Shown here piece after piece: positions 1 through 64,000 of a DNA stretch of 64,000 bases. Both the position numbers and the translations under genes were made by a program. Location: IMG/VR virus record IMGVR_UViG_3300042340_000379, positions 124,001 through 188,000 of that record; one strand, given 5' to 3'. The notes beneath the pieces were generated by a model. That model was not told the origin of the DNA. It did no database searches and worked only from the letters and a program-made list of their open reading frames with translations. Each line of letters begins with the position of its first letter. Positions within the stretch are counted from its first letter, which is position 1.

Positions 1-838
1 CCCTTACAGCAATTTCTATGGGGCGAAGACTCGCTCTTTCAAAAGACACTGCTACGCCTAAAGGAAGAAATGGCAAAACTCTCTGGCGGAGCTGATCTTG
101 AAACTCATCTGTCAGTGGAGAGTCTAAATCAAGATAAACTCTAACAAAGCCAGGAGCTAGCGTTGTTACCCAAGCCCGATTAACTGGGAGATAAGAACTG
201 ATAGCGCTTTCAAGCGTTGGCCCCTGCCCGTCCTTAAACTCAGCAATCCGTTGACGGAGGGCCACGTCTGTTTCTTGAATTGTCCCGCCTGAAAGATTTC
301 CGCAGATAGACCCGTCAGAAGCTCTTTCATATCCAACAATCGCCTTTACTTGTAAGAGGCTAGGATTATTTGTCGCATTAAGGTAAAGGGGAGTCCCAGA
401 GGCTAAATTTGCCTCAGCTCCCTCAGCCACACTTAAAACATCTACAGTTATGTCTAAAGTTGGAGTAACAGTAATCGGGCCTTCAACAGTGATGTACTGA
501 AGCCCTCGATTAAGCTCTGTAAGAAGTGTGCCTCTAGGTACGATTAAAGAAACATTTGCGTCAGTAGAAAAAATAACAGTACCTCTAGCCAAAGTTCCAG
601 GCTTTCGGTAGATATTAAATTGAGCCACCGCGTAGTCGTCAAGATATGAACCTGACATTTTAGCTGGGTCTAAATTGTCTAAAGTTTCTTGAAGACGGTT
701 ATCTTGTTCTAGAGTAACTGAAGAGGCTGAACGGACTATTGCACTTAAAACAGACCCAGGGCTCAGATCATCGGCGGGAGAGTTCGCAATAGTTAGAGCG
801 GCTATCATAGCCTGCTGAATTTCTTCTAGAGATCTCAT
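1..838 (-). CDS. Baseplate J-like (P2 gpJ / Mu gp47) wedge protein, runs off the left end of the window
   Basis: Not in the ORF track. ATG at 838 overlaps the stop of the upstream gene (ATGA). Manual translation MRSLEEIQQAMIAAL...GSYLDDYAVAQFNIYRKPGTLARGTVIF...SGGTIQETDVALRQRI matches the gpJ motifs G.yLD, R..a..A.G.v and GG.d.EtD..LR.R. Confidence 0.85.
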   Translation of the reverse strand, partial: MRSLEEIQQAMIAALTIANSPADDLSPGSVLSAIVRSASSVTLEQDNRLQETLDNLDPAKMSGSYLDDYAVAQFNIYRKPGTLARGTVIFSTDANVSLIVPRGTLLTELNRGLQYITVEGPITVTPTLDITVDVLSVAEGAEANLASGTPLYLNATNNPSLLQVKAIVGYERASDGSICGNLSGGTIQETDVALRQRIAEFKDGQGPTLESAISSYLPVNRAWVTTLAPGFVRVYLDLDSPLTDEFQDQLRQRVLPFLPLGVAVSFERASLRPIEIAVR

Positions 839-1317
839 AGCTGGTAATTAAGTAATTGAATAGCGTCCCGGCCTCGAATACGGTACTTAATCTCAAATGT
901 AAGAGGGGAGTTCATAGAACCTTTATTCCCTGTCACATTCAAGATTTCAATCCGGCCATCTATCTCAGCCGCCTTTTTCAAGTAATTAATAATCTCATTT
1001 ACTAAAGCATCTGACTTTAACGAGGATAGCTTTGAGTAAGTCTTATTTTCAAGATTAGAATTAACAAGTCGGATGCCTGTATGAGCTCTATAGTACCGTT
1101 CATAACCTCCAGTCCCTGTGGATAGCCTCCGCATTAGAGAGGTAATAATTGACCGCGCTCCAGATGCTAAGGCAAGATCTCCTTCTGAAATACCTAACTC
1201 AAAGTTCTCGCTTTGGTAATCAATCGTAATGTCAGAGCCTAGCCAAGGCTCAACATCAGCTACCTTAAAGGGTCTCGGTGTGCCAGCAAGAGAAGTAGAG
1301 TTGCGATCGTAGAACAT
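835..1317 (-). CDS. Baseplate wedge / sheath initiator, gp25/gpW-like
   Basis: 160 aa with GDLAL..G..SI...L.RRL.T and DGRIEIL..., immediately upstream of baseplate J. Confidence 0.65.
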   Translation of the reverse strand: MFYDRNSTSLAGTPRPFKVADVEPWLGSDITIDYQSENFELGISEGDLALASGARSIITSLMRRLSTGTGGYERYYRAHTGIRLVNSNLENKTYSKLSSLKSDALVNEIINYLKKAAEIDGRIEILNVTGNKGSMNSPLTFEIKYRIRGRDAIQLLNYQL

Positions 1318-1854
1318 TTACGCCAAGTTTATAGCTGAAATAGCCGCGCCCATCTTACATTCTAAAGTTGATGTTGGACTGGGAACTGTCCAACATTTCT
1401 CAACTTGCTTTATAGGACTCTGATTCAAATACTGAGTAACCCTTAATCTGTACGTGCCTTCCGGAAAAGAACCTCGTACTTGAGCTTTACAGTAGCCAGG
1501 GTTTAGCTCATCATTGCCAGTTAAGATTAATCTAGAGCCATAGAAGAGTTGCCATCTGATTCCACCCTGGCGACTAGTAATGCATTGAGCGCAAAATTTA
1601 GACTCCTCGGTACCAACAAAAAATAACTGGGGAACCAAAATAGTAAATGACGGCTGGGCTAGTTTCCACCAGGTTAAAACTTTTCCAACTGAAACAGAAG
1701 AGGAGTTAGATAGTTTTACACCGTAAGTTGTGTCATTATAAGTTTGGGTAATAATTCCGAAGCTTGACTCAAATTGAACTCGTGCGCCAATAGCTAGCTT
1801 TCTAAAACTAGAAACGGTGGCGTAATCTTCTTCTTGACTTACAACAGTAATCAT
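1318..1854 (-). CDS. Hypothetical virion/baseplate-region protein
   Basis: 178 aa beta-rich ORF, translationally coupled within the baseplate operon. Confidence 0.6.
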   Translation of the reverse strand: MITVVSQEEDYATVSSFRKLAIGARVQFESSFGIITQTYNDTTYGVKLSNSSSVSVGKVLTWWKLAQPSFTILVPQLFFVGTEESKFCAQCITSRQGGIRWQLFYGSRLILTGNDELNPGYCKAQVRGSFPEGTYRLRVTQYLNQSPIKQVEKCWTVPSPTSTLECKMGAAISAINLA

Positions 1855-3011
1855 AAAGTAGGTCTAGTTATAGATTGATCAGGCAAATTCTCATCTCGGT
1901 TATAAACCGGGGCGGTGATAGGAGAGGTTGAAATTCTTCCAGCAGGAGAGATACCGGCATAAGCTCCTGCTGTTCCCTGAGGTGGTGATACAACTTCTTG
2001 GCTTCCCATTTGAATACCCCCTGCTGACTGCGTTTGAAGTAAAGAAGTTTTCTCGTAGATAGGAACTTCTGAAAACTTAGAAGGTTTATGTCTTTCAATT
2101 ACTTCAATAGGAATCCTACCCGGCGCAGCAACTCTAGCTCCATTAATCATAACTGGAGAACCACTAATTCTAAGAAGACCAGCGGCCCCAACATTTGCTG
2201 AAGAACCATATACAGTAGTTGTGCTGCCTGAAAGGGTTAGTCGATCGGCATGAATAGTATATTGATTCGCCCTCTGTAAGACATTCTCTGCATTTACCGT
2301 CCAGTTTTCAAACTCAAAGCCAGCTCTTAAAGCAGTTATAGTTAACTTGCCCCCATCTTGATTAAAGCCTTTCTCAGCGCCAACTGTAATTAATAGGTCG
2401 TCTGCGTACAGAATTCTCTTGCCTGCTTGTTCAGTAACCGTTGCCGCAGAAACTTCGTAATTATTTGCGTGAATTAGAAACTTGTTTGACTGGTGAGTCT
2501 CAAACTCTGACCTATAAAAAGAGCACTGGCTAAATAGCTGGTATAGATCAGAAATAACATGGGTGTAAGCTGACTGTTGAAGTAACTGCTTTGCGTTAAG
2601 GAGAGCGGCACCCGTCTCTAAAACATAGGTTGTTGAAGAGATCGTATTAAGGGTTGACGAAGAACGAATGTCAGCACCGGCTAAATTAACTTGCCTACCT
2701 TGGCCATAATCTTGAAACGTTCTTGCTACCTGGCCAAGATGTATACCAGCAGAAATTAGTATGTCTTTATAGTCGTCAAAAACATTCCCGAGAATAGACT
2801 CAAGAATAGGAATGTCCTTATCATAGTGAGCGTCTCGAAGAATTGCCCTAGTTGTACCAACTAAACGATCAAGCGTAAATGCGTCTTGATATTGAGTAGA
2901 TGCCTGGGCAGTCTGAGTTTCTGTTTGACTAAACAGGCCTAGCTGGGCCGGGTTTAGAAAACCGTAGTGCTCATACAGTGCTGTGGCTAAGGGATTAATT
3001 AAATCTTCCAT
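1851..3011 (-). CDS. Putative baseplate spike-related protein (beta-helix-like central part)
   Basis: 386 aa; short repeating beta-strand pattern (LLRISGSPVMING) typical of gp5/gpV C-terminal regions; operon context. Confidence 0.45.
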   Translation of the reverse strand: MEDLINPLATALYEHYGFLNPAQLGLFSQTETQTAQASTQYQDAFTLDRLVGTTRAILRDAHYDKDIPILESILGNVFDDYKDILISAGIHLGQVARTFQDYGQGRQVNLAGADIRSSSTLNTISSTTYVLETGAALLNAKQLLQQSAYTHVISDLYQLFSQCSFYRSEFETHQSNKFLIHANNYEVSAATVTEQAGKRILYADDLLITVGAEKGFNQDGGKLTITALRAGFEFENWTVNAENVLQRANQYTIHADRLTLSGSTTTVYGSSANVGAAGLLRISGSPVMINGARVAAPGRIPIEVIERHKPSKFSEVPIYEKTSLLQTQSAGGIQMGSQEVVSPPQGTAGAYAGISPAGRISTSPITAPVYNRDENLPDQSITRPTL

Positions 3012-4360
3012 TATGGCTTAAAGTCCAGAGGAATATTTTCAAAAAGGAGACTGTTTGACATAAGCTCTTGACCTACAGCTCGAGCAGAGCCATAGCCAGC
3101 TTCAGCAATCTCAACGGTTATCTTCTCAGGCTTATTCGCTTTGAGAACTCTACGTTCTGGGATAAAGCTTGCGTCACCTGACGACTCAAGGGTAATCGCC
3201 GCAGAAGAAACGGTTGCGCTTAAAAGCGTAATCGTAAATGTCATAAATTGGCTAGTAATATATTGGTCAGCTGCTAGCAAAATAACAGCTTCACGAGTTC
3301 GAACAGGTGAAGCAGGCCTATAAGTTAGACCAGGTTCTACTTGTAGACTAATTTCTTTAATTCCAAACCCTACCCGACCTTCTAAAAGAATAGAAGGTTT
3401 ACCTGATTGAAGAAGCCAAGCTTGTGCCATCTTGTGATATGACTGGGCATAGCTCGCCGCGTATTCAAAATTAAACATTGCCATAGACGTAAAAGCGTCC
3501 GAGACCTGAGCAAACAGCTCAGCCAACTTATAGGGCTGAGTTACATCAGATAGTATAAGTCCATCTGCTGTTTTGTAAGCTTCCAGCAAACTCTGCACTG
3601 CCTCAGCTTGAAATGCTAAAAGGAGGCCAGCGGTATACCCAATAGAAAGAGTAGACCTTACAAACTGAAGCGCGGTTTCTGGGTCGTATCTAGGTAAGCC
3701 CCCTCCAAACCTATTAGAAATACTTTGAAAGTATTCAATTACTTGAATAAGGTTGTGGTCAAACTCACCAAAAAGAAGCCTGTACTTTAAGCTACTAACG
3801 GAAGCTTCTGTTAGCCCACTGCGAATTAGAAGAGGATGCTCTAGACGAGCGGCTTCAACAAGTTTTGTCTCAAGCACATCAAAGTAAGACTCATGCTCAT
3901 AAAAGCACAACTGTTTTAAAAGTGCTGGAATCTTTAGTGATGCATTAGATAAACCGTGATCGCGCCAAAAGAGATCCAACAACTGTTGGACAACTTGAAT
4001 CGGCTCACCTTGAAGACCGTACTTAACAGAGACATACCCAAGAGAGCCTAAGTGACCAGCTAAGGAAACAGACTCATCCCGTCTTACATTATGCTGACGG
4101 TGAGGAAAGTACTGAAAGAATCGCCTGGCGTGCCTAGTTAGCTTTCCTTCTGATTGAGAAACCGAGCGAATAACCAACCGAATTATTGTAGCGAGTAGTG
4201 CCCCTTTTAGTTCGGCAGTATTTTCTATATAAAATGGATCATAAAAATTAGCCAGCCGCTGAGCTTCTAATCTAGATTTAACAACTTGAAGATGCGTCTG
4301 AATATTTGGGTTGCTTTTAGCTCCATAACGGATGTGGTCTGGTTCAATTAGATAGATCAT
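3011..4360 (-). CDS. Hypothetical protein, baseplate operon
   Basis: 449 aa ORF with overlapping start/stop junctions to both neighbours. Confidence 0.65.
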   Translation of the reverse strand: MIYLIEPDHIRYGAKSNPNIQTHLQVVKSRLEAQRLANFYDPFYIENTAELKGALLATIIRLVIRSVSQSEGKLTRHARRFFQYFPHRQHNVRRDESVSLAGHLGSLGYVSVKYGLQGEPIQVVQQLLDLFWRDHGLSNASLKIPALLKQLCFYEHESYFDVLETKLVEAARLEHPLLIRSGLTEASVSSLKYRLLFGEFDHNLIQVIEYFQSISNRFGGGLPRYDPETALQFVRSTLSIGYTAGLLLAFQAEAVQSLLEAYKTADGLILSDVTQPYKLAELFAQVSDAFTSMAMFNFEYAASYAQSYHKMAQAWLLQSGKPSILLEGRVGFGIKEISLQVEPGLTYRPASPVRTREAVILLAADQYITSQFMTFTITLLSATVSSAAITLESSGDASFIPERRVLKANKPEKITVEIAEAGYGSARAVGQELMSNSLLFENIPLDFKP

Positions 4361-7128
4361 TGGCGATACCCAAATTCCTGTTTGATTAGACGAACCATTC
4401 GTTCATACGCTTTAGGATGTGCTGGAAGCCACTCCCCCGTTTTCAGATAAATAAGTTGGGTAAAGAACTCGGGCAACTCCCCAAACATAAGATGCTCCGT
4501 GCTTTTTGTGAGAGTTGGTTCATTATTCTCAATCCAACTTACCAACTCTAGAGGATTCTCTATCAACTTTGTTGTATCAAGGGGCGTGTATAAAAGAGTG
4601 CTCATTGCCTCAGTTAAAGGAAGTTCTGTAATCCGTTCGACTATTTCGGGACTACACCCAGAGACACTTCGAACAAATTCTCTATCATTTACACCCATTG
4701 TCTCAAGAGTAGATGAGGTAGCGAGCTGAAATGACAGAGGTGCAGTTGCACCGACAGCTTTTAGAACCGAGGTTACTGATTGATTGTCCTTTACAGCTTT
4801 AACCTCTTTTGCAACCTGGGCCGGAATCCCATAACTTTCAAGGAATGCTTCTAGTGGATTTTTTGATGTAGAAGTGTCATAAATAGGGTTTGGGAGAGAT
4901 GGGGAGATCGGGTTAGTTGTAATCGCGCCAACTAGATTTGAGGGCCACTCGCTAAAGTCAGCAATGTTAAAGTTCTCTTTATTCTGAATAGGAATTTTAC
5001 CTACATCAAGATAACCGTCTTTCTTAATAGAAGAGGCATGACAACTAACGTCAAAAGACGGAATCTGGTATTGCTCAGCAGCTGGGATAGACGGAGAGAT
5101 AGACGCATCCTCACCAAACGCTGAAAGACATTCAAGTGTGGATAAAAGAAGAGGAATAGGAGAGCCCTGGCGAGTTTCAGATAAGTTTAGCTCAGGCCAC
5201 TCTCCAAGATACCCACCTCTATTAAGAGTCTCATCTTCAGACTCTGACGGCTCGAGCTGGTCATAAGGAAGTGCAACCTCAAATGTAGTAGAAGCTAAGA
5301 AATCTTGAATCAAGCCATCGGGCAAAAAATCTAAAACTCCCTGAATATTTAGACCCCCTACCGTTTTGGCAAGGTCAAGTCCTAACGTAAGATTACCTCC
5401 GTCTACTTTTGCTGAGAGCGGGCCTAAGGTTACGCCAGAAATCTTCCCGTCTTCAGAGCTAATTCCAAGTTGAAGCTGGGAGGGAAGCTTCTTATTTAAC
5501 TCAGCTACCCCAAAGTTATAGATCGCCTCGGGATTGATAAAGACAGAATTACCGTCTAAAGAAAATACGCCCTTTAGTTCAGCAGGCAGATAGTTAGTAA
5601 GAATCTGAAGCGCGGCCTCTGGGTTTTCCACTAAGCCAACAGCCATTTGAATCTTGGCAATTAACTGCTCAACAGAAAACGGCTTTGAAGTAATCGTCTG
5701 GTCTCCATACTCTAGTTGAGCTAGCTGTTGCAGCTCAATTGGAAGAGTGCATCTAAGGGCATCAATCGCAATTGTTACTGGGTTACCAATTGTCGTTTCT
5801 ACAACTAGAGCTTTGCCCTCTGAGATAAAAAGACCAGGCGTGATTCTAAGCGCTGTTACTCTATCTGAACCATAAGTTTCAAACTTAAGGCTGGCTGGAA
5901 GTCTATTGTTAAGACCCTTAAGACACTGAACAAGAGTAGAAGGAATCTCGCTATAGGTATCGTTAGTAGTAATCTCAAATCCGCAGACGGTTAAGCGATT
6001 GGCAGTGTAAACAAAAGCTTCTTCGGCAAGAGCCTCATTGATTTTGGCTATGCCTTGACTAATGTCTAAAGTTAAATCTAAAGTTTTGAGATCTAAAGTA
6101 GTAACGCCAACCGTTGCGCGTTGATCCGACTTTCCAAATAAAAGATCCTTTATCTTTAGTGCTTTAGGAAGCCATTTGTTAAGCTTAGCCATCACATCCA
6201 CTACTCCACCCAGCCCAGCTTCCTGAGTTAGATTTTGGACTAATCCAGCCACAGGGTTGTCAGTTGTACCAGACCAGGCATCCGCCGCTAAGTTCTGAAG
6301 AAGACAGTAAACAACCTCTCGATATTTCTCATTTAGAATAGGAAGCTCAATCAACTGTTCTAAAACGTTAACCCATCCAGAATCAGCGGGGCTAGCCTGA
6401 ATCTCATTGACCTCGGTTGAGCCATCCAGCAGATTTATCCCTAGCGTGCCATCATAGATGTGGTTATAGTTTGTGACTGCTTCCCGAAGCGCGATCTCTC
6501 CCATTAAACGGTTAGTTGTTGTTGAAAACGCGCCCGTGTTTTGGGTAACCGTTTGATTCTCAGCAATGACCTCTGTACCTACAGAGACATGATAGTTAGT
6601 CGCCGTTTGGTTAGCGAAGAACATCTGGTTAGCAGGCATTTCAAGATTAAGTTGGGTGCCCTCATTATCTGGTTTAGGAATATAAGATATGAATGTTAAA
6701 CCATCCATACTCACCGCCGCTGGGGCTAGCCAAGGTGATGAGACTACAGGAAGATCAGTTCCAAGTTGAAGGGCCCCTTCACCCACTTCATCATTCCCGC
6801 CATGCTGAAAAATCTCGCCCAGGCGGACAGACATGCTTTGCCCCACCTCACCCGTTACAAGCCTAGCACCCGGCCTCGGTGGCGGCGGCAGGAAGCCTCC
6901 TCCATTAAATAGACCAAAGCCCGTTTGGTTAACTTGCCTTAGACCTGACGGGGGTTCAGATGCTAAATATTTGCCATAATAAATATGCTCAGGAGATTGA
7001 AGCGCTTGAGCCATGCGAATATGAAGAGGATATCCCTGGCCCACACGAGCCTGCATGGATCGATGCTTCTGATAGAAGCCCAAGTTCTGCCCGCCAACTG
7101 AGCGCTGGCTGTCGGAGATAGAAGTCAT
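4357..7128 (-). CDS. Large baseplate/central-spike-like protein
   Basis: 923 aa; N-terminal GGGFLPPPPRPGARLVTG resembles the gp5/gpV OB-fold P..G..V motif; next minus-strand gene after the hub gene. Confidence 0.45.
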   Translation of the reverse strand: MTSISDSQRSVGGQNLGFYQKHRSMQARVGQGYPLHIRMAQALQSPEHIYYGKYLASEPPSGLRQVNQTGFGLFNGGGFLPPPPRPGARLVTGEVGQSMSVRLGEIFQHGGNDEVGEGALQLGTDLPVVSSPWLAPAAVSMDGLTFISYIPKPDNEGTQLNLEMPANQMFFANQTATNYHVSVGTEVIAENQTVTQNTGAFSTTTNRLMGEIALREAVTNYNHIYDGTLGINLLDGSTEVNEIQASPADSGWVNVLEQLIELPILNEKYREVVYCLLQNLAADAWSGTTDNPVAGLVQNLTQEAGLGGVVDVMAKLNKWLPKALKIKDLLFGKSDQRATVGVTTLDLKTLDLTLDISQGIAKINEALAEEAFVYTANRLTVCGFEITTNDTYSEIPSTLVQCLKGLNNRLPASLKFETYGSDRVTALRITPGLFISEGKALVVETTIGNPVTIAIDALRCTLPIELQQLAQLEYGDQTITSKPFSVEQLIAKIQMAVGLVENPEAALQILTNYLPAELKGVFSLDGNSVFINPEAIYNFGVAELNKKLPSQLQLGISSEDGKISGVTLGPLSAKVDGGNLTLGLDLAKTVGGLNIQGVLDFLPDGLIQDFLASTTFEVALPYDQLEPSESEDETLNRGGYLGEWPELNLSETRQGSPIPLLLSTLECLSAFGEDASISPSIPAAEQYQIPSFDVSCHASSIKKDGYLDVGKIPIQNKENFNIADFSEWPSNLVGAITTNPISPSLPNPIYDTSTSKNPLEAFLESYGIPAQVAKEVKAVKDNQSVTSVLKAVGATAPLSFQLATSSTLETMGVNDREFVRSVSGCSPEIVERITELPLTEAMSTLLYTPLDTTKLIENPLELVSWIENNEPTLTKSTEHLMFGELPEFFTQLIYLKTGEWLPAHPKAYERMVRLIKQEFGYRQ

Positions 7129-7201
7129 ACAAATGGTAAGCTAGTATTCAACATACTAATTTGTTCAACGTAAATCTAACTGTTCATTCAACCCCAAAAT
7201 T

Positions 7202-7669
7202 ATGTCAGCAAAAGAAGATCAATCTGTAATTCTATGGAATCCGGTAAACTGCCTTATTGTTGTTGACACAATGACAGACGGAGATAACTATCCATTCTTA
7301 GTCATTCAACAGACCAGCTCAGAATCAGAGCCTCTCTACGTAATCATCCCTTCCCAAGAACCTTTATCTAAATCAGACATCCGTAAAATGGGTGCGAGTT
7401 TTGGGGCGTTTATGAAAGGCTTTGACCTTTGGGATGAGCCGATCAGAACTGTTGACGTTACTATTTTTGATAATGATGGAATTGGTGAGTCAGCTGTTCT
7501 AGCCTCCTATCTTAAAAAGAATGGAATGGAAGAACTACTAAAAAACTGCTCTGGTAAGAAAACTCGAGAGGTTGTTCTCATAGATATGAGCGCGGAGGGT
7601 CAGGCAAGTGACTCAATCATTCGAGATCTACGGTATGCTTTCTCGAGATGTGTACGAGTGGGTTTATAA
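7202..7669 (+). CDS. Hypothetical protein (accessory cluster)
   Basis: 155 aa ORF, first of a tightly packed plus-strand cluster. Confidence 0.6.
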   Translation: MSAKEDQSVILWNPVNCLIVVDTMTDGDNYPFLVIQQTSSESEPLYVIIPSQEPLSKSDIRKMGASFGAFMKGFDLWDEPIRTVDVTIFDNDGIGESAVLASYLKKNGMEELLKNCSGKKTREVVLIDMSAEGQASDSIIRDLRYAFSRCVRVGL

Positions 7670-7808
7670 GACTCTCTACTCCTCAAAAGAAGAGGCACAA
7701 TCCGTTGGCAGAAAGCTAGAGAAGATGGGAAAGCTTCCCGTTGGTCCAATCCTATGGAATGTTTGCCCTAGCACAACTCCATGCCCTGAATTAGTAAAAA
7801 GAGATTAG
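7635..7808 (+). CDS. Small hypothetical protein
   Basis: ATG at 7635 within track ORF 7608..7808; fills the gap in the cluster. Confidence 0.35.
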   Translation: MLSRDVYEWVYKTLYSSKEEAQSVGRKLEKMGKLPVGPILWNVCPSTTPCPELVKRD

Positions 7809-7812
7809 TCAG

Positions 7813-8100
7813 ATGACTGAGTCAAAAATAAAAGTGTTTGTCCTTCAAGGAGACCCTAGAGATGACGAAGGAGAAATTCTAGCTATCCATCAAGATAGAG
7901 AATCTCTGAGACCTGCCATTATAAAATACCTCAAGTCAAAAAATATTGATGAGTACGAAAGCAACTCAGAAGTCGGCGGCTGGACTAGCGTAAGAAAGTT
8001 CAACCAGTGGGCTAAAGGCAAAACAATTGATGAGTTGCTGAGTATTCATCCGCACTGCTGTACTCCCTACATTACAGAATGGTTCGTTTCATATGGCTAG
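7813..8100 (+). CDS. Hypothetical protein
   Basis: 95 aa; KVFVLQG..D.GEILAIH start is typical of small phage early proteins. Confidence 0.6.
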   Translation: MTESKIKVFVLQGDPRDDEGEILAIHQDRESLRPAIIKYLKSKNIDEYESNSEVGGWTSVRKFNQWAKGKTIDELLSIHPHCCTPYITEWFVSYG

Positions 8101-8204
8101 AGCCTACCTAGAAGTAACTTTTGACAAAAAGTTAATCCGCCGTTTTGGTGGCAACAATCAAGAGGTAAGAGAACTGCGCTATCAATATATGAACGAAGGT
8201 AAAA

Positions 8205-8534
8205 ATGACTGACACATCTTTTGAATGGCGAGGGTTTCAAGTTAGAGTTAAAGTGTCCAGTGGCAATAAACGTGTGTACCTCTACACCAAAGCAAACAAA
8301 GAACAGTCTCCAGCGCGTTTTGACGCGAAGGTTTCTAGTGATATCCTTGAGTTGAAACCAGTGATGACTATAGCCAGTATTGAAACAAGGGATAGCCAAA
8401 AGATTTCAGAGTTTCAAGAGTTAGCTGCTGCGACTCTAATCATAAGAGATCACATAGAGCATGGGCGTTTTGAAAGATGGATTGAGCAGTGCGAGCTGGA
8501 CAAATTAATCCAAAATGATGAAATCAGTATCTAA
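8205..8534 (+). CDS. Hypothetical protein
   Basis: 109 aa, preceded by GAAGGT RBS. Confidence 0.6.
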   Translation: MTDTSFEWRGFQVRVKVSSGNKRVYLYTKANKEQSPARFDAKVSSDILELKPVMTIASIETRDSQKISEFQELAAATLIIRDHIEHGRFERWIEQCELDKLIQNDEISI

Positions 8535-8540
8535 AATCAA

Positions 8541-8804
8541 ATGCTCCAACATCAAAAAGTCGTAAGCTTCACCGTCACTCTTAATAAAGAGGCGTATAAG
8601 GAAACGATCGGCCCCGTGCCCATTCGACTTCATCAGCCACGTACTATTCTTTACGCTACATCGCTTAATTGGAATGGAGAGATTACTTCAGCGATAAAAG
8701 AGTCTCTTATTATGAGTTACTGGAATAAAGTTGGCGGGACAGGAAGCCAAAATATTCCAGAAAAGATGAGCCAAGATCTATTCACTATTGAGATTAAAAT
8801 ATGA
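8541..8804 (+). CDS. Hypothetical protein
   Basis: 87 aa, ATGA coupling to the next gene. Confidence 0.55.
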   Translation: MLQHQKVVSFTVTLNKEAYKETIGPVPIRLHQPRTILYATSLNWNGEITSAIKESLIMSYWNKVGGTGSQNIPEKMSQDLFTIEIKI

Positions 8805-9103
8805 AAGCATTACAAAAAATGGGCTACAGAGAAATGAAGGAAGGCCTCTGGGGAAAGCCTATTGGTCACTCAATTCTTATCTATAGAATAAAGGAAAAAA
8901 CTCTTTATCACCAAACAGTTGGAATAACAGATCGGCCTATTACTTGGGATAGCCAAAATATCGACTATGAAGTCGAGAACTTTCTAGAACTCATCCAAAA
9001 TACTGAGGCTGAGTTTGCTATGGGCAGCGGAATGTCCTATCACCAACCGCATGATTTGAGCTTTTTAACTCAAAGAGAAGTTATAGAAACACTACTTCAA
9101 TAA
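8801..9103 (+). CDS. Hypothetical protein
   Basis: 100 aa, coupled to the previous gene, converges on the hub gene. Confidence 0.6.
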   Translation: MKALQKMGYREMKEGLWGKPIGHSILIYRIKEKTLYHQTVGITDRPITWDSQNIDYEVENFLELIQNTEAEFAMGSGMSYHQPHDLSFLTQREVIETLLQ

Positions 9104-12100
9104 GGACTCAGTAATACAAGCTCACTAGTCCATCCCTGGCTACCTGCCGAGTTTAGCGTATGCCGTACACCCTCGATTCTCCAAATAGATCGAGGGTCTT
9201 GCGTGAACCCAGACTTTCGCCAGTGATTCTCGCCCCACTCTTCAGTTGTCGCTGCTGCGTTATCTCCCTCAGTATCCTTTTCTACAACCGTGGCTGTTTC
9301 TTTTTTAGTGGCAGAGCAAAAGATGTCCTCAGCGCTCTTCTTAAACTCAGCTTTTCTAGCCCTAATTTTATAGTCTTCATCAACTCGCTCATAGCCGTCA
9401 GGTGAAGGTTCAGATGAATAGTTCCCTGTAAGAGGGGCTGAAGTCTCAGCTCTAGATTCAATTCCCTGGCGCGTAACTTCTAATGCACTCAGGTAACTAG
9501 CACGAGTCGCGCCTTCATACTCAACAATAGACTGTCGCTCATCAATATAAGTCTGAAGAGTCTGAGAGTAAATAGGTGAGTTAATAGTTTGAACCAGCTC
9601 GCCAGGGGTTAACGAAGCATCACCTAACACAGTCATTGATGCCGTGCGCAACTCTTTAGCATAGAGACGAGCAACTGAAGCTGCAACCGCTGCCGCCTCT
9701 CCAATATTTTTGATCGTCTCGTCAACAATGTACATGTTGCGGCCACCAATTTCATGTCCTCGAAGAAACGCGGGCCTGGCTGACATGTGCATAATAATCG
9801 CGTCACCGGCCACACTCCCGTTAGGAGATTGGTTAGCAATAAAGAAGTTAGTCTTCATACCAAGAGAGGACAGCTCTTCTTTGAAGTTGATCGTCATCTG
9901 GTTGTAATCAACCTGGCCAAAGATGCGACTGTAGTCAAACGTTTGGGTAAACTCGCAACCTTCAGTCTCTAGCCTTTCTATAATGGACTCAAACGAGGGC
10001 TTAGGAATGCTACCAGAAACCTGCGGGGGAATAGTACGGTGGTAGTACGTCCTGTAAAATCGCTTAGGGTCAGCTAAGCCTGAAACATCATTTACTCTAG
10101 GGGTGTAATAGAACTGCCCGTCAAGATGGTTCATAAAAGTCTCAGTTGGGTAAGGTTCCTGAGCTGAGAGAACTCGAATAAACTCAATCGGAATCTGAGT
10201 TTCAATTGAGAAATCTTTGCTGATAATATCAACCGAGTAGGGTAATCGCCCGGTAAAGATGTTAAACCTCATTTCTGAGTCTAGGTCTAATAACTCTTTT
10301 GGGTTAGAAGTGCGAGCGCGGCAAGGGATAATATCTTTAGAAAATTCGTTTTTACATGTGTAGAAAAAGTCGGGGCGTTTTGCTTCTGTTAAAGGTCTAA
10401 CAAATGAATAACCTCCCGGCCCGCTAGAGCTTTCAGAAGGAGAACCTGTAAATGTGGGATCAGCACCTCCTAAATGGCTACCTAAAAAGTCATAAATTTG
10501 TTGAGGGGTTTTAGTTCCTTGACTAGGGTAACAAAAAGATCCATTGCTTCTTGGAATGCTGGCCCACTCACAAGCAATTTTATCTAGCACAGTAGGCCAG
10601 TCTTGTTTAAGAACCGCGTCATAAGCCCCTCTTTGTTTAAGAAGATCGATCGCAGCTTTGTCTTGATTCTCAGGACTAAAAGATGTCAAGCCCAATTTGC
10701 GAACTAGCCCATCCCAAGTTCTTATAAGAAATTGATATCGACCACTAGCAGATGACCGTAATCCAGTTCCTAAAATCTGGCGAGGGTGATCGCGATAGCC
10801 ATTATTAAATAAACGGCCAGTATACTGAACGTTGTAACCTCGATCACTTCCAGCTATTGTGCTAGTACCCTCTGCCCACGCGATCATATCTAACACCGCA
10901 CGAAGATTTGGGTCAGAAGTTCCTGACGCAGTTGTTGGTTGAGATGGCTGGGGAGTTGGTGTGGGTGCTGCTTGAAGTGCTTCTCCTCCAGACCCAAGTT
11001 CTACATTATAAACAGCAGGGTCTTGATGAAGCATCTGCAAAGAGACACCATCTGGAAAAGTGACTGCGGTGTAAAGGCCTCCACCACCCCGATCACTAAT
11101 TACTCCAGAAATCTTTTCTATAGGAACAGTTGAACGAATCTCTGTTCCTATAGAAGCTGCATAATCGATACCATAGTGCTTGCGTCCGTACCTCGCAGTT
11201 CTGCCAGGGTTTCTAGTCCAGTGTTCAGATGTAATTTGGACACTACCTAAAGGAACTCCATTTAAGGCAATACGGTTGGCATGTTCGTCTGTTACTCTAT
11301 TTCTGCTCGGGTCATAAGAGCGGGCGTATTGAAGATGGAGGTGAGGCCCTGTACCAACACCTGTTTGACCTGTGATTCCTAATAAAGCTCCAGTCCCAAC
11401 AGTCGCAGCACCCCCTCCACCTCTTAAAGCATTACCAGAACTACTGTTGTACTGAACATAAAAGCCCAAATCTTGAATAAAGCCCTTCTTAATAACTCGG
11501 CCATTTAGATTGCAGTCGTCAGTCTCACCTTGAATAGCAACATGGCCAATTCCCAACTGGGAAATCTTTAGGATCAAATCTGACCGCAAGACATTCTCGT
11601 TTCCTTTTGCAAATGCTTTTGCGAGTGTGCTAGCGTTCTTGTCATTACCGTATGATGGATCAAATGTTACTTCGCTATCAGACAGGTAACGAACACGATC
11701 TCGACACTGGATTGTTAATGAGATACCCTTTGGCGTTCCTATGGCTGCGATTGTGTCGATCACGCCAATATAGTTTCGTAAAAGAAGGGAGTTTTCTAGA
11801 TCCTCAGGAGCGACAGGTCGCATTGTCGGCAAATAGCCCATCCAAACGCAAATTTCATCCTCAGGGCCGAGTCTTGAAAGAACTTCCTCGTTGTCAATTT
11901 TCTTTTTGTAAAGAGGTAGTTCAGGTGGCATATCATGAACTGAAGTCAAGTTACATGACAATGAAATTGTTGCCGTCGAACTTGCAAAAAATCTCTGTTG
12001 ATAAACCGTCGCACTACTAATTACCCATTGGGAGGGCTCAGAATGAACGTTCGAGAATAAGATCTGAGTATGGTCAAGACTCGTGATCGCCCAAACCGGG

Positions 12101-12171
12101 ATAGCACCCTGACTTCTCATGTGACATTTATCCCCAAGGGTTGGATCGAATCTCGGTTCGGGAATACTCAT
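9097..12171 (-). CDS. Baseplate hub (gp27/gpD-like) tail-associated lysin with inserted M23 peptidase and lambda-type lysozyme domains
   Basis: Hub motifs GVIDTI...LTIQCRD and ASMTVLGDASLTPGE...WRIEGVRHTL...GWTSELVL. M23 motifs HYGID and GTGPHLH. Lambda lysozyme motifs LRAVLDMIAWAEGT, SASGRYQFL..TW, FSPENQD and EWASIP. Confidence 0.85.
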   Translation of the reverse strand: MSIPEPRFDPTLGDKCHMRSQGAIPVWAITSLDHTQILFSNVHSEPSQWVISSATVYQQRFFASSTATISLSCNLTSVHDMPPELPLYKKKIDNEEVLSRLGPEDEICVWMGYLPTMRPVAPEDLENSLLLRNYIGVIDTIAAIGTPKGISLTIQCRDRVRYLSDSEVTFDPSYGNDKNASTLAKAFAKGNENVLRSDLILKISQLGIGHVAIQGETDDCNLNGRVIKKGFIQDLGFYVQYNSSSGNALRGGGGAATVGTGALLGITGQTGVGTGPHLHLQYARSYDPSRNRVTDEHANRIALNGVPLGSVQITSEHWTRNPGRTARYGRKHYGIDYAASIGTEIRSTVPIEKISGVISDRGGGGLYTAVTFPDGVSLQMLHQDPAVYNVELGSGGEALQAAPTPTPQPSQPTTASGTSDPNLRAVLDMIAWAEGTSTIAGSDRGYNVQYTGRLFNNGYRDHPRQILGTGLRSSASGRYQFLIRTWDGLVRKLGLTSFSPENQDKAAIDLLKQRGAYDAVLKQDWPTVLDKIACEWASIPRSNGSFCYPSQGTKTPQQIYDFLGSHLGGADPTFTGSPSESSSGPGGYSFVRPLTEAKRPDFFYTCKNEFSKDIIPCRARTSNPKELLDLDSEMRFNIFTGRLPYSVDIISKDFSIETQIPIEFIRVLSAQEPYPTETFMNHLDGQFYYTPRVNDVSGLADPKRFYRTYYHRTIPPQVSGSIPKPSFESIIERLETEGCEFTQTFDYSRIFGQVDYNQMTINFKEELSSLGMKTNFFIANQSPNGSVAGDAIIMHMSARPAFLRGHEIGGRNMYIVDETIKNIGEAAAVAASVARLYAKELRTASMTVLGDASLTPGELVQTINSPIYSQTLQTYIDERQSIVEYEGATRASYLSALEVTRQGIESRAETSAPLTGNYSSEPSPDGYERVDEDYKIRARKAEFKKSAEDIFCSATKKETATVVEKDTEGDNAAATTEEWGENHWRKSGFTQDPRSIWRIEGVRHTLNSAGSQGWTSELVLLSPY

Positions 12172-12215
12172 CTAATAATCTATTCATAAATATACTTTGA
12201 CCTTAACTGCCTAAG

Positions 12216-12244
12216 TTGCAAGCTAAGTGCGCAAGGTATATAGT
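12216..12244 (+). promoter_or_regulatory. Sigma70-type promoter P1 of repeat RNA 1
   Basis: TTGCAA-17 bp-TATAGT. Confidence 0.65.
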
Positions 12245-12249
12245 AGAGA

Positions 12250-12360
12250 AGTCGCCTCCGCTCTCCTCTGCTCACCTCGACTCAGCTCAGCTCTTCTCCA
12301 CTCGACTCAACTCGGCGTTTTGCAAACCCTCAGTCCTAACCGGCTGGGGGTTTGGCCTTT
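12250..12360 (+). ncRNA. Putative small RNA 1: (CUC-NN)12 array plus 3' hairpin
   Basis: 12 perfect CTCNN pentamers at 12256-12315; stem CAAACCCTCAGTC/GGCTGGGGGTTTG at 12323-12354. Confidence 0.6.
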
Positions 12361-12403
12361 CTACCCCTTTATGTAAAGCAGGCTCGCCACCCAGCCAAGC
12401 AGC

Positions 12404-12433
12404 TTGCACCTAGTCGCGGCAGTGTGTTAGATT
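12404..12433 (+). promoter_or_regulatory. Sigma70-type promoter P2 of repeat RNA 2
   Basis: TTGCAC-18 bp-TAGATT with extended -10 TGn. Confidence 0.55.
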
Positions 12434-12437
12434 GTTC

Positions 12438-12576
12438 AAGTCAGCTTCGGTTGACAAAAACCGCCTCTTCTCGGCTCAACTCCACTCTGCTCTACTCGAC
12501 TCAACTCAACTCGACGTAGCCTGAAAATGGCTAAAGAAACCCCAGGAAGTTTAGGCCTCCTGGGGTTTCTACTTTG
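12438..12576 (+). ncRNA. Putative small RNA 2: 5' cUUCGg hairpin, (CUC-NN)10 array, 3' terminator-like hairpin
   Basis: GTCAGC-TTCG-GTTGAC at 12440-12455; 10 CTCNN units at 12465-12514; AGAAACCCCAGGA/TCCTGGGGTTTCT stem at 12535-12570. Confidence 0.65.
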
Positions 12577-12602
12577 TATCTACTCTGGGCTTTTAGGCCC
12601 AG

Positions 12603-12631
12603 TTGTCGTTCTGAAGATTACAAACTAGAAT
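12603..12631 (+). promoter_or_regulatory. Sigma70-type promoter P3 of repeat RNA 3
   Basis: TTGTCG-17 bp-TAGAAT. Confidence 0.6.
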
Positions 12632-12635
12632 TGAA

Positions 12636-12735
12636 AAGTGCTTAGGCACAGCGTCTCAACTCAACTCGGTTCATCTCAACTCGACTCCCCTCATCTCCAC
12701 TCAACGCAACTCGTCTGCCTGGGAAGGCTGTTAGA
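12636..12735 (+). ncRNA. Putative small RNA 3: 5' hairpin, (CUC-NN)12 array, short 3' hairpin
   Basis: GTGC-TTAG-GCAC at 12638-12649; 12 pentamers at 12655-12714 (two variant triplets, TTC and CGC); GCCT-GGGA-AGGC at 12717-12728. Confidence 0.6.
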
Positions 12736-12764
12736 GCATGCCCTAACCAAAACTCCACCCTATA

Positions 12765-13502
12765 CTAAAGAGCGAAAGTGTTTCCGTTTTGCAAAGCCCA
12801 AGTAGGCCGAGCATCATTAACAATAGTGGCCTGGTTATAAAATACAGAGTTTGTATTCTGACTGTCCGCAGGCGTAAAGGGATTACCAACAACAGTCCCG
12901 GCCCACACAGACGAGGAATCGACGTAACTGATCCCTTCAGCCAGGCCTTCCCAACGAACAGCAATTACTGAACGTCCGGCCATCGCGCCGATAGTCATAC
13001 TGTCAACTTTACAATAGACCAATCTATATTGGCCGACCGAGTGACGCCGACGACGGGAGTTATCATTTCCGTTGACTAGCAGTTCGCCAAGATTATTGTT
13101 CCGAAGATCAACGTTGTTGAGTGACCGTTCGTCAAGTTCAGGTGCAGAAAGATCAAAGGTGATTACCATCCTTGGGCTGCGACCAATGCGCATTTCACGA
13201 CGAATGTCATCAAAGCCAAAGGTAGACTCTAGAAGACGGGTGTCAATAAGACCCCGTTCTAAAACCCAACCGAACTGAAATTCACCATCAAGCATTCGGG
13301 GAATGCGTTGGTTAAATTCCATGTAAGGCTCAGTCGCGTTTCGGATAGTTAGCTGGATGCTGGTAAAGCGCCCAACTAAAAGCTGGTTGCCGGTCGCTTG
13401 GTCAATGACCCAGACATCGGCGTCAAAGCCCTGCATTGGATCCTTAATAGAATTATTAATCGCGGCCCCAGCAGGGGAAGAATTTGCTGTGAAAATTGCC
13501 AT
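12765..13502 (-). CDS. Tail tube protein
   Basis: 245 aa directly downstream of the sheath; beta-strand pattern of tube proteins (VGRFTSIQLTI, FGWVLERG, YRLVYCKVDS, VRWEGLAEG). Confidence 0.7.
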   Translation of the reverse strand: MAIFTANSSPAGAAINNSIKDPMQGFDADVWVIDQATGNQLLVGRFTSIQLTIRNATEPYMEFNQRIPRMLDGEFQFGWVLERGLIDTRLLESTFGFDDIRREMRIGRSPRMVITFDLSAPELDERSLNNVDLRNNNLGELLVNGNDNSRRRRHSVGQYRLVYCKVDSMTIGAMAGRSVIAVRWEGLAEGISYVDSSSVWAGTVVGNPFTPADSQNTNSVFYNQATIVNDARPTWALQNGNTFAL

Positions 13503-13542
13503 GTTAGCTTATCGGGGGTTAAGGTCTACTGGGGTGGAAAAC

Positions 13543-16500
13543 TTACTGGGTTTGCAGGCTCAGGGAATCTGCAATTTCTCGGGTAACGCTGACCCTGATA
13601 AAGTCAGCCGGGTATACTGGCGTGTAGAGCAACGCGATGTTTAGAATGCCCTGAGAGATAGTGGTTGGTGTGTTGTTACTTTCGTTACAAATCGTGTTTC
13701 GGAAGCTCGAGATTCGCCCTTCACGGGTCAGGCTTTGAAGATAGGCGTCAACCGCAACTGCTACCTGGGCTCTTAAAGAAGTGGTGTTCCTATTTGAGCG
13801 AACCCACACTAGATTAAGATACAGGTCGTGAAGAATTTGGTCAGCCATCCGTCGCACAGAGACGTACCGATCACTACTGTTAGAAGTAGTTGACAAACCA
13901 TTTAGAAACTTATAGACTCCAAGGCCCGCGTCGTAGAAGAGAACTTCAGTCCGAGCGCGAGTGACGGCATCCAGATAGGTTGTGTTTGAAGGAGTGTCAA
14001 CAGAAACGACGCCATTTGGAACCATTCCCTCGCCAGCAGCAGCGGGAGATATTTCAGGAGGGTTAGCTGCCAACAAACCTACATAAAAGCCAGCCCCAGG
14101 AGTATTGTTAAAACCGCTAACTCCAGCCATTGAGGTGTGCCCACCAACCAAAACAATTCGAGGATTGTTCTGGGCAGAGGCTAAGCTCAAAGCTTGAGTC
14201 CCAGAAAGATTACGGGGGGCTTGAATAACACCCGTTCTTAGACCAGTAGAAACATTAGCCCGATTGACCTGGCCAATAATCTCTTCGGTCACGCCCGAGA
14301 AGTTACGGTCGCCCGCATCATACCCAGCGGCATATAAGATTGAAATATCTTGACCTTCTAGCTCCTGAACAGCCTGGCGAAGAATAGCAGCTCGATCGGC
14401 AGCAGGCAAACTTGCAACAACAGTGTCTTGGCCTTCACTCAAGTAAATATTTTGGAGATAAGAATCACCAAAAGCCGCTTGAGCATAAAGAGGAAGAGAG
14501 AACGAGCTGGTAGATTGGTTTGCGGTATTAAAGACAGGAATGCGATCGCCATAAGACGGCGCAAGTCGAACAGGAACTTTATTTAGTTCTAGTTCAGTCA
14601 ACTCTTTACCATCAACAGCGGGTAGATAGTAACAACGAACCAGTCGGCTATTAGCCGAGGCGTTAAACAAACCGTCAGTTTCAACATCCCGAGTCGAAAG
14701 CGCCATCGTTTCCGAACCAGGAACATTTTGGTAAGAAGAACTATCTTCATCTAAAACAAAGAGAGTAAACTGACCGTCCCGTCCGGGGGTGACACTAACC
14801 TTAAGCTTATTGCCGTAAGCACCTTCTGATAAGGCTACAACTCGAAGCAGTGGGTCAGAATCAATAGAGTAGAAATCTTGATAAGCAGCGCTGGAACCAT
14901 CAATCGCCCCACTAAACCTTAGATCCGCTCCATACTTAGAGTTGGAATCGGAAATGTTGCTAGAGTTAAACAAAAGGTCATCAGCAGTAACACCAGAAGA
15001 CACCCCCTTAACTTCGCGAGTTAGAGTAGCCCGAATGCGATTTGCGTCAGTGCCTGTATACCCGGTGGCAAGACTCAGAGTTGGGGGATTCAAGTTAGCC
15101 GAAATAATAGGCTCTCTAAGAAGACCCATCATCATCGCGTCAAGTTCAATCGCTTCTTTTAGTTCAGTGAGAATTTGGGAAGCTGTCATACCAACCGAGA
15201 AGTCTTGCTCGCCAGCAGCAGAACCTAAAGCTACGGAAGCATAGGCAACAGGAACGTTAAACGTACCCCCCTTAAGAAACGCAATCTTATTAGAGGTCGA
15301 AATGCCTGGTAGGTCAACTTGAATGCCAGACGAGGGAGCAAAGATAACTCCATCTTCACGCTCAAACAGAATGCGATTGTCAAAATTGTTAGCTTGAACA
15401 GCTTCAGTTGAAACAAGAAATGCGTCAACAAGAGCGTTGCGGTCGTCTACCTCAAAAGCAGTCTGAATGAATTTATACTCTAGAGGATCAGAAACTGTGC
15501 CGACAGTAGTTGCGGCAACAGGGCCAGAAAGAGTACCAGAAATAGTAGCCGATGAAACAGAGGCAGGAGTTTGAGTGCCAACTGTAAATTTTGACCCGTT
15601 GGAAAAGTTAATTTCAAAGCCGGGGTCAAGTCGGTAAGGAACAGATGCTACAGAAAGAGAAACAGCTCCGTTTATCGCGTTTGAAGAAACAGTAACGCTA
15701 GCCGAAGGATTTTTTACGTACTCTGGGAGACCGCCAGATCTTGCCCTAAATGTGGAAGAGAAGATGTAGAGATTCTTAGAAGTTTCGTAGAGAGAAACCG
15801 AAGCGTTAGTCAGAACGGTCGCGATCTGCCCTTTAACTAAAAACCGAACTCGGTTTGGGTTAGAAGGGTCATCAGCAGCAACTGACATTACCATCAAGGG
15901 AGTGCTAGAAGTGCTGTTAAAAACAACCGCTGAACCAGAGTACAAAAGCCGACCGGGCTTTAAGTTAGCAACAAAAGATTGGTTGCTTTCTAAAGTGCGA
16001 TCAGCGTACATCCATTGAATCTGGTTCTCAACAGAACCAGAAACTGGAATATAAGTTGCAGGGGCGCTAACCGTCGCGGTTGATGAGATGATTTGCTCAA
16101 CAGATGGAATAGCGCCTTGGGGAATGATAACTCCAACAGAGGTTGAGCTTAAAACGCCTTTTAGAGAAACCGGGTTATTTGAGGGGTCAGCGTTTTCAGT
16201 TAGCTTAAAACTTGCGTTAGAAAAGTAGAGATAGCTGTCTTTTGCTAGACTAGTGCGAAGACTTGCAATCTCAAGAGTTTTAATCTGGCGAGCAGAATAA
16301 GTCGCGGCAGGTAGAGTGCCTGGATTTTTAGTGACGGTTGCAGTCGTTGCAGAAGCAATGGTAATTTGCATACCATTAGTTAAAACGTAAACTTGTCCAA
16401 CTACCGGAACACCGTCAACGTTAGTTAGAGTAGAAAGAGTTAAAACATCATTTAGAGCTAACGTTACGCTAGAAGCGAGAGTAAAGCCAATTGTGTTTGA

Positions 16501-17070
16501 CCGGCCAGTCAAAGCCGTCGAAACAACAAAACCAGGATCACCTTTCAAATACTCTTCAGCGACGTACTCAAAAAGACCCAGCCCATTGTAATCAACACTA
16601 CTAGGAAGAGCGCTAGTATCTCGAACGTTAAGTAAGCCAGCTGCCCGAACAGTCTCAAAGCTCTGGCCAACGTATCGAACATTCAGCTTTAGACCAGTAG
16701 TTTGAACTTGATTGCCAGCATTAAACTGCTGGATGTTGCCAATAAAACCAACTTGAGCTTGGTTAGTAGGAAGAACGTTGGCAAACTTTAGATCAAGAGT
16801 AGCTGCGGTAGCCCGAGGGGTAGCGCGAGAAATGACAATGTCAGTTGCACCTTGAAGTAGAACCTGACGAACAGCAACCGCACCAGGAGAGTTGTCATCT
16901 CCATAGAGATAGGCTGCATCTTGCCGGTTAGTAACTCGGACTGCACCACGAGGGCCTCGACGAAAAATACCGGCAATGCCCACCCGGTTGCGGTAGTTTG
17001 TATTGAATGGGATAGGCCCGACGAGAGTTTCCTGAAAACTAACGTTAGGAAAAGATAGTTGTTGGTTCAT
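13543..17070 (-). CDS. Contractile tail sheath protein, enlarged by a long insertion
   Basis: N-terminal FPNVSFQE..GIAGIFRRGP; ALSEGAYGNKLKVSV; C-terminal YVSVRR...AYLQSL...ICNESNNT...GILNIALLYTPVYPADFIRV. Confidence 0.9.
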   Translation of the reverse strand: MNQQLSFPNVSFQETLVGPIPFNTNYRNRVGIAGIFRRGPRGAVRVTNRQDAAYLYGDDNSPGAVAVRQVLLQGATDIVISRATPRATAATLDLKFANVLPTNQAQVGFIGNIQQFNAGNQVQTTGLKLNVRYVGQSFETVRAAGLLNVRDTSALPSSVDYNGLGLFEYVAEEYLKGDPGFVVSTALTGRSNTIGFTLASSVTLALNDVLTLSTLTNVDGVPVVGQVYVLTNGMQITIASATTATVTKNPGTLPAATYSARQIKTLEIASLRTSLAKDSYLYFSNASFKLTENADPSNNPVSLKGVLSSTSVGVIIPQGAIPSVEQIISSTATVSAPATYIPVSGSVENQIQWMYADRTLESNQSFVANLKPGRLLYSGSAVVFNSTSSTPLMVMSVAADDPSNPNRVRFLVKGQIATVLTNASVSLYETSKNLYIFSSTFRARSGGLPEYVKNPSASVTVSSNAINGAVSLSVASVPYRLDPGFEINFSNGSKFTVGTQTPASVSSATISGTLSGPVAATTVGTVSDPLEYKFIQTAFEVDDRNALVDAFLVSTEAVQANNFDNRILFEREDGVIFAPSSGIQVDLPGISTSNKIAFLKGGTFNVPVAYASVALGSAAGEQDFSVGMTASQILTELKEAIELDAMMMGLLREPIISANLNPPTLSLATGYTGTDANRIRATLTREVKGVSSGVTADDLLFNSSNISDSNSKYGADLRFSGAIDGSSAAYQDFYSIDSDPLLRVVALSEGAYGNKLKVSVTPGRDGQFTLFVLDEDSSSYQNVPGSETMALSTRDVETDGLFNASANSRLVRCYYLPAVDGKELTELELNKVPVRLAPSYGDRIPVFNTANQSTSSFSLPLYAQAAFGDSYLQNIYLSEGQDTVVASLPAADRAAILRQAVQELEGQDISILYAAGYDAGDRNFSGVTEEIIGQVNRANVSTGLRTGVIQAPRNLSGTQALSLASAQNNPRIVLVGGHTSMAGVSGFNNTPGAGFYVGLLAANPPEISPAAAGEGMVPNGVVSVDTPSNTTYLDAVTRARTEVLFYDAGLGVYKFLNGLSTTSNSSDRYVSVRRMADQILHDLYLNLVWVRSNRNTTSLRAQVAVAVDAYLQSLTREGRISSFRNTICNESNNTPTTISQGILNIALLYTPVYPADFIRVSVTREIADSLSLQTQ

Positions 17071-17122
17071 ATTACTTTTCTAGCTTTGTTTGTTTTATCA
17101 AAATGAAGACGGTCAAGGGTGG

Positions 17123-18370
17123 TCAATCGCTAGCGAGAATTACGCCAATAGCTCTTCCTCTATTAATTTCTGTTCCTTCAGAAGGTCTAATTAAACTGAC
17201 ACTAAAAAATCTGTCGGCTGGAAGGGAAAGCTCTCCAGCTGTCTTAAACGTAATTACTTGTGTCTCTTCCCCAACATCAAACTCGAGAGAATCCAAAGGA
17301 TATTCTAAATCCTCAAAATGAATAGCTAAAGCGGGAAGGGGGCCAGTGCCCGTAACCTGCCAGTTAACTTCGCTAATAATATCCAGGTTTCCGATTCTTG
17401 TAACAGTAAACGTAAATTGAGTCTGCTCTGTCAAGGCAACTTCACTAGTTGTCTGAGAAGTAATGCTCAATGTTGGAGGGGTATATCCTGGATACTGTAT
17501 TACAGTATATAGATCTACAGCATCTCGGACTGGGCTATTTGTCCAAGGCTCTTCTCCCTCTTCAGGTTCAGGAGGAACAAAGTAGTTAACTAAGTTTTCA
17601 AAGTCAACCTCAGTTGACTCATCTTCAATTAGAAGAGTTTTGACTGTCTCGACTATAAATAGACCTTGGTTTGAACGAGCGAGGTTTGTCTCATAAATAT
17701 CAAATTCAATTACTGTTTCAGCCCTGTGAAACACTAAGTTCTCTGGATTGGTTTGACTAATTGTTGATGTAGTTGGATAGTTTGTATAAAGAATAGATGG
17801 GTTGCGAATACCGTAAGGCTGAAAATGACCTATATCTCGGACTATGTACCGAATCATAGTCATTAAGTCTCGAAGCATTTCTTCAGAAGGGACAACATAA
17901 ATGATTGCTTCCCCTGTTACTTCAGCTGGTTCGTCTTGATTAGCAGGCTCGACTAATTCAAAACGCTGGCCAAAAGGCCCGTATTCTTCACTCTCTTGAA
18001 GAGAATAGGAGACAGCAATAGGAACATCAAAACTTGCCTCAATAATAGAGGCTTGAATCGTAAGCCTAAATCTCGTGCGATCAGAATATTCGCCAGGGTC
18101 AGGCCGACCCATTGTGTAATGCTCATTTTCTAGAGAGGCTGTCGATGTGTATCCACCTGTTGGAAACACGGATAGCGTTAAGCCAGGCTCTGGTAATTCA
18201 AGACCCGAGTAAGTTCTAAATTTCTGGACAGCAACTCTAACTGGTGGCTGACCAACCGGGGTACCCACTTCAAAAATGGGCAGCTCTTGCATGAGAGGAT
18301 GCTTCTGAAGTGCAAGCGCTACTGCTAGTACAACTTGCCGGTCAGTGGCTGAATAAATCCTATCTGCCAT
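17123..18370 (-). CDS. Putative neck/tail-terminator protein with C-terminal Calx-beta-like Ig domain
   Basis: C-terminal FTFTVTRIGNL...VNW...LEFDVGEETQVIT...FFSVSL..PS...AIGVI fits Calx-beta; lies upstream of the sheath. Confidence 0.55.
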   Translation of the reverse strand: MADRIYSATDRQVVLAVALALQKHPLMQELPIFEVGTPVGQPPVRVAVQKFRTYSGLELPEPGLTLSVFPTGGYTSTASLENEHYTMGRPDPGEYSDRTRFRLTIQASIIEASFDVPIAVSYSLQESEEYGPFGQRFELVEPANQDEPAEVTGEAIIYVVPSEEMLRDLMTMIRYIVRDIGHFQPYGIRNPSILYTNYPTTSTISQTNPENLVFHRAETVIEFDIYETNLARSNQGLFIVETVKTLLIEDESTEVDFENLVNYFVPPEPEEGEEPWTNSPVRDAVDLYTVIQYPGYTPPTLSITSQTTSEVALTEQTQFTFTVTRIGNLDIISEVNWQVTGTGPLPALAIHFEDLEYPLDSLEFDVGEETQVITFKTAGELSLPADRFFSVSLIRPSEGTEINRGRAIGVILASD

Positions 18371-19962
18371 TAGTAAAAGTAGAAAGGATCATGCATAGCT
18401 TCAAACTGGCGGGTAGCATCATTAACATTGTCTAGAAGTTTGGAACGACTAAAGCCAACCATCTTAGGTGTTCCAGCTAAATCAAGCCCAGTAGTTGTAG
18501 TCACAGTTTCAGCAGCTCTTGCATAAGTCGCCCGTACTCTTAAAGAGCGAGGCTTATTTGAGAATTTGCTATAAGGGCCATTATAATCACCCAATGAAAT
18601 TTCTATATCAGCCGGAACCTGAAGAATATCAAGAACAAGAATAACCTGAGGATTCATTACCGACCAAGCAAATAGCTCTAGAACAGCTACAGGGTCAGCG
18701 GCTGTTGAAGGGTCGTTGCGAATAATCGCGGAAACCATAAAGTTTTCGTCTCTACTAGCCGTGATTGTATTGAGAAGACTTAAAGCAAACTGTTGATAGC
18801 GCTCAGCGTCTAGAGTTTCTTGTTGAGCACCCGTTACTCGGTTGAATGGCACAGTAATTAGAGTTTCATCAGTAACTGGGAACCTTAGTTGGTACTGATC
18901 AGTTGTGGAAGCATTAACAAGAGAGTTCTTTCTGATATACAGAATTGTTGGCAGGAACTCATCCTGTGTTGTGTCCTGAGCCTCACCAATTTTACTAGCT
19001 ACAAAATATGTTGCGCGGGTTAAAAGTAGAACACTATTAAGTGGGTACTTTGACATGTTTTCAACATCTAGTCCCCACATAAAGGGAAGGTCAGTTGAAT
19101 CATAATCTGCGCCAGCTTGAAACTTAAACTGGATTGTAATTAGGGTGGCTGTTCTATCAACCACCACCGTTCTAGGACTCAGTTCAATGTAGTGAGTGTT
19201 TTGTACGCCAGAAAGAACAGGGGAAGCTAAAAGGTTCCCACCATCTACAGTAAGAGAAGCTTCATTAATTTTGTCGGCTATGTCACTAACAATCTCTGCT
19301 GTAGAGAGGTTTCCTGGAGTGTAGACAATTGGAGTGAGGTCTGACAGCGTTCCAGGGAATGTTATGTAAACAGAAAGAGGAATCTCAAGTTGGTGAGTTA
19401 GACGTTGGAAATAAATGCGGCCAGTATTGACTTCATCTTCAGTAGCAGCACTAGTTGAGCCAGATGGCGCATTAGCCGGAATCTCAAGTAAAAACTTTAG
19501 CTCGCTAGTTGCTCTATCTTTAAGAGCTTCAGCATGAGCAAGTTGCTCTTTTAATGTCGCAAACTGAGAGATTAATTCAGCGGCTGCGAAGCAAGCAGAT
19601 ATGCGCCGGATACCATCTGCAAATTTGTTCTGGTACTCAGAAACAAGCTCTCCAGTAGCCGGGGAATAGATAAACTTTTTAACGTCATTAATACCGGCAT
19701 AACGCCAGTTGCCTTCAGAGTCTTTAGCAGAACCAAGAATTAAGCCAATCTCAGGGTCAGCATGGTCTGTAATGGCATAATAAATTTGTTTTACAGGAGT
19801 GCTCTTTAACAACACTGAAAAACGCCTCACCATTTGAGCTAAAGAATTCAACTCTGGTGAAGCGTTTATAAGTTGCGCGTCTGTTGCGCTCTCGATGGCA
19901 GTCTCGAGAGCAGCAAAAGTCGGGTTGTTATACGAAAAGCGATCGCCAAACGTAAACGTCAT
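18370..19962 (-). CDS. Putative head-tail connector/neck protein
   Basis: 530 aa between capsid and sheath genes; helical N-terminal part followed by beta-rich domains. Confidence 0.45.
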   Translation of the reverse strand: MTFTFGDRFSYNNPTFAALETAIESATDAQLINASPELNSLAQMVRRFSVLLKSTPVKQIYYAITDHADPEIGLILGSAKDSEGNWRYAGINDVKKFIYSPATGELVSEYQNKFADGIRRISACFAAAELISQFATLKEQLAHAEALKDRATSELKFLLEIPANAPSGSTSAATEDEVNTGRIYFQRLTHQLEIPLSVYITFPGTLSDLTPIVYTPGNLSTAEIVSDIADKINEASLTVDGGNLLASPVLSGVQNTHYIELSPRTVVVDRTATLITIQFKFQAGADYDSTDLPFMWGLDVENMSKYPLNSVLLLTRATYFVASKIGEAQDTTQDEFLPTILYIRKNSLVNASTTDQYQLRFPVTDETLITVPFNRVTGAQQETLDAERYQQFALSLLNTITASRDENFMVSAIIRNDPSTAADPVAVLELFAWSVMNPQVILVLDILQVPADIEISLGDYNGPYSKFSNKPRSLRVRATYARAAETVTTTTGLDLAGTPKMVGFSRSKLLDNVNDATRQFEAMHDPFYFY

Positions 19963-20420
19963 CAGATTGCGCCATTCGCCTCAAGAATGCGATCGCACTC
20001 AGCAACAACAGACGCATAATTAGGAAAGCGAGTTTTCACTGCTTTGATTCTAGCTAGATCAACCGGATTTGCTTCCTCAAGATCAAGGACATAAGCCTTA
20101 ACCTTTGAGTGATGCGCATCTGATTCTAAAGGAAGAACTACTTCGTCTTCGCTAGTTTCAGCTAGCTTAGCCGAGTCAACCTGAAGACCAACAACCAGTT
20201 TAGTGTCTTCAGTTGGTTCGGCCTTAACTTTTACAGGCTTTTGGTCAGTAACCAAGTGAACATGAAAAGCGCCAGGGTAGTAAGAGATCAGCTTTTGGGC
20301 CACTTCATCTTCTACAGTCAGCACATCACCAGAGTAGACAGCTGAAAGCTCACCGGGTTTCCATTGCCCCTCAGTGAGGGGGACATTTACGTTGCTAATA
20401 ACAATCAGGGTGTGAGCCAT
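19962..20420 (-). CDS. Hypothetical head-region protein
   Basis: 152 aa, coupled within the head operon. Confidence 0.6.
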   Translation of the reverse strand: MAHTLIVISNVNVPLTEGQWKPGELSAVYSGDVLTVEDEVAQKLISYYPGAFHVHLVTDQKPVKVKAEPTEDTKLVVGLQVDSAKLAETSEDEVVLPLESDAHHSKVKAYVLDLEEANPVDLARIKAVKTRFPNYASVVAECDRILEANGAI

Positions 20421-21103
20421 TAGATAACGATTTCAACCTCTTTAGCGTCTACAGTTGCGGTGACAACATCACCAGTTGCAGCAGTAGTAGAAGTAACAAC
20501 TGCAATTAGTAAAGAGCTGTCGTAACGAACGTAATGAGCAGCAGGGGCAGATAAGAAAGGCGAAGAAACGTCTTTGCTATGCACCATTTTCTCAGGAGCA
20601 ACACCCACGGTAGCCCCAACAATCTCGTTGTGGGGAAGATTCCCGTAATCAAGAGTCGGGGGATCAAAGATGATATCGTGTTTAGCCCAGGCGCTGCCAG
20701 AATACTTGTAGAAATTAACGAGTTTGAAGTACTCGCCCATGTCTACAGCATGAAGACGCACGGGGCCAGTGCCTCCAGTAGGAGGAGCTGCGGCGTTAGA
20801 AGCAGGGGCAGAAGTTACAACTGGGTTGGCGCGAGTGGGAAGAACATAAATGGGAGTCACAACAGTTGCAGAACTGGGAACCGCTGCAACGGTAACAGAA
20901 CTCGCGCCGATAGAATACTTCTTACCATCGAGCCGAACAACGCCAGCAGCATAAGGGATGGTTAGAACATCAGTGGTAGCGTTATAGGCTACAGTCCCAA
21001 TGGTAAGGCCAGAAACGACCCCACCGTAAGGATAAACTCGCATCCCGCCGCGCATTGCCTGCGGGAAGCGATCAAAGTCAAATTGTTGGCCGACAGATGG
21101 CAT
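20420..21103 (-). CDS. Putative capsid cement/decoration protein
   Basis: 227 aa, V/T/A-rich, immediately downstream of the major capsid gene. Confidence 0.5.
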   Translation of the reverse strand: MPSVGQQFDFDRFPQAMRGGMRVYPYGGVVSGLTIGTVAYNATTDVLTIPYAAGVVRLDGKKYSIGASSVTVAAVPSSATVVTPIYVLPTRANPVVTSAPASNAAAPPTGGTGPVRLHAVDMGEYFKLVNFYKYSGSAWAKHDIIFDPPTLDYGNLPHNEIVGATVGVAPEKMVHSKDVSSPFLSAPAAHYVRYDSSLLIAVVTSTTAATGDVVTATVDAKEVEIVI

Positions 21104-21149
21104 GGATTACTCCTAAAAAGCAGATTGGCGAGATGGTGAACAAAAAGAT

Positions 21150-22478
21150 CTAGAAAGTACCGAAGCTTTCCATCGAACCCAGAATGAGGGTATCGTTGAT
21201 CTCAGTAGCTTCACACACAGTGAGGATAGCAATCCACTCTGGGTATTTAGCAAAGGGAAGGAAAGAGTCACCCATCTGCATAGTCCGTCCGGGAGGAGAA
21301 GGAGGCTGCTGGTCAGGGCCAGTTCGCATCCACAGACCAGGAGAAGCATCAGGAGATTCACCCACACAGTGGTGAGTAAGACCGAGAGTTTCCTGGGCAT
21401 CTTGGTAATGGCGGGGTGCCATCAGAGCAACCTTATTCGGGGGCCAGTAGTTGGTGACAGTGTTGGTCTGAGGATGGCGGAAGAGACCGTCAAGAATACG
21501 GATTTTTACACCAGCAATAGCTTCAATGTCCCCACCTGGGCCGTAGCTAATAAACTGAGGACTGGTGACAGCACCCACTCCAGTCGCAGTAATGCTGCGA
21601 CCACCAGGCTGACCATCTGCGCGAGCATAATCACCAAAGAGACCCAGTTGACCTGAGTAAGCTTTCACAAACTCGTTTTCTTGAATCACAGTATAGAGTT
21701 CGCTAGAGATAACCATCTCAGTGAACTTATTCTTGTTGGTCTTCCAAAGGAAGTGCTTAATAAGGCGCAGAGTGCGAACAAGATCAGCTTGCGGGTGAGT
21801 CCAAGGGACGCCAGCGCGACCATTGGCATCAGTAAAGAGAAGAGCCTCAGTCCGACCTTTATCGTTAGTCAACGCGGTAGCTGCGGTATAAGCAGTACCA
21901 GTAATAGTTGCGTTAGCTGCTACAGTAGCGTTAAAGCCTTTGTAGTGGAAAAGGTTGTGAACAGGAATGTGGGTCGAAACGTTGATCGACTGGTTGGTGC
22001 GGGGGTCAGTATAATTAATCCCACCCAGCAGAACTTGAGCCCGGAAAAAGTCCATCGTCCGCTTGTGACGATTGATCATTTTCCGCACACGATCAGCGAT
22101 GATTTGTTGAGGGTTGTACTGATCGTTGTAGGTACCAGCTTTGCGCAGCTGGTTGATCAGGCCTTGGTCAAGAAAGTCATCTTCACGAACAACAGCGGGA
22201 GAAACTTCGCGCCGACGAATGCGCTCATTCTCAGCGAAGTTACCAGCAGGAACGCCAAAGCGAACAATGGGCATAATGCCTAAACCTTCAACAACCTGTT
22301 CGATTGTGATGGTACGCTCAGGAATATTCTGAGAAGGGAAAACATCGTCTAAAGAGCCGATTTCAATCTGCTCGTAAGAACGGGCCAGCATAGTCAGGTT
22401 CAAGGAACCTAGCGCTGTAACGTCACCGATGTATTCGTAATTTGTTGAGGAGGGGGTTAACTCGGGATGCGTAGACAT
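21150..22478 (-). CDS. Major capsid protein (HK97 fold, lambda gpE-like family)
   Basis: 442 aa downstream of protease/scaffold; LDDVFP, IMPIVRFG, AQVLLGGI.Y and C-terminal FLPFAKYPEWI pattern of gpE-type capsids. Confidence 0.8.
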   Translation of the reverse strand: MSTHPELTPSSTNYEYIGDVTALGSLNLTMLARSYEQIEIGSLDDVFPSQNIPERTITIEQVVEGLGIMPIVRFGVPAGNFAENERIRRREVSPAVVREDDFLDQGLINQLRKAGTYNDQYNPQQIIADRVRKMINRHKRTMDFFRAQVLLGGINYTDPRTNQSINVSTHIPVHNLFHYKGFNATVAANATITGTAYTAATALTNDKGRTEALLFTDANGRAGVPWTHPQADLVRTLRLIKHFLWKTNKNKFTEMVISSELYTVIQENEFVKAYSGQLGLFGDYARADGQPGGRSITATGVGAVTSPQFISYGPGGDIEAIAGVKIRILDGLFRHPQTNTVTNYWPPNKVALMAPRHYQDAQETLGLTHHCVGESPDASPGLWMRTGPDQQPPSPPGRTMQMGDSFLPFAKYPEWIAILTVCEATEINDTLILGSMESFGTF

Positions 22479-22494
22479 TTATCAGTCAGGTTCC

Positions 22495-23760
22495 TTAATA
22501 GAGTTGAGCGGAACGCTGACGCTGTTCGCTCAATTGGTTATGCTTTTGGATAATGTGAGCGTAAGGATTTTCATCCGAAACATTAGAGCCTTCAGCGTTC
22601 TGGTCAGAAGTATCATCTGATTGAGAACCTTGCTGCTTAGTCAAAAGCTGGGCATTTTGAGCGCTCATTTCAGATAAAGCGGTAAACACAGCCTCTTCTT
22701 GTTCAGAAGGAAGACCAGCTGTAATAACAGCCTTAAAAGAATCTTTAACAGGCTGGCTTAAATTAAGCTTTTCAATTTTGTCGAGCTTAGAAGCAAGTTC
22801 TTGGCGAGCAAGTTTTTGATTTGCTTCATCGGCTGAAGCTTTTGCTTTCTCAGTCTCAAGCCGCTGGGTCTCAACCTGCTGGGCAAGAGTAATTAGCTGA
22901 GAAGCCAGTTGAGAAGGATCAGCAAAACTTTCGGAAGCAGGGGCCGCAGGTTGATTTACAACAGCGGGTGCTTCGATAGTTTCAGGCTGAGCCGAGGTGG
23001 CTTGAGTTGTAATCATAGAACCTGGTGATTTATCAGTCTGGGTTAAGCTAAACACAAATGTATTTGCCAAGTCTGCGCAACTTGAGTAAACTTCTGTCAG
23101 AGCAACGTTTCGAGGCATCCGGGTTAAGAAAGGGCGGTTGGTTAACGCGCAGCCAACCAACAGAGTCCCAAGGGATTCTCCGTTTTCTTTAGAAACAGCA
23201 TTCCGAATAATTTCAGCCGAGGAATACCTAAAGTAGTCTTCAGCAACTTGGTAATAAGCATCAGGCTTAGCATCAAATTCTCCAAAGAGAGTATCGCCAA
23301 GTTGATACAAACGATCCAAGAAAGCAACAGCAGGAGCACCTTCCATAGTGTCCCGATTAATCGGGTGGCCATAGAATAAAGGAGGCTCATACCCAGTTAC
23401 ATTCGCGTTGAAGTTGCGCATCATATCCGCAAAGTCTTCAGTAGTAAATGAGATCGGCCCATACTCTGGGTGTTCCCAAGTGCCAAGAACAGCGATAGGA
23501 ACTCGGAGTCTAAAACCCTGGCTTAAAAGAGGGCCGTATTGAAGACCAAACTCATCAGAGAGTTGGATAGTTACGGTTGCATCCCTGTTCTCGGACAGAG
23601 TTTCTGAAGTGGGTTCGTCTTCCGATAGTTCTTCAAGTACCTCTGAGCTTTTAACATTAGGCGCATCTGCCTGATTGGAGTTGTCTTCGGTAGGCTCAGA
23701 GAAGAGTTCATCAAGGTCATCGTCTAGAAGGGCAGCAATTTGGGTGGGAGTTAAAGACAT
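22495..23760 (-). CDS. Prohead protease-scaffold fusion (Mu gpI-like)
   Basis: G.W.HP.YG..., FYGH, FRYSSAEI and LVGCALTNRPFL protease motifs, then a coiled-coil scaffold. Confidence 0.85.
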   Translation of the reverse strand: MSLTPTQIAALLDDDLDELFSEPTEDNSNQADAPNVKSSEVLEELSEDEPTSETLSENRDATVTIQLSDEFGLQYGPLLSQGFRLRVPIAVLGTWEHPEYGPISFTTEDFADMMRNFNANVTGYEPPLFYGHPINRDTMEGAPAVAFLDRLYQLGDTLFGEFDAKPDAYYQVAEDYFRYSSAEIIRNAVSKENGESLGTLLVGCALTNRPFLTRMPRNVALTEVYSSCADLANTFVFSLTQTDKSPGSMITTQATSAQPETIEAPAVVNQPAAPASESFADPSQLASQLITLAQQVETQRLETEKAKASADEANQKLARQELASKLDKIEKLNLSQPVKDSFKAVITAGLPSEQEEAVFTALSEMSAQNAQLLTKQQGSQSDDTSDQNAEGSNVSDENPYAHIIQKHNQLSEQRQRSAQLY

Positions 23761-23775
23761 TTTGTATAATACAAA

Positions 23776-24603
23776 TTAAACAGCAGATTTTTTCTTGCGG
23801 TACTGAGTCATTTTTTCTTTGGCGGCATAAGCAAAGGCCTCGCTAAGCTCTGAGTCAGTAGAAAATGCGCCTTCAAGTGAGCCTGTCTTTTCTTTAAAAG
23901 CTTTCTTGTATAAAACGACGGCATAGACTTCTTGATCCTCGGGTGAAAGGTCAGGTCTAGAGTTAGCTTTTTCAGTTGCCTCAGCAAAAAGCTTTGCGTC
24001 AGAGGCCATTACGACTGGCTCTTGAGCCTTAGATTCTACCTGTTGAACTTTTGCCTCAACGGGCTTAGCTTGCTGAGGCTGACTAAAAACTTGGTGTGAA
24101 GCGCAAATATAGTTCGAGAGAACTAAAACCCCATAACTTTGGCAAGTAAGTTGGTTTAAGCTAGAGTCTAGAGTGGAAGCTTTACAAGTAGCGCAGGAGG
24201 GCGCTTGAGAAAATTCAGGAATAACGGCAGATGCATCAGCGTGGATCTTTCGGGACATCGCTGCTGGATCTGAGAGTCTTGACAATGCTTGAGCCAAAAT
24301 CTGAGACATAGATTCGCTATGATTAGATTCTGGCTGTGTAAATACAGAAGGATGGGGCTCGGTTAAAGTAGTGTAATCAGTACTGCGTGCAACAATCTCA
24401 TGAGGTTGTGCAGCAAGAGTTACAGGGCCAGGCGGCTCAGCAACCACAGGCTGAGCAGGCTGTGTCGCGGCAGACGGCTCTACAGGTTCAGAACTTGATT
24501 CAGATAAAACTTGCTCAGATGGCAGTGGGTCAACACCATTTTCTCTGCGATGTTGATTTACTGATTGAGCGAACAAGTTGTTAATAAGTTGAGTTTCCTG
24601 CAC
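23776..24603 (-). CDS. Hypothetical protein with Cys cluster and ChaB-like C-terminal helices
   Basis: GTG start; CATC..C..C..H motif; LFAEA..KA...VYAVVLYKK.FKE..G. Confidence 0.5.
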   Translation of the reverse strand: MQETQLINNLFAQSVNQHRRENGVDPLPSEQVLSESSSEPVEPSAATQPAQPVVAEPPGPVTLAAQPHEIVARSTDYTTLTEPHPSVFTQPESNHSESMSQILAQALSRLSDPAAMSRKIHADASAVIPEFSQAPSCATCKASTLDSSLNQLTCQSYGVLVLSNYICASHQVFSQPQQAKPVEAKVQQVESKAQEPVVMASDAKLFAEATEKANSRPDLSPEDQEVYAVVLYKKAFKEKTGSLEGAFSTDSELSEAFAYAAKEKMTQYRKKKSAV

Positions 24604-24683
24604 GTAAAGCGCCCATAACTATGAGCTCAGAGTAAACGCTCAGCATAAATTTACGGTGTTCAATCTAAAGGTATTAATATAAA

Positions 24684-25298
24684 ATGATGCCATCGTTTTC
24701 AAACCTACTGGCAAATAGGTGTCTCGTTTGGAACTTAAGTGGCCGGTTGGGTGGTCTTCCTAAAGAGAGAATTCCAATTCCAAGCTTGAGAGCTAGATTA
24801 GAAGTATCCGACAAGATTTTGAATCAAAAAGGAAACTCCTATGCTAGCCCTAACATATGTCAAGCCATCCTCCAAATTGAGGCAGACTTTGAGAGCCTTA
24901 TCACAAGTTCTCAAATCGAGAACGGCAAGCTAACCTGTTGGCTAGAAGATGAGTTCAGAAATTCTACTCAGCAGAGCTTCGACGTTTCTGACTGGATAGA
25001 TGGAAGCCGGTTTGGTAAATCAGGAGAGGCTATTAGCTATCAAAAGTTAATAGCCGCGCAGATGATTCGACATGGGTACTCAATCCATGAAGAAATTGGG
25101 ATTGGGTTTACTGTGCTCGACTTTGCGGGCCAGTCAGCGTCTACCAATTTGAGCCGCTGCAACTGCTCTAGCAAGCAATCGCCCTGTGAGCATATGCTGC
25201 TTGCTAAAGAGTACGCCGCGCCTGGAAATCGAAAACTGTTAAAGGAGATTATTGGTTTTGAATACGTCCCAGCTAATAGTGGTCGCTCCATTAACTAA
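24684..25298 (+). CDS. SWIM zinc-finger protein
   Basis: CNC-x6-CEH-MLLA, matching CxC-xn-CxH. Confidence 0.6.
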   Translation: MMPSFSNLLANRCLVWNLSGRLGGLPKERIPIPSLRARLEVSDKILNQKGNSYASPNICQAILQIEADFESLITSSQIENGKLTCWLEDEFRNSTQQSFDVSDWIDGSRFGKSGEAISYQKLIAAQMIRHGYSIHEEIGIGFTVLDFAGQSASTNLSRCNCSSKQSPCEHMLLAKEYAAPGNRKLLKEIIGFEYVPANSGRSIN

Positions 25299-25406
25299 AG
25301 AGACTCTCTCCCTTCGGCAGCTGCGAAGAAGGGAAGCTCCTATAGTCGATCGCATCTATATCTCTGTAGGTGCGATCGCAACACACAAACATTTGGAGGC
25401 GGCAAA

Positions 25407-25730
25407 ATGATTGAAGTAGGACAAGAATTATTCGTAACAGGTGGGAGGTACAATAGTGTTGGCTGAAAACGAGTCGAAAAGATCGGGAAAGTATATTTTA
25501 CTTTTGAGGGCGATCGCGGGCGTTTTTATATAAGCAACCTTCGAGAGGATATCAAAACCAACTATCCCAGGCAATGTTATCTGACTGATAAGGAACACTT
25601 TGAAAGACTTGAGCTTGAGAGACTAACATCGGCTATCAAGGATCGAGTCAGGTATCCTATTAATTTAGGGCAGGCGCAGGCGATCGTAGCTATTCTTGGT
25701 CTTACGTCATTGTCTAGTCATGATCAATAA
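25407..25730 (+). pseudogene. Small phage gene interrupted by an in-frame TGA at codon 20
   Basis: GGAGG RBS; MIEVGQELFVTGGRYNSVG*KRVEKIGKVYF...LSSHDQ, otherwise open for 107 codons. Confidence 0.6.
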
Positions 25731-25999
25731 GCGTATCCACAGCTATGCACCGCCTTCTATCATCGGATGGATTGGCGACTACCATCGATCGCGCAATCGT
25801 CCCAAAGCCCATCTAGGGGGCAGGCGATGTTCACATACTTCATCTCGTATCTTTGGGCTAACAGTTGGTGTAACTGAAAGCATTCATGACACTTGATAGC
25901 ATCACCTATGAAGAAAATCAAGAAATATTTATTGAAGGATTGATGGAATGTGTCTATGTGCTAGCTGAAGTGCGAGGACTGTTGTAGGAATTTTCTATT

Positions 26000-26398
26000 A
26001 TGAACACTCAAGAATTGCAGGAAGCTTACTATGAGCTTCCCTATCACACTCGGCATAAATACGTTCGTATACTCCGATTAATTGATAAGGGCGTCGATAC
26101 ACTAAACGAAATATGCGCTGAGTTAAACGAGAAACCTCAATCCTTAGACCAGAAGTTAAAACGCCTCAAGGAACTAGGAATAATTGAAAGAGACCGAAAA
26201 ACACCAAGAGGTATGCTGGAATATCAATATCGATGGGCCGATGGTATAGAGAAAGATGATCTGTTTCAACTTATGAAAGAAACTATAACTTCAGATGGTA
26301 AACTACTAGAAAAACTATCTGACTTCAATCCTGCCTGGTCTAATAAGGCGGCTATAAAATGGTTTGATTGCTTCATTGAGCTTGCGGATAAAATATAG
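26000..26398 (+). CDS. Winged helix-turn-helix DNA-binding protein (ArsR/MarR-like)
   Basis: ILRLI...TLNEICAELNEKPQSLDQKLKRLKELGIIER...YQYR. Confidence 0.75.
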   Translation: MNTQELQEAYYELPYHTRHKYVRILRLIDKGVDTLNEICAELNEKPQSLDQKLKRLKELGIIERDRKTPRGMLEYQYRWADGIEKDDLFQLMKETITSDGKLLEKLSDFNPAWSNKAAIKWFDCFIELADKI

Positions 26399-26404
26399 AA
26401 AACC

Positions 26405-27187
26405 ATGAGTTATCAACCTCGCCTTTCAGACAAAAAACTTTCCGACGCTTTAGAGAAAGCTAGCGAGCTTATCCCTGAATTCAAAGACATACAAGAGAGA
26501 GACTCTCGCTCCCTTCCTCTTCTACTCGCTACTGTGTTTGATTCTCTAGCCTACGGAGAATTAGACTTAGACTTTAATGTACTGAGGTGGGCAATTGAAG
26601 CTTATGCTGGCATTAGGCTAATTCGGTGTGTAGATCCTCTTTTGAAGATCCACGCCCAATTAGTGAAGAAGGGTTATAGCTATGAAAAACCTATTCAGTA
26701 TGCTGCGGGCGATCGATATGTAGGTTATGTTAAAGACCCGTTAGAAGACTGGTCTGTTCTATCTTTTAGCAGCCAACACCCTGGATTTATCGTTCTTGTT
26801 CGTCAGGGCAGAAAAGAAATTAGAGATGAATGTGCAAAGTGGGAGAAAGCTGGAGAAGACATTCGACTTCACAAAGCTGATCTTCTTACCCGCGAGATTC
26901 ATATTCGCCTGGCTGACAAAGAAGACGGTTCTCTATACAAAGTTTTGTCTCATGGTAAGAACTGCTTTCTAGTTGATGGGCCTAATTCAAGCCCTTTCTT
27001 TCGGTATGGAAGTTTTAACGACATTGGATTTATAGCTAGTGCAAAAGAGGACAGCTTCAACTTGTTTCAGGCTGAGGGCGCGATGGTGCATTGGAAGAAT
27101 ATGAATTGCGCTATGTATGATATGGCTTTCCTGATTGAAATCTTTGAGGAAGTTCTTGCTAAAGAAGAAGAAGAGGTGGACTCTTGA
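26405..27187 (+). CDS. Hypothetical protein
   Basis: 260 aa ORF in the accessory cluster. Confidence 0.65.
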   Translation: MSYQPRLSDKKLSDALEKASELIPEFKDIQERDSRSLPLLLATVFDSLAYGELDLDFNVLRWAIEAYAGIRLIRCVDPLLKIHAQLVKKGYSYEKPIQYAAGDRYVGYVKDPLEDWSVLSFSSQHPGFIVLVRQGRKEIRDECAKWEKAGEDIRLHKADLLTREIHIRLADKEDGSLYKVLSHGKNCFLVDGPNSSPFFRYGSFNDIGFIASAKEDSFNLFQAEGAMVHWKNMNCAMYDMAFLIEIFEEVLAKEEEEVDS

Positions 27188-27768
27188 AAACCGAATACTA
27201 CTCTATCCGTAGTCAAACAGGCGAACTACTCTACATCCACTCTAGCAGCAATGGCAATGCTGATTGTTGTGGCGATCGCACCTACAATCTAGACTATGTG
27301 GGTGACACGGTATATAAAGCTGAGGACTACACTACCGCCCTCTATGCCAGCCACCATTCAACTGAGTGGTATAACAGCACAGAAGACAGACCTAAGTGGT
27401 ATACACCCAAGATTGGTCAAGATGTTCTAACTGTAGTCAAGGTTGTAGAGACCATCGAGATTGAAGACCTGGAACCTCAATATGATCTAGCTCCTTCTTA
27501 TTCTGATGACTTAGCTTTTGTACTGAACTATAGTGCTGTTTTTGATATCGAGCACACTAAGGATCGTAATAAGACCGTATTCTTCATGAAAGGCAGAAAA
27601 GCCAAGTCAATAGATTTTCACCCTGGGAGATGTGTTTTTCGGAACCTTCATCTTGAGGGCATCACCAGTCACCCTGAATTTCCCTTAAATAAAAGAGCTG
27701 ACAAGTTCTTCCAGGAAAATCCCAATGCTTTTATTTTTGTAACTGAACCTATAGGAAAGCTAACATGA
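27184..27768 (+). CDS. Hypothetical protein
   Basis: 194 aa, TTG start with GAGGTG RBS, coupled on both sides. Confidence 0.6.
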   Translation: MKTEYYSIRSQTGELLYIHSSSNGNADCCGDRTYNLDYVGDTVYKAEDYTTALYASHHSTEWYNSTEDRPKWYTPKIGQDVLTVVKVVETIEIEDLEPQYDLAPSYSDDLAFVLNYSAVFDIEHTKDRNKTVFFMKGRKAKSIDFHPGRCVFRNLHLEGITSHPEFPLNKRADKFFQENPNAFIFVTEPIGKLT

Positions 27769-28093
27769 TCAATGACGCAATTCAACCATTTTTAGATGCT
27801 GGGTTTAAGAAATTTCCTAAAAATGACTTTCAAGAATACGCTGAATTTGGATTACAAAAACGAATTGAAGATGAAAAAGGAACCAAATATTTTGTAACTT
27901 TATACGTGTACGATTTCTCAAAAATTCCGAATTACCCAAATCCTAAAAAATTGACTTCCATTTAGATTTTCGAATTGAGTCTGAATTGCTTGACAAAGGC
28001 GTTGAAATTGACGTGGCTATCATATCTCCTAAAGACGCGCTACAGACAGCAGAGACACTTTGGATGGCCTTGAAAGGTAAATACTATGAGTAA
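27765..28093 (+). pseudogene. Phage hypothetical gene split by a frameshift at an A6 run
   Basis: The 66 aa ORF stops at 27965, but the -1 frame from the A6 run (27945-27950) reads IDFHLDFRIESE...LWMALKGKYYE* to 28093, overlapping the next ATG. Confidence 0.55.
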
Positions 28094-28487
28094 GTTTACT
28101 ATTCTAGTAAAGCATCCACCAGGAATTCAAACGCAATTTAGTAATTGTGACATTGAATACACCATCTCATTCTCTACTATTCATAAGTTTGAGACAGATG
28201 AAGCTCAAATCCTTAAAGCTTTTCAAGATGCTGTAGAAAGCTGGGTGACTTCTACAATTGAAGGTAAAGAGCGTTATCTAGTGGCAGGGCGGTATATTGA
28301 TATCGAGCAACTTCTTCGCTCGTTAGATAAACCGTCACTTCATAAGTGCTTAGCAAAACATGGGATATTAGATTTCAAAATAGCTGAACCACCTATGACG
28401 TTTGATTGTTGGAACTCTCAGACTAACCTAACGCCCCATGATTTAGACGTTGAGGATATAGGAGAATGGTCAGACGACTGGCCTTAG
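28086..28487 (+). CDS. Hypothetical protein
   Basis: 133 aa, last gene of the plus-strand cluster. Confidence 0.6.
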   Translation: MSKFTILVKHPPGIQTQFSNCDIEYTISFSTIHKFETDEAQILKAFQDAVESWVTSTIEGKERYLVAGRYIDIEQLLRSLDKPSLHKCLAKHGILDFKIAEPPMTFDCWNSQTNLTPHDLDVEDIGEWSDDWP

Positions 28488-28502
28488 TAAAAGCAAGGAG
28501 GC

Positions 28503-29924
28503 CTAAGCCAATTTCCCAGTAGGCTTCTGAGCAGTTTTAGGCCGTGCGGTCTGCAAAGGTTTCGATACCCCAGTAGGCCGACCGGCTCCCTTCACTTCTT
28601 TGTAAAGCACTTTCTTAATAAACTCGGTGTCGCCTTTATCGTGCGGGCGATCCAAAGCGCGAACCATCTGCCGAACCATTTGGTGATCAGACGCGTTGTT
28701 CGGGTTGAAATAACCTTTGTCGGTCATGCCGCTTACAACCTGCATCATAGCCACTCTATCTTCAGCTCGATCGCTATATATACGAGAGAATGAAGCGGGA
28801 TGCCTGGCTGACTCGCGGTTAAAGTTGTATTGAATTAAACGCCCAAACGCCTGGCGGGCAATCGGCATCATGAACAGATTTCTGTAATGCTCAAGGTTGC
28901 CGTAGTAAAGTTCCATCCTGCGCTCAACCCCAGCTTCGTTATTGTTGAGTTCATTAGTAATTAGGAACGGGGGAATACCAAGAGGAAGCATTTCTTGTTC
29001 ACTCACGTATCGAATCGAGTCAATAAAGATAGAACCGATGTTGTTGCCTGGGGTTAAAGAACCAACATCAGGCTTGTTTGTCCCATCTTGCTGTGGCAAA
29101 AACAGCATGTTGCCGCTTGAGTCCAGGTTCTGAATAGTCTCTTGAAATACTTCCTGAGTTGTAAGAGTTCTTTCTTCTCCAGTAGAAGGATCAATCGCTG
29201 TTCGACTAGTAGGGTAAACCGGCATTTTTACATACAGAAGCGGGTTGCCGTACCGGTCAAGTGCCGAGGCCATCATATCAACCAGGGCGTCTTTCAGCCG
29301 ATGCCATTTATAGCAAGGCGCAACCGCTGAGTAACCATAGTAGTTACCAAACGCCGCGTTGTTCGCAATATATATGGTCTTCCAAAAAGACAAGCTTTGC
29401 TCAGGCTTAAATCGATTAGGAGTTTGATAGATACCAGATTTCCAGTAGCCACCAGCTGTCTCCTTACCTTCAGTCAACATCCCATTTTTATCAGGACGGA
29501 TGACAATTGTGTTGGGCTGGTAGGTAACTAACCCATCTAGAGAAAGCGTACCAAACTTTAGGTCATACAAATTCTCGCTAACAGAGAAGCCAGCCCAAAG
29601 CGTAGTAAATATAATCTGGTATAAAACTTCATGCCACTCTTGGTTAGTGCCATCTTGGAGAGTTTGAATATTAAAATTCAGAAACTCTTGGATTTCAGGG
29701 TCTGGATGGTGAACCGGGCCCACAGTTGAAAGAATAGATTTCACCATCATATTCAAAGCTGTAAACAGAATGGTGTCTTGATAGACCATCTGCTCATACG
29801 TTTTCAGCTTTTGCATAGACGGGCGCAGGGTAGCGATCGGCATCGAACCCTGCTGACTAAAATGTCCTCGAGCCTGTCGTTTAGACTCGAACCGCTTATC
29901 TGTTACATAAAGAGATTGGGGCAC
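28503..29924 (-). CDS. Portal protein (Mu gp29 / DUF935-like)
   Basis: YEQM..D, TLWAGFSVSE.LY, FGNYYGYSAV..CYK.H..K, LDRYGNP motifs; 473 aa. Confidence 0.85.
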   Translation of the reverse strand: MPQSLYVTDKRFESKRQARGHFSQQGSMPIATLRPSMQKLKTYEQMVYQDTILFTALNMMVKSILSTVGPVHHPDPEIQEFLNFNIQTLQDGTNQEWHEVLYQIIFTTLWAGFSVSENLYDLKFGTLSLDGLVTYQPNTIVIRPDKNGMLTEGKETAGGYWKSGIYQTPNRFKPEQSLSFWKTIYIANNAAFGNYYGYSAVAPCYKWHRLKDALVDMMASALDRYGNPLLYVKMPVYPTSRTAIDPSTGEERTLTTQEVFQETIQNLDSSGNMLFLPQQDGTNKPDVGSLTPGNNIGSIFIDSIRYVSEQEMLPLGIPPFLITNELNNNEAGVERRMELYYGNLEHYRNLFMMPIARQAFGRLIQYNFNRESARHPASFSRIYSDRAEDRVAMMQVVSGMTDKGYFNPNNASDHQMVRQMVRALDRPHDKGDTEFIKKVLYKEVKGAGRPTGVSKPLQTARPKTAQKPTGKLA

Positions 29925-30194
29925 TTAGAGAACGCCAGCTTTAAATAGCTCTTCTTGAAGTTTGTAGCCTTCGAGCAGCCACATTTGGTCTTCTACTTTT
30001 TTCCTGGCAACTCTACGGCCAATCTCAAGATTGAAATTGGATGGGTCAACACAAGAGCCGCTGCCCTCTAAAGTAAAACCATTCTTCAGCTTGTAGGACA
30101 CAACCAAGCATTTGCCCCAGAAGACATGCTCTTCAGTTTCCGCTTCATCCAATAGCTTTGCAATTTGGTCTAGAGTGACCCGGTTCTGACTCAT
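29925..30194 (-). CDS. N4 gp49 / Sf6 gp66 family protein (possible Acb4-like nucleotide sponge)
   Basis: LKNGFTLEGSGSCVDPSNFNLEIGRRVA...QMWLLEGYKLQE family signature. Confidence 0.8.
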   Translation of the reverse strand: MSQNRVTLDQIAKLLDEAETEEHVFWGKCLVVSYKLKNGFTLEGSGSCVDPSNFNLEIGRRVARKKVEDQMWLLEGYKLQEELFKAGVL

Positions 30195-30261
30195 GTCTCT
30201 AATCCTAGAGTGTGCGCAATTCTGATTAAACTACCCAAGCACCCCGTTAAGGTGCTCAGGT

Positions 30262-30798
30262 TTAGAAAAAGCGTGAGGTTGAAGAAGTGGGCGCTTGAGG
30301 GAATTGAAGCTTAGAATTCTGCTCCATACGCTGCATTTCCATCTTGCGCTCGGCCTGGCGATTATGCGATTCTCGCTCGCGAACGATGTTTTCCACCTCA
30401 TGCGCAATCGCCTTTTTGAGCATGTCGTCTAAACCGTGCCTTTCAAACCAAGGGTCTTTACCTAACCAATCTTGTACAGGAATTGGTACAAGTTGGTTTA
30501 TGGCTAGCCAAGATGAAAAGTCATACTTTTTAGCAACTCGCTTGATATCATCTTGAGACTGGTTGTATTCGTCAAAAATCTGCTGCTCGGTAAGTCTGTA
30601 CCTAACACGGTCGAAAAACTCAAACAGCTCAAGAGGGTCAAGCCTTCCAACTAATTCATAGAACACATCAACAAGTTCTGTTCTATGAATGGGGAAGTTC
30701 TCTAGGAAACGATGGCCTTGCGGGATGCAAGGCTCATAGTATCCTCGGTCAACTCGCTGGCGACGGCGGATGATTTGGGCTTGAGTTCGCCACCGAGC
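30262..30798 (-). CDS. -1 frameshift extension (GT form) of the tail assembly chaperone
   Basis: The -1 frame is open from the heptamer at 30804-30798 into track ORF 30262..30666. Confidence 0.75.
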   Translation of the reverse strand, partial: ARWRTQAQIIRRRQRVDRGYYEPCIPQGHRFLENFPIHRTELVDVFYELVGRLDPLELFEFFDRVRYRLTEQQIFDEYNQSQDDIKRVAKKYDFSSWLAINQLVPIPVQDWLGKDPWFERHGLDDMLKKAIAHEVENIVRERESHNRQAERKMEMQRMEQNSKLQFPQAPTSSTSRFF

Positions 30799-31484
30799 TT
30801 TTTTGCATCATCCATGTCTGACTCATCAATAGTAAACATATTGATAAAGACGGTCGCTGCAAACTGAACGTCAGCAATGTCCCATTCATCAAGAACTGAG
30901 ATGACATCTTTAGGATGCTCTACTGGTACATCGTTTACAGCCGAGAGGCAGTAAGCCAAAAGAAACTCTTCAAGGCTGCAGCCCATTTCAGCCATGCCGG
31001 TGTACTTTTGGTCAGCAGCAAACTGAACGCCAGTAGAAGGAGTACGAAACTCAATCGAGAGATTTGGACTAGGAAAGCGCCCTTTAGGAATACGGTAAGT
31101 AGGCTGGTACTGCTTGGTAAGATTCTCAGCAATTGCTTTAGCAGCTTTAGCCTGATCTTTTGACATAAAGAAAGCTTCAGTAATCGCCACAGTTAGAAAC
31201 TGGCGGTCACGAATCGGGAAAGGCTCAAGCCGATCAACCATGTCGCGAGGCTGAGCGTCCAAAGGCTGGTCGTTGATTTCCTGCATACTCTGAGCTAGCA
31301 TTAGCTCTTCTACAGAGTATGGGTTGCGATCACGCTCAGGGTAAAGACGGCGGGCGCTGCGATAGGTGCCGTAAGTCGGCTCGTTAAAAGAGATAGAATA
31401 CTGCTTAGAAGGAAGCTTTTCTGCTGCAATGCGGATCATAAGCTTTTTATTAGGAACAATCTCATTCTCACTTTTATTAATCAA
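30702..31484 (-). CDS. Tail assembly chaperone (G form), two internally duplicated domains
   Basis: Repeats SISFNEPT..SVEELMLA..INDQP..IRDRQF and SIEFRTPS..SLEEFLLA..VNDVP..IADVQF; slippery A AAA AAG near the 3' end. Confidence 0.7.
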   Translation of the reverse strand: MINKSENEIVPNKKLMIRIAAEKLPSKQYSISFNEPTYGTYRSARRLYPERDRNPYSVEELMLAQSMQEINDQPLDAQPRDMVDRLEPFPIRDRQFLTVAITEAFFMSKDQAKAAKAIAENLTKQYQPTYRIPKGRFPSPNLSIEFRTPSTGVQFAADQKYTGMAEMGCSLEEFLLAYCLSAVNDVPVEHPKDVISVLDEWDIADVQFAATVFINMFTIDESDMDDAKKLGGELKPKSSAVASELTEDTMSLASRKAIVS

Positions 31485-31499
31485 GCAAAGTGGTCAATT

Positions 31500-32141
31500 A
31501 TGCAAAAGCTCATTTTTACTTTAATTTTAAGGTTAGGTTTGCTAGGAGCTGTACTTAGCGCGGGATTTCTCCTAGCTTTAGGCAAACTACCTGGCAAGAA
31601 TCAGCTAGCCGAGTTTGTGTTCTCAGATAAAGTTGATGTCGATGTGCGCGAGATTAAGCTGTCTGAGATCCAAGCAGTTGCTAAACTTATAACCGCTGAG
31701 CAAGATTACGAGGTTAATATTCCTCTGCGCTCAGACCGGGAAGTTTTAGGAACGGTTGTGGGTAGTACCAAGCTTATTTACATCGCAAGGGGAACCGTCT
31801 CTGCTGGAGTAGACTTAAGCAAAGTGACTATTAAGGATATTGAGAACACACCTGAAGGATTAGTCTTAAACCTACCCGCTCCAAAAATTCTCGAAACAGA
31901 ACTGGATGTATTTAAGTCTGCAGTGTTCGGGGAAAGCAAAAGTGTCTTTGGGCCTGACGTACTTGATAAGCTAGTCGTTCAGGGTCAACAAGAAGGAAAG
32001 ATTGCCATTATGGAGCAAGCTTGTAATAGCAACCTTCTCCTAGAAGCCGCCCAGAATGCTGAAAAGAGCCTGGCCGCAATTATCAAAGTTAACATACCTA
32101 ACGGTGATTGCTGGCAGGCTGAACAGACAAAAATGTCGTAA
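31500..32141 (+). CDS. DUF4230-like membrane-anchored protein
   Basis: N-terminal hydrophobic helix; YIARGTVSAGVDLSKV...LNLPAPKIL signature. Confidence 0.75.
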   Translation: MQKLIFTLILRLGLLGAVLSAGFLLALGKLPGKNQLAEFVFSDKVDVDVREIKLSEIQAVAKLITAEQDYEVNIPLRSDREVLGTVVGSTKLIYIARGTVSAGVDLSKVTIKDIENTPEGLVLNLPAPKILETELDVFKSAVFGESKSVFGPDVLDKLVVQGQQEGKIAIMEQACNSNLLLEAAQNAEKSLAAIIKVNIPNGDCWQAEQTKMS

Positions 32142-32175
32142 AGTAGTAGGGTAATCCTAAAGCTTCTATAACGTC

Positions 32176-32403
32176 ATGCTAGCCTATAAAAAAAGAGACA
32201 TTATCACTTATCAGTCTTTAGTCCTAATTATGTTAGGTCTAATTATAGCTTTGGCTTCCATTGGCTCTGTTACAATGGGGACACTCTCAAGTCGTATTGA
32301 TATTCTTGAAAAGAAAGTGGATGCTCAAGCTGATCAGCAAATAGAGCAGAAAGCTAAGTCAGAAGCGATTACTAGAGAACTCACCATCCTTGAGAATAAC
32401 TAG
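32176..32403 (+). CDS. Small membrane protein (single TM plus coiled coil)
   Basis: LVLIMLGLIIALASIG followed by heptad-rich tail. Confidence 0.55.
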   Translation: MLAYKKRDIITYQSLVLIMLGLIIALASIGSVTMGTLSSRIDILEKKVDAQADQQIEQKAKSEAITRELTILENN

Positions 32404-32404
32404 C

Positions 32405-32725
32405 ATGCAAAAGCTAATGAGAAAGCTTTTCCATCTTGGCCCTCCTGAATCGCTCATCGAAAACGTAAGCGTAAACTTTGATTCTCATCCAACTCTACCC
32501 GGCATGTTAGAGGTAGAAATTACAATCAGAGCTGTAGTCAGCCCGCATATCCTCAAGCATAAACTAACTAGTGTTGCTTTTGGCCCTAAAGGAAAACTAG
32601 AACAGTTTCTCCGTCTGGCCATGCCCTATGTCAACAGCGGAGAGAATTTAGAGGAGGTTCTTAATTTTGCCAATAAGCTTATCTCTAAAAACAAGCCGCA
32701 GAATCCTGGGACGGCTAAAAGCTAA
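32405..32725 (+). CDS. Hypothetical protein
   Basis: ATG right after the previous stop; 106 aa. Confidence 0.55.
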   Translation: MQKLMRKLFHLGPPESLIENVSVNFDSHPTLPGMLEVEITIRAVVSPHILKHKLTSVAFGPKGKLEQFLRLAMPYVNSGENLEEVLNFANKLISKNKPQNPGTAKS

Positions 32726-32771
32726 GCGATTTGAGCACATTGACAAATTAAGTTTCTACTAGTCTGATGGG

Positions 32772-35700
32772 ATGGATCCCCTCTTCCCAGAATTAGACCC
32801 GGCTTTAATTGATAACCAGAACTCCGAAGTTCGAGAGCAAATCAGACGGTTAGAAAAATCAACCCCTGAAGATATTGCTCGCCAAGAGTTAACCACCCCT
32901 GACCTTAACTCCATAGGGATTAGTCGGGGGTTTAGACTTCACTACGGAGAAGTATCCGATCGCCCTGGCACACGCTACAACATGCTAGGGCAAAAGATCT
33001 ACGAACCACCGACTCTAGCAATGGAGTCTCAAGTTGGATTTTATGAGCCGGTCAGCGTTCGCGCCAACGTTTCTCTAGACCAATCCCTACAAGTTAGAGC
33101 TGTTAATGCAATCGACTCTATTAACTATGGACGTTCTGTATTAACTGGGCAGCAGCGAACTGTAACGAGTGGCTTAAACACTATGTTTGGGCGGCAGTTT
33201 AGAAGTTTAATGTATGACCAGCAAGTAAGAGCTGCCGGTCTTATGGGGTTAAGCCGAGAAGACACCCGCGCTCTTTTAGGAGAACCTGCAGTTAGAGAAG
33301 GGCTTTATCAAGACGCTGGCTTTAGAACACCCAGCCTTGAATCGATTATGGAGAATATGGGCACCGGGATGCCTAGCGCTGAACGCATCAGTGACATAAA
33401 TAGAATGGGCTTCTACGCCGATCGCTATGCAGATCCTGAGAGCGTTCAGAAACTTTATCGAGAAGTCAACCAACTAAAAAATGCCCTTGGCGATGGAATC
33501 AAATCTGTAGAAAAGCGCTATGCATACCGAAAAGTTAACGGCATGTACGAAAAAGTCCTTGTTGGCTTAAAGGTTGGAGTAAGAAATTACAATGACCTTT
33601 TTGACGGAATGGGTCTCTACAGCGGAACCAGCGCTCCTGCTGTTGAAAGAGAAACTGCTTTTAACTTTACTGTTGACTCTAAGGGCCAAGTAATTGAACT
33701 TAATACTAATAGGGTAATTAGTGGTTCGCTTATGGCCCTTGGGCCGTCCAGCATTTCTACTATTGTGGGTTCCTCTCTTATTGGAGGAGAAGGTCGCCGC
33801 CAAAGTAGTTCGGCTACAGCGCTGGGCCTTTTAGCTACTTACGCCAGGTCATCAGAGCTTGAAGCTCGGCACGGTGTTGTAGATGGTGTGTTTAACACCA
33901 TGATCGCACAAGGAGAATATGGTGCTCTTGGAAGAGTCTTTGCAGAAGCTCTTGTGTCTCGTAATGAGAAGTATGTCGCCAGCCGGGGCTTAAAATTTGG
34001 CGAAGTTGCTGGCCAAATGCTCAGCTCCGTCGGCCATAAAGATTTTAAGAAAGGTATTCATGAACTAATTGAGAGTATTTCCTATCGCGGTCTTGAGTAC
34101 TATTCCAGTCTCCATACTGTATTTAAGGAAAGCTTTGATGAAAACACAGCCCGCATGGAGCTGTTTAGAAACCGGCAGTCTCTTCTTACAGCTGCCTTTG
34201 ACCCTCTTCTAAATTACACGGGTGGGGAAGGCTCCAGATTTGATGGGTTAATTGACACCACAATGAAGCGGGTAGTTGACCTAATTCAATCTGATAGCAG
34301 TACCCAGCGGTTAAAAATTGCAGGTCAGGATGTAGACATTTCTCTATTTGATGACTTAAAAGTTGCGGCTTTAAACATGAGCCCAACAGGTCGAAGTGCT
34401 TACGACTTAAGAAAGAGTCAAGTCAGCCGCTCGATTCTGCAACTTATGATGTCGCCATTCCTAATGCCGCATGAGTCAGGCTACTCAGGGTCTCAGTCTT
34501 CCTCCCGCCTTGGATTGTTTGCCATGTCGGAAACTAGGGGTCAGCGGGGTATGTACGAGCTTTTTGCCATAAGCCCGTCAAAGCATACCCACGGAATGAA
34601 GAGCACAAAGCCTGGTGAGTACTACAAACCTATTGGCTCACAGAGCGCTAAAAGCTCTGTTATGAAATATATTGGCGGATTTTATAAATTTGACGACACT
34701 GCTGCTAAAGTAGCTGAGTTTTATGAGACAAAGACTTTATTTGCAGGTATGCCCTCATTAAAGCGTGCCAAGCTTGATGACATTCAGATTCACATGCAAA
34801 AAGCTGGATATAAAAGTTCTCGAGAGATTATCGAGAAGTATCGAGCAGAGATGCAGCTAAAAGAGGATAAAGATATTGAAGTTCTACTCATGCCATTTAG
34901 AAAGCCTGAGCAGATCTCCCAACGTCTTAAAAACTTGGTAGGGGGTAGACCCATGCTAGAAATAGCAACGGGTCTTCGCCGCGCAGTGATGAGCCAGAGT
35001 GGGCAGCAACTTCGAAGTTATTTCTCTGGAGGAGACTATGGCGTTTCCCTTGATGTGGGGAAAGCGTTAAGCGGCAACATTCCTGCCGCGCTAAATGACA
35101 TCCAGTATCAGCAGATGGAGCAAGAGAGATCGCGCATTATTGCTGAACTGGGTCTAGATGAAAAGAAAATAACGCCGAGACAGCAATCAGAGTTATCTCG
35201 TTTGCTAACCTCTCGTATGCGGGAAATTGAAACTCAGTTTAATGAAGGCGGCGGGTACATTCAAGGTAAAGCCGCTCGCTTAACCATGGTGGGCATGGGC
35301 GTGAACATGCTCTCTGACTTTATGCTCGTCAACCAGGAGTACGTCAACAACACAGCTTTTGGCTATCTACATCATTCCAAGTTTCGAGTTTCAGCTACTC
35401 AAAACGTTCGGTATGAAGGAGTGGGGCGAGTTACAGAAGCTGACCCTTATTTTGACTGGAAGACTAATCGCCTGGCGGAGGTGTTTAAAGCTGGTACCTC
35501 TATCTATCTATCACCTACCCCTCTAAAAAATGAGAGGGCAATGGAGATTCTTAAAAAGACCGCGCAAAGCATGAGGTCTGAGTTTCTTGCTCGAGGCATT
35601 AGCAAACGAGAGAGTGACGCGCAAGTAAGGCGCACGCTTCAAAGCAACTTCAAATTTTTAGAGAGCGTAGACATCAAAGATGGAGAAGTCACCAACGCAA

Positions 35701-38700
35701 CGATGCGGGCGGGTGCGTACTCGTTTGATGGGAATGATATGCGGTTCCAAGGTGAATTGGTTGGTTCCTCCCTCCGTCTTGGAATGCTGCCCACAAATAA
35801 TCGTCAGAGGTTAGGTGAGACTGGATTAAGCGGGGCGACTTCACTTGACTTCTTCGATGTAAAAATCCCCGGTGTAATCCGCTCAGTGTCTAAAGGCTTA
35901 GTTACGGTAGCCAATGACATAAACTTTGCTCCTTCTAGTGGGGGATATGAAGCAGACATTAATTTTCTGGTAACTTCAGATATTCCAAGTGGCTCTAGAT
36001 CCTCTTCTCTTACAAAAGGCCCTTGGTCTATGTATGAAAGTGAATCATTTTGGGCACGCGCTCGAGAGCAGGCTATTCAACATAGTTTTGTTTCTAAGCA
36101 AACAGCTCAAGAAGGGGTGTTTGGAATCTTAAGCCCAACCGCGTTTAAGGGTTACAACTACGAAGCTGGCTTAGATATTCTTAGGGATGCTGAATCTCGA
36201 CGGGATCTGCTAGCTATTCCTGCTGACCAAACTGCTTTTCTACTTGGTATAGCCTTTATGGAAAAAGGCGAGAAAGGCCAGCGGTTAAAAGCGGCTATGC
36301 GTGAGTATGCTAAAACTCAAAGCTTAGGCTCATCTGTCGGTCTTCTATTAGAAGATGTTAACTCGGGGTCTAGCATTGAAAAAATGCGGAATTTAATGCT
36401 CTCCACGCCTGACATTATTGAGTTTGCTGGGGGACAAAGCCTAGACCAAATGGGAGACTACCTTGCTCAACGATTTGAGACAGGAGACTTCGACCCGATT
36501 AAAAAGAGCTTAAACCGCATTGTTGGAAAAGCTCTGGACAAGTCTGTTCAAATGGAGCAGTATGTTGAAGGGCAGTCTAGTCTAGTTAGAACTTTCCAAG
36601 AAGGAGATTTTAGCGTTAGAAGTGCCGGTTTAGTTGCTGATGTACTCAATACAACTCGCCAATTAATTTATGGTGGCATGACTGTAGGTGATGACCCCCT
36701 CCAAGGATATGCTCTTGTAGACAAAGAGAAGGGCGCTCGAGTCGATCGCTTTATTGAAGATAAAGACTTCCGAGCCGCAACTTTAGATATAGCACAAAAG
36801 ATGGGAGTTAGAAGTCTGCTTCCTTCCCAGCTTAAGTTAGAGGGAGCCCTAAGCAGCCTTAAAGAAGGAGACGAACTCTACTCTCAAGTAGAGTCAATGC
36901 TCTATTTAATGCATGGTCATTTTAGTACTTCTCCTTTAGTAGCTCGCGCTTCAAATATGCTACCTAGCAGAATCCTAGTAGCCGCTGGTTCAGAAGATGC
37001 CGTAGCTCTAGAATTTCATTACTCTCTCAACTTAAGCAAGCGAGAGTTTGGCATGTTGCGCGGAACAGGCGTGGACATAGAGAAGTTTACAGACTTACAA
37101 GCCGCTTATGGCGTTGTGGCTACTCACGGCTCAGCCAACAGTACCTCTCGAATGATGCAAGTTATCAGCCCGTTTAGTACTGATAAGACTCAAGCAGGCG
37201 TGGCTAAAACAATGTCCCGTCTTATCGAGGGTTACAACGACTTTAGCGGCAAGTTCAAATTCTTAGGCAGCGTTGGAAATCTCAGCCTTCTTGATGAAGT
37301 TGTTCGGTCAATGGTGACTGGAAAGACCGATCGCACGCTACAGCTAATGGCTAGCTATGACTTAGCTAACAGAGCGCTTCGTCATCAAAAAGGTTTAGGG
37401 CAATTTACTGAGCAGACGGTAATGAACGTCGCCGGGGCCTTTAACCCAGGAAGCCTTGATTTAGACAGTGCTTCATTTAGTCAATTGGCCGACCTGGCTA
37501 ACATTTATGGGGTAAAAGGAAATACTAAAGAAGAGCTAGCCAAAGGGTTACGAGAAACTGGGCCAATACTTGGCAGAGGTATTCCCTACTATGGGCCTTC
37601 AAGAAATCCGTTCGAGATTAAGCGGATGGCAATGGCTCGGGCTGTTATTGACTTATCTAAACGACAAAAACAAAAAGGGCACGGCTCCCTAGTCTTTGGA
37701 GTCACTTCAGATAATGAAGATGTCAGAGACATCATGAAACGGGAGCGACTAAGCGCTTATGGATTTGGCTACTCAGACTTTAGGCAAGCTCTTGATTTAG
37801 TAAGTGATACTCAAACAGGGCGTCTTCTTTCTGACGGGAATGGCGACAAAGATCACGTTCAAAGAATTGCGGGGCGGCTGCAAGATCATGACCGCTCAGT
37901 AGAACTTATGATGGAAAAAGCGGCGGGCACCTCAGACACAGAGTCTTTTGTGGATGTTCTATATAAAGTAGTCTCTGGTGCTCAGCAAGTTATTGAAAAT
38001 ACTGAACGAGGTTCTGATGATTATAAGCGGGCCGAACGCTTAAGAAGTGAGGTCTATCAAACCAAGTCTCTTTTGATGCCTTTTGTTCAAACAGCTCGGG
38101 ATGGGTCGAAAGGAATCATTAGTCTGTATGACCCAACAGAAATGGGCGGTCAGTTACGATTCACCGGAACACCTGCCATTCGCTTGGGTCTTGATGTTCT
38201 GTCTAAAGTCCCCGCCCAGTTTGAGGATCACATTTCTGAGGTTGTAGATCGGCAGCGGCAGATATGGGAGATTCTCCCTGAATTCCAAAGCATTATGGAT
38301 AGGCTCACAACCGGGCCCATCATGGATGCTAACTTAGGTGAGATTTCTGTCATTGAAGAGATGCAGCGCCTGGCTATTCAAAGCCAAGAGGATGCCGCGC
38401 TTCTCTTTGGTAGCGTTATGGCCCAACGATCGCAAGGGGAGAAAATTAAGTACCCTGGCGTTTCCTTTGTTGCAGTAGCTGATTATCTAGCTACTCCTAT
38501 GGAAGCTTTTGTTGGTAGCCGGGTTATGGGAACTGGCTTAGACCAAGTTGTCCGAGATGCCCAAGCTAGCCTAAATGGAGAAGAGCGGAGAAACAATCGA
38601 TGGGAAGCAGAGAGAGAAAGGCTTCTAAAGCGAGCGGTTACTCATAGCCAATCAACTGAAAAATCAGTCCAGAATAAATTTAAGCTGGCCCAGCGTCGGC

Positions 38701-41700
38701 GTATGGAGCTTCTACGCCAGCGAGTAAACATTAGAAAAAACCTTAACGAGAATGTTGGGCGGTTAAAAGAAGAGCAGCGCGTTATTAAAAAAACTCGTGA
38801 GAGAGTTTTTAAGCAAGAACGGGGTGCAAACTACCAAGCGTATAGACTTGATGGGCTTAGCCAAAGATATAACCATGCTCAAGCTGAGATATATGGTGCT
38901 AGAGATAACTCTCAACGAGAACTGAGAGAGCTAAATCCTGAACTCAATCGATTGCGCAAAGATACAAAATTTATGCAGCGGCAGTTTGTTCAAAACAAAC
39001 TTCACCAGTTTGTTGTTGAAGGCCAGCACGTTTCTATCTTTAACAAAGAATTTATTGCTGGAATTGGCGCACGCGATGGAGTTGTGCAAAGCGAGCTACG
39101 AAGCATGATTGCTCAAGCTCCTGAGGGATTTGTCGAAGGACTTAGCTCAGGAGAAATTTCAGACCAAAACTACTATGACAAGTTTGTGTCAGTTCTAAGT
39201 AAAGTAGACCAGCAAGGTCAAAACATCTACAGAGCTGAGCTGGCCGGAATTGAAAGCGCAATGGGCCACGCTCTTAGAGATGGCTCAGGTTCTAGAAGCG
39301 ATCAGCGTCAAATCAAAAAATACATGGGGCGGCGAGCTGCCTTTAACCAAACTCAGCAAATTGGGTTTGACTTCAAACCTCAAGAATTCGCTGCTCTTCA
39401 AAAGCTTCAATCACTGACTGGCTACGTTAACAGAGCGGGTGGCCCTAGCGGCGGCTCTATTGTTAACCAGCAGCACTCAATCCAAAACGTTGAGCGTCTA
39501 AAAAACAAACAAGTCTCTGAAGGCAACCAACTCTCACTAGCTCTTGATGGAAACCAGACCGCGCTAATTGTCTCAATGTATGGCCGGTTTGGCGTGCAGG
39601 GCGGTGACTTTGACGGTGACGCTTACCAGCTCGTCTTTGGATTTAGAGACATTCAAGAGTCCTTAGTTAAATCAATCAACAAACGGAATCAGATGGAAGA
39701 TTCCAAATTGGCCCTTGAGCTTGAAATGGGGAGCGGGGAATATGGCAGAGATGTTCTTTTGCGTCGAGCCCAGCTTAGCAACCAAATTCGAGTTGAACAA
39801 CAAGGAATTGACGGTCTAATCGGAAAACTTGATAACCAATTCCAAATGGCTGGAGAGCAGATAAGCCAAGGTGTTCGTCGTCACGTCTCTTCTTTAACAG
39901 GTGTTCCCTTGTCAATTATGTTGAACAAGGACGTGTACAGTGATGAACAAGTCTCTAATATGATCGAGCAGCAACGGGGGATTACGCCTGGCTTAACCGA
40001 CTTTGGAGATTCTTATGGTGGCGAGGCCACGTCTTACGGCTTCTTATTCAACGACATTAACCAAGACCTTGGAAGTCTAAACGGAAGTCTTGGAGATTAC
40101 CTAGACACTAAATTGGAAGGAAAGCCCTACGGATTAGACAAAGCTCAGCTTAGCCAATTTAAGCAGTTGACAGAAGAAGCCATGTCTAAACTTGACTTGG
40201 TAAACTCAAATGCTTCTGAACGAGCCCAAGCCTTTGGAGTAGAGTTGGGAACTCTAAATAACCTGCGCATGAGTTTGGATACCACCCAAAAGTTCATTCA
40301 GTCAGCGGCGGGTACAGTTCTTGACATGAAGTCTTTTGATTTAATGCAAGATGCAATTGGTTATGTGGGTACTTCTCTAATCGGGGAAGGCTACAACGCA
40401 ATCACCAGCATGATAGGCCGGTCTACCCTAGCGCGAACTTTAGCTCATGGACTTGGCGCTGAGTCAATGGTCGGCTTAGACACCGCAGCCCTAAATCTTG
40501 GAGGACAAATTCAAGAAAGACTTGATTATCTATTTGCTGGTGGAGAGAAAGCAAATACGTCCAGCAATATTAAAGAGAAGTTCGCAGTCGATGAGATAAA
40601 ACGCACCGCCTATTTTGCTCAAGAGAAAAGCCAACAAATTAGCGGTAAGCTGACCATGATTCAGCAAATGATCCGAGACTCTCTAAAACCCAAAGAGGCT
40701 GGAGGTCTTATTGGAGCCATAGTTGATAACTCTGCAGATGGGGAAGCGTTCAGAGAAAAGTTTGACCGACTAGAGAAAAAGGAAGAGCGTTTAGACGCGC
40801 TACGAAACTTTGTGTCTACTAGAGCCGTTACCTCAATGGTAGATACAAATGAGCGGGGGCTCATCAACGCTTTTGGTGCCATCTTCTTAATGGCTGATTA
40901 CACCAAGGAAAGTTCTCCTGAGAAAATGCTTAGCGACAAATCTGATCGCTATAGTGTTCTGCGCCAAACTCGAGAGCTATATGAAAAACAGTCTTCCAGG
41001 CTTCAGCAAGGTAAAGGTTTAAGTTCAGATTTAGATACTATCACGCGCCTCCGTCTTCAAGACCCAGAGTTTAGAGACAAGATGGTAAATGATGATGGGT
41101 TCCTAATCCGTCAGACCGTTGTTGACTTAATCAATAGTGCTACTGCACAAGAGACAACCTCCAAATACTTAGGTTACGATGCTAATGATAGAGTTAGACA
41201 AGCCAACGTAATAAGAGAACAGTACATTGGTGCTTTAGCATCAGAGCGTGGACTTCTCGATGCTTCGTCTGACTTCTACTTTAAAAACGAGCAGCATCAA
41301 ATGGCTATGATGAGTGCTCTTAATATCAAAGAACAGGACATTCTTGGCTATACTCAAGGCCAAGTTCAGAATGTATTTTCAGATAGTAATGCAGCTTTTA
41401 AAGCTTTAACGGAAAGAACATTTGTTGAGTCAACTTATCTAGGAATGGGACAGGAAGACTTAGAGTTCTCCAGAAATGTCATTCAGGCTGGTCGCTCCTT
41501 AGAGTTTATGGAGTTTGGGAACCAAATAGCATTTGCGCCTTTTGCAGCAGCTCAAAGCGAAAACCTTGTAGCTATAGAACAGTTAATGCGTCGGGGTAAA
41601 TTAGATGACCCTGCTTTAATGAGAGAGGTTCAAATCAACAGCTCGGCAAGATTGTTTGATGCAATCGCCAAGGTCAGCACAAAACTTACCTCTCAGTATG

Positions 41701-42854
41701 GTTCTTTAGAATCAGCCATTAGTAAAGAGGAAGTGTATAAAGGCTATTCTCAAATGGCAGAGCTGGCTGGAGTATTTGATGTTAGTCGTGATGAATCTAA
41801 CATGCTTTCTTTAGCCATGGCAGCTAAACCTGACGGTAAGCAGTCTATCTTCGAGCAGCTTGCTGATTTGTCAGCTGGTCGCGCTAATGTTGAAGAGAAA
41901 TATAACCAAATTTCAGATATTCACCAGGAAATGAGTACTGCTACTGGAACTCGTAAACAGTTTCTAGAGCAGCATCTAGCTCTACTTGAAGGTTCACTTG
42001 ACTCTTATAGACAAGGAATTTCAACAAATGACACCAGCGCAGTAAGAACCGCACTGGCTGAAATTGGAAATAAAGAACGTCAATTTAGAACTGATCAGTT
42101 TAAAAAAGACGAGCGCGGCAGGCGGCTATTAATTCATAGCGCTGGAATGATGCACGTCGCGTCAGGTTCTCAAAGTATGGGCGTGGTCAATACGCTTGGT
42201 CTGTTTGCAGCCCCTGTTGTTGGAGCTGCTCTTATGAGTGGCGCTGGATTAGATGAGCGGCTAGTCCTGGGCGGGTACGATTTAATGCAGGGTCTATCTA
42301 CAGCTGAAGGATTTGCGGATAACAAAATGGCTCAGGCGACTAACAGCATGTTTATCATGAGCCGATTACGCCAGCAAATGGCCGAGCAAGAAAGTCTATT
42401 TCTAGGTTCTGTAAAAGGCGTAGCGACAGAAGCACTTTACACAGGCCTAGCAGGGCTCGCCAGCCAAGCGTCCACCAGCCTTATGCGAGCAGCCGGGGCG
42501 CGGCAGGCAGCAGGAGGTTTAGGATCCGCACTTGCTGAAGCAGTCGTGACAGCGGCTGCTTTAGCTTTTTCTCGTAAAGGAAGCCAGTATGGCGTTCAAG
42601 ACGAGGATTACAGTAGTCTAATGGCGCAATCTTTGTTAGACATGGCTCAGTCTACAGAGAACATGATACAAGCTATGATTGAGAGGGCCCAAGACATTGA
42701 GGTCGAAACAGAAGACCAAATTGTCACGTTTGACTTTGATGCATCTATGGCACCCACAGAATATGAAGAGCGGGTGACTGCTGGGTGGATTGAGTTCTCT
42801 GTTGCCTCTGATGAGTTTGATTCTGTCTACTCTGAAATTGGAAATTACGCTTAA
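32772..42854 (+). CDS. Giant protein with two-barrel RNA polymerase motifs (putative virion RNA polymerase / ejected protein)
   Basis: 3360 aa; GGDFDGD (DFDGD at 39606-39620, residues 2279-2283) preceded by VNRAGGP; hydrophobic Gly/Ala-rich C-terminus; located among virion genes. Confidence 0.7.
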   Translation: MDPLFPELDPALIDNQNSEVREQIRRLEKSTPEDIARQELTTPDLNSIGISRGFRLHYGEVSDRPGTRYNMLGQKIYEPPTLAMESQVGFYEPVSVRANVSLDQSLQVRAVNAIDSINYGRSVLTGQQRTVTSGLNTMFGRQFRSLMYDQQVRAAGLMGLSREDTRALLGEPAVREGLYQDAGFRTPSLESIMENMGTGMPSAERISDINRMGFYADRYADPESVQKLYREVNQLKNALGDGIKSVEKRYAYRKVNGMYEKVLVGLKVGVRNYNDLFDGMGLYSGTSAPAVERETAFNFTVDSKGQVIELNTNRVISGSLMALGPSSISTIVGSSLIGGEGRRQSSSATALGLLATYARSSELEARHGVVDGVFNTMIAQGEYGALGRVFAEALVSRNEKYVASRGLKFGEVAGQMLSSVGHKDFKKGIHELIESISYRGLEYYSSLHTVFKESFDENTARMELFRNRQSLLTAAFDPLLNYTGGEGSRFDGLIDTTMKRVVDLIQSDSSTQRLKIAGQDVDISLFDDLKVAALNMSPTGRSAYDLRKSQVSRSILQLMMSPFLMPHESGYSGSQSSSRLGLFAMSETRGQRGMYELFAISPSKHTHGMKSTKPGEYYKPIGSQSAKSSVMKYIGGFYKFDDTAAKVAEFYETKTLFAGMPSLKRAKLDDIQIHMQKAGYKSSREIIEKYRAEMQLKEDKDIEVLLMPFRKPEQISQRLKNLVGGRPMLEIATGLRRAVMSQSGQQLRSYFSGGDYGVSLDVGKALSGNIPAALNDIQYQQMEQERSRIIAELGLDEKKITPRQQSELSRLLTSRMREIETQFNEGGGYIQGKAARLTMVGMGVNMLSDFMLVNQEYVNNTAFGYLHHSKFRVSATQNVRYEGVGRVTEADPYFDWKTNRLAEVFKAGTSIYLSPTPLKNERAMEILKKTAQSMRSEFLARGISKRESDAQVRRTLQSNFKFLESVDIKDGEVTNATMRAGAYSFDGNDMRFQGELVGSSLRLGMLPTNNRQRLGETGLSGATSLDFFDVKIPGVIRSVSKGLVTVANDINFAPSSGGYEADINFLVTSDIPSGSRSSSLTKGPWSMYESESFWARAREQAIQHSFVSKQTAQEGVFGILSPTAFKGYNYEAGLDILRDAESRRDLLAIPADQTAFLLGIAFMEKGEKGQRLKAAMREYAKTQSLGSSVGLLLEDVNSGSSIEKMRNLMLSTPDIIEFAGGQSLDQMGDYLAQRFETGDFDPIKKSLNRIVGKALDKSVQMEQYVEGQSSLVRTFQEGDFSVRSAGLVADVLNTTRQLIYGGMTVGDDPLQGYALVDKEKGARVDRFIEDKDFRAATLDIAQKMGVRSLLPSQLKLEGALSSLKEGDELYSQVESMLYLMHGHFSTSPLVARASNMLPSRILVAAGSEDAVALEFHYSLNLSKREFGMLRGTGVDIEKFTDLQAAYGVVATHGSANSTSRMMQVISPFSTDKTQAGVAKTMSRLIEGYNDFSGKFKFLGSVGNLSLLDEVVRSMVTGKTDRTLQLMASYDLANRALRHQKGLGQFTEQTVMNVAGAFNPGSLDLDSASFSQLADLANIYGVKGNTKEELAKGLRETGPILGRGIPYYGPSRNPFEIKRMAMARAVIDLSKRQKQKGHGSLVFGVTSDNEDVRDIMKRERLSAYGFGYSDFRQALDLVSDTQTGRLLSDGNGDKDHVQRIAGRLQDHDRSVELMMEKAAGTSDTESFVDVLYKVVSGAQQVIENTERGSDDYKRAERLRSEVYQTKSLLMPFVQTARDGSKGIISLYDPTEMGGQLRFTGTPAIRLGLDVLSKVPAQFEDHISEVVDRQRQIWEILPEFQSIMDRLTTGPIMDANLGEISVIEEMQRLAIQSQEDAALLFGSVMAQRSQGEKIKYPGVSFVAVADYLATPMEAFVGSRVMGTGLDQVVRDAQASLNGEERRNNRWEAERERLLKRAVTHSQSTEKSVQNKFKLAQRRRMELLRQRVNIRKNLNENVGRLKEEQRVIKKTRERVFKQERGANYQAYRLDGLSQRYNHAQAEIYGARDNSQRELRELNPELNRLRKDTKFMQRQFVQNKLHQFVVEGQHVSIFNKEFIAGIGARDGVVQSELRSMIAQAPEGFVEGLSSGEISDQNYYDKFVSVLSKVDQQGQNIYRAELAGIESAMGHALRDGSGSRSDQRQIKKYMGRRAAFNQTQQIGFDFKPQEFAALQKLQSLTGYVNRAGGPSGGSIVNQQHSIQNVERLKNKQVSEGNQLSLALDGNQTALIVSMYGRFGVQGGDFDGDAYQLVFGFRDIQESLVKSINKRNQMEDSKLALELEMGSGEYGRDVLLRRAQLSNQIRVEQQGIDGLIGKLDNQFQMAGEQISQGVRRHVSSLTGVPLSIMLNKDVYSDEQVSNMIEQQRGITPGLTDFGDSYGGEATSYGFLFNDINQDLGSLNGSLGDYLDTKLEGKPYGLDKAQLSQFKQLTEEAMSKLDLVNSNASERAQAFGVELGTLNNLRMSLDTTQKFIQSAAGTVLDMKSFDLMQDAIGYVGTSLIGEGYNAITSMIGRSTLARTLAHGLGAESMVGLDTAALNLGGQIQERLDYLFAGGEKANTSSNIKEKFAVDEIKRTAYFAQEKSQQISGKLTMIQQMIRDSLKPKEAGGLIGAIVDNSADGEAFREKFDRLEKKEERLDALRNFVSTRAVTSMVDTNERGLINAFGAIFLMADYTKESSPEKMLSDKSDRYSVLRQTRELYEKQSSRLQQGKGLSSDLDTITRLRLQDPEFRDKMVNDDGFLIRQTVVDLINSATAQETTSKYLGYDANDRVRQANVIREQYIGALASERGLLDASSDFYFKNEQHQMAMMSALNIKEQDILGYTQGQVQNVFSDSNAAFKALTERTFVESTYLGMGQEDLEFSRNVIQAGRSLEFMEFGNQIAFAPFAAAQSENLVAIEQLMRRGKLDDPALMREVQINSSARLFDAIAKVSTKLTSQYGSLESAISKEEVYKGYSQMAELAGVFDVSRDESNMLSLAMAAKPDGKQSIFEQLADLSAGRANVEEKYNQISDIHQEMSTATGTRKQFLEQHLALLEGSLDSYRQGISTNDTSAVRTALAEIGNKERQFRTDQFKKDERGRRLLIHSAGMMHVASGSQSMGVVNTLGLFAAPVVGAALMSGAGLDERLVLGGYDLMQGLSTAEGFADNKMAQATNSMFIMSRLRQQMAEQESLFLGSVKGVATEALYTGLAGLASQASTSLMRAAGARQAAGGLGSALAEAVVTAAALAFSRKGSQYGVQDEDYSSLMAQSLLDMAQSTENMIQAMIERAQDIEVETEDQIVTFDFDASMAPTEYEERVTAGWIEFSVASDEFDSVYSEIGNYA

Positions 42855-42885
42855 AGCCCTCGTTCGTTTAACCCCTATCTATTAA

Positions 42886-43084
42886 TTGACACTCCTCAGC
42901 CTAAAGGCGTGAGGATTCTTGGACTCACTATTGCCTGTAGGACTTGTCCTAGCATGGTCTTACTTAGTGATACCTAGTCTTGCAACTAGCTTCTCAAGCG
43001 TGAATTGCCGTATGCCCTGCGGTACTACACCTATTCTAATATAAAGCCGTGCTAGAAGCACGGGGTTTTAAACCCATTTTTTCG
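42886..43084 (-). mobile_element. Non-autonomous IS200/IS605-family element (about 200 bp, both ends plus omega-RNA-like region, no tnpA/tnpB)
   Basis: Minus strand ends AGAATCCTCACGCCTTTAGGCTGAGGAGTGTCAA (right-end hairpin plus TCAA); left-end hairpin CCGTGCTTCTAGCACGG; internal GTACCGCAGGGCATACGGCAATTCACGCTTG resembles tnpB 3' ends. Confidence 0.75.
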
Positions 43085-43126
43085 ATAAAAACCTTTTCTT
43101 TGTAAGGATTAGAGACAACCGGCGAT

Positions 43127-44002
43127 CGTCAAGAATCCTTGGACGCCAAGATGGCACAAAGAACCCCCTTTGGGGGGTGGAGGACTTGTGAGCGAGGATG
43201 CCTTTGTTATTAAGAACCTGGGTATGAGTTCTCGAATAGCCATTCACCCTGAACCATTCCTCCCGTTTTTGAAAGGCGATCTACAATCTCGGTCGTAAAA
43301 GCCGTCTTGGGCTTTGTGTTGATCCGCTGGGCTTCAATGTCTGCAACTCTAAGGTCATACTTCGGGCCGTCAGGTATCTGGTCAGCAGAGAGCTGGTCAG
43401 TCGCAGTCCTCATGTTTTTTACATACTGCTGATAGTCGTTCCAACCCATTTCCTTTAGCTGGTCGAGGGTATATATTCGGCTACCCTCTCCATCGACCAA
43501 GACTATGTACTTGATATTCTCCTGAGCCAGAGGGGCTGAGAGCCAGTCGCCCACGTCTAGGGTGCCCAGTTCATTCTTGTACCCCATACTCTGGCCCCAG
43601 GGTCTACATGCTTCGGCTGACTGCTCATGCCAGAACGCAGCGACCATCTCTGTATGATTGTTGCGATCGATGGTGGCTTGCTGATCGATCGATATCGTCT
43701 CGGTTGGGTCGATGTCTGGGGAGACTTCTACCTCTCCGCATTCGTAGTAAGACTGCGCAGCGACATCCTGCTTAGGCCTTTCTGCGAGAATCTTGGGCGC
43801 TACGAATTGCGATCCCGCCACGATCGCGCCAACGCTAGATAGCGTCAGTATTGTGGAAACAATCTTGCTCATAAGTTTCGTCCGTTGTGGTTGTAAAGGT
43901 CGGTCCACAAGAATACGTTTACTCTTGTCGACACTTTTTAGTATACGCCTAATTGCCGATCGCCACCCGTCAAGAATCTTTGGATGCCAAGATGGTCAAA
44001 GA
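43127..44002. repeat. About 35 bp imperfect direct repeats flanking a secreted-protein gene
   Basis: CGTCAAGAATCCTTGGACGCCAAGATGGCACAAAGA (43127-43162) vs CGTCAAGAATCTTTGGATGCCAAGATGGTCAAAGA (43968-44002). Confidence 0.7.
43210..43872 (-). CDS. Exported or membrane-anchored hypothetical protein
   Basis: ATG at 43872 gives an N-terminal signal/TM segment MSKIVSTILTLSSVGAIVAG; opposite strand to its neighbours. Confidence 0.65.
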   Translation of the reverse strand: MSKIVSTILTLSSVGAIVAGSQFVAPKILAERPKQDVAAQSYYECGEVEVSPDIDPTETISIDQQATIDRNNHTEMVAAFWHEQSAEACRPWGQSMGYKNELGTLDVGDWLSAPLAQENIKYIVLVDGEGSRIYTLDQLKEMGWNDYQQYVKNMRTATDQLSADQIPDGPKYDLRVADIEAQRINTKPKTAFTTEIVDRLSKTGGMVQGEWLFENSYPGS

Positions 44003-44038
44003 TCCATTGGCATAGCAACTCATCATGTTAGTCTAACA

Positions 44039-44200
44039 ATGGAGGAAGCAAACGCCTTTGTTCAAGCCTGGTCACAAGATAACCGGCCTCACATTCAAAA
44101 TATGCCTGAGGCTGCTAAGCTTAAGGCAGGCGATCGAGAGTTCTTTATTAGTGGGATACCTCCCGAAGCTTTCGACAAAATGTTTTCTGACGAAGAATAA
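44039..44200 (+). CDS. Small hypothetical protein
   Basis: 3' part of track ORF 43793..44200 from ATG 44039; followed by a hairpin and T-run near 44235-44268. Confidence 0.3.
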   Translation: MEEANAFVQAWSQDNRPHIQNMPEAAKLKAGDREFFISGIPPEAFDKMFSDEE

Positions 44201-44316
44201 TAATGGATCTCTCTACTGCCTGTAGAGATTAATAGAAAGACGGGCTGCATCCAGCGGCCCTCTTTTTTGCCAAAAATTGAACGGTTTAGCTAAGCTGCCG
44301 CTGGTAAGCTTAGTAA

Positions 44317-44832
44317 ATGAGCGCCTCTACCCCCCTTATTGGAATTGCCCACCAAATTACCCGGTTTCTTAGAGACCAGGTTCACCTTATGGCGATAGGG
44401 AATACTGTCACACCCTGGGCTACAGAAGGAATCGCGCCTTCTATTCCAACTACTCTGCTAGCTCTTCCTGAAATCTGCGGCTACTTCCCAATCAAAAGAG
44501 CAAGCCCAATTGTCCCTCACCAAAATGGAGAGATTCTTTCAGATGGGAGAAAATGGATTGAAGTTCATGGAAATGAGACAGACCTAGCCGCCGCTGCTTG
44601 TCGAGCTATTCTGTTTGAAGCCGACATTCGCCACTCGGTTATTCCTATTCAAGTTCTTAAATATAGAAGCGCGGGGCTGTTCACAGGCTGCTTTGTCAAT
44701 GAGGCGATCGACGCTCAAAGCTTCTTTCTGCCTAACGAAATCGTTGGCTACTTAGACAGCGCTTGGTACTTTCCTGCAATAGAAGTTCAAAGCAATCAAA
44801 TTCAAACTCTCCAACTTATTAGGAGATTCTGA
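44317..44832 (+). CDS. Putative baseplate structural protein
   Basis: MAIG.T.TPW..E..P..P......PEICGY pattern, seen in ~170 aa baseplate proteins of large myoviruses. Confidence 0.55.
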   Translation: MSASTPLIGIAHQITRFLRDQVHLMAIGNTVTPWATEGIAPSIPTTLLALPEICGYFPIKRASPIVPHQNGEILSDGRKWIEVHGNETDLAAAACRAILFEADIRHSVIPIQVLKYRSAGLFTGCFVNEAIDAQSFFLPNEIVGYLDSAWYFPAIEVQSNQIQTLQLIRRF

Positions 44833-46232
44833 TGCTCGCAAACTTTGCTCTCCTAACAGGTTTAAGAGCGTTAATTGACCGCTTTGGTGGTCGGCAAAAC
44901 ATTCCCGAAGAAGAAATTACGGCTTTTATTGGAGCTCAAGCAACAGGCTCTACAGCCAGAGCTGATATAGAAAAGTTGTTTGAAACTCTTGAAGAAGCTC
45001 CTGAGATTATAGAAACACTTGCAGAAGAAGCTGCTGTAAGGTCTATTCTTTCAGACCTTTCTCCAAACTTACAGTACGAAGATGAATCCCAAAATGGATT
45101 CTCTGCTTATGGTTACTTAGACTCAATTGTTTCTTCAGGTGGTGATAGCGCTAGGATCACTCGGCTCTTCGACCCTGACCGGCAAGACTACTTTGGAATC
45201 AAATACTACGACAAGTTTACTGGCAAAGGGCGCTACTTTAGATTTAGTTTATTGCCCGCCATTGAGAACAAAATCTCTCCTTTAATTCCTGGGCAAACAG
45301 TCCCAGGAGTTCAACCTGGCATTATGATCAATACCGCCATGCGCCACAGGAATATTTTAATTCCTGGCTCTACTCCTGTTTATCAAGCAATTGGCCTCGA
45401 GTCCGTTGAGATTCGTCTTTGTGGTTTGCTTAGCGGAGATGAAACTGTTATAAATGACACGCCAGGCCCAATAACATTTACAGATAACGAGTTAGGTAAT
45501 GCAACTAGTGGGTATGACCTCGCGCAATTTTTTAGAGAAGAAGTTGTAATTCCTGGGGTTCCTGTTGATGTTGAAATCTATGCTTCAGCAGGCCAAGTCG
45601 CGCCACTTCAACGAGAGGGCGCTAACCCTAACGGCTCAATTAAAATTAATGGGAGCCTTTTAATTAAAAGCTTTCGATCACTGTCAGCTCGAGCTTCAAG
45701 AGAATACTACTGCATCGATGCTTTTCTTATCAACTATAAATTAGAAAAACGAGCCGACCCTAAAGGAACTCAAAGCGCGGCAGACCTTGAGATTTGTCAG
45801 CTTTCAGCTCAGCAATGGAGAGAAAGCATAGGTGCTACAGATACATCTCCAGAGTCAGCTAGAGAAGGAAATCAAAATTCACCAGCTCCAGCCGAAGGGC
45901 AACCCGCAACCCCTACAGTAGTCCAGTTACCAGAACCTGTATCAAACGCTTGCTTAACCCTTCTTGCATCTAATGGGTTTGACATTTCAGATTTAAACAA
46001 AGCCCCTGAGCCCCCTCCTGTTCCAAGCACTGTTCCTGCTGCAATGGTTGGAGAAGGAGAGAGGGATAATAATGCTACAACGCCAGCTACAAGTGAAGTT
46101 GGAGCAAATGCTCAAACTGCTGGACAAGCTGCTCAACAGGGATTAGAAAATTTTTCTAATGTTGTTGGTGCTCAAGAACCTCTAAGAGCCCCTCAAGTGC
46201 TTATACAAAGAAACACTCAAGTAGCCCCTTAA
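44832..46232 (+). CDS. Putative tail tube initiator / baseplate core protein with low-complexity tail
   Basis: IPGSTPVYQAIGLESVEIRLCG resembles the P2 gpU-type P..Q..G....I.L.G motif; coupled operon. Confidence 0.45.
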   Translation: MLANFALLTGLRALIDRFGGRQNIPEEEITAFIGAQATGSTARADIEKLFETLEEAPEIIETLAEEAAVRSILSDLSPNLQYEDESQNGFSAYGYLDSIVSSGGDSARITRLFDPDRQDYFGIKYYDKFTGKGRYFRFSLLPAIENKISPLIPGQTVPGVQPGIMINTAMRHRNILIPGSTPVYQAIGLESVEIRLCGLLSGDETVINDTPGPITFTDNELGNATSGYDLAQFFREEVVIPGVPVDVEIYASAGQVAPLQREGANPNGSIKINGSLLIKSFRSLSARASREYYCIDAFLINYKLEKRADPKGTQSAADLEICQLSAQQWRESIGATDTSPESAREGNQNSPAPAEGQPATPTVVQLPEPVSNACLTLLASNGFDISDLNKAPEPPPVPSTVPAAMVGEGERDNNATTPATSEVGANAQTAGQAAQQGLENFSNVVGAQEPLRAPQVLIQRNTQVAP

Positions 46233-46237
46233 CTTTT

Positions 46238-47542
46238 ATGCTGCCGATCGCACTACAAAATCATATCGCGGCGGTATCCGAACAGTTCGGAGGATATTCT
46301 GCTGTTGAAAAGCTAATTCCTAAAAGCCAGCTCTACTATCTTTCGCTTTTTCCAGGCCCATTTTTTGTAACTTCTCCCTGGGTTCTATACAGCGCTCAGT
46401 TTGAAAACTACGCCCCTGAGTTAAAGTTAGCTGGGCATATTCTTGGCGAGCAATACAAAGTTTATAACCGAGAGCTATCATTCCTCTTCAAAGGAAACTC
46501 CGCTCTTTTTGGAGAATCAGAACAAGAAAAGCTTCTAATTAACTCTGCTTACAATGGTGAGTTCTTCCATATTCAAGTTAGCACTCAGTATGGCCCAAAA
46601 CTTGTAGTCCTCTGGGTATCAAAAGTTGTTCCTAGAAATGTTCAAGAACGAGCCGGACGAGCACTCAGGGAAAGTGTTAAGCCAGTTAGCCAAAACTCTC
46701 ATGAAATATTTCTCAGCTCTGAAGGATTTTCATCAGTAAGAATCTACTCTTACAGAGGTGTTTCAAAACTAACTGCTAAAGAAATAGAAAATTCGGGACA
46801 AGCGGAAGTTATTGAAATTACTAATGGAAGAACGATTAGACTTACTCCAAAAGTCAGTACTTGGTATGCTTTTGAAGCCAACGGAAGCTCTTTAAGAGTA
46901 GCGCCTACAGGAGTGGGTGAAGAGCGGTGGACAAATCATGGCGATGTTTACCATTTTGAGAGTCAAAATCAATACTTAGTCGGCAGGGACAAGCTTGATC
47001 TAAGTGATTTTTCGCTTAGTCGTCAAAATCAAGCCCATCTCTTTGGCCAGTTAACAAGCCCGCTGGTAAGTTCAGGAGCTATTAGTGGGAGTAGTGAATT
47101 TGCAGGAATTCCGTCAGAACCAACTCAGTTGCTTGTTACTGGATCAATTATTCGTAAAGGCTTGCTAACATCTGTAAATAGTGATAATATTAACCCACGA
47201 ATTGTCGTTTTTGGTCTAGGGGTTATTCAAGGGGCAAGCCTTGAATTAAGTGGAGGGGAGTTTAATTCAACTACTATAACTTACGGGTCTATAGAAGGAA
47301 ACTCTCCAAGTTCAACTGCTGCCTTTGAACAAAAGATTGAAACTTCTGGCTTGATTACTGTAGAGCCTATATTAGTCTCTCCGTTTACTCAAGAGTTTCA
47401 AGAAAGCGCGTTTGAAAGCTTCTTTATACCTAGAAGTACAGGATCGCTTGAGTTACAGATTTTTCCCCTCTACTTAAATATAAATTTCGATTTTTCCGAC
47501 ACACATAGTTCACTAACACTAGGGCTCCTAGGAACGCTATAA
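46238..47542 (+). CDS. Hypothetical structural protein
   Basis: 434 aa, beta-rich, in the virion operon. Confidence 0.55.
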   Translation: MLPIALQNHIAAVSEQFGGYSAVEKLIPKSQLYYLSLFPGPFFVTSPWVLYSAQFENYAPELKLAGHILGEQYKVYNRELSFLFKGNSALFGESEQEKLLINSAYNGEFFHIQVSTQYGPKLVVLWVSKVVPRNVQERAGRALRESVKPVSQNSHEIFLSSEGFSSVRIYSYRGVSKLTAKEIENSGQAEVIEITNGRTIRLTPKVSTWYAFEANGSSLRVAPTGVGEERWTNHGDVYHFESQNQYLVGRDKLDLSDFSLSRQNQAHLFGQLTSPLVSSGAISGSSEFAGIPSEPTQLLVTGSIIRKGLLTSVNSDNINPRIVVFGLGVIQGASLELSGGEFNSTTITYGSIEGNSPSSTAAFEQKIETSGLITVEPILVSPFTQEFQESAFESFFIPRSTGSLELQIFPLYLNINFDFSDTHSSLTLGLLGTL

Positions 47543-47543
47543 A

Positions 47544-48188
47544 ATGCCAAACATTCAAGGCAAAGACGCTAACAACGCAACTATTTTTATCCGCTCAACT
47601 CGGGCGGGGACGGACTTAGATCCTCATTCTTCAAATGAAGATACTATTGATCGGCTTGGCCCTGTTGGCGAGACTGCACCAGCTAGTGATACAGCCAGCT
47701 CTGGGCTAAATGGGCGATTGCAACGGATAGCCCAGCGACTCACATCATTAATCAGCGGGATAGGAGCTACCAACGACGCAGCCGCTACCAGTGACACAGG
47801 GACGTTTAGCCTAATTTCGCTGGTTAAGCGACTGCTATCTAGGCTGGGCGCGACCCGGCTTTATGTCGCCACTACAATTGCAACCAGTGGAGACAATACG
47901 GTAATTTCTGCCCCTGCTGCTGGGGTGCGAATCGTTATTACTGGTTTGCGGATTCAGAATAACACATCCACGACAACCACACTTTTGTTAAAAGATGGTG
48001 CGGCCACAACTGTATCAAGACTTAGGGCTGTTAGCGATGGGAGCGGCCTGAGTGAAAACTATGGGCTTGGGGATGAGATTAGGCTGACTGCCGCAACAGC
48101 CTTTGTTATTAACCTTAGTGGGGCAAATTCCCACGGGGTTTCTGTGCGTTATTGGCTTGAAAATGCCTCAACCGGGCTACCTATTTAG
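47544..48188 (+). CDS. Putative fibre / receptor-binding module protein
   Basis: T/A/S-rich; repeated A..DT....L....RL helices followed by a beta-sandwich C-terminus. Confidence 0.5.
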   Translation: MPNIQGKDANNATIFIRSTRAGTDLDPHSSNEDTIDRLGPVGETAPASDTASSGLNGRLQRIAQRLTSLISGIGATNDAAATSDTGTFSLISLVKRLLSRLGATRLYVATTIATSGDNTVISAPAAGVRIVITGLRIQNNTSTTTTLLLKDGAATTVSRLRAVSDGSGLSENYGLGDEIRLTAATAFVINLSGANSHGVSVRYWLENASTGLPI

Positions 48189-48199
48189 GAATATGCAAA

Positions 48200-48733
48200 A
48201 TGACGTTATTGATGGGTTCAGTAATTGGATTTACCTACGACCAACAGGCCGAACCGAGTAGCCCTACCGCTGGGCAAACCTGGCGAGAACGCAGTAGTGG
48301 CGACGTTATCATTGGCGAATGGGAATGGTCTGGGAGCCTTTGGCTTACTTCAACACCGTCTCTTTCTGTACCCTTTGAAACTACCTCTTTCTCCTTAACG
48401 GCTGCGTCTTCTACTAGGTGCATCATTGGTGTCAGAGCCGTAGTCGTTGAAGTAGGATTTTTCGCGCGGATGACCGTACCGCCTTTGGACGCAGCTAACA
48501 GTTACCTAGTTACTATTAATTATGGCAGGGGCGATGGTGTTGCGGGATCTACTGCGCTTGGATCTGCACAAACGTTAAACGCCAACGAAATTAGCTATAA
48601 AAGCTCAACGTTAAATGTCTTGGGTTTAAACGCATACAACAACCATGCCGCCTACTTTACGATGACAATATCTGCGGGAACTCCGGGTGCCGTTCGTTTT
48701 AATCCTTATGCTTTGTATAAAAGGGTGCGCTAA
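48200..48733 (+). CDS. Putative fibre-associated protein
   Basis: EPSSPTAGQTW...WEWSGSLW motif common in phage fibre/appendage proteins. Confidence 0.5.
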   Translation: MTLLMGSVIGFTYDQQAEPSSPTAGQTWRERSSGDVIIGEWEWSGSLWLTSTPSLSVPFETTSFSLTAASSTRCIIGVRAVVVEVGFFARMTVPPLDAANSYLVTINYGRGDGVAGSTALGSAQTLNANEISYKSSTLNVLGLNAYNNHAAYFTMTISAGTPGAVRFNPYALYKRVR

Positions 48734-49149
48734 TGCAAATTACAATCACGACCGCAGACGAATTAATGCACGGCCCTTTTGAAGTAGTGGATGGAGCGCC
48801 CAATCTATCTAGTATTGCCAGCCCCAATACCCAATCCGCATTGGCCGCTGCCTATGCCGCTGGGAGCTACGCTACCTATACCCCGCCGCCAACAACCATC
48901 ACAGCACCACCCACACCCACCCCCTCGGCCTTCCGTGCGGCTCTAGCGCAGACCGCTACCTGGATAGCCTGGGCTGAGACTCTATCCTTCGTGAGATACA
49001 TCAACCTCACGACCGCCGCCGCCCTAGACAACTGGGCCGAAGCGCAGGCCATCTACAACGCCATCAAGGCCACCACTTCACCGCCAGAGGCATCAATTAC
49101 AGCCTGGCAGGCGTTGGCGGATGATAACGGCATTCCTATCACGTTCTAA
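48733..49149 (+). CDS. Putative fibre assembly chaperone-like protein
   Basis: 138 aa, Ala-rich, coupled after the fibre-like genes; higher GC. Confidence 0.45.
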   Translation: MQITITTADELMHGPFEVVDGAPNLSSIASPNTQSALAAAYAAGSYATYTPPPTTITAPPTPTPSAFRAALAQTATWIAWAETLSFVRYINLTTAAALDNWAEAQAIYNAIKATTSPPEASITAWQALADDNGIPITF

Positions 49150-49275
49150 GCCTCCTCCCAGCCCCGCCATGGCCCCGCCATGGCTTTAATCGTCAACACA
49201 CAGGCAAAAACGATTGATGCATTCTTGCCACAACTATTGGAGCTATAAGCAAAGTAACCCTTCTCATCCACCTAG

Positions 49276-49569
49276 CTAAGTTAAGCCAACGCGCTCATCA
49301 ATATGTTGCAGCAAAGTGTAAAGAACAGACAGCTGGTTTATTTCCATTGGTGATAAACCTCTTTCTTGCATTCTTCTTATATTACGAATAAGAAGATCAA
49401 AATGGCGCATATAGTAGAAATCAACTAACTGCCGAACAGCAAGGTCATGACTAAGCCCATGCTGTTCGGCAAACTCATCGATCGCTATTTTAACAGGGTC
49501 ACTAACTAATAGTCTGCACTTACTGTTTGCAGTTGTTCTGTGGCTTGCGAGTCTTGAGTCTTTTGGCAT
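49276..49569 (-). CDS. Ribbon-helix-helix-like small regulator
   Basis: RLLVSDPVKIAIDEFAEQHGLSHDLAVRQLVD strand-helix-helix pattern. Confidence 0.5.
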   Translation of the reverse strand: MPKDSRLASHRTTANSKCRLLVSDPVKIAIDEFAEQHGLSHDLAVRQLVDFYYMRHFDLLIRNIRRMQERGLSPMEINQLSVLYTLLQHIDERVGLT

Positions 49570-49772
49570 GGTTCAAAATCAGGGTCACAGTTTATCAATA
49601 AATACTCGCCGTTTAGAACGACCGGCTTATCAGAATAAACCCATACCCCGTCACCTAATGTAATCGCGTAATGGTCACTTGAAATTAAAAGGCAGTTGTC
49701 CTGAACTTTTGCATATTTAGCCAAGTAGGCTAAAACTTTAATCAGATTAATTAGCTTAGTTAACAAAGACAT
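49506..49772 (-). CDS. Small spike-associated hypothetical protein
   Basis: 88 aa with short beta repeats ending VVLNGEYLLINC; next to the PAAR-like gene. Confidence 0.45.
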   Translation of the reverse strand: MSLLTKLINLIKVLAYLAKYAKVQDNCLLISSDHYAITLGDGVWVYSDKPVVLNGEYLLINCDPDFEPCQKTQDSQATEQLQTVSADY

Positions 49773-50007
49773 TTGGACTCCCTTGAATAGCTATACCCCG
49801 CCCTGAATTACGATCGCCAATCCTATGAACCGCTCGATTGCCAGCAAAAACAGTAGGCGAACCACTAATTGCAAAAAAGTTAGTAATTATATCTCCAACT
49901 GATGAGGCCTTTCTATTGTTGACAAAAACGTTTCCAAAACAACGAGTCACAGGCCTTTTCCCCACAAAAGTTGTCTCTAGATCCCTAAGTCTAGTCCAAG
50001 CTGGCAT
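49756..50007 (-). CDS. PAAR-like spike tip protein (T4 gp5.4-like)
   Basis: NVFVNNRKASSVGD, GSPTVFAGNRAVHRIGD and GSPNVFVN repeats. Confidence 0.8.
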   Translation of the reverse strand: MPAWTRLRDLETTFVGKRPVTRCFGNVFVNNRKASSVGDIITNFFAISGSPTVFAGNRAVHRIGDRNSGRGIAIQGSPNVFVN

Positions 50008-50785
50008 TTGTAAAATCCTTTATAGTCAGACTGTTTTTGATTTGATTATAGAGCTCAGTTTTTAAGTTTGTGCTCAAAGTAAAGTCAGGCATATAATCTA
50101 AAGTATAGCTTGAGAGCCCGTGAGAAGAAGTAAACCCAAAGCTGTAATCAATCATTAGCTTGTCAACAACTTCGATCGCTAACTTCTCGACACTCTTTGT
50201 TTCTACCGTAACCCCATACACAACACGGTCAGGTAGGGCTTTAAGTGCAGCGGGTGTAAGTGGTCTATACACATTTAAGCTCACAAATGGGTAGTCTTCT
50301 AGCAAAATTGTCTCTTCATCGAGAAGTCTCTGCCGTCGAGTTTTTTCAGCAAGTAGTAGTTTCAGTTCCCATTCATAAGGAAGTCCATTGTAAGGCTCGT
50401 TAACAAACCGGGCGACAACACTTTCTGAAAGACTAACCTCATCAGTCTGAGACCACAGCTCAAATGGCCCCTTTTGATAAACTGTTCCGTCATAAGCTTC
50501 TTCAAGCAAAGCAGGAGTCGCAGATGTTTCTTCCGAAAGTAAAACATAACTATGGATAAAATAAGCAAACTTTACTTCGAGTCGGTTAGGCCAAAGCGTC
50601 AGTGAAAGCTTGAATGGCCGATTTGATAAAGCTTCGAGAGACTGAAAGCGGAAAATTTTGTTGTCTAAAAGATTTAACTCATACTGCCATTGCTGATAGA
50701 GAAAGGGGTCGTCTAAAGATTCAGTCCTATAGAAAAGAGGAAACGTGTCTCCCTCAAAGTCAAAATCGCGGAAAGAAATTTGCAT
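49991..50785 (-). CDS. Hypothetical protein, possibly baseplate
   Basis: About 264 aa from ATG 50785; coupled to the PAAR-like gene. Confidence 0.55.
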   Translation of the reverse strand: MQISFRDFDFEGDTFPLFYRTESLDDPFLYQQWQYELNLLDNKIFRFQSLEALSNRPFKLSLTLWPNRLEVKFAYFIHSYVLLSEETSATPALLEEAYDGTVYQKGPFELWSQTDEVSLSESVVARFVNEPYNGLPYEWELKLLLAEKTRRQRLLDEETILLEDYPFVSLNVYRPLTPAALKALPDRVVYGVTVETKSVEKLAIEVVDKLMIDYSFGFTSSHGLSSYTLDYMPDFTLSTNLKTELYNQIKNSLTIKDFTNASLD

Positions 50786-50830
50786 GAAAAATCCCAAGCT
50801 GTACCTCTAAGTATAGCTTGGGATTTTCAT
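50784..50830. terminator. Long hairpin downstream of the parR-like gene, overlapping the next start codon
   Basis: ATGAAAAATCCCAAGCTGTAC / GTATAGCTTGGGATTTTCAT inverted repeat. Confidence 0.55.
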
Positions 50831-50847
50831 CAACAAAAGGTAAACTT

Positions 50848-51138
50848 TTAATCGTCCATATCTAACTGTATATCAGAAAACTCAACCCCTCCTGTAGAAG
50901 GAGAAGATATTTTTGACTGCTGATATTCGTAAGCAGTTGGTGCATAGTTAGCCGAAAATGACGGGCTAGACGATCTAAGTTGGGGTTCCGGCATTTGTTG
51001 AGAAGTTCGATAGCTCCTAAGAAGAAAGGCAAATACTTCAACGTTAGTAACTTTTCTCGAGAATTCTTCTTTGCTTAGCTCCTGCCTGATGTTTTCTAAT
51101 TCTTCTTCTAGTTGACCCGTTAAAGCGATCTTTGCCAT
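50848..51138 (-). CDS. ParR-like centromere-binding adaptor
   Basis: 96 aa directly after parM; N-terminal strand-helix-helix, disordered linker, acidic/hydrophobic tail (FSDIQLDMDD). Confidence 0.6.
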   Translation of the reverse strand: MAKIALTGQLEEELENIRQELSKEEFSRKVTNVEVFAFLLRSYRTSQQMPEPQLRSSSPSFSANYAPTAYEYQQSKISSPSTGGVEFSDIQLDMDD

Positions 51139-51144
51139 CTTATC

Positions 51145-52200
51145 TTAGGCTCCCACTGTTACAGCATGTCGGTTTAAGTTATCCAATGCCATAATGTTAG
51201 CAAAATCAGGGTGCTGAGGAACATAAATTCCAGCATTTGCGGGAAGCCGACCTTTAAACAAGTAAGCACAGCCACCAAACAACATACGACCGGAAGTAGG
51301 AACAAACTGATTAAAGTTGTTTCGAATCTCACCTTGAACTAACTCAAAGAAGTTAGCAAGAGCATGCTTGGTAAGATCGGTGAAGTCGATCATCTCATTG
51401 TTGTCAGCAGGGTAAAAATAGGTAGAGCGCCCATTCTCTCCAGGAATAGGATTAGCCAGCGCAGTCATGACATCATCAAGGTCTAGTTGACCTCCAACAC
51501 GTTGGATCATCAAAGGATTGATTTTAATCATAGAAGCCAAAGCCTTACCACCAGCTAAAGTTGATCCTTTAACTCCATCATAGGAACTACGAAGTAGGAT
51601 GTTGTTGCGAGGGCCGATCGCAGTAATATCCAGTGTGCCGCCGCCAATGTCAGCGCCGATCACATTTCCGACAGAAGGAAGGTGGTTAAGTTCACGAGCC
51701 ATAATAATCGCGTCAACCCCTTCGGGCCGAGGAGCCTCAGGATAAATGCGAACTTTCATGTCAAATGTACCCTTGTCAGACGTATAGGTGTACTCAAAAG
51801 TATCAGTGAGTTTTTCGCGAAGGAACTCGCCTACAGTTCGGCCATCGGTTCGGCGCTTACTTGGGTCAGGTAGACTCCATTGAAGTACAACCTCGTAATT
51901 GGTTTTGTTTCCAATGGGGCCAAGAGTAGAAAGGAGAAAAGGAATAAAGTACTTGGGATCTAGCTTATCGCGGTTAACCAATCCACTCGCGGCGGCACCA
52001 TACTCAGAAGCGCGATCGCCAATATGAAAGCGACCAAAATCCCCCTCAACAATAATAGAGTCGCTGCCAGGGTCAATTGCGTCACCACCAGGAAAGATGG
52101 GAGCAACAATAGATTTTAGATAAATCGGCTGGGTGTGAATCCCATGACTAATAGCCAGAGTAGAAAAGTTGCCAACATCAATAGCGTGCTGAGTTTTCAT
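51145..52200 (-). CDS. parM: ParM/StbA-family actin-like ATPase
   Basis: Phosphate-1 AIDVGNFST, connect PEG, phosphate-2 ADIGGGTLD, adenosine LFGGCA, terminal P.FAN. Confidence 0.9.
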   Translation of the reverse strand: MKTQHAIDVGNFSTLAISHGIHTQPIYLKSIVAPIFPGGDAIDPGSDSIIVEGDFGRFHIGDRASEYGAAASGLVNRDKLDPKYFIPFLLSTLGPIGNKTNYEVVLQWSLPDPSKRRTDGRTVGEFLREKLTDTFEYTYTSDKGTFDMKVRIYPEAPRPEGVDAIIMARELNHLPSVGNVIGADIGGGTLDITAIGPRNNILLRSSYDGVKGSTLAGGKALASMIKINPLMIQRVGGQLDLDDVMTALANPIPGENGRSTYFYPADNNEMIDFTDLTKHALANFFELVQGEIRNNFNQFVPTSGRMLFGGCAYLFKGRLPANAGIYVPQHPDFANIMALDNLNRHAVTVGA

Positions 52201-52263
52201 ACAAAAATTTGGGTAATAAGTGTTCAACAGACTCCCTTAGTATAAGCTAAATTTTTGGGTTGT

Positions 52264-52408
52264 GGGCCATAAAAGGCCCGACGCGGGCCCTAATCGGACT
52301 TTCTAGGGCCCTAAAGGGCCCAACGCGGGACGTGAAGGGCCCTTCACGGGACATAGACGGCCCGACGCGGGCCCTAAAGAGACCAAAAAGGGCCCGTGAA
52401 GGGCCCTA
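52264..52408. repeat. parC-like array 1: about 14 GGGCCC/GGGAC-type boxes at 10-11 bp spacing, upstream of parM
   Basis: gggccataaaa-ggcccgacgc-gggccctaatc-ggactttcta-gggccctaaa-gggcccaacgc-gggacgtgaa-gggcccttcac... Confidence 0.75.
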
Positions 52409-52432
52409 GGCAAACTTGTATCGTACAAAAAC

Positions 52433-52816
52433 CTAAGCCCAGATTACATTCCCAGGGCGAAAGTTGGCATTAGTATCAATGCGCTTAAGCTGCAATCCGG
52501 CTGGCTCTCCTAGCTCTTGCTTAAATTCGCTATAAGAACCAAACTCAATCTTAACGCCCCGCTCCTGGTAATAAGGATCATGCTTGATCTGGGCTCGTAA
52601 ACTCTGCCACTTCTTATATAGATCCTCATTCGTCTGGCGGCTGCACTCGCAAACCCTAAGAGTCTTGTTGTATAAGGCGCGAGGACTAGCTTTTCTATCC
52701 TTCCCGCAGCTAATACATATAATAGAGTAGCGAGCGTCAGAACCGTAATCTCCAACCTCCCATCCATTAACGATTGAAGGAACCTGCTTTGTGGGTCGTC
52801 CGCGATATCGCTTCAT
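52433..52816 (-). CDS. Degenerate phage HNH-family protein with Zn ribbon
   Basis: CISCG..VCEC; YQERGVKI...F..ELG.P....KRIDTNANFRPGNVIWA, compared with the consensus DRIDN.G.Y.P.NCRWA. Confidence 0.65.
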   Translation of the reverse strand: MKRYRGRPTKQVPSIVNGWEVGDYGSDARYSIICISCGKDRKASPRALYNKTLRVCECSRQTNEDLYKKWQSLRAQIKHDPYYQERGVKIEFGSYSEFKQELGEPAGLQLKRIDTNANFRPGNVIWA

Positions 52817-52927
52817 TTTAAGTAAGGGGTAAACGCAACCTCTTTAGTTTAAGTTGTAAGCCGCAATATAGAAAGGGTTTTTAAAAACAACATCAAAATA
52901 AGTGCTACTTTAACTCCACACTATTTC

Positions 52928-52973
52928 AAGAAAGGGGCCGCTAGATCTATTAGATCTAGCGGCCCCTTTTTTT
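52928..52973. terminator. Strong intrinsic terminator, probably bidirectional
   Basis: AAAGGGGCCGCTAGATCTA-T-TAGATCTAGCGGCCCCTTTTTTT. Confidence 0.8.
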
Positions 52974-52986
52974 GAGCAAATCTAGG

Positions 52987-53114
52987 TAAGTATTTATACT
53001 TACGATCACAAAGCTGGAGAAAATATGACGCGGATTTTAAGAGACTATCTTTAACTAAGTATAAATACTTATGATCGCAAAGCTGGAGAAAATATGACGC
53101 GGATTTTAAGAGAC
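52987..53114. repeat. Tandem 59 bp direct repeat (69 bp period), each copy starting with a TAAGTAT-N2-ATACTTA palindrome
   Basis: Copies at 52987-53045 and 53056-53114 differ at 4 positions. Confidence 0.85.
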
Positions 53115-53363
53115 CAATTATGAGGGATATCAACTATGCCCCCCTCCGACTTTGAGAAATTCAAAGCATCGAAGGTACGGGTATGACGAGTTTGCTCACC
53201 ACAATTTTTGTGCGTGAGAACAACTCATCTCTTTGATTGAATGTAATTAAACATTTCACATCAAAGACTTAGTTTATTTCTCATTCACAACACAAGCTAT
53301 CTGTACTTACTCTCTTACATGAATGAGTACAGATAGCCTACCTACCACGCATCTACACACCCA

Positions 53364-53400
53364 AGCCCGTGCCTACACCCTAGGCACGGGCTTCTTTTTT
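53364..53400 (+). terminator. Hairpin plus T-run upstream of the first early-type gene
   Basis: AGCCCGTGCCTA-CACCC-TAGGCACGGGCT followed by TCTTTTTT. Confidence 0.6.
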
Positions 53401-53432
53401 ATTCACCTAGTACACACCAAGGAGAACACATC

Positions 53433-53804
53433 ATGTCTATCTCTTCTTTTCTCATTCCATCCATTAAAGGACTAGTCAAGCTAGGACTGCAAGACAGCAA
53501 CCCACTGTGGGTGCATGACTGTATTCATGCACACGTATCTACACAACTACCACCCATACCCATGGGTACACACCAGGTGACTGGTGTTGATGGTCTATCC
53601 ATCAAGGAGTTCTGGGGTACACACCCACACACACCTACCTACCCAGGTGAACTAGATGAGGCACGGGTTGGGATACATCAGTTCCTAGCCTCACCACTAG
53701 GTAGCCCTTGCTACCTAGCTAGGTACATCTACTGGTGTACCTACCTAGCCACACAGGGTATCAACCCTGTGATGGTGACCTATCACCACTGGAGGTCTAT
53801 GTAA
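53433..53804 (+). CDS. Early-type hypothetical protein (His/Pro-rich)
   Basis: AAGGAGAACA RBS; 123 aa. Confidence 0.65.
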   Translation: MSISSFLIPSIKGLVKLGLQDSNPLWVHDCIHAHVSTQLPPIPMGTHQVTGVDGLSIKEFWGTHPHTPTYPGELDEARVGIHQFLASPLGSPCYLARYIYWCTYLATQGINPVMVTYHHWRSM

Positions 53805-53852
53805 TGACCTATCCATACAGGTACCCCTATATAGAGACCCCTCTATATAGGG

Positions 53853-53914
53853 GGCCTTATATACACCCCCCTACACCATGGTGGTTTAACTAGGTTCGAT
53901 TCCTAGGTAGGGCC
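53853..53914 (+). ncRNA. tRNA-like element (acceptor-like stem plus T-arm, no canonical D-arm)
   Basis: GGCCTTAT/GTAGGGCC stem; CTAGG-TTCGATT-CCTAG T-arm. Confidence 0.4.
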
Positions 53915-53974
53915 TTGCCCGTAGCTACTTCTAGCTACGGGCTTTTGTTTATTTACCCATAGAGAACAAACATC

Positions 53975-54370
53975 ATGCAATCACTCACTTCCCTTACAGC
54001 AGAACGGGATTTTAAAAAGGCCTGTTCAGAAAAGTACCAAATGGTTTCCCTAGACAGGCGGCTTGTTTGTCAGGTAGCTCGAAAGCTACCTAAACAGCGC
54101 CGGATAAAAGCTATGGCCCACCTGCTAGAAGAGTACGGCAGGCAAGAGGCAGTTCCGACAGGCGAGCTAGTGGATAAGCTTTTTGCCCTGGATGCCGTTT
54201 ATAAAATTAACGACTTGGTAATCGGGGTAGATGTGACCCTCGATAAATCTCGAATTGTAGAAAAACGGCAAAAACTGTCTTCCTTATCTGAAGCCCACAA
54301 AGCTTTAGGTATCGACAGAACAATAGTGTTTTGTCCAAAGATCCATAAGGATCTTCAGTCTGCTCTCTAA
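53975..54370 (+). CDS. Hypothetical protein, possible PD-(D/E)xK-like fold
   Basis: GAGAACA leader; D.LFALD....IGVDVT...K pattern. Confidence 0.6.
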   Translation: MQSLTSLTAERDFKKACSEKYQMVSLDRRLVCQVARKLPKQRRIKAMAHLLEEYGRQEAVPTGELVDKLFALDAVYKINDLVIGVDVTLDKSRIVEKRQKLSSLSEAHKALGIDRTIVFCPKIHKDLQSAL

Positions 54371-54443
54371 ACCCTTTAATTCATAGCCGAGCCACAGGCT
54401 TAATTGTTCATGGCAAAACGCAAACATTACCTGGAGAACATCT

Positions 54444-54644
54444 ATGTCTTTTCATGGAATCTATTACAACCACGCCGCTTCAAACCAAGAGTGGATTCGT
54501 CGCTACACCAAAATTGTATGCATTGGCGCTTGTAAGTGCCAAGACGGGAAAAAGCGCGTGGCCTACATCGCCAGCTTTGGCGATCAGAACAAAGACTTCA
54601 TCCGCCGCAAAGAAGCTGAAGCTTGGATTCAATCTAAGCTCTAA
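54444..54644 (+). CDS. Small early-type hypothetical protein
   Basis: GGAGAACA RBS; 66 aa. Confidence 0.65.
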   Translation: MSFHGIYYNHAASNQEWIRRYTKIVCIGACKCQDGKKRVAYIASFGDQNKDFIRRKEAEAWIQSKL

Positions 54645-54662
54645 TCCCAATCTTTTTATCAT

Positions 54663-55216
54663 GCACGCCCAGTAAAGCCTGGGCTTTTTTGTGTCTAAAA
54701 CTATCTGGAGAACATCAAATGTCTACTCAAATCTTTTCCACTGCCCAAGCTTGCGCCGATGAAATCGCCAAGCTTCGCGCCCAGGGCGTTGCTTGCCGTC
54801 TTCAGAAAGTTGAAGGCGGTGGCTTCACCGTCGTTCTCATGAACGGTAAAGCCCAGCCTCAGAGCAAAACTAAAGCTAAAACTGATCCTGCTCCTCACAT
54901 CCAAATTCGCCAAACTCTCGATGGCGGCGTGTGGTGCAACAAGGGTGCAGGGTTCTACCCTGTCGTCAAGTTCACCTTGGATGAGGCTATCAAAGCTTTG
55001 ACTGATCGGTCTTACGTAAAGACCGACAAGAACCTGGATACGAAGAACTACAACACGACTTGGGAGTTTAGTCTTAAGTCTCTTGTAGAAAAGGATGAAG
55101 CTGAAGAGTGGGGCAATCAAAACGATATGGACGATGAGCTGTACATGAATCGCAACGGCCTCCTCTAGTCAACAACCTTTTATCACGCACGCCCAGTAAA
55201 GCCTGGGCTTTTTTGT
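54663..55216 (+). repeat. Intergenic repeat B: two identical 30 bp hairpin/T-run copies (54663-54692, 55187-55216)
   Basis: GCACGCCCAGTAAAGCCTGGGCTTTTTTGT. Confidence 0.9.
54719..55168 (+). CDS. Early-type hypothetical protein
   Basis: GGAGAACATCAA-ATG; 149 aa. Confidence 0.7.
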   Translation: MSTQIFSTAQACADEIAKLRAQGVACRLQKVEGGGFTVVLMNGKAQPQSKTKAKTDPAPHIQIRQTLDGGVWCNKGAGFYPVVKFTLDEAIKALTDRSYVKTDKNLDTKNYNTTWEFSLKSLVEKDEAEEWGNQNDMDDELYMNRNGLL

Positions 55217-55238
55217 ACTTATTTAGCGGAGAACTTCA

Positions 55239-55418
55239 ATGGCCCTCTTTCTCTTCATTCTCTTTTTCATTTCCCTCTGTCTTTTCTTTGCAGAGGACAA
55301 AGTAAGCCAACCCAGAATTACGCCTGACATGCTCCTTAGCAAAAAAGGCAAGCCTCTATATGGGGCAACTTTGCAGGCTCGCATCGAAAAGCTAGAGCGA
55401 GCTGGGTACATCCTTTAG
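55239..55418 (+). CDS. 59 aa membrane-anchored protein sharing a 31 aa motif with the downstream polymerase
   Basis: Not in the ORF track; GGAGAAC RBS; MALFLFILFFISLCLFFAEDKVSQPRITPDMLLSKKGKPLYGATLQARIEKLERAGYIL. Confidence 0.75.
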   Translation: MALFLFILFFISLCLFFAEDKVSQPRITPDMLLSKKGKPLYGATLQARIEKLERAGYIL

Positions 55419-55492
55419 TTCACAGCCGAGCCACAGGCTTAATTGTTCATGGCAATTTTCAAGCAACAACTAATCAACTGGAGAACAAACCC

Positions 55493-58400
55493 ATGAAATC
55501 CTTCACCAAATCTCTGAATTCTTTTGTTACCCGCTCCTTCTCTGTGGGTAAGCGCCAAATGATCTCTAAGGTCAAAATCGTTCACTCTAAGCGCGAGTTC
55601 ATCTCGCGTGTTTCTGGCACCTTTCGCCAGCGCTTGAACCCTGCTACTCCAAAGTCCATTTTTGCTTGGGACGATGTTCAGCTCTCCTTAGCCTTTACTT
55701 ATGGCCAAGGTTCTCTAGGAATCAAAGCTGACCGCGCCAACGCTGGCATTGGGTTTGGTAGTGATACCAAACCTAAATCTAAATCTGTTAAGTCCGATTC
55801 CATCAAAATCGCACACACCTTTAAGGAGATCCTCGCCCAAACCAAAGCTACCGCTGTCAAAGTCTTCGAGGCCATTTCCACCGTTTCTAAACTGATTACT
55901 CCCGATCTTCTGCTCTCTTCTACAGGTAAGCAGCTCTATGGAGCTGCTCTTAAAAACCGGATTGCCAAACTTGTTCGTGAGGGCTACGCAGCCCCTGTTT
56001 CTCAACCTGCAGCGGTAAAGGCCGTTGACTTCATGGCGCTTGCTCAAGAGCGCTGCGCCCAAAGCCTTGCTGCGATCGAAGCAGCTATGGGCTTCACATC
56101 CACGGGCACCGTTGTGGCCATGCTTCAATCCGGCCAGGAGCCTGCGCCCATTGCGCGGCAGTCCGCCTCAAATATGGAGAACATCTCATTGTTTGAACTC
56201 AGGGCAAAAGAATTTCCAGCTCCTTCTGTCGAGGAGCTAATGTCTGACCTAAATGGCGATCGCGCCACCCGCGCTGAAAAGTGCAAAGCCATCTTGGCTA
56301 AGCACAACCTCAACACAGTTGGTGAGCTGATCGCTCGCGGCATGGTGTCTCGCACCCGCAAAGACTTCTGGCTCGATAGTGCAAGCACTGCGTTCAGTGT
56401 GATGCTACTGGGCCACACTCTTGGCCAAATGCCCGCGCCTCTGGACTTCAAGGCTGGGAATACCTACCTGGTAGGTTTCCCTCTGTTTGATCGCACCTCT
56501 GGCGACAAGCAGATTTCCCCGTACAAGTGCGTCATAGGAGATATCGATCTCCTGATGGCGTCTGTTCGTAGAGAAGAGCACGACATAAAGAACCTATCTT
56601 CTCCTGCTACCAAGAAGGTGTTTAAGAAGCACTTTAAGGTGCTAGAAGATAACTGCAAAGCCCTGGGCCTGTGGTTGTCTAAGGACGAAGTGGCTAACAT
56701 GGCCGCTGCGTTGGCCATTAATGAAGTGGCTACCAAGCCCACCACTTTCGCGGTGCTGGCTTCCCACCTCTGCGAAGTCCTTGATGCTATGGGCATGATG
56801 CCCAACCGCGTGTATGCGGTGAATGCTGCGTGGAACCTTCCCCGCTACAAAGCGGATCGCGTTATTGTGCGTAAGTTGGTAACCGCACTGCTGCGGGCCC
56901 AAGAGGGCATCGGCATGACAGGGTTCAAGTTCATCGACATGTCCACCAGCGAGCAAACTGGTGAGCTATTTGATGAAGTCGTTATCTGTGGCCAACGCTT
57001 TGTCATGGATGACGAAGGCGTTATCTTTGATGACGCAGGTACATCAAAACGGCTAAACCAGATAATGTTGGCTGCTCCCATTAAGGTAGGCCGCAGTCTA
57101 CACCCCAACGAGTTCTCTATCTTGAGCGCTCACGACGTGTTGTTGTATCTGCTGGACAACATTGTGCTGCCCATGCTCAACCGAAAGGATGTCAAATCTG
57201 ACAAGAGCTTGGAAATCAGCCGTGTTGAGGAAACCAACGCTCGTGCTGCCCAGTCCATCAAATCGTTTATTGGCAAATCCATGCCTCTAAACGAGCGGGC
57301 TGTTGCGCTTGGTGTTGAAGATGCTGCCTCCAGCATTCTGACCAGCGGCGAAATCAGCTGCGTTGTCAAGTGGCATCAATCTCTCTTCCGTCGCAACATT
57401 GCGGCTGAGGGTTCAGCAGAGATCGCCATCTTCAAAGAAGGCATGCTAGTTGGGCCTGATAGTCCCTACAAACGCTCGGCTGATGCTACCGAGTATATGA
57501 TCTTTAGCCAAATGGAGTTAAAGACCTCCACCAATTTCACCGACTATCACCCTCTCATCGAGCCTATGATCGCTCATGGCAAAGTGATTCAGCCTTTTGG
57601 CAACATGAATGCTGTAAGCCTTTCTGCTCACGGTACTCACTATGCCAACCTTGATGTGAGCATTCAGAAAGAAGCTGTCAAAGCTTTCTGGGCTAACCAA
57701 GGCCTTGATGAGCAACAGCTGCGCTCTAAGTTCAACCTTGAAGGTGTAGTCGGTGATGTGTGGATGCACATTGCTGAAGAAACCCTCAACTTCTTGTCCT
57801 ACAAGGGCTCTAAGCGTTTCAAGCGCTCGGCTAACTTGTACGCTCAAGTCACCAGCTTCGCGTTTGAAGAGACCAGCCGCTTCCAGTGGTCTGGTCACGT
57901 TGATCACCAGATCACCGGCCTGGCGCTCAAGGCTGTGTTAGCTCCTAGCTACGTTTTCTCTGGGCCTGGTATGGCCTATATGAACTCGCACAAGCGTGCT
58001 CAATACGAGATGCGCTACCCCTTGGCTGGTGGCATGCATGACTACTACGATCGCGCTGCTGTGTTCAGTAACTTCGCGATTGATGATACTGCTATCATCA
58101 CCAATCCTCTCACGGGCTGGAGCCATATTGACCTGGACATCAAAGTCCGGGAAGGGCAGGAGACTGGCTTGTTTATCGTGAACGAACATGGCCATCAGGT
58201 TCCTCTAAAAGCTGAGCACAATGGTGTGCTTTGCAAAATTCGTTTCCGCACTGTCGATAAGTTCTCCGTTAACGGCGTATTGGAGTGTCGCCTCTTTTAT
58301 AAAGTGTCTGAGTACGACTTCAAACTGCGGGCTGGCTATAAAGCCATGACTACCTATCATGACGGGTCGATCTTTGACCATAACGCCTACGCTCCCGAGT

Positions 58401-60982
58401 GGGACATCATCATCCCTGGTGATGCCAACAAAACCCTCGACCTTTTAACTTGCTTCCTCCCCGAGGCTGCTGAGTCATTCGGTCGCGCTCCTGAGGGCAC
58501 TTTGGTTGATGGCGTTGATGTACGTGCCCTGCTGCGTTCACTTAATGCTGAGGCATTTGGTCGTGAGGGCATCATTAAAGATGCGCCCAACGACAGCCTC
58601 TATGTCAACATGCTCATGTTGAATGAGGGTCGCTACGAGCAACTCCGTAAGTTGTTCATGACCGCATTTGGTCAAGTTATATGGATGAGCGTTGAGTCTG
58701 TAGAAATGCAGATCTTTGTCAACAAATTCTATTCTGCCAACGTTGCTGGTGGTGGCAAATGGCGCGAGCTGTCTGAAGCTGAGCTGGAAACAGTTGCTAA
58801 AGATGGTCTACCCAAGGGTGCTCGCGGCTTCTGCGACACCGCTGATATCAATGACCAGAGCAACATTCTGGTTACCTACACTGAGAACGGGAAGTGCATG
58901 TCCCTTCACCGTCAGTGGGTCTACGCTTCCACGCCCGAGCTTGGCATGTACATGCTAGGTAAGCCTGAGTACACAACTGTGAGCCAGGCCGTTTCTGAAT
59001 CCAGCGTTATGGGCAACGTCATCTATGACCTGGCCCTACGTAGCAACAAAGCTGCGTTGGAATTCGTCAACCGTGGCGAAATCAACCGCGTGCGCTACTC
59101 TCTTATCCATCGCCTAGCAAAAGGCCTTCCTATTGCTATTGATGGCGGCGAAATTCCTGTGATGAAAATCCAGGGCTCGATCGCTGAAATCGTGGGTAGT
59201 TGCAGCGCCAACTTGGCTGCTGCATACGCGGAAGGGCCTAACCAGTTCTTCCAAGTACTCCTGGAAATCTGCCAGGACAAAGTGCTGCGCTTTGAAGCCG
59301 ACAACAGCACCTGGGTTAGCATCTACCTCCCTCTTCTCGCTTCTTACGGCGGGCAGGATCTTGAATCCAACGAAGGCATGACTCTTGCTAGCAAAGTCTA
59401 TGAGTTGATGACCTCTTGGTACAACGGGGCCGACCCTAAGTCTCAGGGCATCAAAGTCATCGCGGGGGAAATCTCCAAGATGATGAATAAGTTGGCCGAT
59501 GGTGGCCGGATGCAGAAGTCTTTGACCTACGGCCCTAAAGGCGTAGGTTTCAAGGTCGCCGCATTGCCCAACATTCCTACTGGGGAAGTGTGGGTCTATG
59601 CTGGCGGTGAAGTCTTTGCCAAAATGCGCAAGCTGTTTGGCAAAGACTTTGCTGAAAACGCCAAAACTGGCGATAGCTACATCGGTCTGGTGCGTGCGCC
59701 TATGACTCGTGTTGCTGTGCTCAAAGTCGTAGTCATCACCAAAGATGACAACCGCGCCTTGGCCTACAAACTCAATGGCGTGCAGGGCTACATCAGCCCA
59801 TTCTCCCAGTATTTCAACATGGGAGACTTTGACGGTGATGGTGACTTGTCTATGGACGTTAGTGATATCGTCCGTAGCGGTGAGCTTCAACAGGACTCTT
59901 TTGCGTCCATGCTCAAGTTCCAGCGGGAAACCCTGGGCTACGACATGATGCTACCCGAGTTCTGGAAGTCTGCTGCACCCGAGCAGTACTACGCCGACCA
60001 CTTCTATGTACAGAGCTACACCTCTGTCATGGCTAAAATCGGTGGGCGCGGCCTGAACTTGGAATCTTCCGAGAAGGCCAACGTCATCACCCGTGCTCAA
60101 CTGCTAGCCGGTGAGCACGGTGCAATCGGTCAGCAGACCGGCTATGTGTCCAGCTCATATCAAACCCAGTTCTTTATCACGCTGGCAGCTGAGATTCTGG
60201 GTCACCACAACGTAGCTGCATTCGAGTGGATTAAAGGCTCCACCTATCAAACCCAGGCCTTGTACGAAGTAGCGTTAGGCGGCTACTCTCCTGATATGTG
60301 CCGCGTGGCGTTTGGTCTTCTTGACCGCGCCTTCCGTTTGAGCACCACTCAAGATTGGTGGCTAAAGCGTGTTGACGCTGAGGTTGCCGGTATGTTGCTT
60401 GACGGTACCAAGCACACAGCTTCTTCTCTCCTAGGTACCGAGCCTATGGATAAAGAGAAGACCCTGTTCACTTCCCTGAGTGAAGGCCAAGTGTTCCCCG
60501 CAATGCAGGCTTGCGGTTTTGGCTGGAATGGCTTTGAGGATGACCGCAACCAAGTGCAACAGTTTGTTAAAGCTGCTGCGCTCGCTGGCGTTGCTAAAAA
60601 GCGTGTCAGCGAAATCAAGAACGATGATGCTGGAATTGGTAGCGGCACCTACCAAAAGCTGGTGAAAACCTACGGCAAGAACATGGCCCTTGTCATGTGT
60701 CTTGCTCAACGTCTAATGGACATCAGCCGTAATAAGGCTGAGTTTGGTAAGGACTACGACAACGAACTCCGCGCTGAACTCGACCAAATGCTCAAAGGTG
60801 TTAAAAGCGATTCTATTTCCGTCGATCTCTATCGTCGGATTGAGAAGACCCTAGACGACTCTGTGTCCGCAGAAGTCGTAAGCTATGACAGCGCTGCTAT
60901 CAACAAGCTTTGCCGCTTTGTTGAAACCGAAGACGCTGCTCCCATTACTCTGGAGGTTGCTGCCCAAGTTATCGCCAATTAA
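55493..60982 (+). CDS. Single-chain two-barrel DNA-dependent RNA polymerase candidate (non-virion / early)
   Basis: 1829 aa; beta'-like LVRAP and NMGDFDGD (DFDGD at 59825-59839, residues 1445-1449); beta-like FKLRAGYKAM...WDIIIP; GGAGAACA RBS. Confidence 0.8.
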   Translation: MKSFTKSLNSFVTRSFSVGKRQMISKVKIVHSKREFISRVSGTFRQRLNPATPKSIFAWDDVQLSLAFTYGQGSLGIKADRANAGIGFGSDTKPKSKSVKSDSIKIAHTFKEILAQTKATAVKVFEAISTVSKLITPDLLLSSTGKQLYGAALKNRIAKLVREGYAAPVSQPAAVKAVDFMALAQERCAQSLAAIEAAMGFTSTGTVVAMLQSGQEPAPIARQSASNMENISLFELRAKEFPAPSVEELMSDLNGDRATRAEKCKAILAKHNLNTVGELIARGMVSRTRKDFWLDSASTAFSVMLLGHTLGQMPAPLDFKAGNTYLVGFPLFDRTSGDKQISPYKCVIGDIDLLMASVRREEHDIKNLSSPATKKVFKKHFKVLEDNCKALGLWLSKDEVANMAAALAINEVATKPTTFAVLASHLCEVLDAMGMMPNRVYAVNAAWNLPRYKADRVIVRKLVTALLRAQEGIGMTGFKFIDMSTSEQTGELFDEVVICGQRFVMDDEGVIFDDAGTSKRLNQIMLAAPIKVGRSLHPNEFSILSAHDVLLYLLDNIVLPMLNRKDVKSDKSLEISRVEETNARAAQSIKSFIGKSMPLNERAVALGVEDAASSILTSGEISCVVKWHQSLFRRNIAAEGSAEIAIFKEGMLVGPDSPYKRSADATEYMIFSQMELKTSTNFTDYHPLIEPMIAHGKVIQPFGNMNAVSLSAHGTHYANLDVSIQKEAVKAFWANQGLDEQQLRSKFNLEGVVGDVWMHIAEETLNFLSYKGSKRFKRSANLYAQVTSFAFEETSRFQWSGHVDHQITGLALKAVLAPSYVFSGPGMAYMNSHKRAQYEMRYPLAGGMHDYYDRAAVFSNFAIDDTAIITNPLTGWSHIDLDIKVREGQETGLFIVNEHGHQVPLKAEHNGVLCKIRFRTVDKFSVNGVLECRLFYKVSEYDFKLRAGYKAMTTYHDGSIFDHNAYAPEWDIIIPGDANKTLDLLTCFLPEAAESFGRAPEGTLVDGVDVRALLRSLNAEAFGREGIIKDAPNDSLYVNMLMLNEGRYEQLRKLFMTAFGQVIWMSVESVEMQIFVNKFYSANVAGGGKWRELSEAELETVAKDGLPKGARGFCDTADINDQSNILVTYTENGKCMSLHRQWVYASTPELGMYMLGKPEYTTVSQAVSESSVMGNVIYDLALRSNKAALEFVNRGEINRVRYSLIHRLAKGLPIAIDGGEIPVMKIQGSIAEIVGSCSANLAAAYAEGPNQFFQVLLEICQDKVLRFEADNSTWVSIYLPLLASYGGQDLESNEGMTLASKVYELMTSWYNGADPKSQGIKVIAGEISKMMNKLADGGRMQKSLTYGPKGVGFKVAALPNIPTGEVWVYAGGEVFAKMRKLFGKDFAENAKTGDSYIGLVRAPMTRVAVLKVVVITKDDNRALAYKLNGVQGYISPFSQYFNMGDFDGDGDLSMDVSDIVRSGELQQDSFASMLKFQRETLGYDMMLPEFWKSAAPEQYYADHFYVQSYTSVMAKIGGRGLNLESSEKANVITRAQLLAGEHGAIGQQTGYVSSSYQTQFFITLAAEILGHHNVAAFEWIKGSTYQTQALYEVALGGYSPDMCRVAFGLLDRAFRLSTTQDWWLKRVDAEVAGMLLDGTKHTASSLLGTEPMDKEKTLFTSLSEGQVFPAMQACGFGWNGFEDDRNQVQQFVKAAALAGVAKKRVSEIKNDDAGIGSGTYQKLVKTYGKNMALVMCLAQRLMDISRNKAEFGKDYDNELRAELDQMLKGVKSDSISVDLYRRIEKTLDDSVSAEVVSYDSAAINKLCRFVETEDAAPITLEVAAQVIAN

Positions 60983-60987
60983 TCGCT

Positions 60988-61141
60988 AGGGCCCTATAGG
61001 GCCCGCAAAAGTCCGATTGGGGCCCAACGCGGGCCCTTTACGTCCCGTGAAAGTCCTTTTAGGGCCCGCGTTGGGCCTTTCATGTCCCGTCGAGGGCCCT
61101 AAACGTCCCGCAAAAGTCCGATTAGGGCCCGTCAAGGGCCC
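60988..61141. repeat. parC-like array 2: phased GGGCCC/GTCCC boxes, inverted relative to array 1
   Basis: AAAGTCCGATTAGGGCCCG is the exact reverse complement of CGGGCCCTAATCGGACTTT at 52284-52302; 10-11 bp period. Confidence 0.75.
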
Positions 61142-61473
61142 AACCCCTATTTTGCTGCGCTCTACCCTGCGCGGTTAGAGGGGGAATGTTAGTTTTATTT
61201 GTTTGTTGTTAGCAGGTTTAGCTAATGGCAGTGGGTCTGTGTGTTATGCGGTTGGGCGGCAGGATGTAGATGCTAATAGGTATTTATGGCAGCACTATTA
61301 TTTAATTGGAGCCTGGTCGCAGCGATCGCGCTGTGTATCTGGCTCGACAAATGATTTGCCGACTGCCGTCCCCTGTGCGCGATGCGTTGGGACGGCAGCG
61401 GGAGAAAGAAACGCAAATTGCCGTGACTTAATGTCCGGCAGTTTGTAATCCGTTGAATTAGAGACTTGCTGCT

Positions 61474-62154
61474 ATGTCTACTTCCTCTTCTGTCTACACC
61501 GAAAATTTCTCCCTAGAGCACGAAGTCACTTGCAGCCACTTTGCTGCGCAGCTCGCAGCCAAAACTGAAGGTCGCTGTCTGGAAGTCTCTCGTGAGCTCG
61601 TCCGTGGGAAAGATCACGACGCGCTCTTTAGCCTAAGCTGCATTTTCCCAACCGAGAGCGATAATGGGGTTGTAGTACAAATCGCTCTCAGTGGGTACCT
61701 AGATGCGTCTAGTATGAACATCAATGGAAACCTGTATAGGATGGCCGTGCCGTTCACAAAAGGTGACCAGCGCCAGACTGACAAGCCCATGCGAATCAAG
61801 ACTGGGGCTATGAAGCCTCAGGAGTTCAAAGGTCTTCTCTCTGACGAGACCATTCTCGAGTTGCAGAAGTGGGCGGAGTTGAATGCTGGCGCAAAACGCG
61901 CTAGCTTTGACCTGGAGATTCCTGAAGGGGTGGATCTGTATTTCACTTTGTCCTTCCGTAAAGGAAAGGAAAACCCTTATGCAGTAGACCCGCTGCATAT
62001 CCTGAAAATGGATATCATTGGTGGTCTCTTGCAGGAGGTTGAGAAGCCCTATGGGACAAAAGTTGGGGGTGTGGAGGATTCCCGTTTAGCTGCAAAGAGA
62101 GCTGCCCTTGCTGCTTCCACCCTGCCCACGCCTGCTGACGATGACGTGATGTAA
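61474..62154 (+). CDS. Hypothetical protein (possible SSB-like, acidic C-terminus)
   Basis: 226 aa, beta-rich, ends PADDDVM. Confidence 0.6.
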   Translation: MSTSSSVYTENFSLEHEVTCSHFAAQLAAKTEGRCLEVSRELVRGKDHDALFSLSCIFPTESDNGVVVQIALSGYLDASSMNINGNLYRMAVPFTKGDQRQTDKPMRIKTGAMKPQEFKGLLSDETILELQKWAELNAGAKRASFDLEIPEGVDLYFTLSFRKGKENPYAVDPLHILKMDIIGGLLQEVEKPYGTKVGGVEDSRLAAKRAALAASTLPTPADDDVM

Positions 62155-62224
62155 GGTTCTATGCAAGCTGCCGTAATCCTACAATAGGGTTGCGGCAGTT
62201 TGTATTCACTCTTGGAGAAATCCC

Positions 62225-63031
62225 ATGAAAGCTATGACCATCATCCTGTCTAATGCCTTGACTGAGCTAGTTTCTTCTGCAGGAAACTGGGACGAGCAGA
62301 AAAAGGTAGAGACCTTTCAAGAGTCACTAGAAGAGTTATCTCGCAAAGGGGAGCTTCCCCTTTGCGAGATAACGCTAGACATAAAAGAGAGCCGTAATTA
62401 TTACGGCTTGATCGCCTATCTCGAAAATGTCAATGTCTCTCTCTTTGAGAGAGGCTTTCGGCAGACGACTGTCGAGAGCTTCAAGGTCACGACACCCTAT
62501 TCCATCAAGGAGGTGAGGAACAAAATCCTCAAATCCTTGCTTACCAATTCAGCGGTTGTCCCTGCTGAATTGGTAAAGTGGCTCAAATTTGAGCCACTGG
62601 TGTTCGGGCTAGACAAGAATTTCGTTCACGGACTCGCACCAGGTCACTACTCAGGGGAAATGCTGATAGTGAAAAAGGGGCTGTTCGCAAGAACACCCTG
62701 CTATCCCATGCCCATTAAAGATACGGAAGGCTGGGAATCAGCCTTCATTGATGGAACGTATGTATACAAGACGCCCTCGTCTTGGAGTGCGAGTTTGGTC
62801 TCGCGTGAAGATGAGGATAAGGCTGAGGCTAAGGCTGAAGCCGATGCCTCAATCCAGCAGATTGAGAAGGCCCAGCAATACGTAGGCTGGACAATCAGCG
62901 CGATCGCCAGTGGAATAGTCACTCTTACCTCTCCAACTGGAGAAGTAACTCAATTGACTTCCAGACACAGTGTCTGGAATTATGGGGATAATTCCGAAGA
63001 CTGGATTGATATAGGGGGGATCTCAATCTAG
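62225..63031 (+). CDS. Hypothetical protein
   Basis: GGAGAAA RBS; 268 aa. Confidence 0.7.
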   Translation: MKAMTIILSNALTELVSSAGNWDEQKKVETFQESLEELSRKGELPLCEITLDIKESRNYYGLIAYLENVNVSLFERGFRQTTVESFKVTTPYSIKEVRNKILKSLLTNSAVVPAELVKWLKFEPLVFGLDKNFVHGLAPGHYSGEMLIVKKGLFARTPCYPMPIKDTEGWESAFIDGTYVYKTPSSWSASLVSREDEDKAEAKAEADASIQQIEKAQQYVGWTISAIASGIVTLTSPTGEVTQLTSRHSVWNYGDNSEDWIDIGGISI

Positions 63032-63177
63032 TTTCCATAAACTGCCACTGGCGATCGCGCTGGCGGCAGTTTGTATTCAATCGAGGCAACCACTACTCAC
63101 CCCTGAGCCTCGCAGGGAATGCCCAAGAAAACCACTTTAATCATTTAGCGCACCGCCGGGAGTAGCGCCCCGGCATT

Positions 63178-63405
63178 TTGGGAGATACCATCGTGGACGC
63201 CGAAACCGCATACGAATGTTTTGTTGGATCTATAACGCCTTTTGAATTTGTCGATAAATTTGACTGTTTGGGCGATGCTATTAAGCAGCTAATAGCTGAA
63301 GAATGGTGGGCTGGCACAGGCCAAGTAGCCCCTGACAATCTGGCTGAACTCATTCGTGAGTACGCTGCCGATTGGTTAATTGCTAACTATGAGTCTATCC
63401 TATGA
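63178..63405 (+). CDS. Small hypothetical protein (start uncertain)
   Basis: 75 aa acidic ORF. Confidence 0.4.
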   Translation: MGDTIVDAETAYECFVGSITPFEFVDKFDCLGDAIKQLIAEEWWAGTGQVAPDNLAELIREYAADWLIANYESIL

Positions 63406-63529
63406 CCACTACGCCTGTCCCTATGCCTAGACTCCCTGCCCGTATAGCCCAGGCGATCGCCAGCCTGGGCATAACTACCCTACTGCCGTGACTAGGAGTC
63501 ACGGCAGTTTGCTGTCAACAAAAGCCAAC

Positions 63530-63823
63530 ATGTATATTCCAGAACTCGACTGCCTTAGAACAGAAATTGTTCATCGGAGGCTTACAGAGGACAAAAACTT
63601 TTACCTATCTGTTCGAGAGTCTCTTTCGAGAACCAGTGGCGAGAAAGACTATGACCGCTTTGAACATTGGAGTCATGGGTTTGAAAAGCGGCTTAGAACG
63701 GCTACTGCTAGAAAAGATATGAGAGCCAAAATGAGGGAGGAGCGTAGATTCTCAGCTCTCTTCCGTGAGGGCTGGTTAGCTTGCGATCGCCTTCTTCAAC
63801 CCGAGTTCTATCCCAACCCCTAA
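63530..63823 (+). CDS. Hypothetical basic protein
   Basis: ATG 63530 after a hairpin; 97 aa. Confidence 0.5.
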   Translation: MYIPELDCLRTEIVHRRLTEDKNFYLSVRESLSRTSGEKDYDRFEHWSHGFEKRLRTATARKDMRAKMREERRFSALFREGWLACDRLLQPEFYPNP

Positions 63824-63841
63824 CCCAATAAGGAGAGGTTA

Positions 63842-64000
63842 ATGGTTATTACCTATAAAGTAAAAAGTCTCACAAGCAGCGGTTGCTTAGTAGAACCCCC
63901 TAATTGCGGGCCCTACTACAATCTATACCGTCCGTTTAGCAGTAGCTTTGAGAGTGAAGAGAGTGCTCTCGCTGCCATACATGAGTGCCTGCTGAAGAGC
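63842..64000 (+). CDS. Hypothetical protein, runs off the right end of the window
   Basis: AGGAGAGG RBS; open frame MVITYKVKSL... Confidence 0.5.
   Translation, partial: MVITYKVKSLTSSGCLVEPPNCGPYYNLYRPFSSSFESEESALAAIHECLLKS

What the first reader, a model, noticed from the sequence alone, without database searches (positions are those of the whole stretch)
50848..52408. Complete ParMRC-like partition cassette in a large myophage
Seen in sequence: actin-fold motifs, a small downstream adaptor-like gene and an upstream helically phased GGGCCC array. Knowledge: this is the layout of type II plasmid partition systems, and some large phages such as c-st persist as plasmid prophages with their own segregation systems. 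Inference: a phage-plasmid lifestyle, or filament-driven positioning of phage DNA during infection.
Basis: partly seen in the sequence, partly recalled or inferred. Interest (0 to 1): 0.65.

Follow-up and report, generated by a model that had tools for sequence, protein, structure and literature searches.

The report
Actin-like DNA-mover in giant cyanophage
A 208-kb cyanobacterial myophage carries a plasmid-style actin-like motor gene, its small adaptor gene and a helically phased GGGCCC repeat array, and the same array recurs six more times at operon heads in the phage's right arm, so the adaptor may also regulate those operons.

Summary
Window 51145-52200(-) encodes a ParM-type actin-like ATPase: Pfam, PHROG 'partition protein', and an AF2 model whose best PDB matches are all ParM-type proteins. 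Six bases downstream lies a 96-aa gene. It has a conserved N-terminal strand-helix-helix part, a variable linker and a conserved acidic tail. A controlled complex prediction places that tail in the ParM cleft (ipSAE 0.73; best control 0.00). Upstream, 52264-52406 holds 14 consecutive GGGCCC-like hexamers, one per 10.5 bp.

All are intergenic, 14-22 slots each, oriented toward the downstream gene. They sit at the heads of unknown-function (ORFan) operons over 25.6 kb of the right arm.

The genome is a 207,855-bp cyanobacterial myophage, distantly like Ma-LMM01. It has its own replication genes and no integrase over the Pfam cut-off.

My best reading is a ParMR(C)-like DNA-moving machine whose adaptor also acts as an operator-binding regulator of seven operons, as StbA, omega and KorB do. 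Whether it serves a plasmid-like carrier state or genome positioning during infection stays open. No plasmid or host-genome relative was found. I rate it a new variant of a known kind.

The parts
51145..52200 (-). parM-like gene, 351 aa actin-fold ATPase. The ORF is open back to a TTG at 52227, but the ATG at 52200 matches the length of all relatives.
   Evidence: Pfam ALP_N and Alp7A_like_C, and PHROG 691 'partition protein'. AF2 model pLDDT 87. Foldseek PDB matches: pCBH ParM 3e-16, BtParM, Ta0583, Alp7A (TMq 0.74), pSK41 ParM, R1 ParM, CorM. Nucleotide-binding motifs invariant in 11 homologues.
50848..51138 (-). parR-like adaptor gene, 96 aa. It has an N-terminal strand plus two helices (about 45 aa), a P/S/T-rich variable linker and a conserved acidic-hydrophobic C-terminal tail.
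   Evidence: Gene order is kept in 5 relatives. In the complex prediction, residues 60-96 dock on ParM with ipSAE 0.73 against a best control of 0.00; partner pLDDT is 64-72 and runs agree in at least 80% of contacts. There is no Pfam, PHROG or NCBIfam family. Only 4 representatives exist among 1.84 billion proteins.
52264..52406 (-). Array 1 (parC-like): 14 consecutive hexamer slots (GGGCCC, one-mismatch variants and GTCC-core variants) at alternating 10/11-nt steps. It lies between the upstream gene's stop and the parM promoter region.
   Evidence: A relative with 83% ParM identity (L002) keeps 9 such slots with the same phasing but different spacer sequences.
52239..52249 (-). Conserved TAGCTTATACT element with a -10-like TATACT. 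It starts 19 nt after the last hexamer, so the end of the array falls at the -35 position.
   Evidence: Sequence read. The same element is present in L002 and L003 upstream of parM. It occurs once in the genome. Promoter function is inferred.
52415..52429 (.). 15-bp palindrome of the genome-wide TTTGTAnnnTACAAA class (one mismatch here), between the upstream gene's stop and array 1.
   Evidence: 19 sites in the genome against about 1 in shuffles. A copy is kept upstream of parM in all five relatives.
50784..50830 (-). Intrinsic-terminator-like hairpin with a U-run directly after parR. It marks parM-parR as a two-gene unit.
   Evidence: RNA fold: -26.6 kcal/mol, z = -6.2, and 0 of 200 shuffles fold as well.
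60989..61141 (+). Array 2, of the same kind: 15 slots, starting 7 nt after the stop of the 1829-aa ORF and heading the next + strand ORFan operon. Arrays 3-7 lie beyond the window at genome 188988-189140, 191035-191208, 193271-193485, 196598-196750 and 201785-201916 (window coordinate = genome minus 124000).
52433..52816 (-). Conserved upstream neighbour, 127 aa: an AT-hook-like N-terminus, a Cys4 ribbon and a degenerate HNH-like C-terminus. It is an alternative candidate DNA-binding protein.
   Evidence: PHROG HNH-endonuclease families at 7e-9 to 7e-7, partial matches only. It is 60% and 57% identical in L002 and L003.
49276..49569 (-). 97-aa protein at the end of the same leftward gene block. 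Its N-terminal pattern looks ribbon-helix-helix-like, making it another candidate DNA binder.
   Evidence: No family hit. It is 49% identical to its L251 counterpart, where ParR is only 20% identical. The fold assignment comes from reading the sequence only.

Best explanation
This is a working type II (ParMRC-like) DNA-moving module built into the genome of a jumbo cyanobacterial myophage.

Proposed mechanism:
- Dimers of the 96-aa adaptor bind the palindromic GGGCCC-type hexamers, one per helical turn. They coat one face of each 150-215-bp array and form a solenoid-like segrosome.
- The adaptor's conserved acidic-hydrophobic C-terminal tail inserts into the cleft between subdomains IA and IIA of the ParM-like ATPase.
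- ATP-driven insertional polymerisation then pushes or positions phage genomes inside the cell.

The same array stands at seven operon heads and abuts -10-like elements. The adaptor is therefore also proposed to repress those promoters, its own included, as StbA of R388, omega of pSM19035 and KorB of RK2 do.

Shown by tools: the ParM fold and intact motifs, the gene order and its conservation, the predicted tail-to-cleft docking, and the phasing, number, orientation and positions of the arrays.

Inferred: that the adaptor rather than another protein binds the arrays, that ParM polymerises, and the biological role.

On the role, I lean slightly toward positioning or spreading of replicating phage genomes during the intracellular cycle (as AlpAC does in CGP3 and PhuZ does in other jumbo phages) over stable plasmid-prophage inheritance.
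For: ParM identity:
- Pfam and PHROG hits.
- tblastn matches to annotated ParM/StbA genes of Nostocales plasmids at 23-28% identity over 92-96% of the length for most matches.
- AF2 model with pLDDT 87, whose top 25 PDB matches are ParM-type proteins.
- Invariant ATP-binding motifs.

Adaptor:
- The small gene follows immediately in all five relatives.
- It has a three-part architecture with a conserved tail.
- Complex prediction ipSAE 0.73 against a best control of 0.00. That mark was reached by 58 of 80 solved complexes and 2 of 110 mismatched pairs; these counts hold only roughly because my own alignments were used. Partner pLDDT is at least 63 and runs agree in at least 80% of contacts. The interface covers ParM 17-27, 170-183 and 278-344.

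Arrays:
- 14-22 consecutive 10/11-nt slots per array.
- Strong enrichment over chance.
- Hexamer and phase are kept but spacers diverge in L002.
- A 62%-identical relative (L003) and a 39%-identical one (L251) carry different upstream repeats together with more diverged adaptor N-termini. Co-evolving ParR/parC pairs would look like this.
- The neighbouring HNH-like protein is equally similar in L002 and L003 (60% and 57%), so it does not track the change of array type.
- -10-like elements lie 15-19 nt after the last hexamer of arrays 1, 5 and 6.

Precedents:
- AlpAC/alpS (PMC4446434).
- StbA, with 11-bp-cycle repeats at five promoters (bioRxiv 10.1101/2022.04.29.490116).
Against: - Nothing here tests DNA binding.
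- The adaptor's ribbon-helix-helix fold is not established. hhalign against cyanobacterial RHH-type ParR candidates gives 3% probability, PDB sequence searches find nothing, and Atlas leads score only 0.81-0.88.
- Two other small candidate DNA-binding proteins lie in the same gene block (52433-52816 and 49276-49569).
- Seven arrays are atypical for type II systems, which usually have one parC.
- Adjacent GGGCCC pairs can also form hairpins, and some are followed by T-runs, so an RNA-level or terminator role is possible.
- A high complex score can reflect resemblance to solved ParM-ParR complexes rather than real binding.
- ALP_N scores just below Pfam's cut-off.
Confidence: 0.6

Rival explanations
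1. Plasmid-prophage (phage-plasmid) segregation. The phage persists as a low-copy extrachromosomal element in dividing cyanobacterial cells. ParMR plus the arrays ensure its inheritance.
For: A partition-type cassette is present. No tyrosine or serine recombinase passes the cut-off: PF00589 gives only 15 bits at genome 92293-92436, and PF00239 gives nothing. Two TnpB/IS605-type insertion elements are 70-73% identical to copies on cyanobacterial plasmids, which hints at long residence in host cells. From my own knowledge, dispersed centromeres are known in the linear plasmid-prophage N15.
Against: No relative was found among 72,556 plasmids (closest ParM 26%), in 401 cyanobacterial genomes (5 distant hits at 25-29%) or in the species-representative genome collection. 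No plasmid-type replication initiator or repressor was identified, although these were not searched exhaustively. The genome encodes its own DNA polymerase, primase, helicases and an rIIA-like protein, as large virulent phages do.
Confidence: 0.3
2. The GGGCCC arrays are operators for a different phage regulator, such as the 127-aa Zn-ribbon/HNH-like protein or the 97-aa RHH-like protein. They control a seven-operon regulon of which parMR is just one member. The adaptor's own DNA site, if any, is something else, for example the conserved palindrome.
For: Seven arrays sit at operon heads with the same orientation. Other candidate DNA binders are adjacent. The TTTGTAnnnTACAAA palindrome upstream of parM is the only non-coding element kept in all five relatives.
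Against: The palindrome occurs at 19 sites genome-wide, often 1-40 nt before start codons. It therefore looks like a general expression signal, not a centromere. The array type changes together with the fast-evolving adaptor N-terminus, while the HNH-like protein stays equally conserved. One site per helical turn directly upstream of parM is the classical parC layout.
Confidence: 0.2
3. The arrays are REP/BIME-like or PeSL-like intergenic elements: multi-hairpin terminators or insulators, and recombination boundaries of shuffled ORFan cassettes. They act at the RNA or recombination level and have no link to ParR.
For: GGGCCC is self-complementary, and neighbouring hexamers form 6-bp G+C stems. 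Several are scored as terminator-like, including the first two hexamers of array 1 just after the upstream gene. As RNA, array 1 folds at -102 kcal/mol, z = -5.5. The arrays flank cassettes of genes with no family hit.
Against: Hairpin function does not require an unbroken 10.5-nt register over 14-22 slots, and many slots (AAGTCC, CGTCCC) are not self-complementary. L002 keeps the hexamers and the phase while the spacers drift. No Rfam family matches.
Confidence: 0.1
4. ParMR has been repurposed as a cytoskeleton that no longer moves DNA, as with CorMR in Anabaena. It might, for example, manipulate host cell shape, membranes or thylakoids during infection.
For: CorMR shows that cyanobacterial ParMR pairs can lose parC and DNA binding and take on a new role (bioRxiv 10.1101/2025.06.27.661541). 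CorM is among the structural matches (9rmi).
Against: Unlike CorMR, this locus has a textbook parC-like array directly upstream, kept in close relatives. The adaptor has a short DNA-binding-type N-terminus and no recognisable membrane-binding feature.
Confidence: 0.07

Closest known systems
ParMRC of plasmid R1 and pSK41 (type II partition)
   Same: The gene order is iterons, then actin-like ATPase, then small adaptor. The iterons have a period of one helical turn (10 x 11 bp in R1, from my own knowledge) and overlap the promoter. The adaptor's C-terminal peptide is predicted to sit in the ParM IA/IIA cleft, as in PDB 4a62, which is among the structural matches.
   Different: Structural matches share only 12-17% identity. 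The adaptor has no detectable sequence relation to any ParR family. The repeat core is a palindromic hexamer. There are seven arrays rather than one. The host replicon is a 208-kb phage.
Alp7A/Alp7R/alp7C of Bacillus plasmid pLS20
   Same: The Pfam Alp7A_like_C domain scores over its cut-off. Alp7A (5ec0) gives the highest query-normalised TM-score of the top hits, 0.74.
   Different: Identity is 14%. ALP_N scores below its cut-off. The adaptors show no similarity.
AlpC/AlpA/alpS of Corynebacterium glutamicum prophage CGP3 (PMC4446434)
   Same: This is a phage-encoded actin-like protein with a co-transcribed DNA-binding adaptor and many short repeats in the operon's promoter region. It is needed for efficient phage DNA replication, so it sets a precedent for a role outside plasmid maintenance.
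   Different: In CGP3 the adaptor gene comes before the motor gene. The alpS repeats are 7-bp TTAAnnG motifs concentrated at one locus. CGP3 is an integrated prophage.
Centromere-binding proteins that are also global repressors: StbA of R388 (bioRxiv 10.1101/2022.04.29.490116); omega of pSM19035 and KorB of RK2 (own knowledge)
   Same: Arrays of short repeats with an ~11-bp cycle occur both at the partition operon and at several other promoters on the same replicon.
   Different: None of those systems uses an actin-like motor: StbA has no cognate NTPase partner, and omega and KorB work with ParA-type ATPases. All are on plasmids. Binding is demonstrated there but not here.
Actin-like proteins of other large phages, e.g. 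Gp506 of Bacillus phage G
   Same: Gp506 is the best viral structural match (E 1e-16, TMq 0.74). Both phages are very large myophages.
   Different: Identity is 16%. Only about four phage proteins in BFVD match at this level. To my knowledge, none has a described adaptor or centromere.

Membership tests
Type II (ParMRC) partition system | Actin-fold ATPase with intact phosphate-1, phosphate-2 and adenosine motifs | tested here: met
Type II (ParMRC) partition system | Small adaptor gene immediately downstream of the ATPase gene in one operon | tested here: met
   There is a 6-nt gap between the genes and a terminator hairpin after the second gene. The order is kept in five relatives.
Type II (ParMRC) partition system | The adaptor's C-terminus binds the ATPase | tested here: met
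   This rests on prediction only: ipSAE 0.73 against a best control of 0.00. It is not a measurement.
Type II (ParMRC) partition system | The adaptor is a ribbon-helix-helix DNA-binding dimer | tested here: inconclusive
   The sequence pattern fits. However, hhalign gives 3% probability, there is no PDB or family hit, and Atlas leads are weak.
Type II (ParMRC) partition system | A cis-acting array of helically phased repeats upstream of the operon, overlapping its promoter | tested here: met
   14 slots at a 10.5-nt period, with a -10-like element 19 nt after the last slot.
Type II (ParMRC) partition system | The adaptor binds the repeats; the ATPase forms dynamic filaments; the cassette stabilises a replicon | not testable with these tools
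   These need EMSA, polymerisation assays and plasmid-stability assays.
Type II (ParMRC) partition system | A single centromere next to the operon (typical rather than strictly defining) | tested here: not met
   There are seven arrays spread over 25.6 kb.
Phage-plasmid | Phage structural genes together with plasmid maintenance genes, and no integrase | tested here: inconclusive
   Structural genes are present and so is the partition cassette. No recombinase passes the cut-off. No plasmid replication initiator was identified among the proteins scanned, but Rep families were not searched specifically.
Phage-plasmid | Found as an extrachromosomal replicon in host assemblies or cultures | tested here: not met
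   No close relative was found in the plasmid collection, in 401 cyanobacterial genomes or in the species-representative genomes. These are samples, so absence is not proven.
AlpAC/alpS (CGP3-type) | Adaptor gene upstream of the actin-like gene; TTAAnnG repeats | tested here: not met
   Here the gene order is motor then adaptor, and the repeats are GGGCCC-type. The comparison is with PMC4446434.

The most novel reading that the evidence does not exclude
The 96-aa adaptor coats about 110 phased sites in seven arrays. It serves both as the master repressor of the phage's ORFan right arm and as a multi-site kinetochore for ParM filaments. Together they give a jumbo cyanophage a mitosis-like apparatus that lets its genome persist and be inherited as an extrachromosomal element. 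That would be a molecular basis for cyanophage pseudolysogeny or carrier states.
Probability: 0.2. Interest if true: 0.8.

Novelty: new variant of a known kind. Interest (0 to 1): 0.6.

Why it matters
Cytoskeleton-driven genome positioning in phages is known mainly from the tubulin PhuZ of nucleus-forming jumbo phages and from one actin-like case, AlpAC of CGP3. This locus offers a complete actin-type motor/adaptor/site set, readable from sequence, in a large cyanobacterial myophage.

Its twist is that the site is reiterated at seven operon heads. That links DNA movement to regulation of a block of unknown genes.

It gives concrete reagents (one 96-aa protein, one 351-aa protein, a 143-bp array) to test two open questions. 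The first is how large cyanophage genomes are organised in polyploid, slowly dividing hosts. The second is whether plasmid-like carriage underlies cyanophage pseudolysogeny.

The adaptor family has only four representatives in 1.84 billion proteins. This also illustrates how fast such adaptors evolve.

Tried and rejected
- **Relatives by protein.** The word search found only five ParM relatives on 2-4-kb contigs. Peptide-pattern scans of viral, metagenome and genome contigs found none.
- **Relatives by array pattern.** A pattern scan of viral contigs found nothing. The 18-base GGGCCC pattern in metagenome and genome contigs returned mostly chance hits in G+C-rich genomes. No hit shared proteins with the cassette or with most of the phage; four weak hits to unrelated proteins are. 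A few moderate-G+C contigs do carry similarly phased arrays, which I did not follow up.
- **First ParM structure model.** With 4 sequences it was unusable (pLDDT 46). I replaced it with an 11-sequence model.
- **PDB sequence searches.** These gave nothing for ParM, the adaptor or the 97-aa protein.
- **Array-adjacent proteins.** Pfam and PHROG scans of ten such proteins gave no hits, and NCBIfam on the neighbourhood gave nothing.
- **Rfam.** No family matched.
- **Promoter scan.** The sigma-70 consensus scan found no more sites than in shuffles, so the promoter statements rest on reading -10-like elements by eye.
- **Sequencing runs.** There is therefore no read-level evidence on genome ends, circular forms or expression.
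- **Sample accessions.** None was found in the paper library.
- **Paralogues.** The genome has no paralogues of ParM, the adaptor or the two other small proteins.
- **Rejected idea: the palindrome as centromere.** The TTTGTAnnnTACAAA palindrome occurs at 19 sites, often directly before start codons.
- **Rejected idea: collagen-like coding repeats.** This explains some 9-nt-period GGGCCC arrays in other contigs but not these arrays. These are intergenic with a 10.5-nt period, and the short ORFs called across them are artefacts of the repeat.
Full report
**What is there**

The window is bases 124001-188000 of a 207,855-bp IMG/VR virus record, rated 97% complete and 'linear'.

On the minus strand, 51145-52227 is a 360-aa ORF. 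Its relatives are all 350-351 aa and begin at the position of the internal ATG. The gene is therefore most likely 51145-52200, 351 aa.
- Pfam gives ALP_N at 4.7e-5 (24.1 bits, cut-off 26.3) and Alp7A_like_C at 8.7e-5 (22.8 bits, cut-off 22).
- PHROGs gives family 691 'partition protein' at 3.7e-8 over nearly the full length.
- tblastn against plasmids finds 17 records, all cyanobacterial (Nostoc, Tolypothrix, Aulosira, Microchaete, Allocoleopsis). Identity is 23-28% (mostly 25-27%), over more than 90% of the query for 15 of them. Many are annotated ParM/StbA.
- An 11-sequence alignment gives an AF2 model with pLDDT 87 and pTM 0.83.
- The best PDB matches of that model are all ParM-type actin-like proteins: pCBH ParM, BtParM, Ta0583, Alp7A (TMq 0.74), pSK41 ParM, R1 ParM, Alp12 and the cyanobacterial CorM. 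MreB, MamK and FtsA score lower.
- The nucleotide-binding columns D8/G10/N11, D184-T189 and G309/G310 are invariant in all 11 sequences.

**The adaptor**

Six bases after the parM stop, 50848-51138(-) encodes 96 aa. It matches no Pfam, PHROG or NCBIfam family at a meaningful level. An exhaustive profile search of 1.84 billion representatives found only the four proteins the profile was built from.

Alignment of the five known versions shows three parts:
- a conserved N-terminal ~45 residues with a strand-helix-helix pattern;
- a variable P/S/T-rich linker;
- a conserved C-terminal tail, G-V-E-F-S-D-I-Q-L-D-M-D-D in the window.

This is the architecture of ParR-type adaptors, by established knowledge of R1 and pSK41 ParR. 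I could not establish the ribbon-helix-helix fold:
- hhalign against RHH-type candidates that follow parM in two cyanobacterial genomes gives 3% probability;
- the PDB sequence search is empty;
- Atlas neighbours with a family are RHH types, but only at 0.81-0.83.

A controlled complex prediction of ParM with adaptor residues 60-96 gave ipSAE 0.73, 0.73 and 0.66, against 0.00 for all three controls. Partner pLDDT was 64-72, and the runs agreed in at least 80% of contacts. That mark was reached by 58 of 80 solved complexes and 2 of 110 mismatched pairs; these counts hold only roughly because my own alignments were used. The contacting ParM residues (17-27, 170-183, 278-344) belong to subdomains IA and IIA in the model's topology. 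That is the cleft where the R1 ParR peptide sits in 4a62, which is itself among the structural matches. This supports binding but does not show it. It may partly reflect the model's memory of solved ParM-ParR complexes.

A strong hairpin with a U-run follows the adaptor gene (-26.6 kcal/mol, z = -6.2). parM-parR is therefore a two-gene unit.

**The array**

52264-52406 holds seven exact and three one-mismatch GGGCCC hexamers. TRF reports a 21-nt period. Read turn by turn, there are 14 consecutive slots at alternating steps of 10 and 11 nt, mean 10.5. Each slot holds GGGCCC, a one-mismatch variant or a GTCC-core variant.

The window has 21 exact GGGCCC against 9.5 +/- 2.7 in shuffles. The genome has 88 against about 28 expected. 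Of these, 56 lie in arrays, and the rest are at chance level.

Across relatives the picture is:

| Relative | ParM identity | Array upstream of parM |
|---|---|---|
| L252 | 99% | Same array, with two or three substitutions |
| L002 | 83% | Nine slots; same hexamers and phasing, different spacers |
| L003 | 62% | No GGGCCC array; other repeats |
| L251 | 39% | No GGGCCC array; other repeats |

The L002 result points to selection on hexamer and register, as expected for a protein-binding iteron array. In L003 and L251 the adaptor N-termini are also much more diverged, at 31% and 20% identity. The conserved neighbour upstream, a 127-aa Zn-ribbon/HNH-like protein, is equally similar in L002 and L003 (60% and 57%). 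It therefore does not track the change of array type. This is modest covariation evidence that the adaptor, and not that neighbour, reads the array.

The array is one of seven. Their genome coordinates are:
1. 176264-176406 (array 1)
2. 184989-185141 (window 60989-61141)
3. 188988-189140
4. 191035-191208
5. 193271-193485
6. 196598-196750
7. 201785-201916

Each has 14-22 unbroken 10/11-nt slots, about 110 slots in total. All are intergenic.

Arrays 2-7 lie between plus-strand operons of the right arm. Array 1 heads the minus-strand parMR unit. The asymmetric 21-nt unit (GGGCCC, then a GTCC-core slot) points toward the downstream gene in all seven, because array 1 is inverted on the plus strand.

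Terminator hairpins lie just upstream of arrays 4 and 6. -10-like hexamers (TATACT, TAAAAT, TAAAAT) lie 15-19 nt after the last hexamer of arrays 1, 5 and 6. That puts the end of each of these arrays at the -35 position (read by eye). Ten proteins encoded next to the arrays have no Pfam or PHROG family.

The arrays thus look like operator arrays at operon heads. There are plasmid precedents for a centromere-binding protein that also represses several promoters through repeat arrays with an ~11-bp cycle. StbA of R388 does so at five promoters. Omega of pSM19035 and KorB of RK2 are further examples from my own knowledge.

**Genome context**

The phage is a myophage:
- tail sheath (phrog_30392, 3e-52), major head protein (8e-51) and portal protein;
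- PAAR-like spike protein three genes from parR.

The capsid is 30-32% identical to those of the Microcystis phages Ma-LMM01 and MaMV, and of a Microcoleus phage. Two TnpB genes are 70-73% identical to copies on Nostocales and Microcystis plasmids. The host is therefore a cyanobacterium.

The genome encodes DNA polymerase, primase, several helicases, an rIIA-like protein and an RNA ligase/kinase. No tyrosine or serine recombinase passes its cut-off.

The block parM-parR-268 aa-PAAR is syntenic in relatives down to 39% ParM identity. The cassette is therefore an old, fixed part of this phage lineage, not a recent plasmid pick-up.

Among viral structure predictions, only about four phage proteins match the ParM model well. 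The best is Gp506 of the jumbo Bacillus phage G.

**Which biological role**

*Evidence for a plasmid-prophage role:*
- a partition cassette is present;
- no integrase was found;
- insertion elements are present.

*Evidence against it:*
- no relative appears in 72,556 plasmid records, in 401 cyanobacterial genomes (5 distant hits) or in the 185,579-species genome collection;
- the replication gene set is of the virulent type.

*Evidence for a role during the intracellular cycle:*
- CGP3's AlpAC/alpS is an actin-like protein, adaptor and repeats needed for efficient phage DNA replication;
- parMR carries, upstream of its array, the 15-bp palindrome TTTGTAnnnTACAAA, which occurs 19 times in the genome against about 1 expected. 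This palindrome precedes many replication-region genes and one head-module gene, so parMR seems wired into the general developmental programme.

CorMR shows that cyanobacterial ParMR pairs can be repurposed away from DNA. But CorMR lacks parC-like repeats, whereas this locus has them.

I therefore commit to the molecular model: an adaptor-coated phased array captured by ParM filaments, with the adaptor doubling as a repressor. I lean, without strong evidence, toward genome positioning during replication over stable plasmid inheritance.

**Limits**
- No tool here tests DNA binding, polymerisation or stability.
- All relatives are short contigs, so I could not see whether their own repeat types are also reiterated.

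**Verdict**
- Observation: confirmed and extended.
- Interpretation: partly supported.
- Novelty: a new variant of a known kind, namely a type II-like system in a jumbo cyanophage with seven dispersed, promoter-associated arrays.

Noticed in passing
window 23761-23775 and 52415-52429; 17 more sites in the genome (genome coordinates): The 15-bp palindrome TTTGTAnnnTACAAA occurs 19 times (up to 1 mismatch) against about 1 in shuffles. Most copies lie 1-250 nt upstream of start codons, some only 1-4 nt before the ATG. One copy is kept upstream of parM in all five relatives. It is probably a phage-specific promoter, operator or translational-operator signal.
   Followed up: partly
loci L114, L034, L088, L008, L071, L015 (metagenome contigs): Other moderate-G+C contigs carry GGGCCC arrays with 10-11-nt phasing, for example a perfect 21-nt tandem in L034. 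They share no proteins with this phage. Such arrays may be a wider class of protein-binding iterons. Arrays with a 9-nt period in L126 and L104 look like collagen-type coding repeats.
   Followed up: partly
window 49276-49569 (-): This 97-aa protein has an RHH-like N-terminal pattern and a strongly conserved C-terminal half. It is 49% identical to its L251 counterpart, so it evolves far more slowly than the adaptor. It is a candidate regulator, perhaps of the conserved palindrome.
   Followed up: partly
window 54368-54416 / 55407-55455 and 54639-54692 / 55163-55216: Two pairs of duplicated intergenic segments (92% and 87% identical), one containing a terminator hairpin. They suggest a local duplication of small-gene cassettes.
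   Followed up: no
window 32772-42854 (+), 55493-60982 (+); genome 102287-115492 (-): Giant ORFs of 3360, 1829 and 4401 aa. The first two have no Pfam hit. The third has only an N-terminal staphylococcal-nuclease domain. The 1829-aa ORF lies in a G+C-richer stretch (0.52 against about 0.44) and ends 7 nt before array 2.
   Followed up: partly
genome 86774-87964 (-) and 94900-96075 (+) (outside the window): Two TnpB/IS605-OrfB-type genes, the second 70-73% identical to copies on Nostocales and Microcystis plasmids. They help place the host and hint at residence time in host cells.
   Followed up: partly
window 52433-52816 (-): A 127-aa protein with an RGRP AT-hook-like start, four cysteines and a C-terminal HNH-like motif. 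By my reading of the sequence, Arg stands at the expected catalytic His position; this was not checked against a profile alignment. The gene is kept upstream of the array in L002, L003 and L252. It is probably a DNA-binding remnant of a homing endonuclease.
   Followed up: partly

What the first reader, a model, noticed from the sequence alone, without database searches (positions are those of the whole stretch)
55239..55987. Unannotated 59 aa membrane protein carries a copy of a 31 aa segment of the polymerase N-terminus
Seen in sequence: ITPDMLLSKKGKPLYGATLQARIEKLERAGY (55317-55409) versus ITPDLLLSSTGKQLYGAALKNRIAKLVREGY (55895-55987, polymerase residues 135-165), 21 of 31 identical with no gaps. 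In the small protein the segment follows a hydrophobic N-terminal helix. Inference: a small interaction module. The mini-protein could tether the polymerase or a partner to a membrane by homotypic binding, or act as a decoy for a host factor or defence sensor recognising this segment.
Basis: partly seen in the sequence, partly recalled or inferred. Interest (0 to 1): 0.7.

Follow-up and report, generated by a model that had tools for sequence, protein, structure and literature searches.

The report
Portable mini-domain shared by membrane anchor and polymerase
A 59-residue membrane-anchored protein of a lake cyanophage ends in a conserved 35-residue basic mini-domain that also sits in the variable N-terminal part of the neighbouring giant RNA-polymerase-like protein. 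The same mini-domain recurs in other uncultured phages, so it is a real, selected and apparently undescribed module whose binding partner is unknown.

Summary
The two segments share 21 of 31 residues without gaps (E 7e-12).

It is not a recent or neutral duplication:
- Only 53 of 93 bases agree.
- Third codon positions agree at 6 of 31.
- Only 4 of the 21 conserved residues use the same codon.
- 0 of 200,000 neutral simulations reached 21 identities.

An exhaustive profile search of 1.84 billion proteins found the segment at the extreme C-terminus of about a dozen small metagenomic phage proteins. Most have a hydrophobic anchor, an acidic linker of 4-111 residues, then the basic module. One is a DUF559 nuclease and one a small soluble basic protein.

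A module-bearing gene lies directly upstream of a second module-bearing gene, or of the polymerase gene, in four separate loci.

The polymerase N-terminus is a conserved head (residues 1-89) followed by a swappable cassette. Here the cassette holds the module; relatives hold a basic helix-turn-helix-like element there.

AlphaFold2 models the module confidently (pLDDT 90) as strand, short helix, Gly-rich basic loop, long helix, strand. No known fold or family matched it.

My best reading is a portable docking module for one shared ligand, most likely nucleic acid, with the small protein as its membrane-tethered version. Homotypic binding could be neither supported nor excluded.

The parts
55163..55216 (+). 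Repeat D1b. Intrinsic-terminator-like hairpin (stem 55191-55208) plus T-run, ending the upstream 150-aa gene. Its twin D1a is at 54639-54692.
   Evidence: 39 of the 54 nt are 97% identical between the two copies; only two copies in the genome.
55228..55234 (+). GGAGAAC Shine-Dalgarno-like element, 4 nt before the ATG of the small ORF.
   Evidence: the same heptamer lies 4-6 nt before the starts of the neighbouring genes at 54444, 54719 and 55493.
55239..55418 (+). 59-aa gene: N-terminal membrane anchor plus C-terminal module.
55239..55295 (+). Hydrophobic anchor, residues 1-19, encoded by a C/T-rich tract.
   Evidence: KD 2.55. Family members have equivalent anchors of unrelated sequence, so the anchor is a protein-level feature.
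55317..55409 (+). Module copy 1 (residues 27-57).
55407..55455 (+). Repeat D2b. It overlaps the last three codons and the stop of the small ORF. Its twin D2a is at 54368-54416, behind the 131-aa gene.
   Evidence: 92-95% identical; only two copies in the genome.
55480..55486 (+). GGAGAAC element before the large ORF.
55493..60982 (+). 1829-aa probable YonO-like (two-barrel) RNA polymerase.
   Evidence: DFDGD lies at residues 1445-1449 (nt 59825-59839) and is invariant, with VRAPMTR, in four homologues.
55493..55759 (+). Conserved N-terminal 'head' of the large protein (residues 1-89, ending in GIGFG).
   Evidence: 43% identical to the polymerase N-terminus in L016; homology stops at GIGFG.
55760..55987 (+). 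Variable cassette of the large protein (residues 90-165), which ends with the module.
   Evidence: Relatives carry a different basic cassette here. In run X6, 55758-55961 is replaced in frame by 448 nt.
55895..55987 (+). Module copy 2 (polymerase residues 135-165).

Best explanation
What it is (about 0.9 confidence). The 59-aa ORF is a genuine gene of a roughly 208-kb freshwater cyanomyovirus. It encodes a single-pass protein with an N-terminal anchor and a cytoplasmic tail. The tail is a ~35-residue basic mini-domain: strand, short helix, Gly-rich Lys-rich loop, long amphipathic helix, strand.

The mini-domain defines a small family confined, as far as seen, to uncultured phages. It nearly always forms the extreme C-terminus of its carrier. 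Carriers are membrane anchors with acidic linkers of 4-111 residues, a DUF559 nuclease and a small basic soluble protein. In this phage it is also embedded in the swappable N-terminal cassette of a YonO-like polymerase.

How it most likely works (inferred, about 0.4). The mini-domain is a portable docking module that recognises one common ligand in the infected cell, most probably nucleic acid (phage DNA or nascent RNA). Each carrier is thereby brought to the same place. In the polymerase the module does the job that basic helix-turn-helix-like cassettes do in its relatives, namely template or promoter engagement. The 59-aa protein is the membrane-tethered version. It pins the same ligand, and thus the polymerase's template, to the cytoplasmic face of a membrane, much as phi29 p16.7 and p1 anchor replication.

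Shown: the family, selection, gene pairing, cassette position and predicted fold. Inferred: topology, ligand and tethering.
For: Selection
- First and second codon positions agree at 24/31 and 23/31; the third at 6/31.
- pS 0.92 (saturated) and pN 0.26.
- 0 of 200,000 neutral simulations reached 21 identities.

Family
- 19 proteins had E<=0.001 among 1.84 billion. About 12 are clear members, with the module at the C-terminus.
- The two copies here are no closer to each other (21/31) than to copies in other phages (24/31 each).

Anchor and charge
- 12 members have a hydrophobic 19-mer, and long linkers are strongly acidic.
- The last 36 residues have pI about 10. In several short members basic residues follow the anchor, which suggests a cytoplasmic tail.

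Gene pairing
- Ours: the 59-aa gene, then the polymerase.
- L016: DUF559+module, then the polymerase homologue.
- L015 and L017: anchored module protein, then soluble module protein. This is conserved at 38-41% identity.

Cassette
- Homology to the L016 polymerase ends at GIGFG.
- L016, P0004 and P0002 carry a basic 'ARARxxGV' element instead.
- The X6 strain's replacement starts at the same residue.

Fold
- pLDDT 90.2 from a 14-sequence alignment.

Analogy for a nucleic-acid module
- Atlas clusters of RdRP/YonO-like proteins carry Rho_N. HTH/sigma-r4-bearing viral proteins of about 900 aa appear among the structural neighbours of one such hit.
- One carrier is a nuclease.
- phi29 precedent: PMC4974454.
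Against: - No direct evidence for nucleic-acid binding. There were no significant Pfam, PHROG or PDB-fold matches. The HTH_24 hit is E 0.024-0.054, below threshold, and covers only the last helix.
- The four longer anchored members have a basic stretch before the anchor, so their topology is ambiguous.
- A related phage with this polymerase family (G001, 87% complete) shows no module at all, so the polymerase does not need it.
- No RNA data were available.
- Gene pairing fits homotypic binding equally well.
Confidence: 0.4

Rival explanations
1. Homotypic docking. Module copies bind one another, so the anchored protein recruits the polymerase to the membrane. In other phages it would recruit the nuclease or the small basic protein.
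For: - Two module-bearing genes are adjacent in three loci, and a module gene is adjacent to the polymerase in a fourth.
- The module sits at a flexible terminus after long linkers, as docking domains often do.
Against: - Complex prediction of the two copies gave ipSAE 0.00 and ipTM 0.04. The tool calls this 'no answer', not evidence against.
- AlphaFold2 folds the module confidently as a monomer.
- By position, the hydrophobic residues appear to pack inside the monomer, and the conserved exposed residues are basic (S14, K18, R28, K31) (inference).
- In L016 the polymerase lacks the module while its upstream neighbour has it.
Confidence: 0.22
2. Competitor or decoy. The anchored module competes with the polymerase's own module for the same site on DNA, on the polymerase body or on a host factor. 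It would act as a timing switch or a shield against a host sensor.
For: - Same module, adjacent genes.
- Both the small-gene slot and the polymerase cassette differ in the related strain in run X6, while the flanks are about 99% identical. This is compatible with coupled, fast-evolving partners.
Against: - The module itself is strongly conserved (about 60-77% identity across phages), not diversifying.
- No host homologue or defence context was found.
- The X6 sequences that replace the two regions could not be read.
Confidence: 0.13
3. Lysis-type small membrane protein (holin or antiholin-like), whose charged tail merely resembles the polymerase segment.
For: - It is small, with one anchor and a basic C-terminal tail.
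- One family member (P0009) lies about 400 bp from an M15 endolysin and a holin-like gene, though on the other strand.
Against: - The same module occurs in soluble cytoplasmic enzymes.
- Here the gene sits among early-type small genes beside the polymerase, not beside a lysin.
Confidence: 0.05
4. Non-functional ORF or neutral remnant of a duplication of the polymerase 5' end.
For: - The anchor is encoded by a C/T-rich low-complexity tract.
- The last three codons and the stop lie inside a repeated intergenic element.
Against: - Synonymous sites are saturated while the protein is conserved.
- Homologues with the same architecture occur in other phages.
- A canonical GGAGAAC-N4-ATG start is shared with the neighbouring genes.
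- The sequence is intact and identical in eight lake metagenome runs from 2020-2024.
Confidence: 0.03

Closest known systems
phi29 p16.7 and p1 (membrane proteins that anchor the phage replication machinery and DNA)
   Same: A small early phage protein with an N-terminal membrane anchor and a cytoplasmic C-terminal part that binds nucleic acid and/or a component of the polymerase machinery (PMC4974454).
   Different: - No sequence relation was detected.
- The module here is only about 35 residues.
- It is shared in cis with a polymerase-like enzyme and with a nuclease.
- It concerns a YonO-like RNA polymerase, not protein-primed DNA replication.
- Binding is not demonstrated.
YonO-like single-chain two-barrel RNA polymerases of phages (SPbeta YonO; PF05183 relatives)
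   Same: The large protein has the invariant DFDGD triad and a VRAPMTR element. Its nearest ESM-Atlas clusters carry PF05183. YonO-like proteins are known from prophages and cyanobacteria (PMC5467207; PMC7824862).
   Different: - It is twice as long.
- The PF05183 HMM does not match.
- There is no homologue among GenBank phages and only three distinct relatives in 5.8 billion proteins.
- Relatives are fused to a RecD-like helicase and to NADAR plus Macro domains.
Small helical nucleic-acid modules appended to polymerases (Rho_N/SAP-like, sigma region 4 / HTH_23, winged helix)
   Same: Comparable size, basic character and two-helix core. They sit at a terminus of YonO-like enzymes in other clusters. 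The last helix and strand weakly resemble the recognition helix and wing start of HTH_24.
   Different: - No model reaches its threshold.
- The loop between the helices is 9 residues long and Gly/Lys-rich.
- The first helix of a winged helix is missing.
- Foldseek and VIA-align found no convincing match.
PeSL promoter/stem-loop cassettes of T4-type phages
   Same: Short conserved intergenic elements (D1 terminator, D2) flank small accessory genes. They coincide with rearrangement joints in a related strain (PMC2839356 and PMC4122927).
   Different: - There are only two copies of each element, both local.
- No sigma-70-like promoter was detected in them.
- The joints rest on 31-32-nt flanks in metagenome contigs.

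Membership tests
YonO-like / RdRP-type two-barrel RNA polymerase (PF05183) | DxDGD metal-binding aspartate triad in the beta'-like double-psi beta-barrel | tested here: met
   NMGDFDGDG at residues 1442-1450 is invariant in all four homologues, preceded by an invariant VRAPMTR.
YonO-like / RdRP-type two-barrel RNA polymerase (PF05183) | Significant match to the family HMM | tested here: not met
   No PF05183 hit at E<=0.1 on the protein or at E<=10 on the genome. No PDB sequence hit.
YonO-like / RdRP-type two-barrel RNA polymerase (PF05183) | Two double-psi beta-barrels forming one active site (fold) | tested here: inconclusive
   The AlphaFold2 model of residues 880-1720 with 4 sequences had mean pLDDT 41.7 and was unusable. 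ESM-Atlas feature search: 66 of 100 nearest clusters are in the PF05183 set, scores 0.92, with 178-179 shared features.
YonO-like / RdRP-type two-barrel RNA polymerase (PF05183) | Template-dependent RNA synthesis | not testable with these tools
   Needs biochemistry.
Winged helix-turn-helix (HTH_24 and kin) | Three-helix bundle plus wing; HMM match above threshold | tested here: not met
   Best E 0.024, 14.7 bits against a cut-off of 21.9, covering only profile positions 32-47. Only 3 of 14 members hit. The model has two helices.
SAP / Rho_N / helix-hairpin-helix modules | HMM match or fold match | tested here: not met
   None was listed at E<=10 for any of 14 members. No such fold appeared among the Foldseek or VIA matches. 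The resemblance in Gly spacing is by eye only.
phi29 p16.7-type membrane anchor of phage nucleic-acid machinery (functional class) | N-terminal transmembrane anchor with a cytoplasmic C-terminal binding domain | tested here: inconclusive
   The anchor is present (KD 2.55). In several short members basic residues follow the anchor, and the module has pI about 10, both suggesting a tail inside the cell. Topology and binding are not measured. No sequence homology was found.
Holins | Small membrane protein encoded with an endolysin and controlling lysis | tested here: not met
   No lysin is adjacent in the window. The module is shared with soluble enzymes.
New module family (this report) | Core pattern I-T-P-[DE]-h-L-L-S-x-x-G-K-x-L-x-G-x-A-x-x-x-R-I-x-K-L-x-x-x-G-Y at or near a C-terminus | tested here: met
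   Both window copies score 96 and 87 bits against the two-copy profile. They score 78 and 69 bits against the 14-member profile. Invariant positions are S, L, G, L, G.

The most novel reading that the evidence does not exclude
The mini-domain is an 'address tag' of a previously unseen phage system. Membrane-anchored copies nucleate a membrane-bound transcription and DNA-processing site in infected cyanobacteria. A giant YonO-like RNA polymerase, a nuclease and a small basic protein are recruited to it through the same tag. The tag and its anchor are exchanged together as cassettes between strains.
Probability: 0.2. Interest if true: 0.8.

Novelty: new variant of a known kind. Interest (0 to 1): 0.6.

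Why it matters
- How single-chain YonO-like polymerases find their templates or promoters is unknown (PMC5467207). A swappable N-terminal cassette, together with a stand-alone membrane-tethered copy of the same module, gives a concrete and testable handle on that question.
- It would also be a first hint that a freshwater cyanophage organises transcription at a membrane.
- The module is short, folds confidently in silico and matched nothing in Pfam or PHROGs. It could therefore be defined as a new domain family from about a dozen sequences.
- If instead it simply binds DNA non-specifically, the finding is a modest addition to the list of small phage DNA-binding modules.

Tried and rejected
- Close relatives in IMG/VR. 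Searches with the small protein, the polymerase N-terminus, the motif alignment, P0012 and P0018 found none. The full alignment A5 was too diverse for the pattern search.
- Word-index protein searches. The small protein found only itself. The first 300 residues of the polymerase found nothing, so the X6 variant could not be recovered. The X6 loose-end sequence is not in IMG/VR.
- Metagenome scan with the catalytic alignment: nothing.
- Genome scan with the motif. Two hits in Clostridia MAGs are transglutaminase-like lipoproteins that share only ITPELLLSKKG. I rejected them as chance.
- GenBank phages have no motif and no polymerase homologue.
The one related IMG/VR record (G001) has no module.
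- The polymerase core model was too poor to search with.
- Complex prediction gave no answer.
- No RNA runs were listed. All other DNA runs carry the identical sequence, so no population pN/pS could be computed.
- tRNA scan near a T-arm-like sequence at 53892: none.
- Ribbon-helix-helix, LysM and helix-hairpin-helix readings were considered by eye and dropped, because element lengths do not fit.

Full report
SETTING

The window is bases 124,001-188,000 of a 207,855-bp IMG/VR virus record estimated at 97% complete. It carries myovirus structural genes: capsid E-type, Mu-type portal and tail sheath. It also carries an Alp7A-like actin.
- The capsid's only GenBank phage relatives are Microcystis and Microcoleus phages of the Ma-LMM01 type, at about 30% identity.
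- The octamer GCGATCGC is the commonest 8-mer, with 37 copies against 2 expected. By my own knowledge this octamer is the cyanobacterial HIP1 palindrome.
- Near-identical DNA is held by nine lake-water or other metagenome runs from 2020-2024.

I therefore treat it as a large freshwater cyanophage.

THE OBSERVATION

The 59-aa ORF (55239-55418) and the 1829-aa ORF (55493-60982) share a gap-free 31-residue segment with 21 identities.
- E is 7e-12 for the pair and 8.4e-9 against the whole genome in six frames.
- No third copy exists in the genome.

At the DNA level only 53 of 93 bases agree. Codon positions 1, 2 and 3 agree at 24, 23 and 6 of 31. Only 4 of the 21 conserved residues use the same codon, and one Ser is AGC in one copy and TCT in the other. 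Nei-Gojobori pS is 0.92 (saturated) and pN is 0.26. None of 200,000 simulations that placed the same number of random substitutions on one copy kept 21 residues; the mean was 9.3 and the maximum 17.

The likeness is therefore maintained at the protein level in both reading frames. Both are translated and selected, and a recent neutral duplication is excluded.

THE SMALL GENE LOOKS LIKE A GENE
- It follows a terminator-like hairpin with a T-run.
- It starts with GGAGAAC-N4-ATG, the same element found 4-6 nt before its three neighbours.
- The identical protein is already in the public collection, with NCBI, JGI/IMG and ENA as sources, so 'unannotated' is not accurate.
- In eight runs the region is base-for-base identical.

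A FAMILY

A profile of the two copies was scored against all 1.84 billion representatives. It returned 19 proteins at E<=0.001. About twelve are clear members.
- Eight are small proteins that begin with a hydrophobic anchor.
- Three are 164-173 aa proteins with an internal anchor.
- One is a DUF559 (Vsr-like) nuclease.
- One is a 103-aa basic soluble protein.

In every one the module is the extreme C-terminus, followed by only 0-6 residues. The consensus is K-x-ITPDLLLSKxGKPLxGAAxxARIxKLxREGY, with S, L, G, L and G invariant.

Linkers between anchor and module run from 4 to 111 residues and are strongly acidic when long. The last 36 residues have pI about 10.

The two copies in this genome (21/31) are no closer to each other than to copies elsewhere. 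The small one matches P0007 at 24/31. The polymerase one matches the 63-aa anchored protein P0006 at 24/31, or 27/36 with flanks.

Pfam, PHROGs, GenBank phages and the PDB gave no significant match.

FOLD

With the 14-sequence alignment AlphaFold2 gives mean pLDDT 90.2. The model has a strand at the ITP, a short helix (residues 9-12 of the 39), a 9-residue Gly/Lys-rich loop, a helix at 22-35 and a closing strand at GY(I/V).

GENE PAIRING
- In contig L015 the anchored member P0012 is followed 300 nt later by a homologue of the soluble member P0018, and both carry the module.
- In L017 a 183-aa homologue of P0012 (38% identity, E 5e-24, with a diverged module) precedes P0018 itself.
- In L016 the contig shares Alp7A-like and PolyA_pol genes with the polymerase relatives' contigs. 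There the DUF559+module gene is immediately followed by the N-terminus of a polymerase homologue.
- With the present locus, that makes four cases. In each, a module-bearing gene sits directly upstream of a second module-bearing gene or of the polymerase gene.

THE LARGE PROTEIN

It has three distinct relatives among 5.8 billion proteins, at 34-44% identity. All share VRAPMTR and NMGDFDGDG, the aspartate-triad signature of two-barrel RNA polymerases (PMC7824862; PMC5467207). Its nearest ESM-Atlas clusters carry PF05183, with scores of 0.92 and 178-179 shared features.

The PF05183 HMM itself does not match, and my structure model was unusable at pLDDT 41.7. 'YonO-like polymerase' is therefore probable, not shown.

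Two relatives carry an N-terminal RecD-like helicase and C-terminal NADAR and Macro domains.

WHERE THE MODULE SITS IN THE LARGE PROTEIN

Residues 1-92 align with the L016 homologue (43% identity, E 5e-13), and the homology stops at GIGFG, residues 85-89. Beyond that point L016, P0004 and P0002 carry a very basic stretch with a shared 'ARARxxGV...LL.MGD' helix-turn-helix-like element. This phage instead carries a 45-residue helical linker and the module.

In run X6 a related strain is about 99% identical in the flanks. Its contig replaces 55758-55961 with 448 other bases. That keeps the frame (+82 codons), starts at the last Gly of GIGFG and ends inside the module's long helix. The small-ORF slot (55213-55479) is also occupied by unrelated sequence that brings its own GGAGAAC. 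I could not retrieve those sequences.

The polymerase N-terminus is thus a conserved head plus an exchangeable cassette, and the module is one cassette type.

MECHANISM

I take the module to be a portable docking unit for a single shared ligand. Nucleic acid is the most likely ligand, for these reasons:
- The module is basic, and its conserved exposed positions are Ser, Lys and Arg.
- Long acidic linkers accompany it.
- One carrier is a nuclease.
- In the polymerase it occupies the slot that basic HTH-like elements fill in relatives.
- Other YonO-like clusters carry Rho_N, and HTH/sigma-r4-bearing viral proteins are among the structural neighbours of one such hit.

On this reading the 59-aa protein holds the same ligand at a membrane, in the manner of phi29 p16.7 and p1. 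This is inference, and I put it at about 0.4.

Homotypic docking (0.22) fits the gene pairing equally well. The only test I could run returned 'no answer'. The competitor/decoy (0.13), lysis (0.05) and non-functional (0.03) readings are less likely, for the reasons given under the rival explanations.

NOVELTY

The module and its family appear undescribed. The concept of a small membrane anchor for phage nucleic-acid machinery is known. Sharing one mini-domain between such an anchor and a YonO-like polymerase, inside a swappable cassette, is new as far as I could find.

Noticed in passing
whole genome (G000); e.g. window 56264: GCGATCGC is the most frequent 8-mer, 37 copies against about 2 expected. 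By my own knowledge this is the cyanobacterial HIP1 palindrome. Together with capsid relatives only in Microcystis and Microcoleus phages, this points to a cyanobacterial host.
   Followed up: partly
window 60985-61200, about 52300, and several places beyond the window (genome 188986-191100): Intergenic arrays of about 21-nt units containing TAGGGCCC/GGGCCC: 33 copies on the + strand and 22 on the - strand. One array lies right after the polymerase stop. Another lies beside the Alp7A-like actin gene (51145-52227), where a centromere-like repeat for a segregation system might be expected.
   Followed up: no
window 54368-54416 / 55407-55455 (D2) and 54639-54692 / 55163-55216 (D1): Two pairs of near-identical intergenic elements bracket the small genes in the order g131-D2-g66-D1-g150-D1-g59-D2-polymerase. 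Run X6 shows joints 54431>55183 and 54700>55422 at these elements. This suggests PeSL-like cassette shuffling, but the flanks are only 31-32 nt.
   Followed up: partly
window 53000-53114: A 46-nt direct repeat (96% identical, 69 nt apart) that includes a GGAGAAAATATG start region. It looks like a small tandem duplication of a gene start.
   Followed up: no
P0024 versus polymerase residues 1385-1462 (window about 59645-59880): A 96%-identical strain variant has a dense patch of substitutions around the active site, including DFDGD to DLDGD. This suggests a recombined patch in an otherwise identical gene.
   Followed up: no
L005/L008 (P0004, P0003): Polymerase homologues in related phages are fused to an N-terminal RecD-like helicase (AAA_30, UvrD_C_2) and to C-terminal NADAR and Macro domains. 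This hints at ADP-ribose processing coupled to the polymerase.
   Followed up: no
window 32772-42854: A 3360-aa ORF with no Pfam match, in the structural/early boundary region. It may be a giant virion or ejection protein.
   Followed up: no
P0017 (228 aa, metagenomic): Carries two copies of only the first half of the module (LLSKGGKPLYG.AYQ.R), within a Gly-rich repeat protein. The loop part may be a functional sub-motif in its own right.
   Followed up: no
P0002 residues about 130-260 (L003): The N-terminal cassette of this polymerase homologue has Cys pairs (CxxC ... CC) next to the basic region. This may be a zinc-ribbon variant of the cassette.
   Followed up: no

Follow-up and report, generated by a model that had tools for sequence, protein, structure and literature searches.

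A very probable single-chain two-barrel RNA polymerase of a highly diverged family in a Ma-LMM01-like cyanomyovirus

Do cyanophages of the Ma-LMM01 type encode an RNA polymerase of their own? The transcriptome study of Ma-LMM01 recognised no phage polymerase (PMC5780444), and the genome of its close relative MaMV-DH01 was said to lack one (PMC9927357). The stretch of DNA analysed here (64,000 nucleotides, hereafter the window) belongs to a distant Ma-LMM01-like cyanomyovirus and contains two giant ORFs, of 1,829 and 3,360 amino acids (aa), each with a GDFDGD motif. The initial annotation proposed that the shorter one encodes a single-chain two-barrel RNA polymerase that works alongside a second such enzyme. 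The features of this ORF are:

55480..55483, + strand: GGAG ribosome-binding site, 10 nt 5′ of the ATG at 55493; read directly.
55493..60982, + strand: the 1,829-aa ORF, with an ATG start and no internal stop; single-chain two-barrel RNA-polymerase-like protein.
55493..57736, + strand: N-terminal 748 aa; residues ~285-748 are common only to the three closest homologues (alignment A1).
57737..60589, + strand: polymerase core, aa 749-1699; beta-like barrel region, connector, beta′-like barrel and long helix in the AlphaFold2 model.
58322..58342, + strand: K944-L-R946-A-G-Y-K950, basic residues of the beta-like barrel; proposed NTP-phosphate contacts.
58421..58432, + strand: D977-A-N-K980 (in GDANKT), second invariant element of the beta-like half; D977 and K980 in 57/57.
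58964..58981, + strand: PEYTTV with invariant E1159 (57/57), in the connector between the barrels; the block aligns to Ma-LMM01 gp064 too.
59693..59704, + strand: R1401-A-P1403-M, counterpart of the beta′ NRAPTLH; placed by hhalign onto E. coli beta′ 424-430.
59822..59839, + strand: G-D1445-F-D1447-G-D1449, predicted metal-binding Asp triad of the beta′-like barrel; placed by hhalign onto beta′ NADFDGD 458-464.
60092..60205, + strand: long helix at aa 1534-1571 (786-823 in the model) that may be the bridge helix; from DSSP of the model.

The strings on which the original proposal was built, FKLRAGYKAM, RAP and GDFDGD in one 1829-aa chain, are present, and translation confirms the coordinates of all three (aa 943-952, 58319-58348; aa 1401-1403, 59693-59701; aa 1444-1449, 59822-59839). 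In an alignment of 57 relatives with a mean column identity of 19% (alignment A3), K944, R946, K950, R1401 and P1403 are each found in 57/57 sequences, as are G1444, D1445, D1447 and G1448, and D1449 is found in 56/57. This invariance rules out chance co-occurrence of the motifs; because every catalytic residue is kept over 57 sequences at such low identity, we infer selection on activity. A fourth string, DIIIP, fared less well: it is present (aa 971-975, 58403-58417), but its D971 is kept in only 18/57 relatives, and the conserved element is D977/K980, six residues on. The spacing of the basic motif, K-x-R-x3-K, differs from the cellular K-x3-R-x3-K, a point against the polymerase reading. 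The DxDxD triad is preceded by [RK]xP, as in the two-barrel superfamily, with 41 residues separating P1403 from D1445. The GGAGAAC context of the ribosome-binding site upstream of the gene recurs before neighbouring small ORFs.

Structure prediction had been suggested as the check on the proposed fold, and it bears the proposal out. AlphaFold2 yielded a confident model of aa 749-1699 only from the 57-sequence alignment (pLDDT 90.5, pTM 0.90); a 4-sequence alignment gave a pLDDT of 37.6. In this model, two double-psi beta-barrel regions are predicted to form one active site within one chain, beta-like half first and beta′-like half second, the arrangement that defines the superfamily, and the catalytic motifs that they carry are those invariant across the wide family. 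The model puts K944, R946 and K950 on strands 196-198 and 201-208 (model numbering), within the region that aligns to Rpb2 760-1104. The 38-residue helix (aa 1534-1571) keeps an A..Q...VG..Y pattern across the family (alignment A3), and the stretch aligned to QDE-1 and RDR2 includes it, extending to model residues 862-871.

Structural searches with the core model found two-barrel RNA polymerases. The closest solved structures, among the best 50 of 48,161 PDB representatives, are QDE-1 and RDR2; the best match among Swiss-Prot models is the RNA polymerase of Kluyveromyces lactis pGKL2 (P05472; 6.8e-10, query 20-721), and the best viral match is MaMV-DC A0A075BUT7 (4.6e-17, TM 0.42/0.47). The neighbours of the core in the ESM atlas are fusions carrying Pfam Rpb2_6 and Rpb1_2, and one neighbour cluster was automatically named ‘RNA dependent RNA polymerase domain’. 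One thing that counts against an RNA polymerase is the weakness of the sequence-level links to characterised enzymes (hhalign E 0.011-0.07): alignment A3 matched E. coli beta′ over 51 columns only (beta′ 418-468, E 0.011) and gave no meaningful alignment with E. coli beta. We regard the 1,829-aa protein as a very probable RNA polymerase of the single-chain two-barrel kind.

Its family is wide and diverged. Only 4 homologues occur among 5.8 billion word-indexed proteins; a profile search found 81, as diverged cluster representatives, and the distant members align only from about aa 730-770 onward. Relatives carry the polymerase core fused to SF1 helicase, AlkB, NADAR, Macro and DUF4326 modules (one or another of these in P0003, P0004, P0035, P0042 and P0046), with RecD/Pif1-like helicase fusions at either end, and the giant multidomain forms reach 4,116 aa. 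DprA is encoded beside homologue P0002. P0013 and P0017 lie on short contigs, and a 1,995-aa gene adjoining P0010 was rejected as a family member by HMM. Against Pfam, the 1,829-aa protein matched no RNA polymerase family at E<=1 and gave one spurious match only; Pfam and PHROGs returned nothing useful for either giant ORF. Searches of PDB sequences (phmmer and profile searches with the protein and alignments A2, A3 and A4) returned nothing or chance matches only. Among 50,697 phage records, the ORF had no megablast or tblastn match, and its core had none even at E<=10. The N-terminal 748 aa had no Pfam match, and an ESM-atlas feature search with them was uninformative. Very probably the protein represents a further family of single-chain two-barrel RNA polymerases, one that Pfam, PHROGs and sequence searches of the PDB miss. 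Chaban et al. 2024 name an RNA polymerase family ‘Cyano_RUMTOR_01356’ in Suppl. Data 4, and the text version of the survey table has no entry for Microcystis or LMM01.

The order of genes is shared with Ma-LMM01, where gp064 is the syntenic counterpart of the 1,829-aa ORF. Neither tblastn nor hmmsearch linked the two proteins, which have diverged strongly; hhalign of alignment A3 with gp064 gave a probability of 96.9% and an E of 1.7e-10, and gp064 has GDADGD and RTPM motifs. The early-gene cluster gp063-gp054 of Ma-LMM01 follows immediately downstream of gp064. The gp064 transcript belongs to the ‘middle’ class, as does that of gp080, the counterpart of the 3,360-aa ORF, and lacks the late rise of the structural genes.

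The region upstream of the 1,829-aa gene contains repeated elements, one of which is a candidate promoter or regulatory site for it:

55407..55455, + strand: 49-nt element with a short hairpin, GAGCC-ACA-GGCTT, 38 nt 5′ of the ATG at 55493.

A second copy lies at 54368-54416, upstream of the ATG at 54444. The copies are 92% identical over 49 nt and share an exact 28-nt core, for which 0 matches are expected by chance; a search of related loci did not find the element. A terminator-like hairpin cassette also occurs twice, at 54639 and 55163; the cassettes reported near this ORF are real. The accompanying claim that the phage also keeps host-type promoters is not supported in the region tested: 11 sigma-70-like sites occur in 48.5-64 kb, compared with 16.2 +/- 3.8 in shuffled sequences. 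Two observations on promoters count against a phage RNA polymerase. No recurring phage promoter motif was found in the window, and in Ma-LMM01 sigma-70-like motifs precede all three temporal classes, with no phage-specific motif (PMC5780444).

The candidate for a second, virion polymerase is the 3,360-aa companion, whose features are:

32772..42854, + strand: giant ORF of 3,360 aa, intact; counterpart of Ma-LMM01 gp080.
38412..38489, + strand: SVMAQRSQGEKIKYPGVSFVAVADYL, aa 1881-1906; resembles beta′ 336-361 and is kept in 8/8 family members.
39429..39446, + strand: N-R-A-G-G-P, aa 2220-2225; possible counterpart of the beta′ NRAP, with R2221 and G2223 invariant in the family.
39603..39620, + strand: GDFDGD, aa 2278-2283; invariant in 8/8 family members and gp080.

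This protein has 8 homologues and matches gp080 in collinear pieces (BLASTP, 3e-11); in all three relatives examined, its counterparts adjoin a Mu-like portal gene in divergent orientation. Its motifs QRAxGEKxKYPGxS, NRAGGP and GDFDGD come in the right order. The first of these aligned to beta′ with hhalign E values of 0.018 and 0.058, which are single comparisons and statistically weak. Against beta, hhalign with the family found nothing and no beta-like barrel was identified; an ESM-atlas feature search with the middle of the ORF was uninformative. By BLASTP and hhalign, GDFDGD is the only segment of this family that aligns to the 1,829-aa family (hhalign E 0.0028), so there is no evidence that the two proteins are paralogues. 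From its motifs and its position beside the portal gene, the 3,360-aa ORF is plausibly a second two-barrel polymerase.

What would these enzymes do? We consider it somewhat likelier than a coin toss that the 1,829-aa protein is a double-psi beta-barrel nucleotide polymerase in a single chain that acts as a DNA-dependent RNA polymerase made after infection (non-virion). The phage would use it to transcribe a portion of its genome without the host polymerase. By analogy with cellular RNA polymerase, QDE-1 and P23-45 gp64, the D1445/D1447/D1449 triad would hold the catalytic Mg2+, and R1401 would be close to the sugar of the NTP, whose phosphates would be held by K944/R946/K950 of the other barrel; the N-terminal 748 residues may carry promoter, DNA or partner contacts. 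The portal-adjacent 3,360-aa protein would more likely be the enzyme that the virion delivers, and the phage would then run two polymerases much as Thermus phage P23-45 does. The scheme of the initial annotation, one enzyme injected and one made early, is plausible but unproven.

A different role for the same fold is suggested by the company that the core keeps in its relatives. The RecD/Pif1-like helicase fusions, the AlkB, NADAR and Macro modules and the neighbouring DprA gene would suit a helicase-assisted RNA or primer synthase that is no transcriptase and works on single-stranded or damaged phage DNA (to prime replication, in repair-coupled synthesis, or to counter a defence by DNA ADP-ribosylation or alkylation), and QDE-1, which with RDR2 is structurally closest, uses single-stranded DNA with a helicase and RPA (bioRxiv 10.1101/2020.03.07.982082). 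However, Ma-LMM01, a related phage, already has its own primase, helicases and DNA polymerase, the best structural matches do not include PolD, and the characterised phage members YonO, phi14:2 gp66, P23-45 gp64 and gp96 are all transcriptases (PMC5467207, PMC10770324); we judge this role unlikely.

Comparably doubtful is a virion protein of unchanged fold and chemistry: the 1,829-aa chain would travel in the particle and enter the cell with the DNA, as N4 vRNAP or a ‘polyvalent’ pilot protein does. In that case it would act earliest of all, whether in place of the 3,360-aa protein or alongside it. The multidomain giants among its relatives do resemble injected polyvalent proteins (PMC5512222), and gp064 adjoins the early cluster yet is not an early transcript, as expected of a pre-made enzyme. 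But the 1,829-aa protein itself carries no accessory Pfam domains, its ORF lies outside the head and tail modules while the 3,360-aa ORF is the portal-adjacent one, and the gp064 transcript shows no late rise of the structural-gene type.

Far less probable is that RNA-dependent RNA synthesis is the physiological activity, for example in making dsRNA or antisense RNA. The rank of RDR2 and QDE-1 and the automatically assigned cluster name point that way, but this is a dsDNA phage with no RNA-silencing partners seen, and these eukaryotic enzymes also transcribe DNA; structural rank cannot decide template preference. A catalytically dead relic kept for a structural role is hardly credible: the large N-terminal region is compatible with it, but nothing specific favours it, and the catalytic residues are invariant. 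A replicative DNA polymerase or PolD-like enzyme is rejected, given the lack of a PolD structural match and the separate replication genes of Ma-LMM01.

Single-chain two-barrel RNA polymerases offer a rare view of how cellular RNA polymerase and the eukaryotic silencing polymerases arose. To our knowledge, few such families have been characterised: YonO, crAss gp66, and P23-45 gp64 and gp96. The present family adds 81 diverged cluster representatives and unusual fusions. Ma-LMM01-like cyanophages, described in papers as lacking an RNA polymerase (PMC9927357), very probably encode one. Transcription in Ma-LMM01 has been a puzzle, with three temporal classes arising from near-identical sigma-70-like promoters and almost no change in host transcription, left unexplained (PMC5780444); given two conserved giant DFDGD proteins, it can be put to a direct test in a system that can be cultured and that matters for toxic Microcystis blooms. 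As a speculation that is itself improbable, a head-packaged ~3,400-aa beta′-like enzyme might start transcription in these cyanomyoviruses, which papers describe as dependent on host transcription, and the gp064-type 1,829-aa enzyme take over, while the wider gp064-type family, through its SF1 helicase, AlkB, NADAR and Macro fusions, might comprise ‘repair-coupled’ two-barrel polymerases able to use phage DNA ADP-ribosylated or alkylated by the host.

The syntenic counterparts of the 1,829-aa protein in the nearest cultured phages are annotated as ‘hypothetical proteins’, as is that of the 3,360-aa protein (Ma-LMM01 gp064 and gp080, MaMV-DC A0A075BUT7). Neurospora QDE-1 and plant RDR2 (PDB 7y7p, 5fsw, 7w82), with 10-14% identity to the core, are eukaryotic silencing enzymes. 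The pGKL2 RNA polymerase and other beta-beta′ fusions likewise have a beta-like and then a beta′-like barrel in one chain, but Pfam RNA polymerase models recognise them; a significant match to RNA_pol_Rpb2_6 / RNA_pol_Rpb1_2 is expected of cellular-type beta/beta′ and their fusions, including YonO-like ones, and the 1,829-aa protein gives none. SPbeta YonO (PMC5467207) and crAss-like phi14:2 gp66 are likewise single-chain two-barrel phage RNA polymerases; in searches with the core model, YonO was not in the best 30 Swiss-Prot model matches, nor 6VR4 in the best 50 from the PDB. For archaeal PolD DP2, no PolD chain appeared in the best 50 of 48,161 representatives or among the Foldseek matches listed. 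Polyvalent injected proteins combine several conflict-related enzymatic domains and are encoded with packaging or late genes (PMC5512222), and the 1,829-aa protein fits neither description. A parallel in organisation is Thermus phage P23-45, which pairs two single-chain two-barrel RNA polymerases, gp64 (nvRNAP) and gp96 (a TMP-fused vRNAP) (PMC10770324; PDB 8f72, 8f5m, 8h2n, 8h2m). Neither has a sequence relationship to the 1,829-aa protein beyond DxDGD (hhalign, 16-17 columns, E 0.04 and 0.07), and the 1,829-aa protein is three times longer than gp64. The virion enzyme of P23-45 is a tape-measure fusion, whereas the candidate in this myovirus is a protein of 3,360 aa encoded beside the portal gene. 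It shows no sign of being a duplicate of its 1,829-aa partner. The idea of two such polymerases in one phage therefore has a precedent already (PMC10770324).

The 1,829-aa ORF at 55493-60982 (+) starts with an ATG, preceded 10 nt 5′ by GGAG, and is uninterrupted. Translation confirmed the positions of all the motifs named in the initial annotation, namely the beta-like FKLRAGYKAM (aa 943-952), the string DIIIP (971-975) and the beta′-like RAP (1401-1403) and GDFDGD (1444-1449). DIIIP, however, is not the conserved element it was taken for: its D occurs in only 18 of 57 aligned core sequences, and the second conserved element of the beta-like half is instead D977/K980. The G+C content of the gene is 0.515, compared with 0.447 for window positions 1-55000 and 0.454 for the 3,360-aa companion ORF (32772-42854, +); a different origin, or a constraint on composition, may explain the difference.

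Searches with the 1,829-aa protein gave no match in PHROGs, none among PDB sequences (with the protein alone or with profiles), and none by megablast and tblastn in 50,697 phage records; the sole Pfam-A match was spurious (E 0.084). Only four relatives emerged when 5.8 billion word-indexed proteins were searched: an identical fragment, a protein of 2,230 aa (44% identity), and two of 2,545 and 2,841 aa (34% identity) that carry a RecD/Pif1-like helicase on the N-terminal side of the homologous region and NADAR and Macro domains on its C-terminal side. A profile (A2) built from the protein and these relatives, scored against 1.84 billion cluster representatives, identified 81 proteins at E<=1e-3, including 26 at E<=1e-30; they are mostly 1,100-4,100 aa long, with a few shorter fragments, and most contain D[FLYW]DGD. 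In the alignment of the shared core (A3; 57 sequences, mean column identity 19%), K944, R946, K950, D977 and K980 of the beta-like half are present in 57/57, as are E1159, R1401, P1403, G1444, D1445, D1447 and G1448 elsewhere; D1449 is kept in 56/57. Judged from these sequences, the family is wide and very diverged, with invariant putative catalytic motifs.

Structure prediction, proposed earlier as a check on the two-barrel reading, gave no usable AlphaFold2 model from a 4-sequence alignment (pLDDT 37.6); the A3 alignment yielded a confident, two-barrel RNAP-like model of aa 749-1699 (pLDDT 90.5, pTM 0.90). For this model Foldseek gave 260 PDB matches at E<=1e-3, and the 50 listed are all Rpb2/beta or beta′ large subunits of cellular-type RNA polymerases. 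A Foldseek-independent search of 48,161 PDB representatives produced the same top list, with PolD absent from its top 50. The Swiss-Prot model that matches best is that of the K. lactis killer-plasmid RNAP (6.8e-10, across query 20-721), and the 30 matches listed there are RNAP subunits without exception. The closest shapes in the ESM atlas are single-chain proteins with both Pfam Rpb2_6 and Rpb1_2. At the sequence level, hhalign placed V-RAPM...GDFDGD on E. coli beta′ 418-468 (NRAPTLH...NADFDGD), a weak match (E 0.011) whose placement is exactly right. The model, its RNAP matches and the invariant motifs lend good support to the idea that this is a single-chain two-barrel polymerase, and we consider it very probable that the protein has both the fold and the active site of one. 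It forms a separate sequence family, with the beta-like half first and the beta′-like half second.

The phage context is provided by the following genes of the window:
9097-12171 (-), 1,023-aa protein with lysozyme-like and M23 peptidase segments
13543-17070 (-), large tail sheath, 1,174 aa
21150-22478, major capsid protein
28503-29924, Mu-like portal
44317-44832, baseplate-wedge-like protein
51145-52227 (-), Alp7A-like actin (Pfam ALP_N and Alp7A_like_C; PHROG 'partition protein')

The lysozyme/M23 protein is probably a tail-associated cell-wall hydrolase, and in the unusually long tail sheath protein it is the last ~500 residues that bear the homology to sheaths. The capsid protein is ~30% identical to its counterparts in the Microcystis phages Ma-LMM01 and MaMV-DC and in one Microcoleus phage, with no other match in the phage collection. 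Eight matching ORFs occur in the same order in the window and in Ma-LMM01, which has two unannotated giant genes with the same relative positions and orientation as those of the window: gp080 (3,561 aa), adjoining the portal-like gene and related to the 3,360-aa ORF (BLASTP 3e-11), and, ~9 kb beyond it, gp064 (1,672 aa). The latter aligns with the 1,829-aa family by hhalign (probability 96.9%, E 1.7e-10, 406 columns) and carries RTPM and GDADGD; by this sequence comparison it is a remote member. Among viral proteins, the one that matches the model best in structure is its MaMV-DC counterpart (4.6e-17, TM 0.42/0.47). In a related 172-kb metagenomic contig, an Alp7A-like gene, small ORFs and a giant gene are arranged as in the window.

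The companion ORF contains GGDFDGDAY at aa 2277-2285, its GDFDGD being invariant in 8/8 homologues and gp080. Two further elements precede it: NRAGGP (aa 2220-2225), likewise invariant, and the segment QRSQGEKIKYPGVSFVAVADYL (aa 1881-1906), which two hhalign runs paired with beta′ 336-361 (E 0.018 and 0.058). Three beta′-like motifs thus follow one another in the right order, with ~310 aa inserted. No convincing beta-like barrel was found by hhalign of its family against beta, and the two giant proteins have no detectable relationship outside the motif. Genes of this type adjoin and diverge from the portal/head module in 3/3 relatives, as in the window. These features would fit a virion-packaged polymerase, and make a second polymerase and a virion/non-virion programme plausible.

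Expression data for Ma-LMM01 (log2 FPKM at 0/1/3/6 h; Table S3 of PMC5780444) class both giants as 'middle' (B5): gp064 at 0/1.58/7.50/8.05, levelling off at 3 h as the replication genes do, and gp080 at 0/0/7.32/8.49. Capsid (gp086) and sheath (gp091) are late (B4), reaching 13-14 at 6 h, and the early cluster gp054-063, which begins just 3′ of gp064 beyond a 42-bp tandem repeat, reaches 5-8 by 1 h. The profile of gp064, which plateaus without the late-gene rise, fits a non-virion enzyme better than a structural protein, at these coarse time points. The same study found sigma-70-like motifs in all classes and no phage-specific motif (PMC5780444), which argues against a large phage-RNAP regulon unless motifs were overlooked. 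The suggestion that host-type promoters are kept was not borne out around the 1,829-aa gene, where sigma-70-like sites number 11 against 16.2 +/- 3.8 expected. One candidate signal is a 49-nt element, containing a small hairpin, that is present just 5′ of this gene's ATG (55407) and of one small ORF (54368).

Several repeats surround the gene. The region 54368-55455, bounded by these 49-nt copies, is a modular set of small ORFs, each preceded by a GGAGAAC-type RBS, with a 54-nt cassette at 54639 and 55163 that ends in the hairpin GCCCAG-TAAAGC-CTGGGC and a T-run. Two tandem 59-nt units (52987-53114, 93% identical), each with an RBS-like GGAG, an ATG and a short reading frame, occupy the gap between divergent gene blocks. 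Two arrays of ~21-nt iterons on GGGCCC palindromes (7 copies found) lie directly 5′ of the actin gene (52260-52400) and immediately 3′ of the polymerase stop codon (60988-61141), the place equivalent to that of the Ma-LMM01 42-bp repeat; they resemble the centromeres or operators that serve actin-type segregation systems. The Alp7A/ParM-like actin, with a small ORF downstream (50848-51138, -), is conserved beside the polymerase region in related contigs, which suggests that these phages are maintained like plasmids or position their DNA within the cell. Downstream of the polymerase gene (61360-63520), CTGCCG...CGGCAG hairpins followed by TTTGT lie between genes, and GGCAGTTTGTAWTC occurs in three exact copies, the window's only ones; with <=2 mismatches allowed there are 4 matches against 0.44 expected. 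Such elements may be terminators, or signals specific to the phage.

Our best reading, held with modest confidence, is that the 1,829-aa protein is a DNA-dependent RNA polymerase made after infection for phage transcription. The domains of its relatives bear on this. In family members of up to 4,116 aa (P0003, P0004, P0013, P0035, P0042, P0046 and P0016), the core is fused to a RecD/Pif1-like SF1 helicase at either end, an AlkB-type 2OG-Fe(II) dioxygenase, DUF4326, NADAR or Macro. These modules act on DNA or strip ADP-ribose, and are reminiscent of injected 'polyvalent' proteins. Two alternatives therefore keep some weight: a virion-delivered enzyme, and a helicase-assisted synthase on single-stranded or damaged DNA. 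A replicative role is disfavoured, as Ma-LMM01 encodes its own primase, helicases, clamp loader and DNA polymerase. In the published description of polyvalent proteins, RNAP modules are only N4-type, two-barrel ones are not among them, and there is no mention of a two-barrel polymerase fused to helicase, AlkB, DUF4326, NADAR or Macro domains (PMC5512222).

MaMV-DH01, a close relative of Ma-LMM01, was described as having a genome without an RNA polymerase and relying on host transcription (PMC9927357). A 2024 survey (Chaban et al.) covers viruses that encode at least two two-barrel RNAPs; in its available portion no Microcystis phage entry was found, and by the [RK]xP filter stated there the 3,360-aa ORF would not pass. 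In BFVD, the model matches two different uncharacterised proteins of the Acinetobacter jumbo phage vB_AbaM_ME3, A0A172Q0S6 (1.6e-7) and A0A172Q021 (2.0e-6); this may be another phage with an unannotated two-barrel polymerase pair. The novelty seems to lie in the family and its setting. The family may coincide with 'Cyano_RUMTOR_01356' of the 2024 survey, in which case specialists may have recognised it before. Single-chain two-barrel phage RNAPs are already known (YonO, crAss-like gp66, and P23-45 gp64 and gp96), as is a phage with two of them, P23-45. Only the DxDGD motif of gp64 and gp96 can be aligned with the 1,829-aa protein, in agreement with the published remark that such families have little else in common (PMC10770324).
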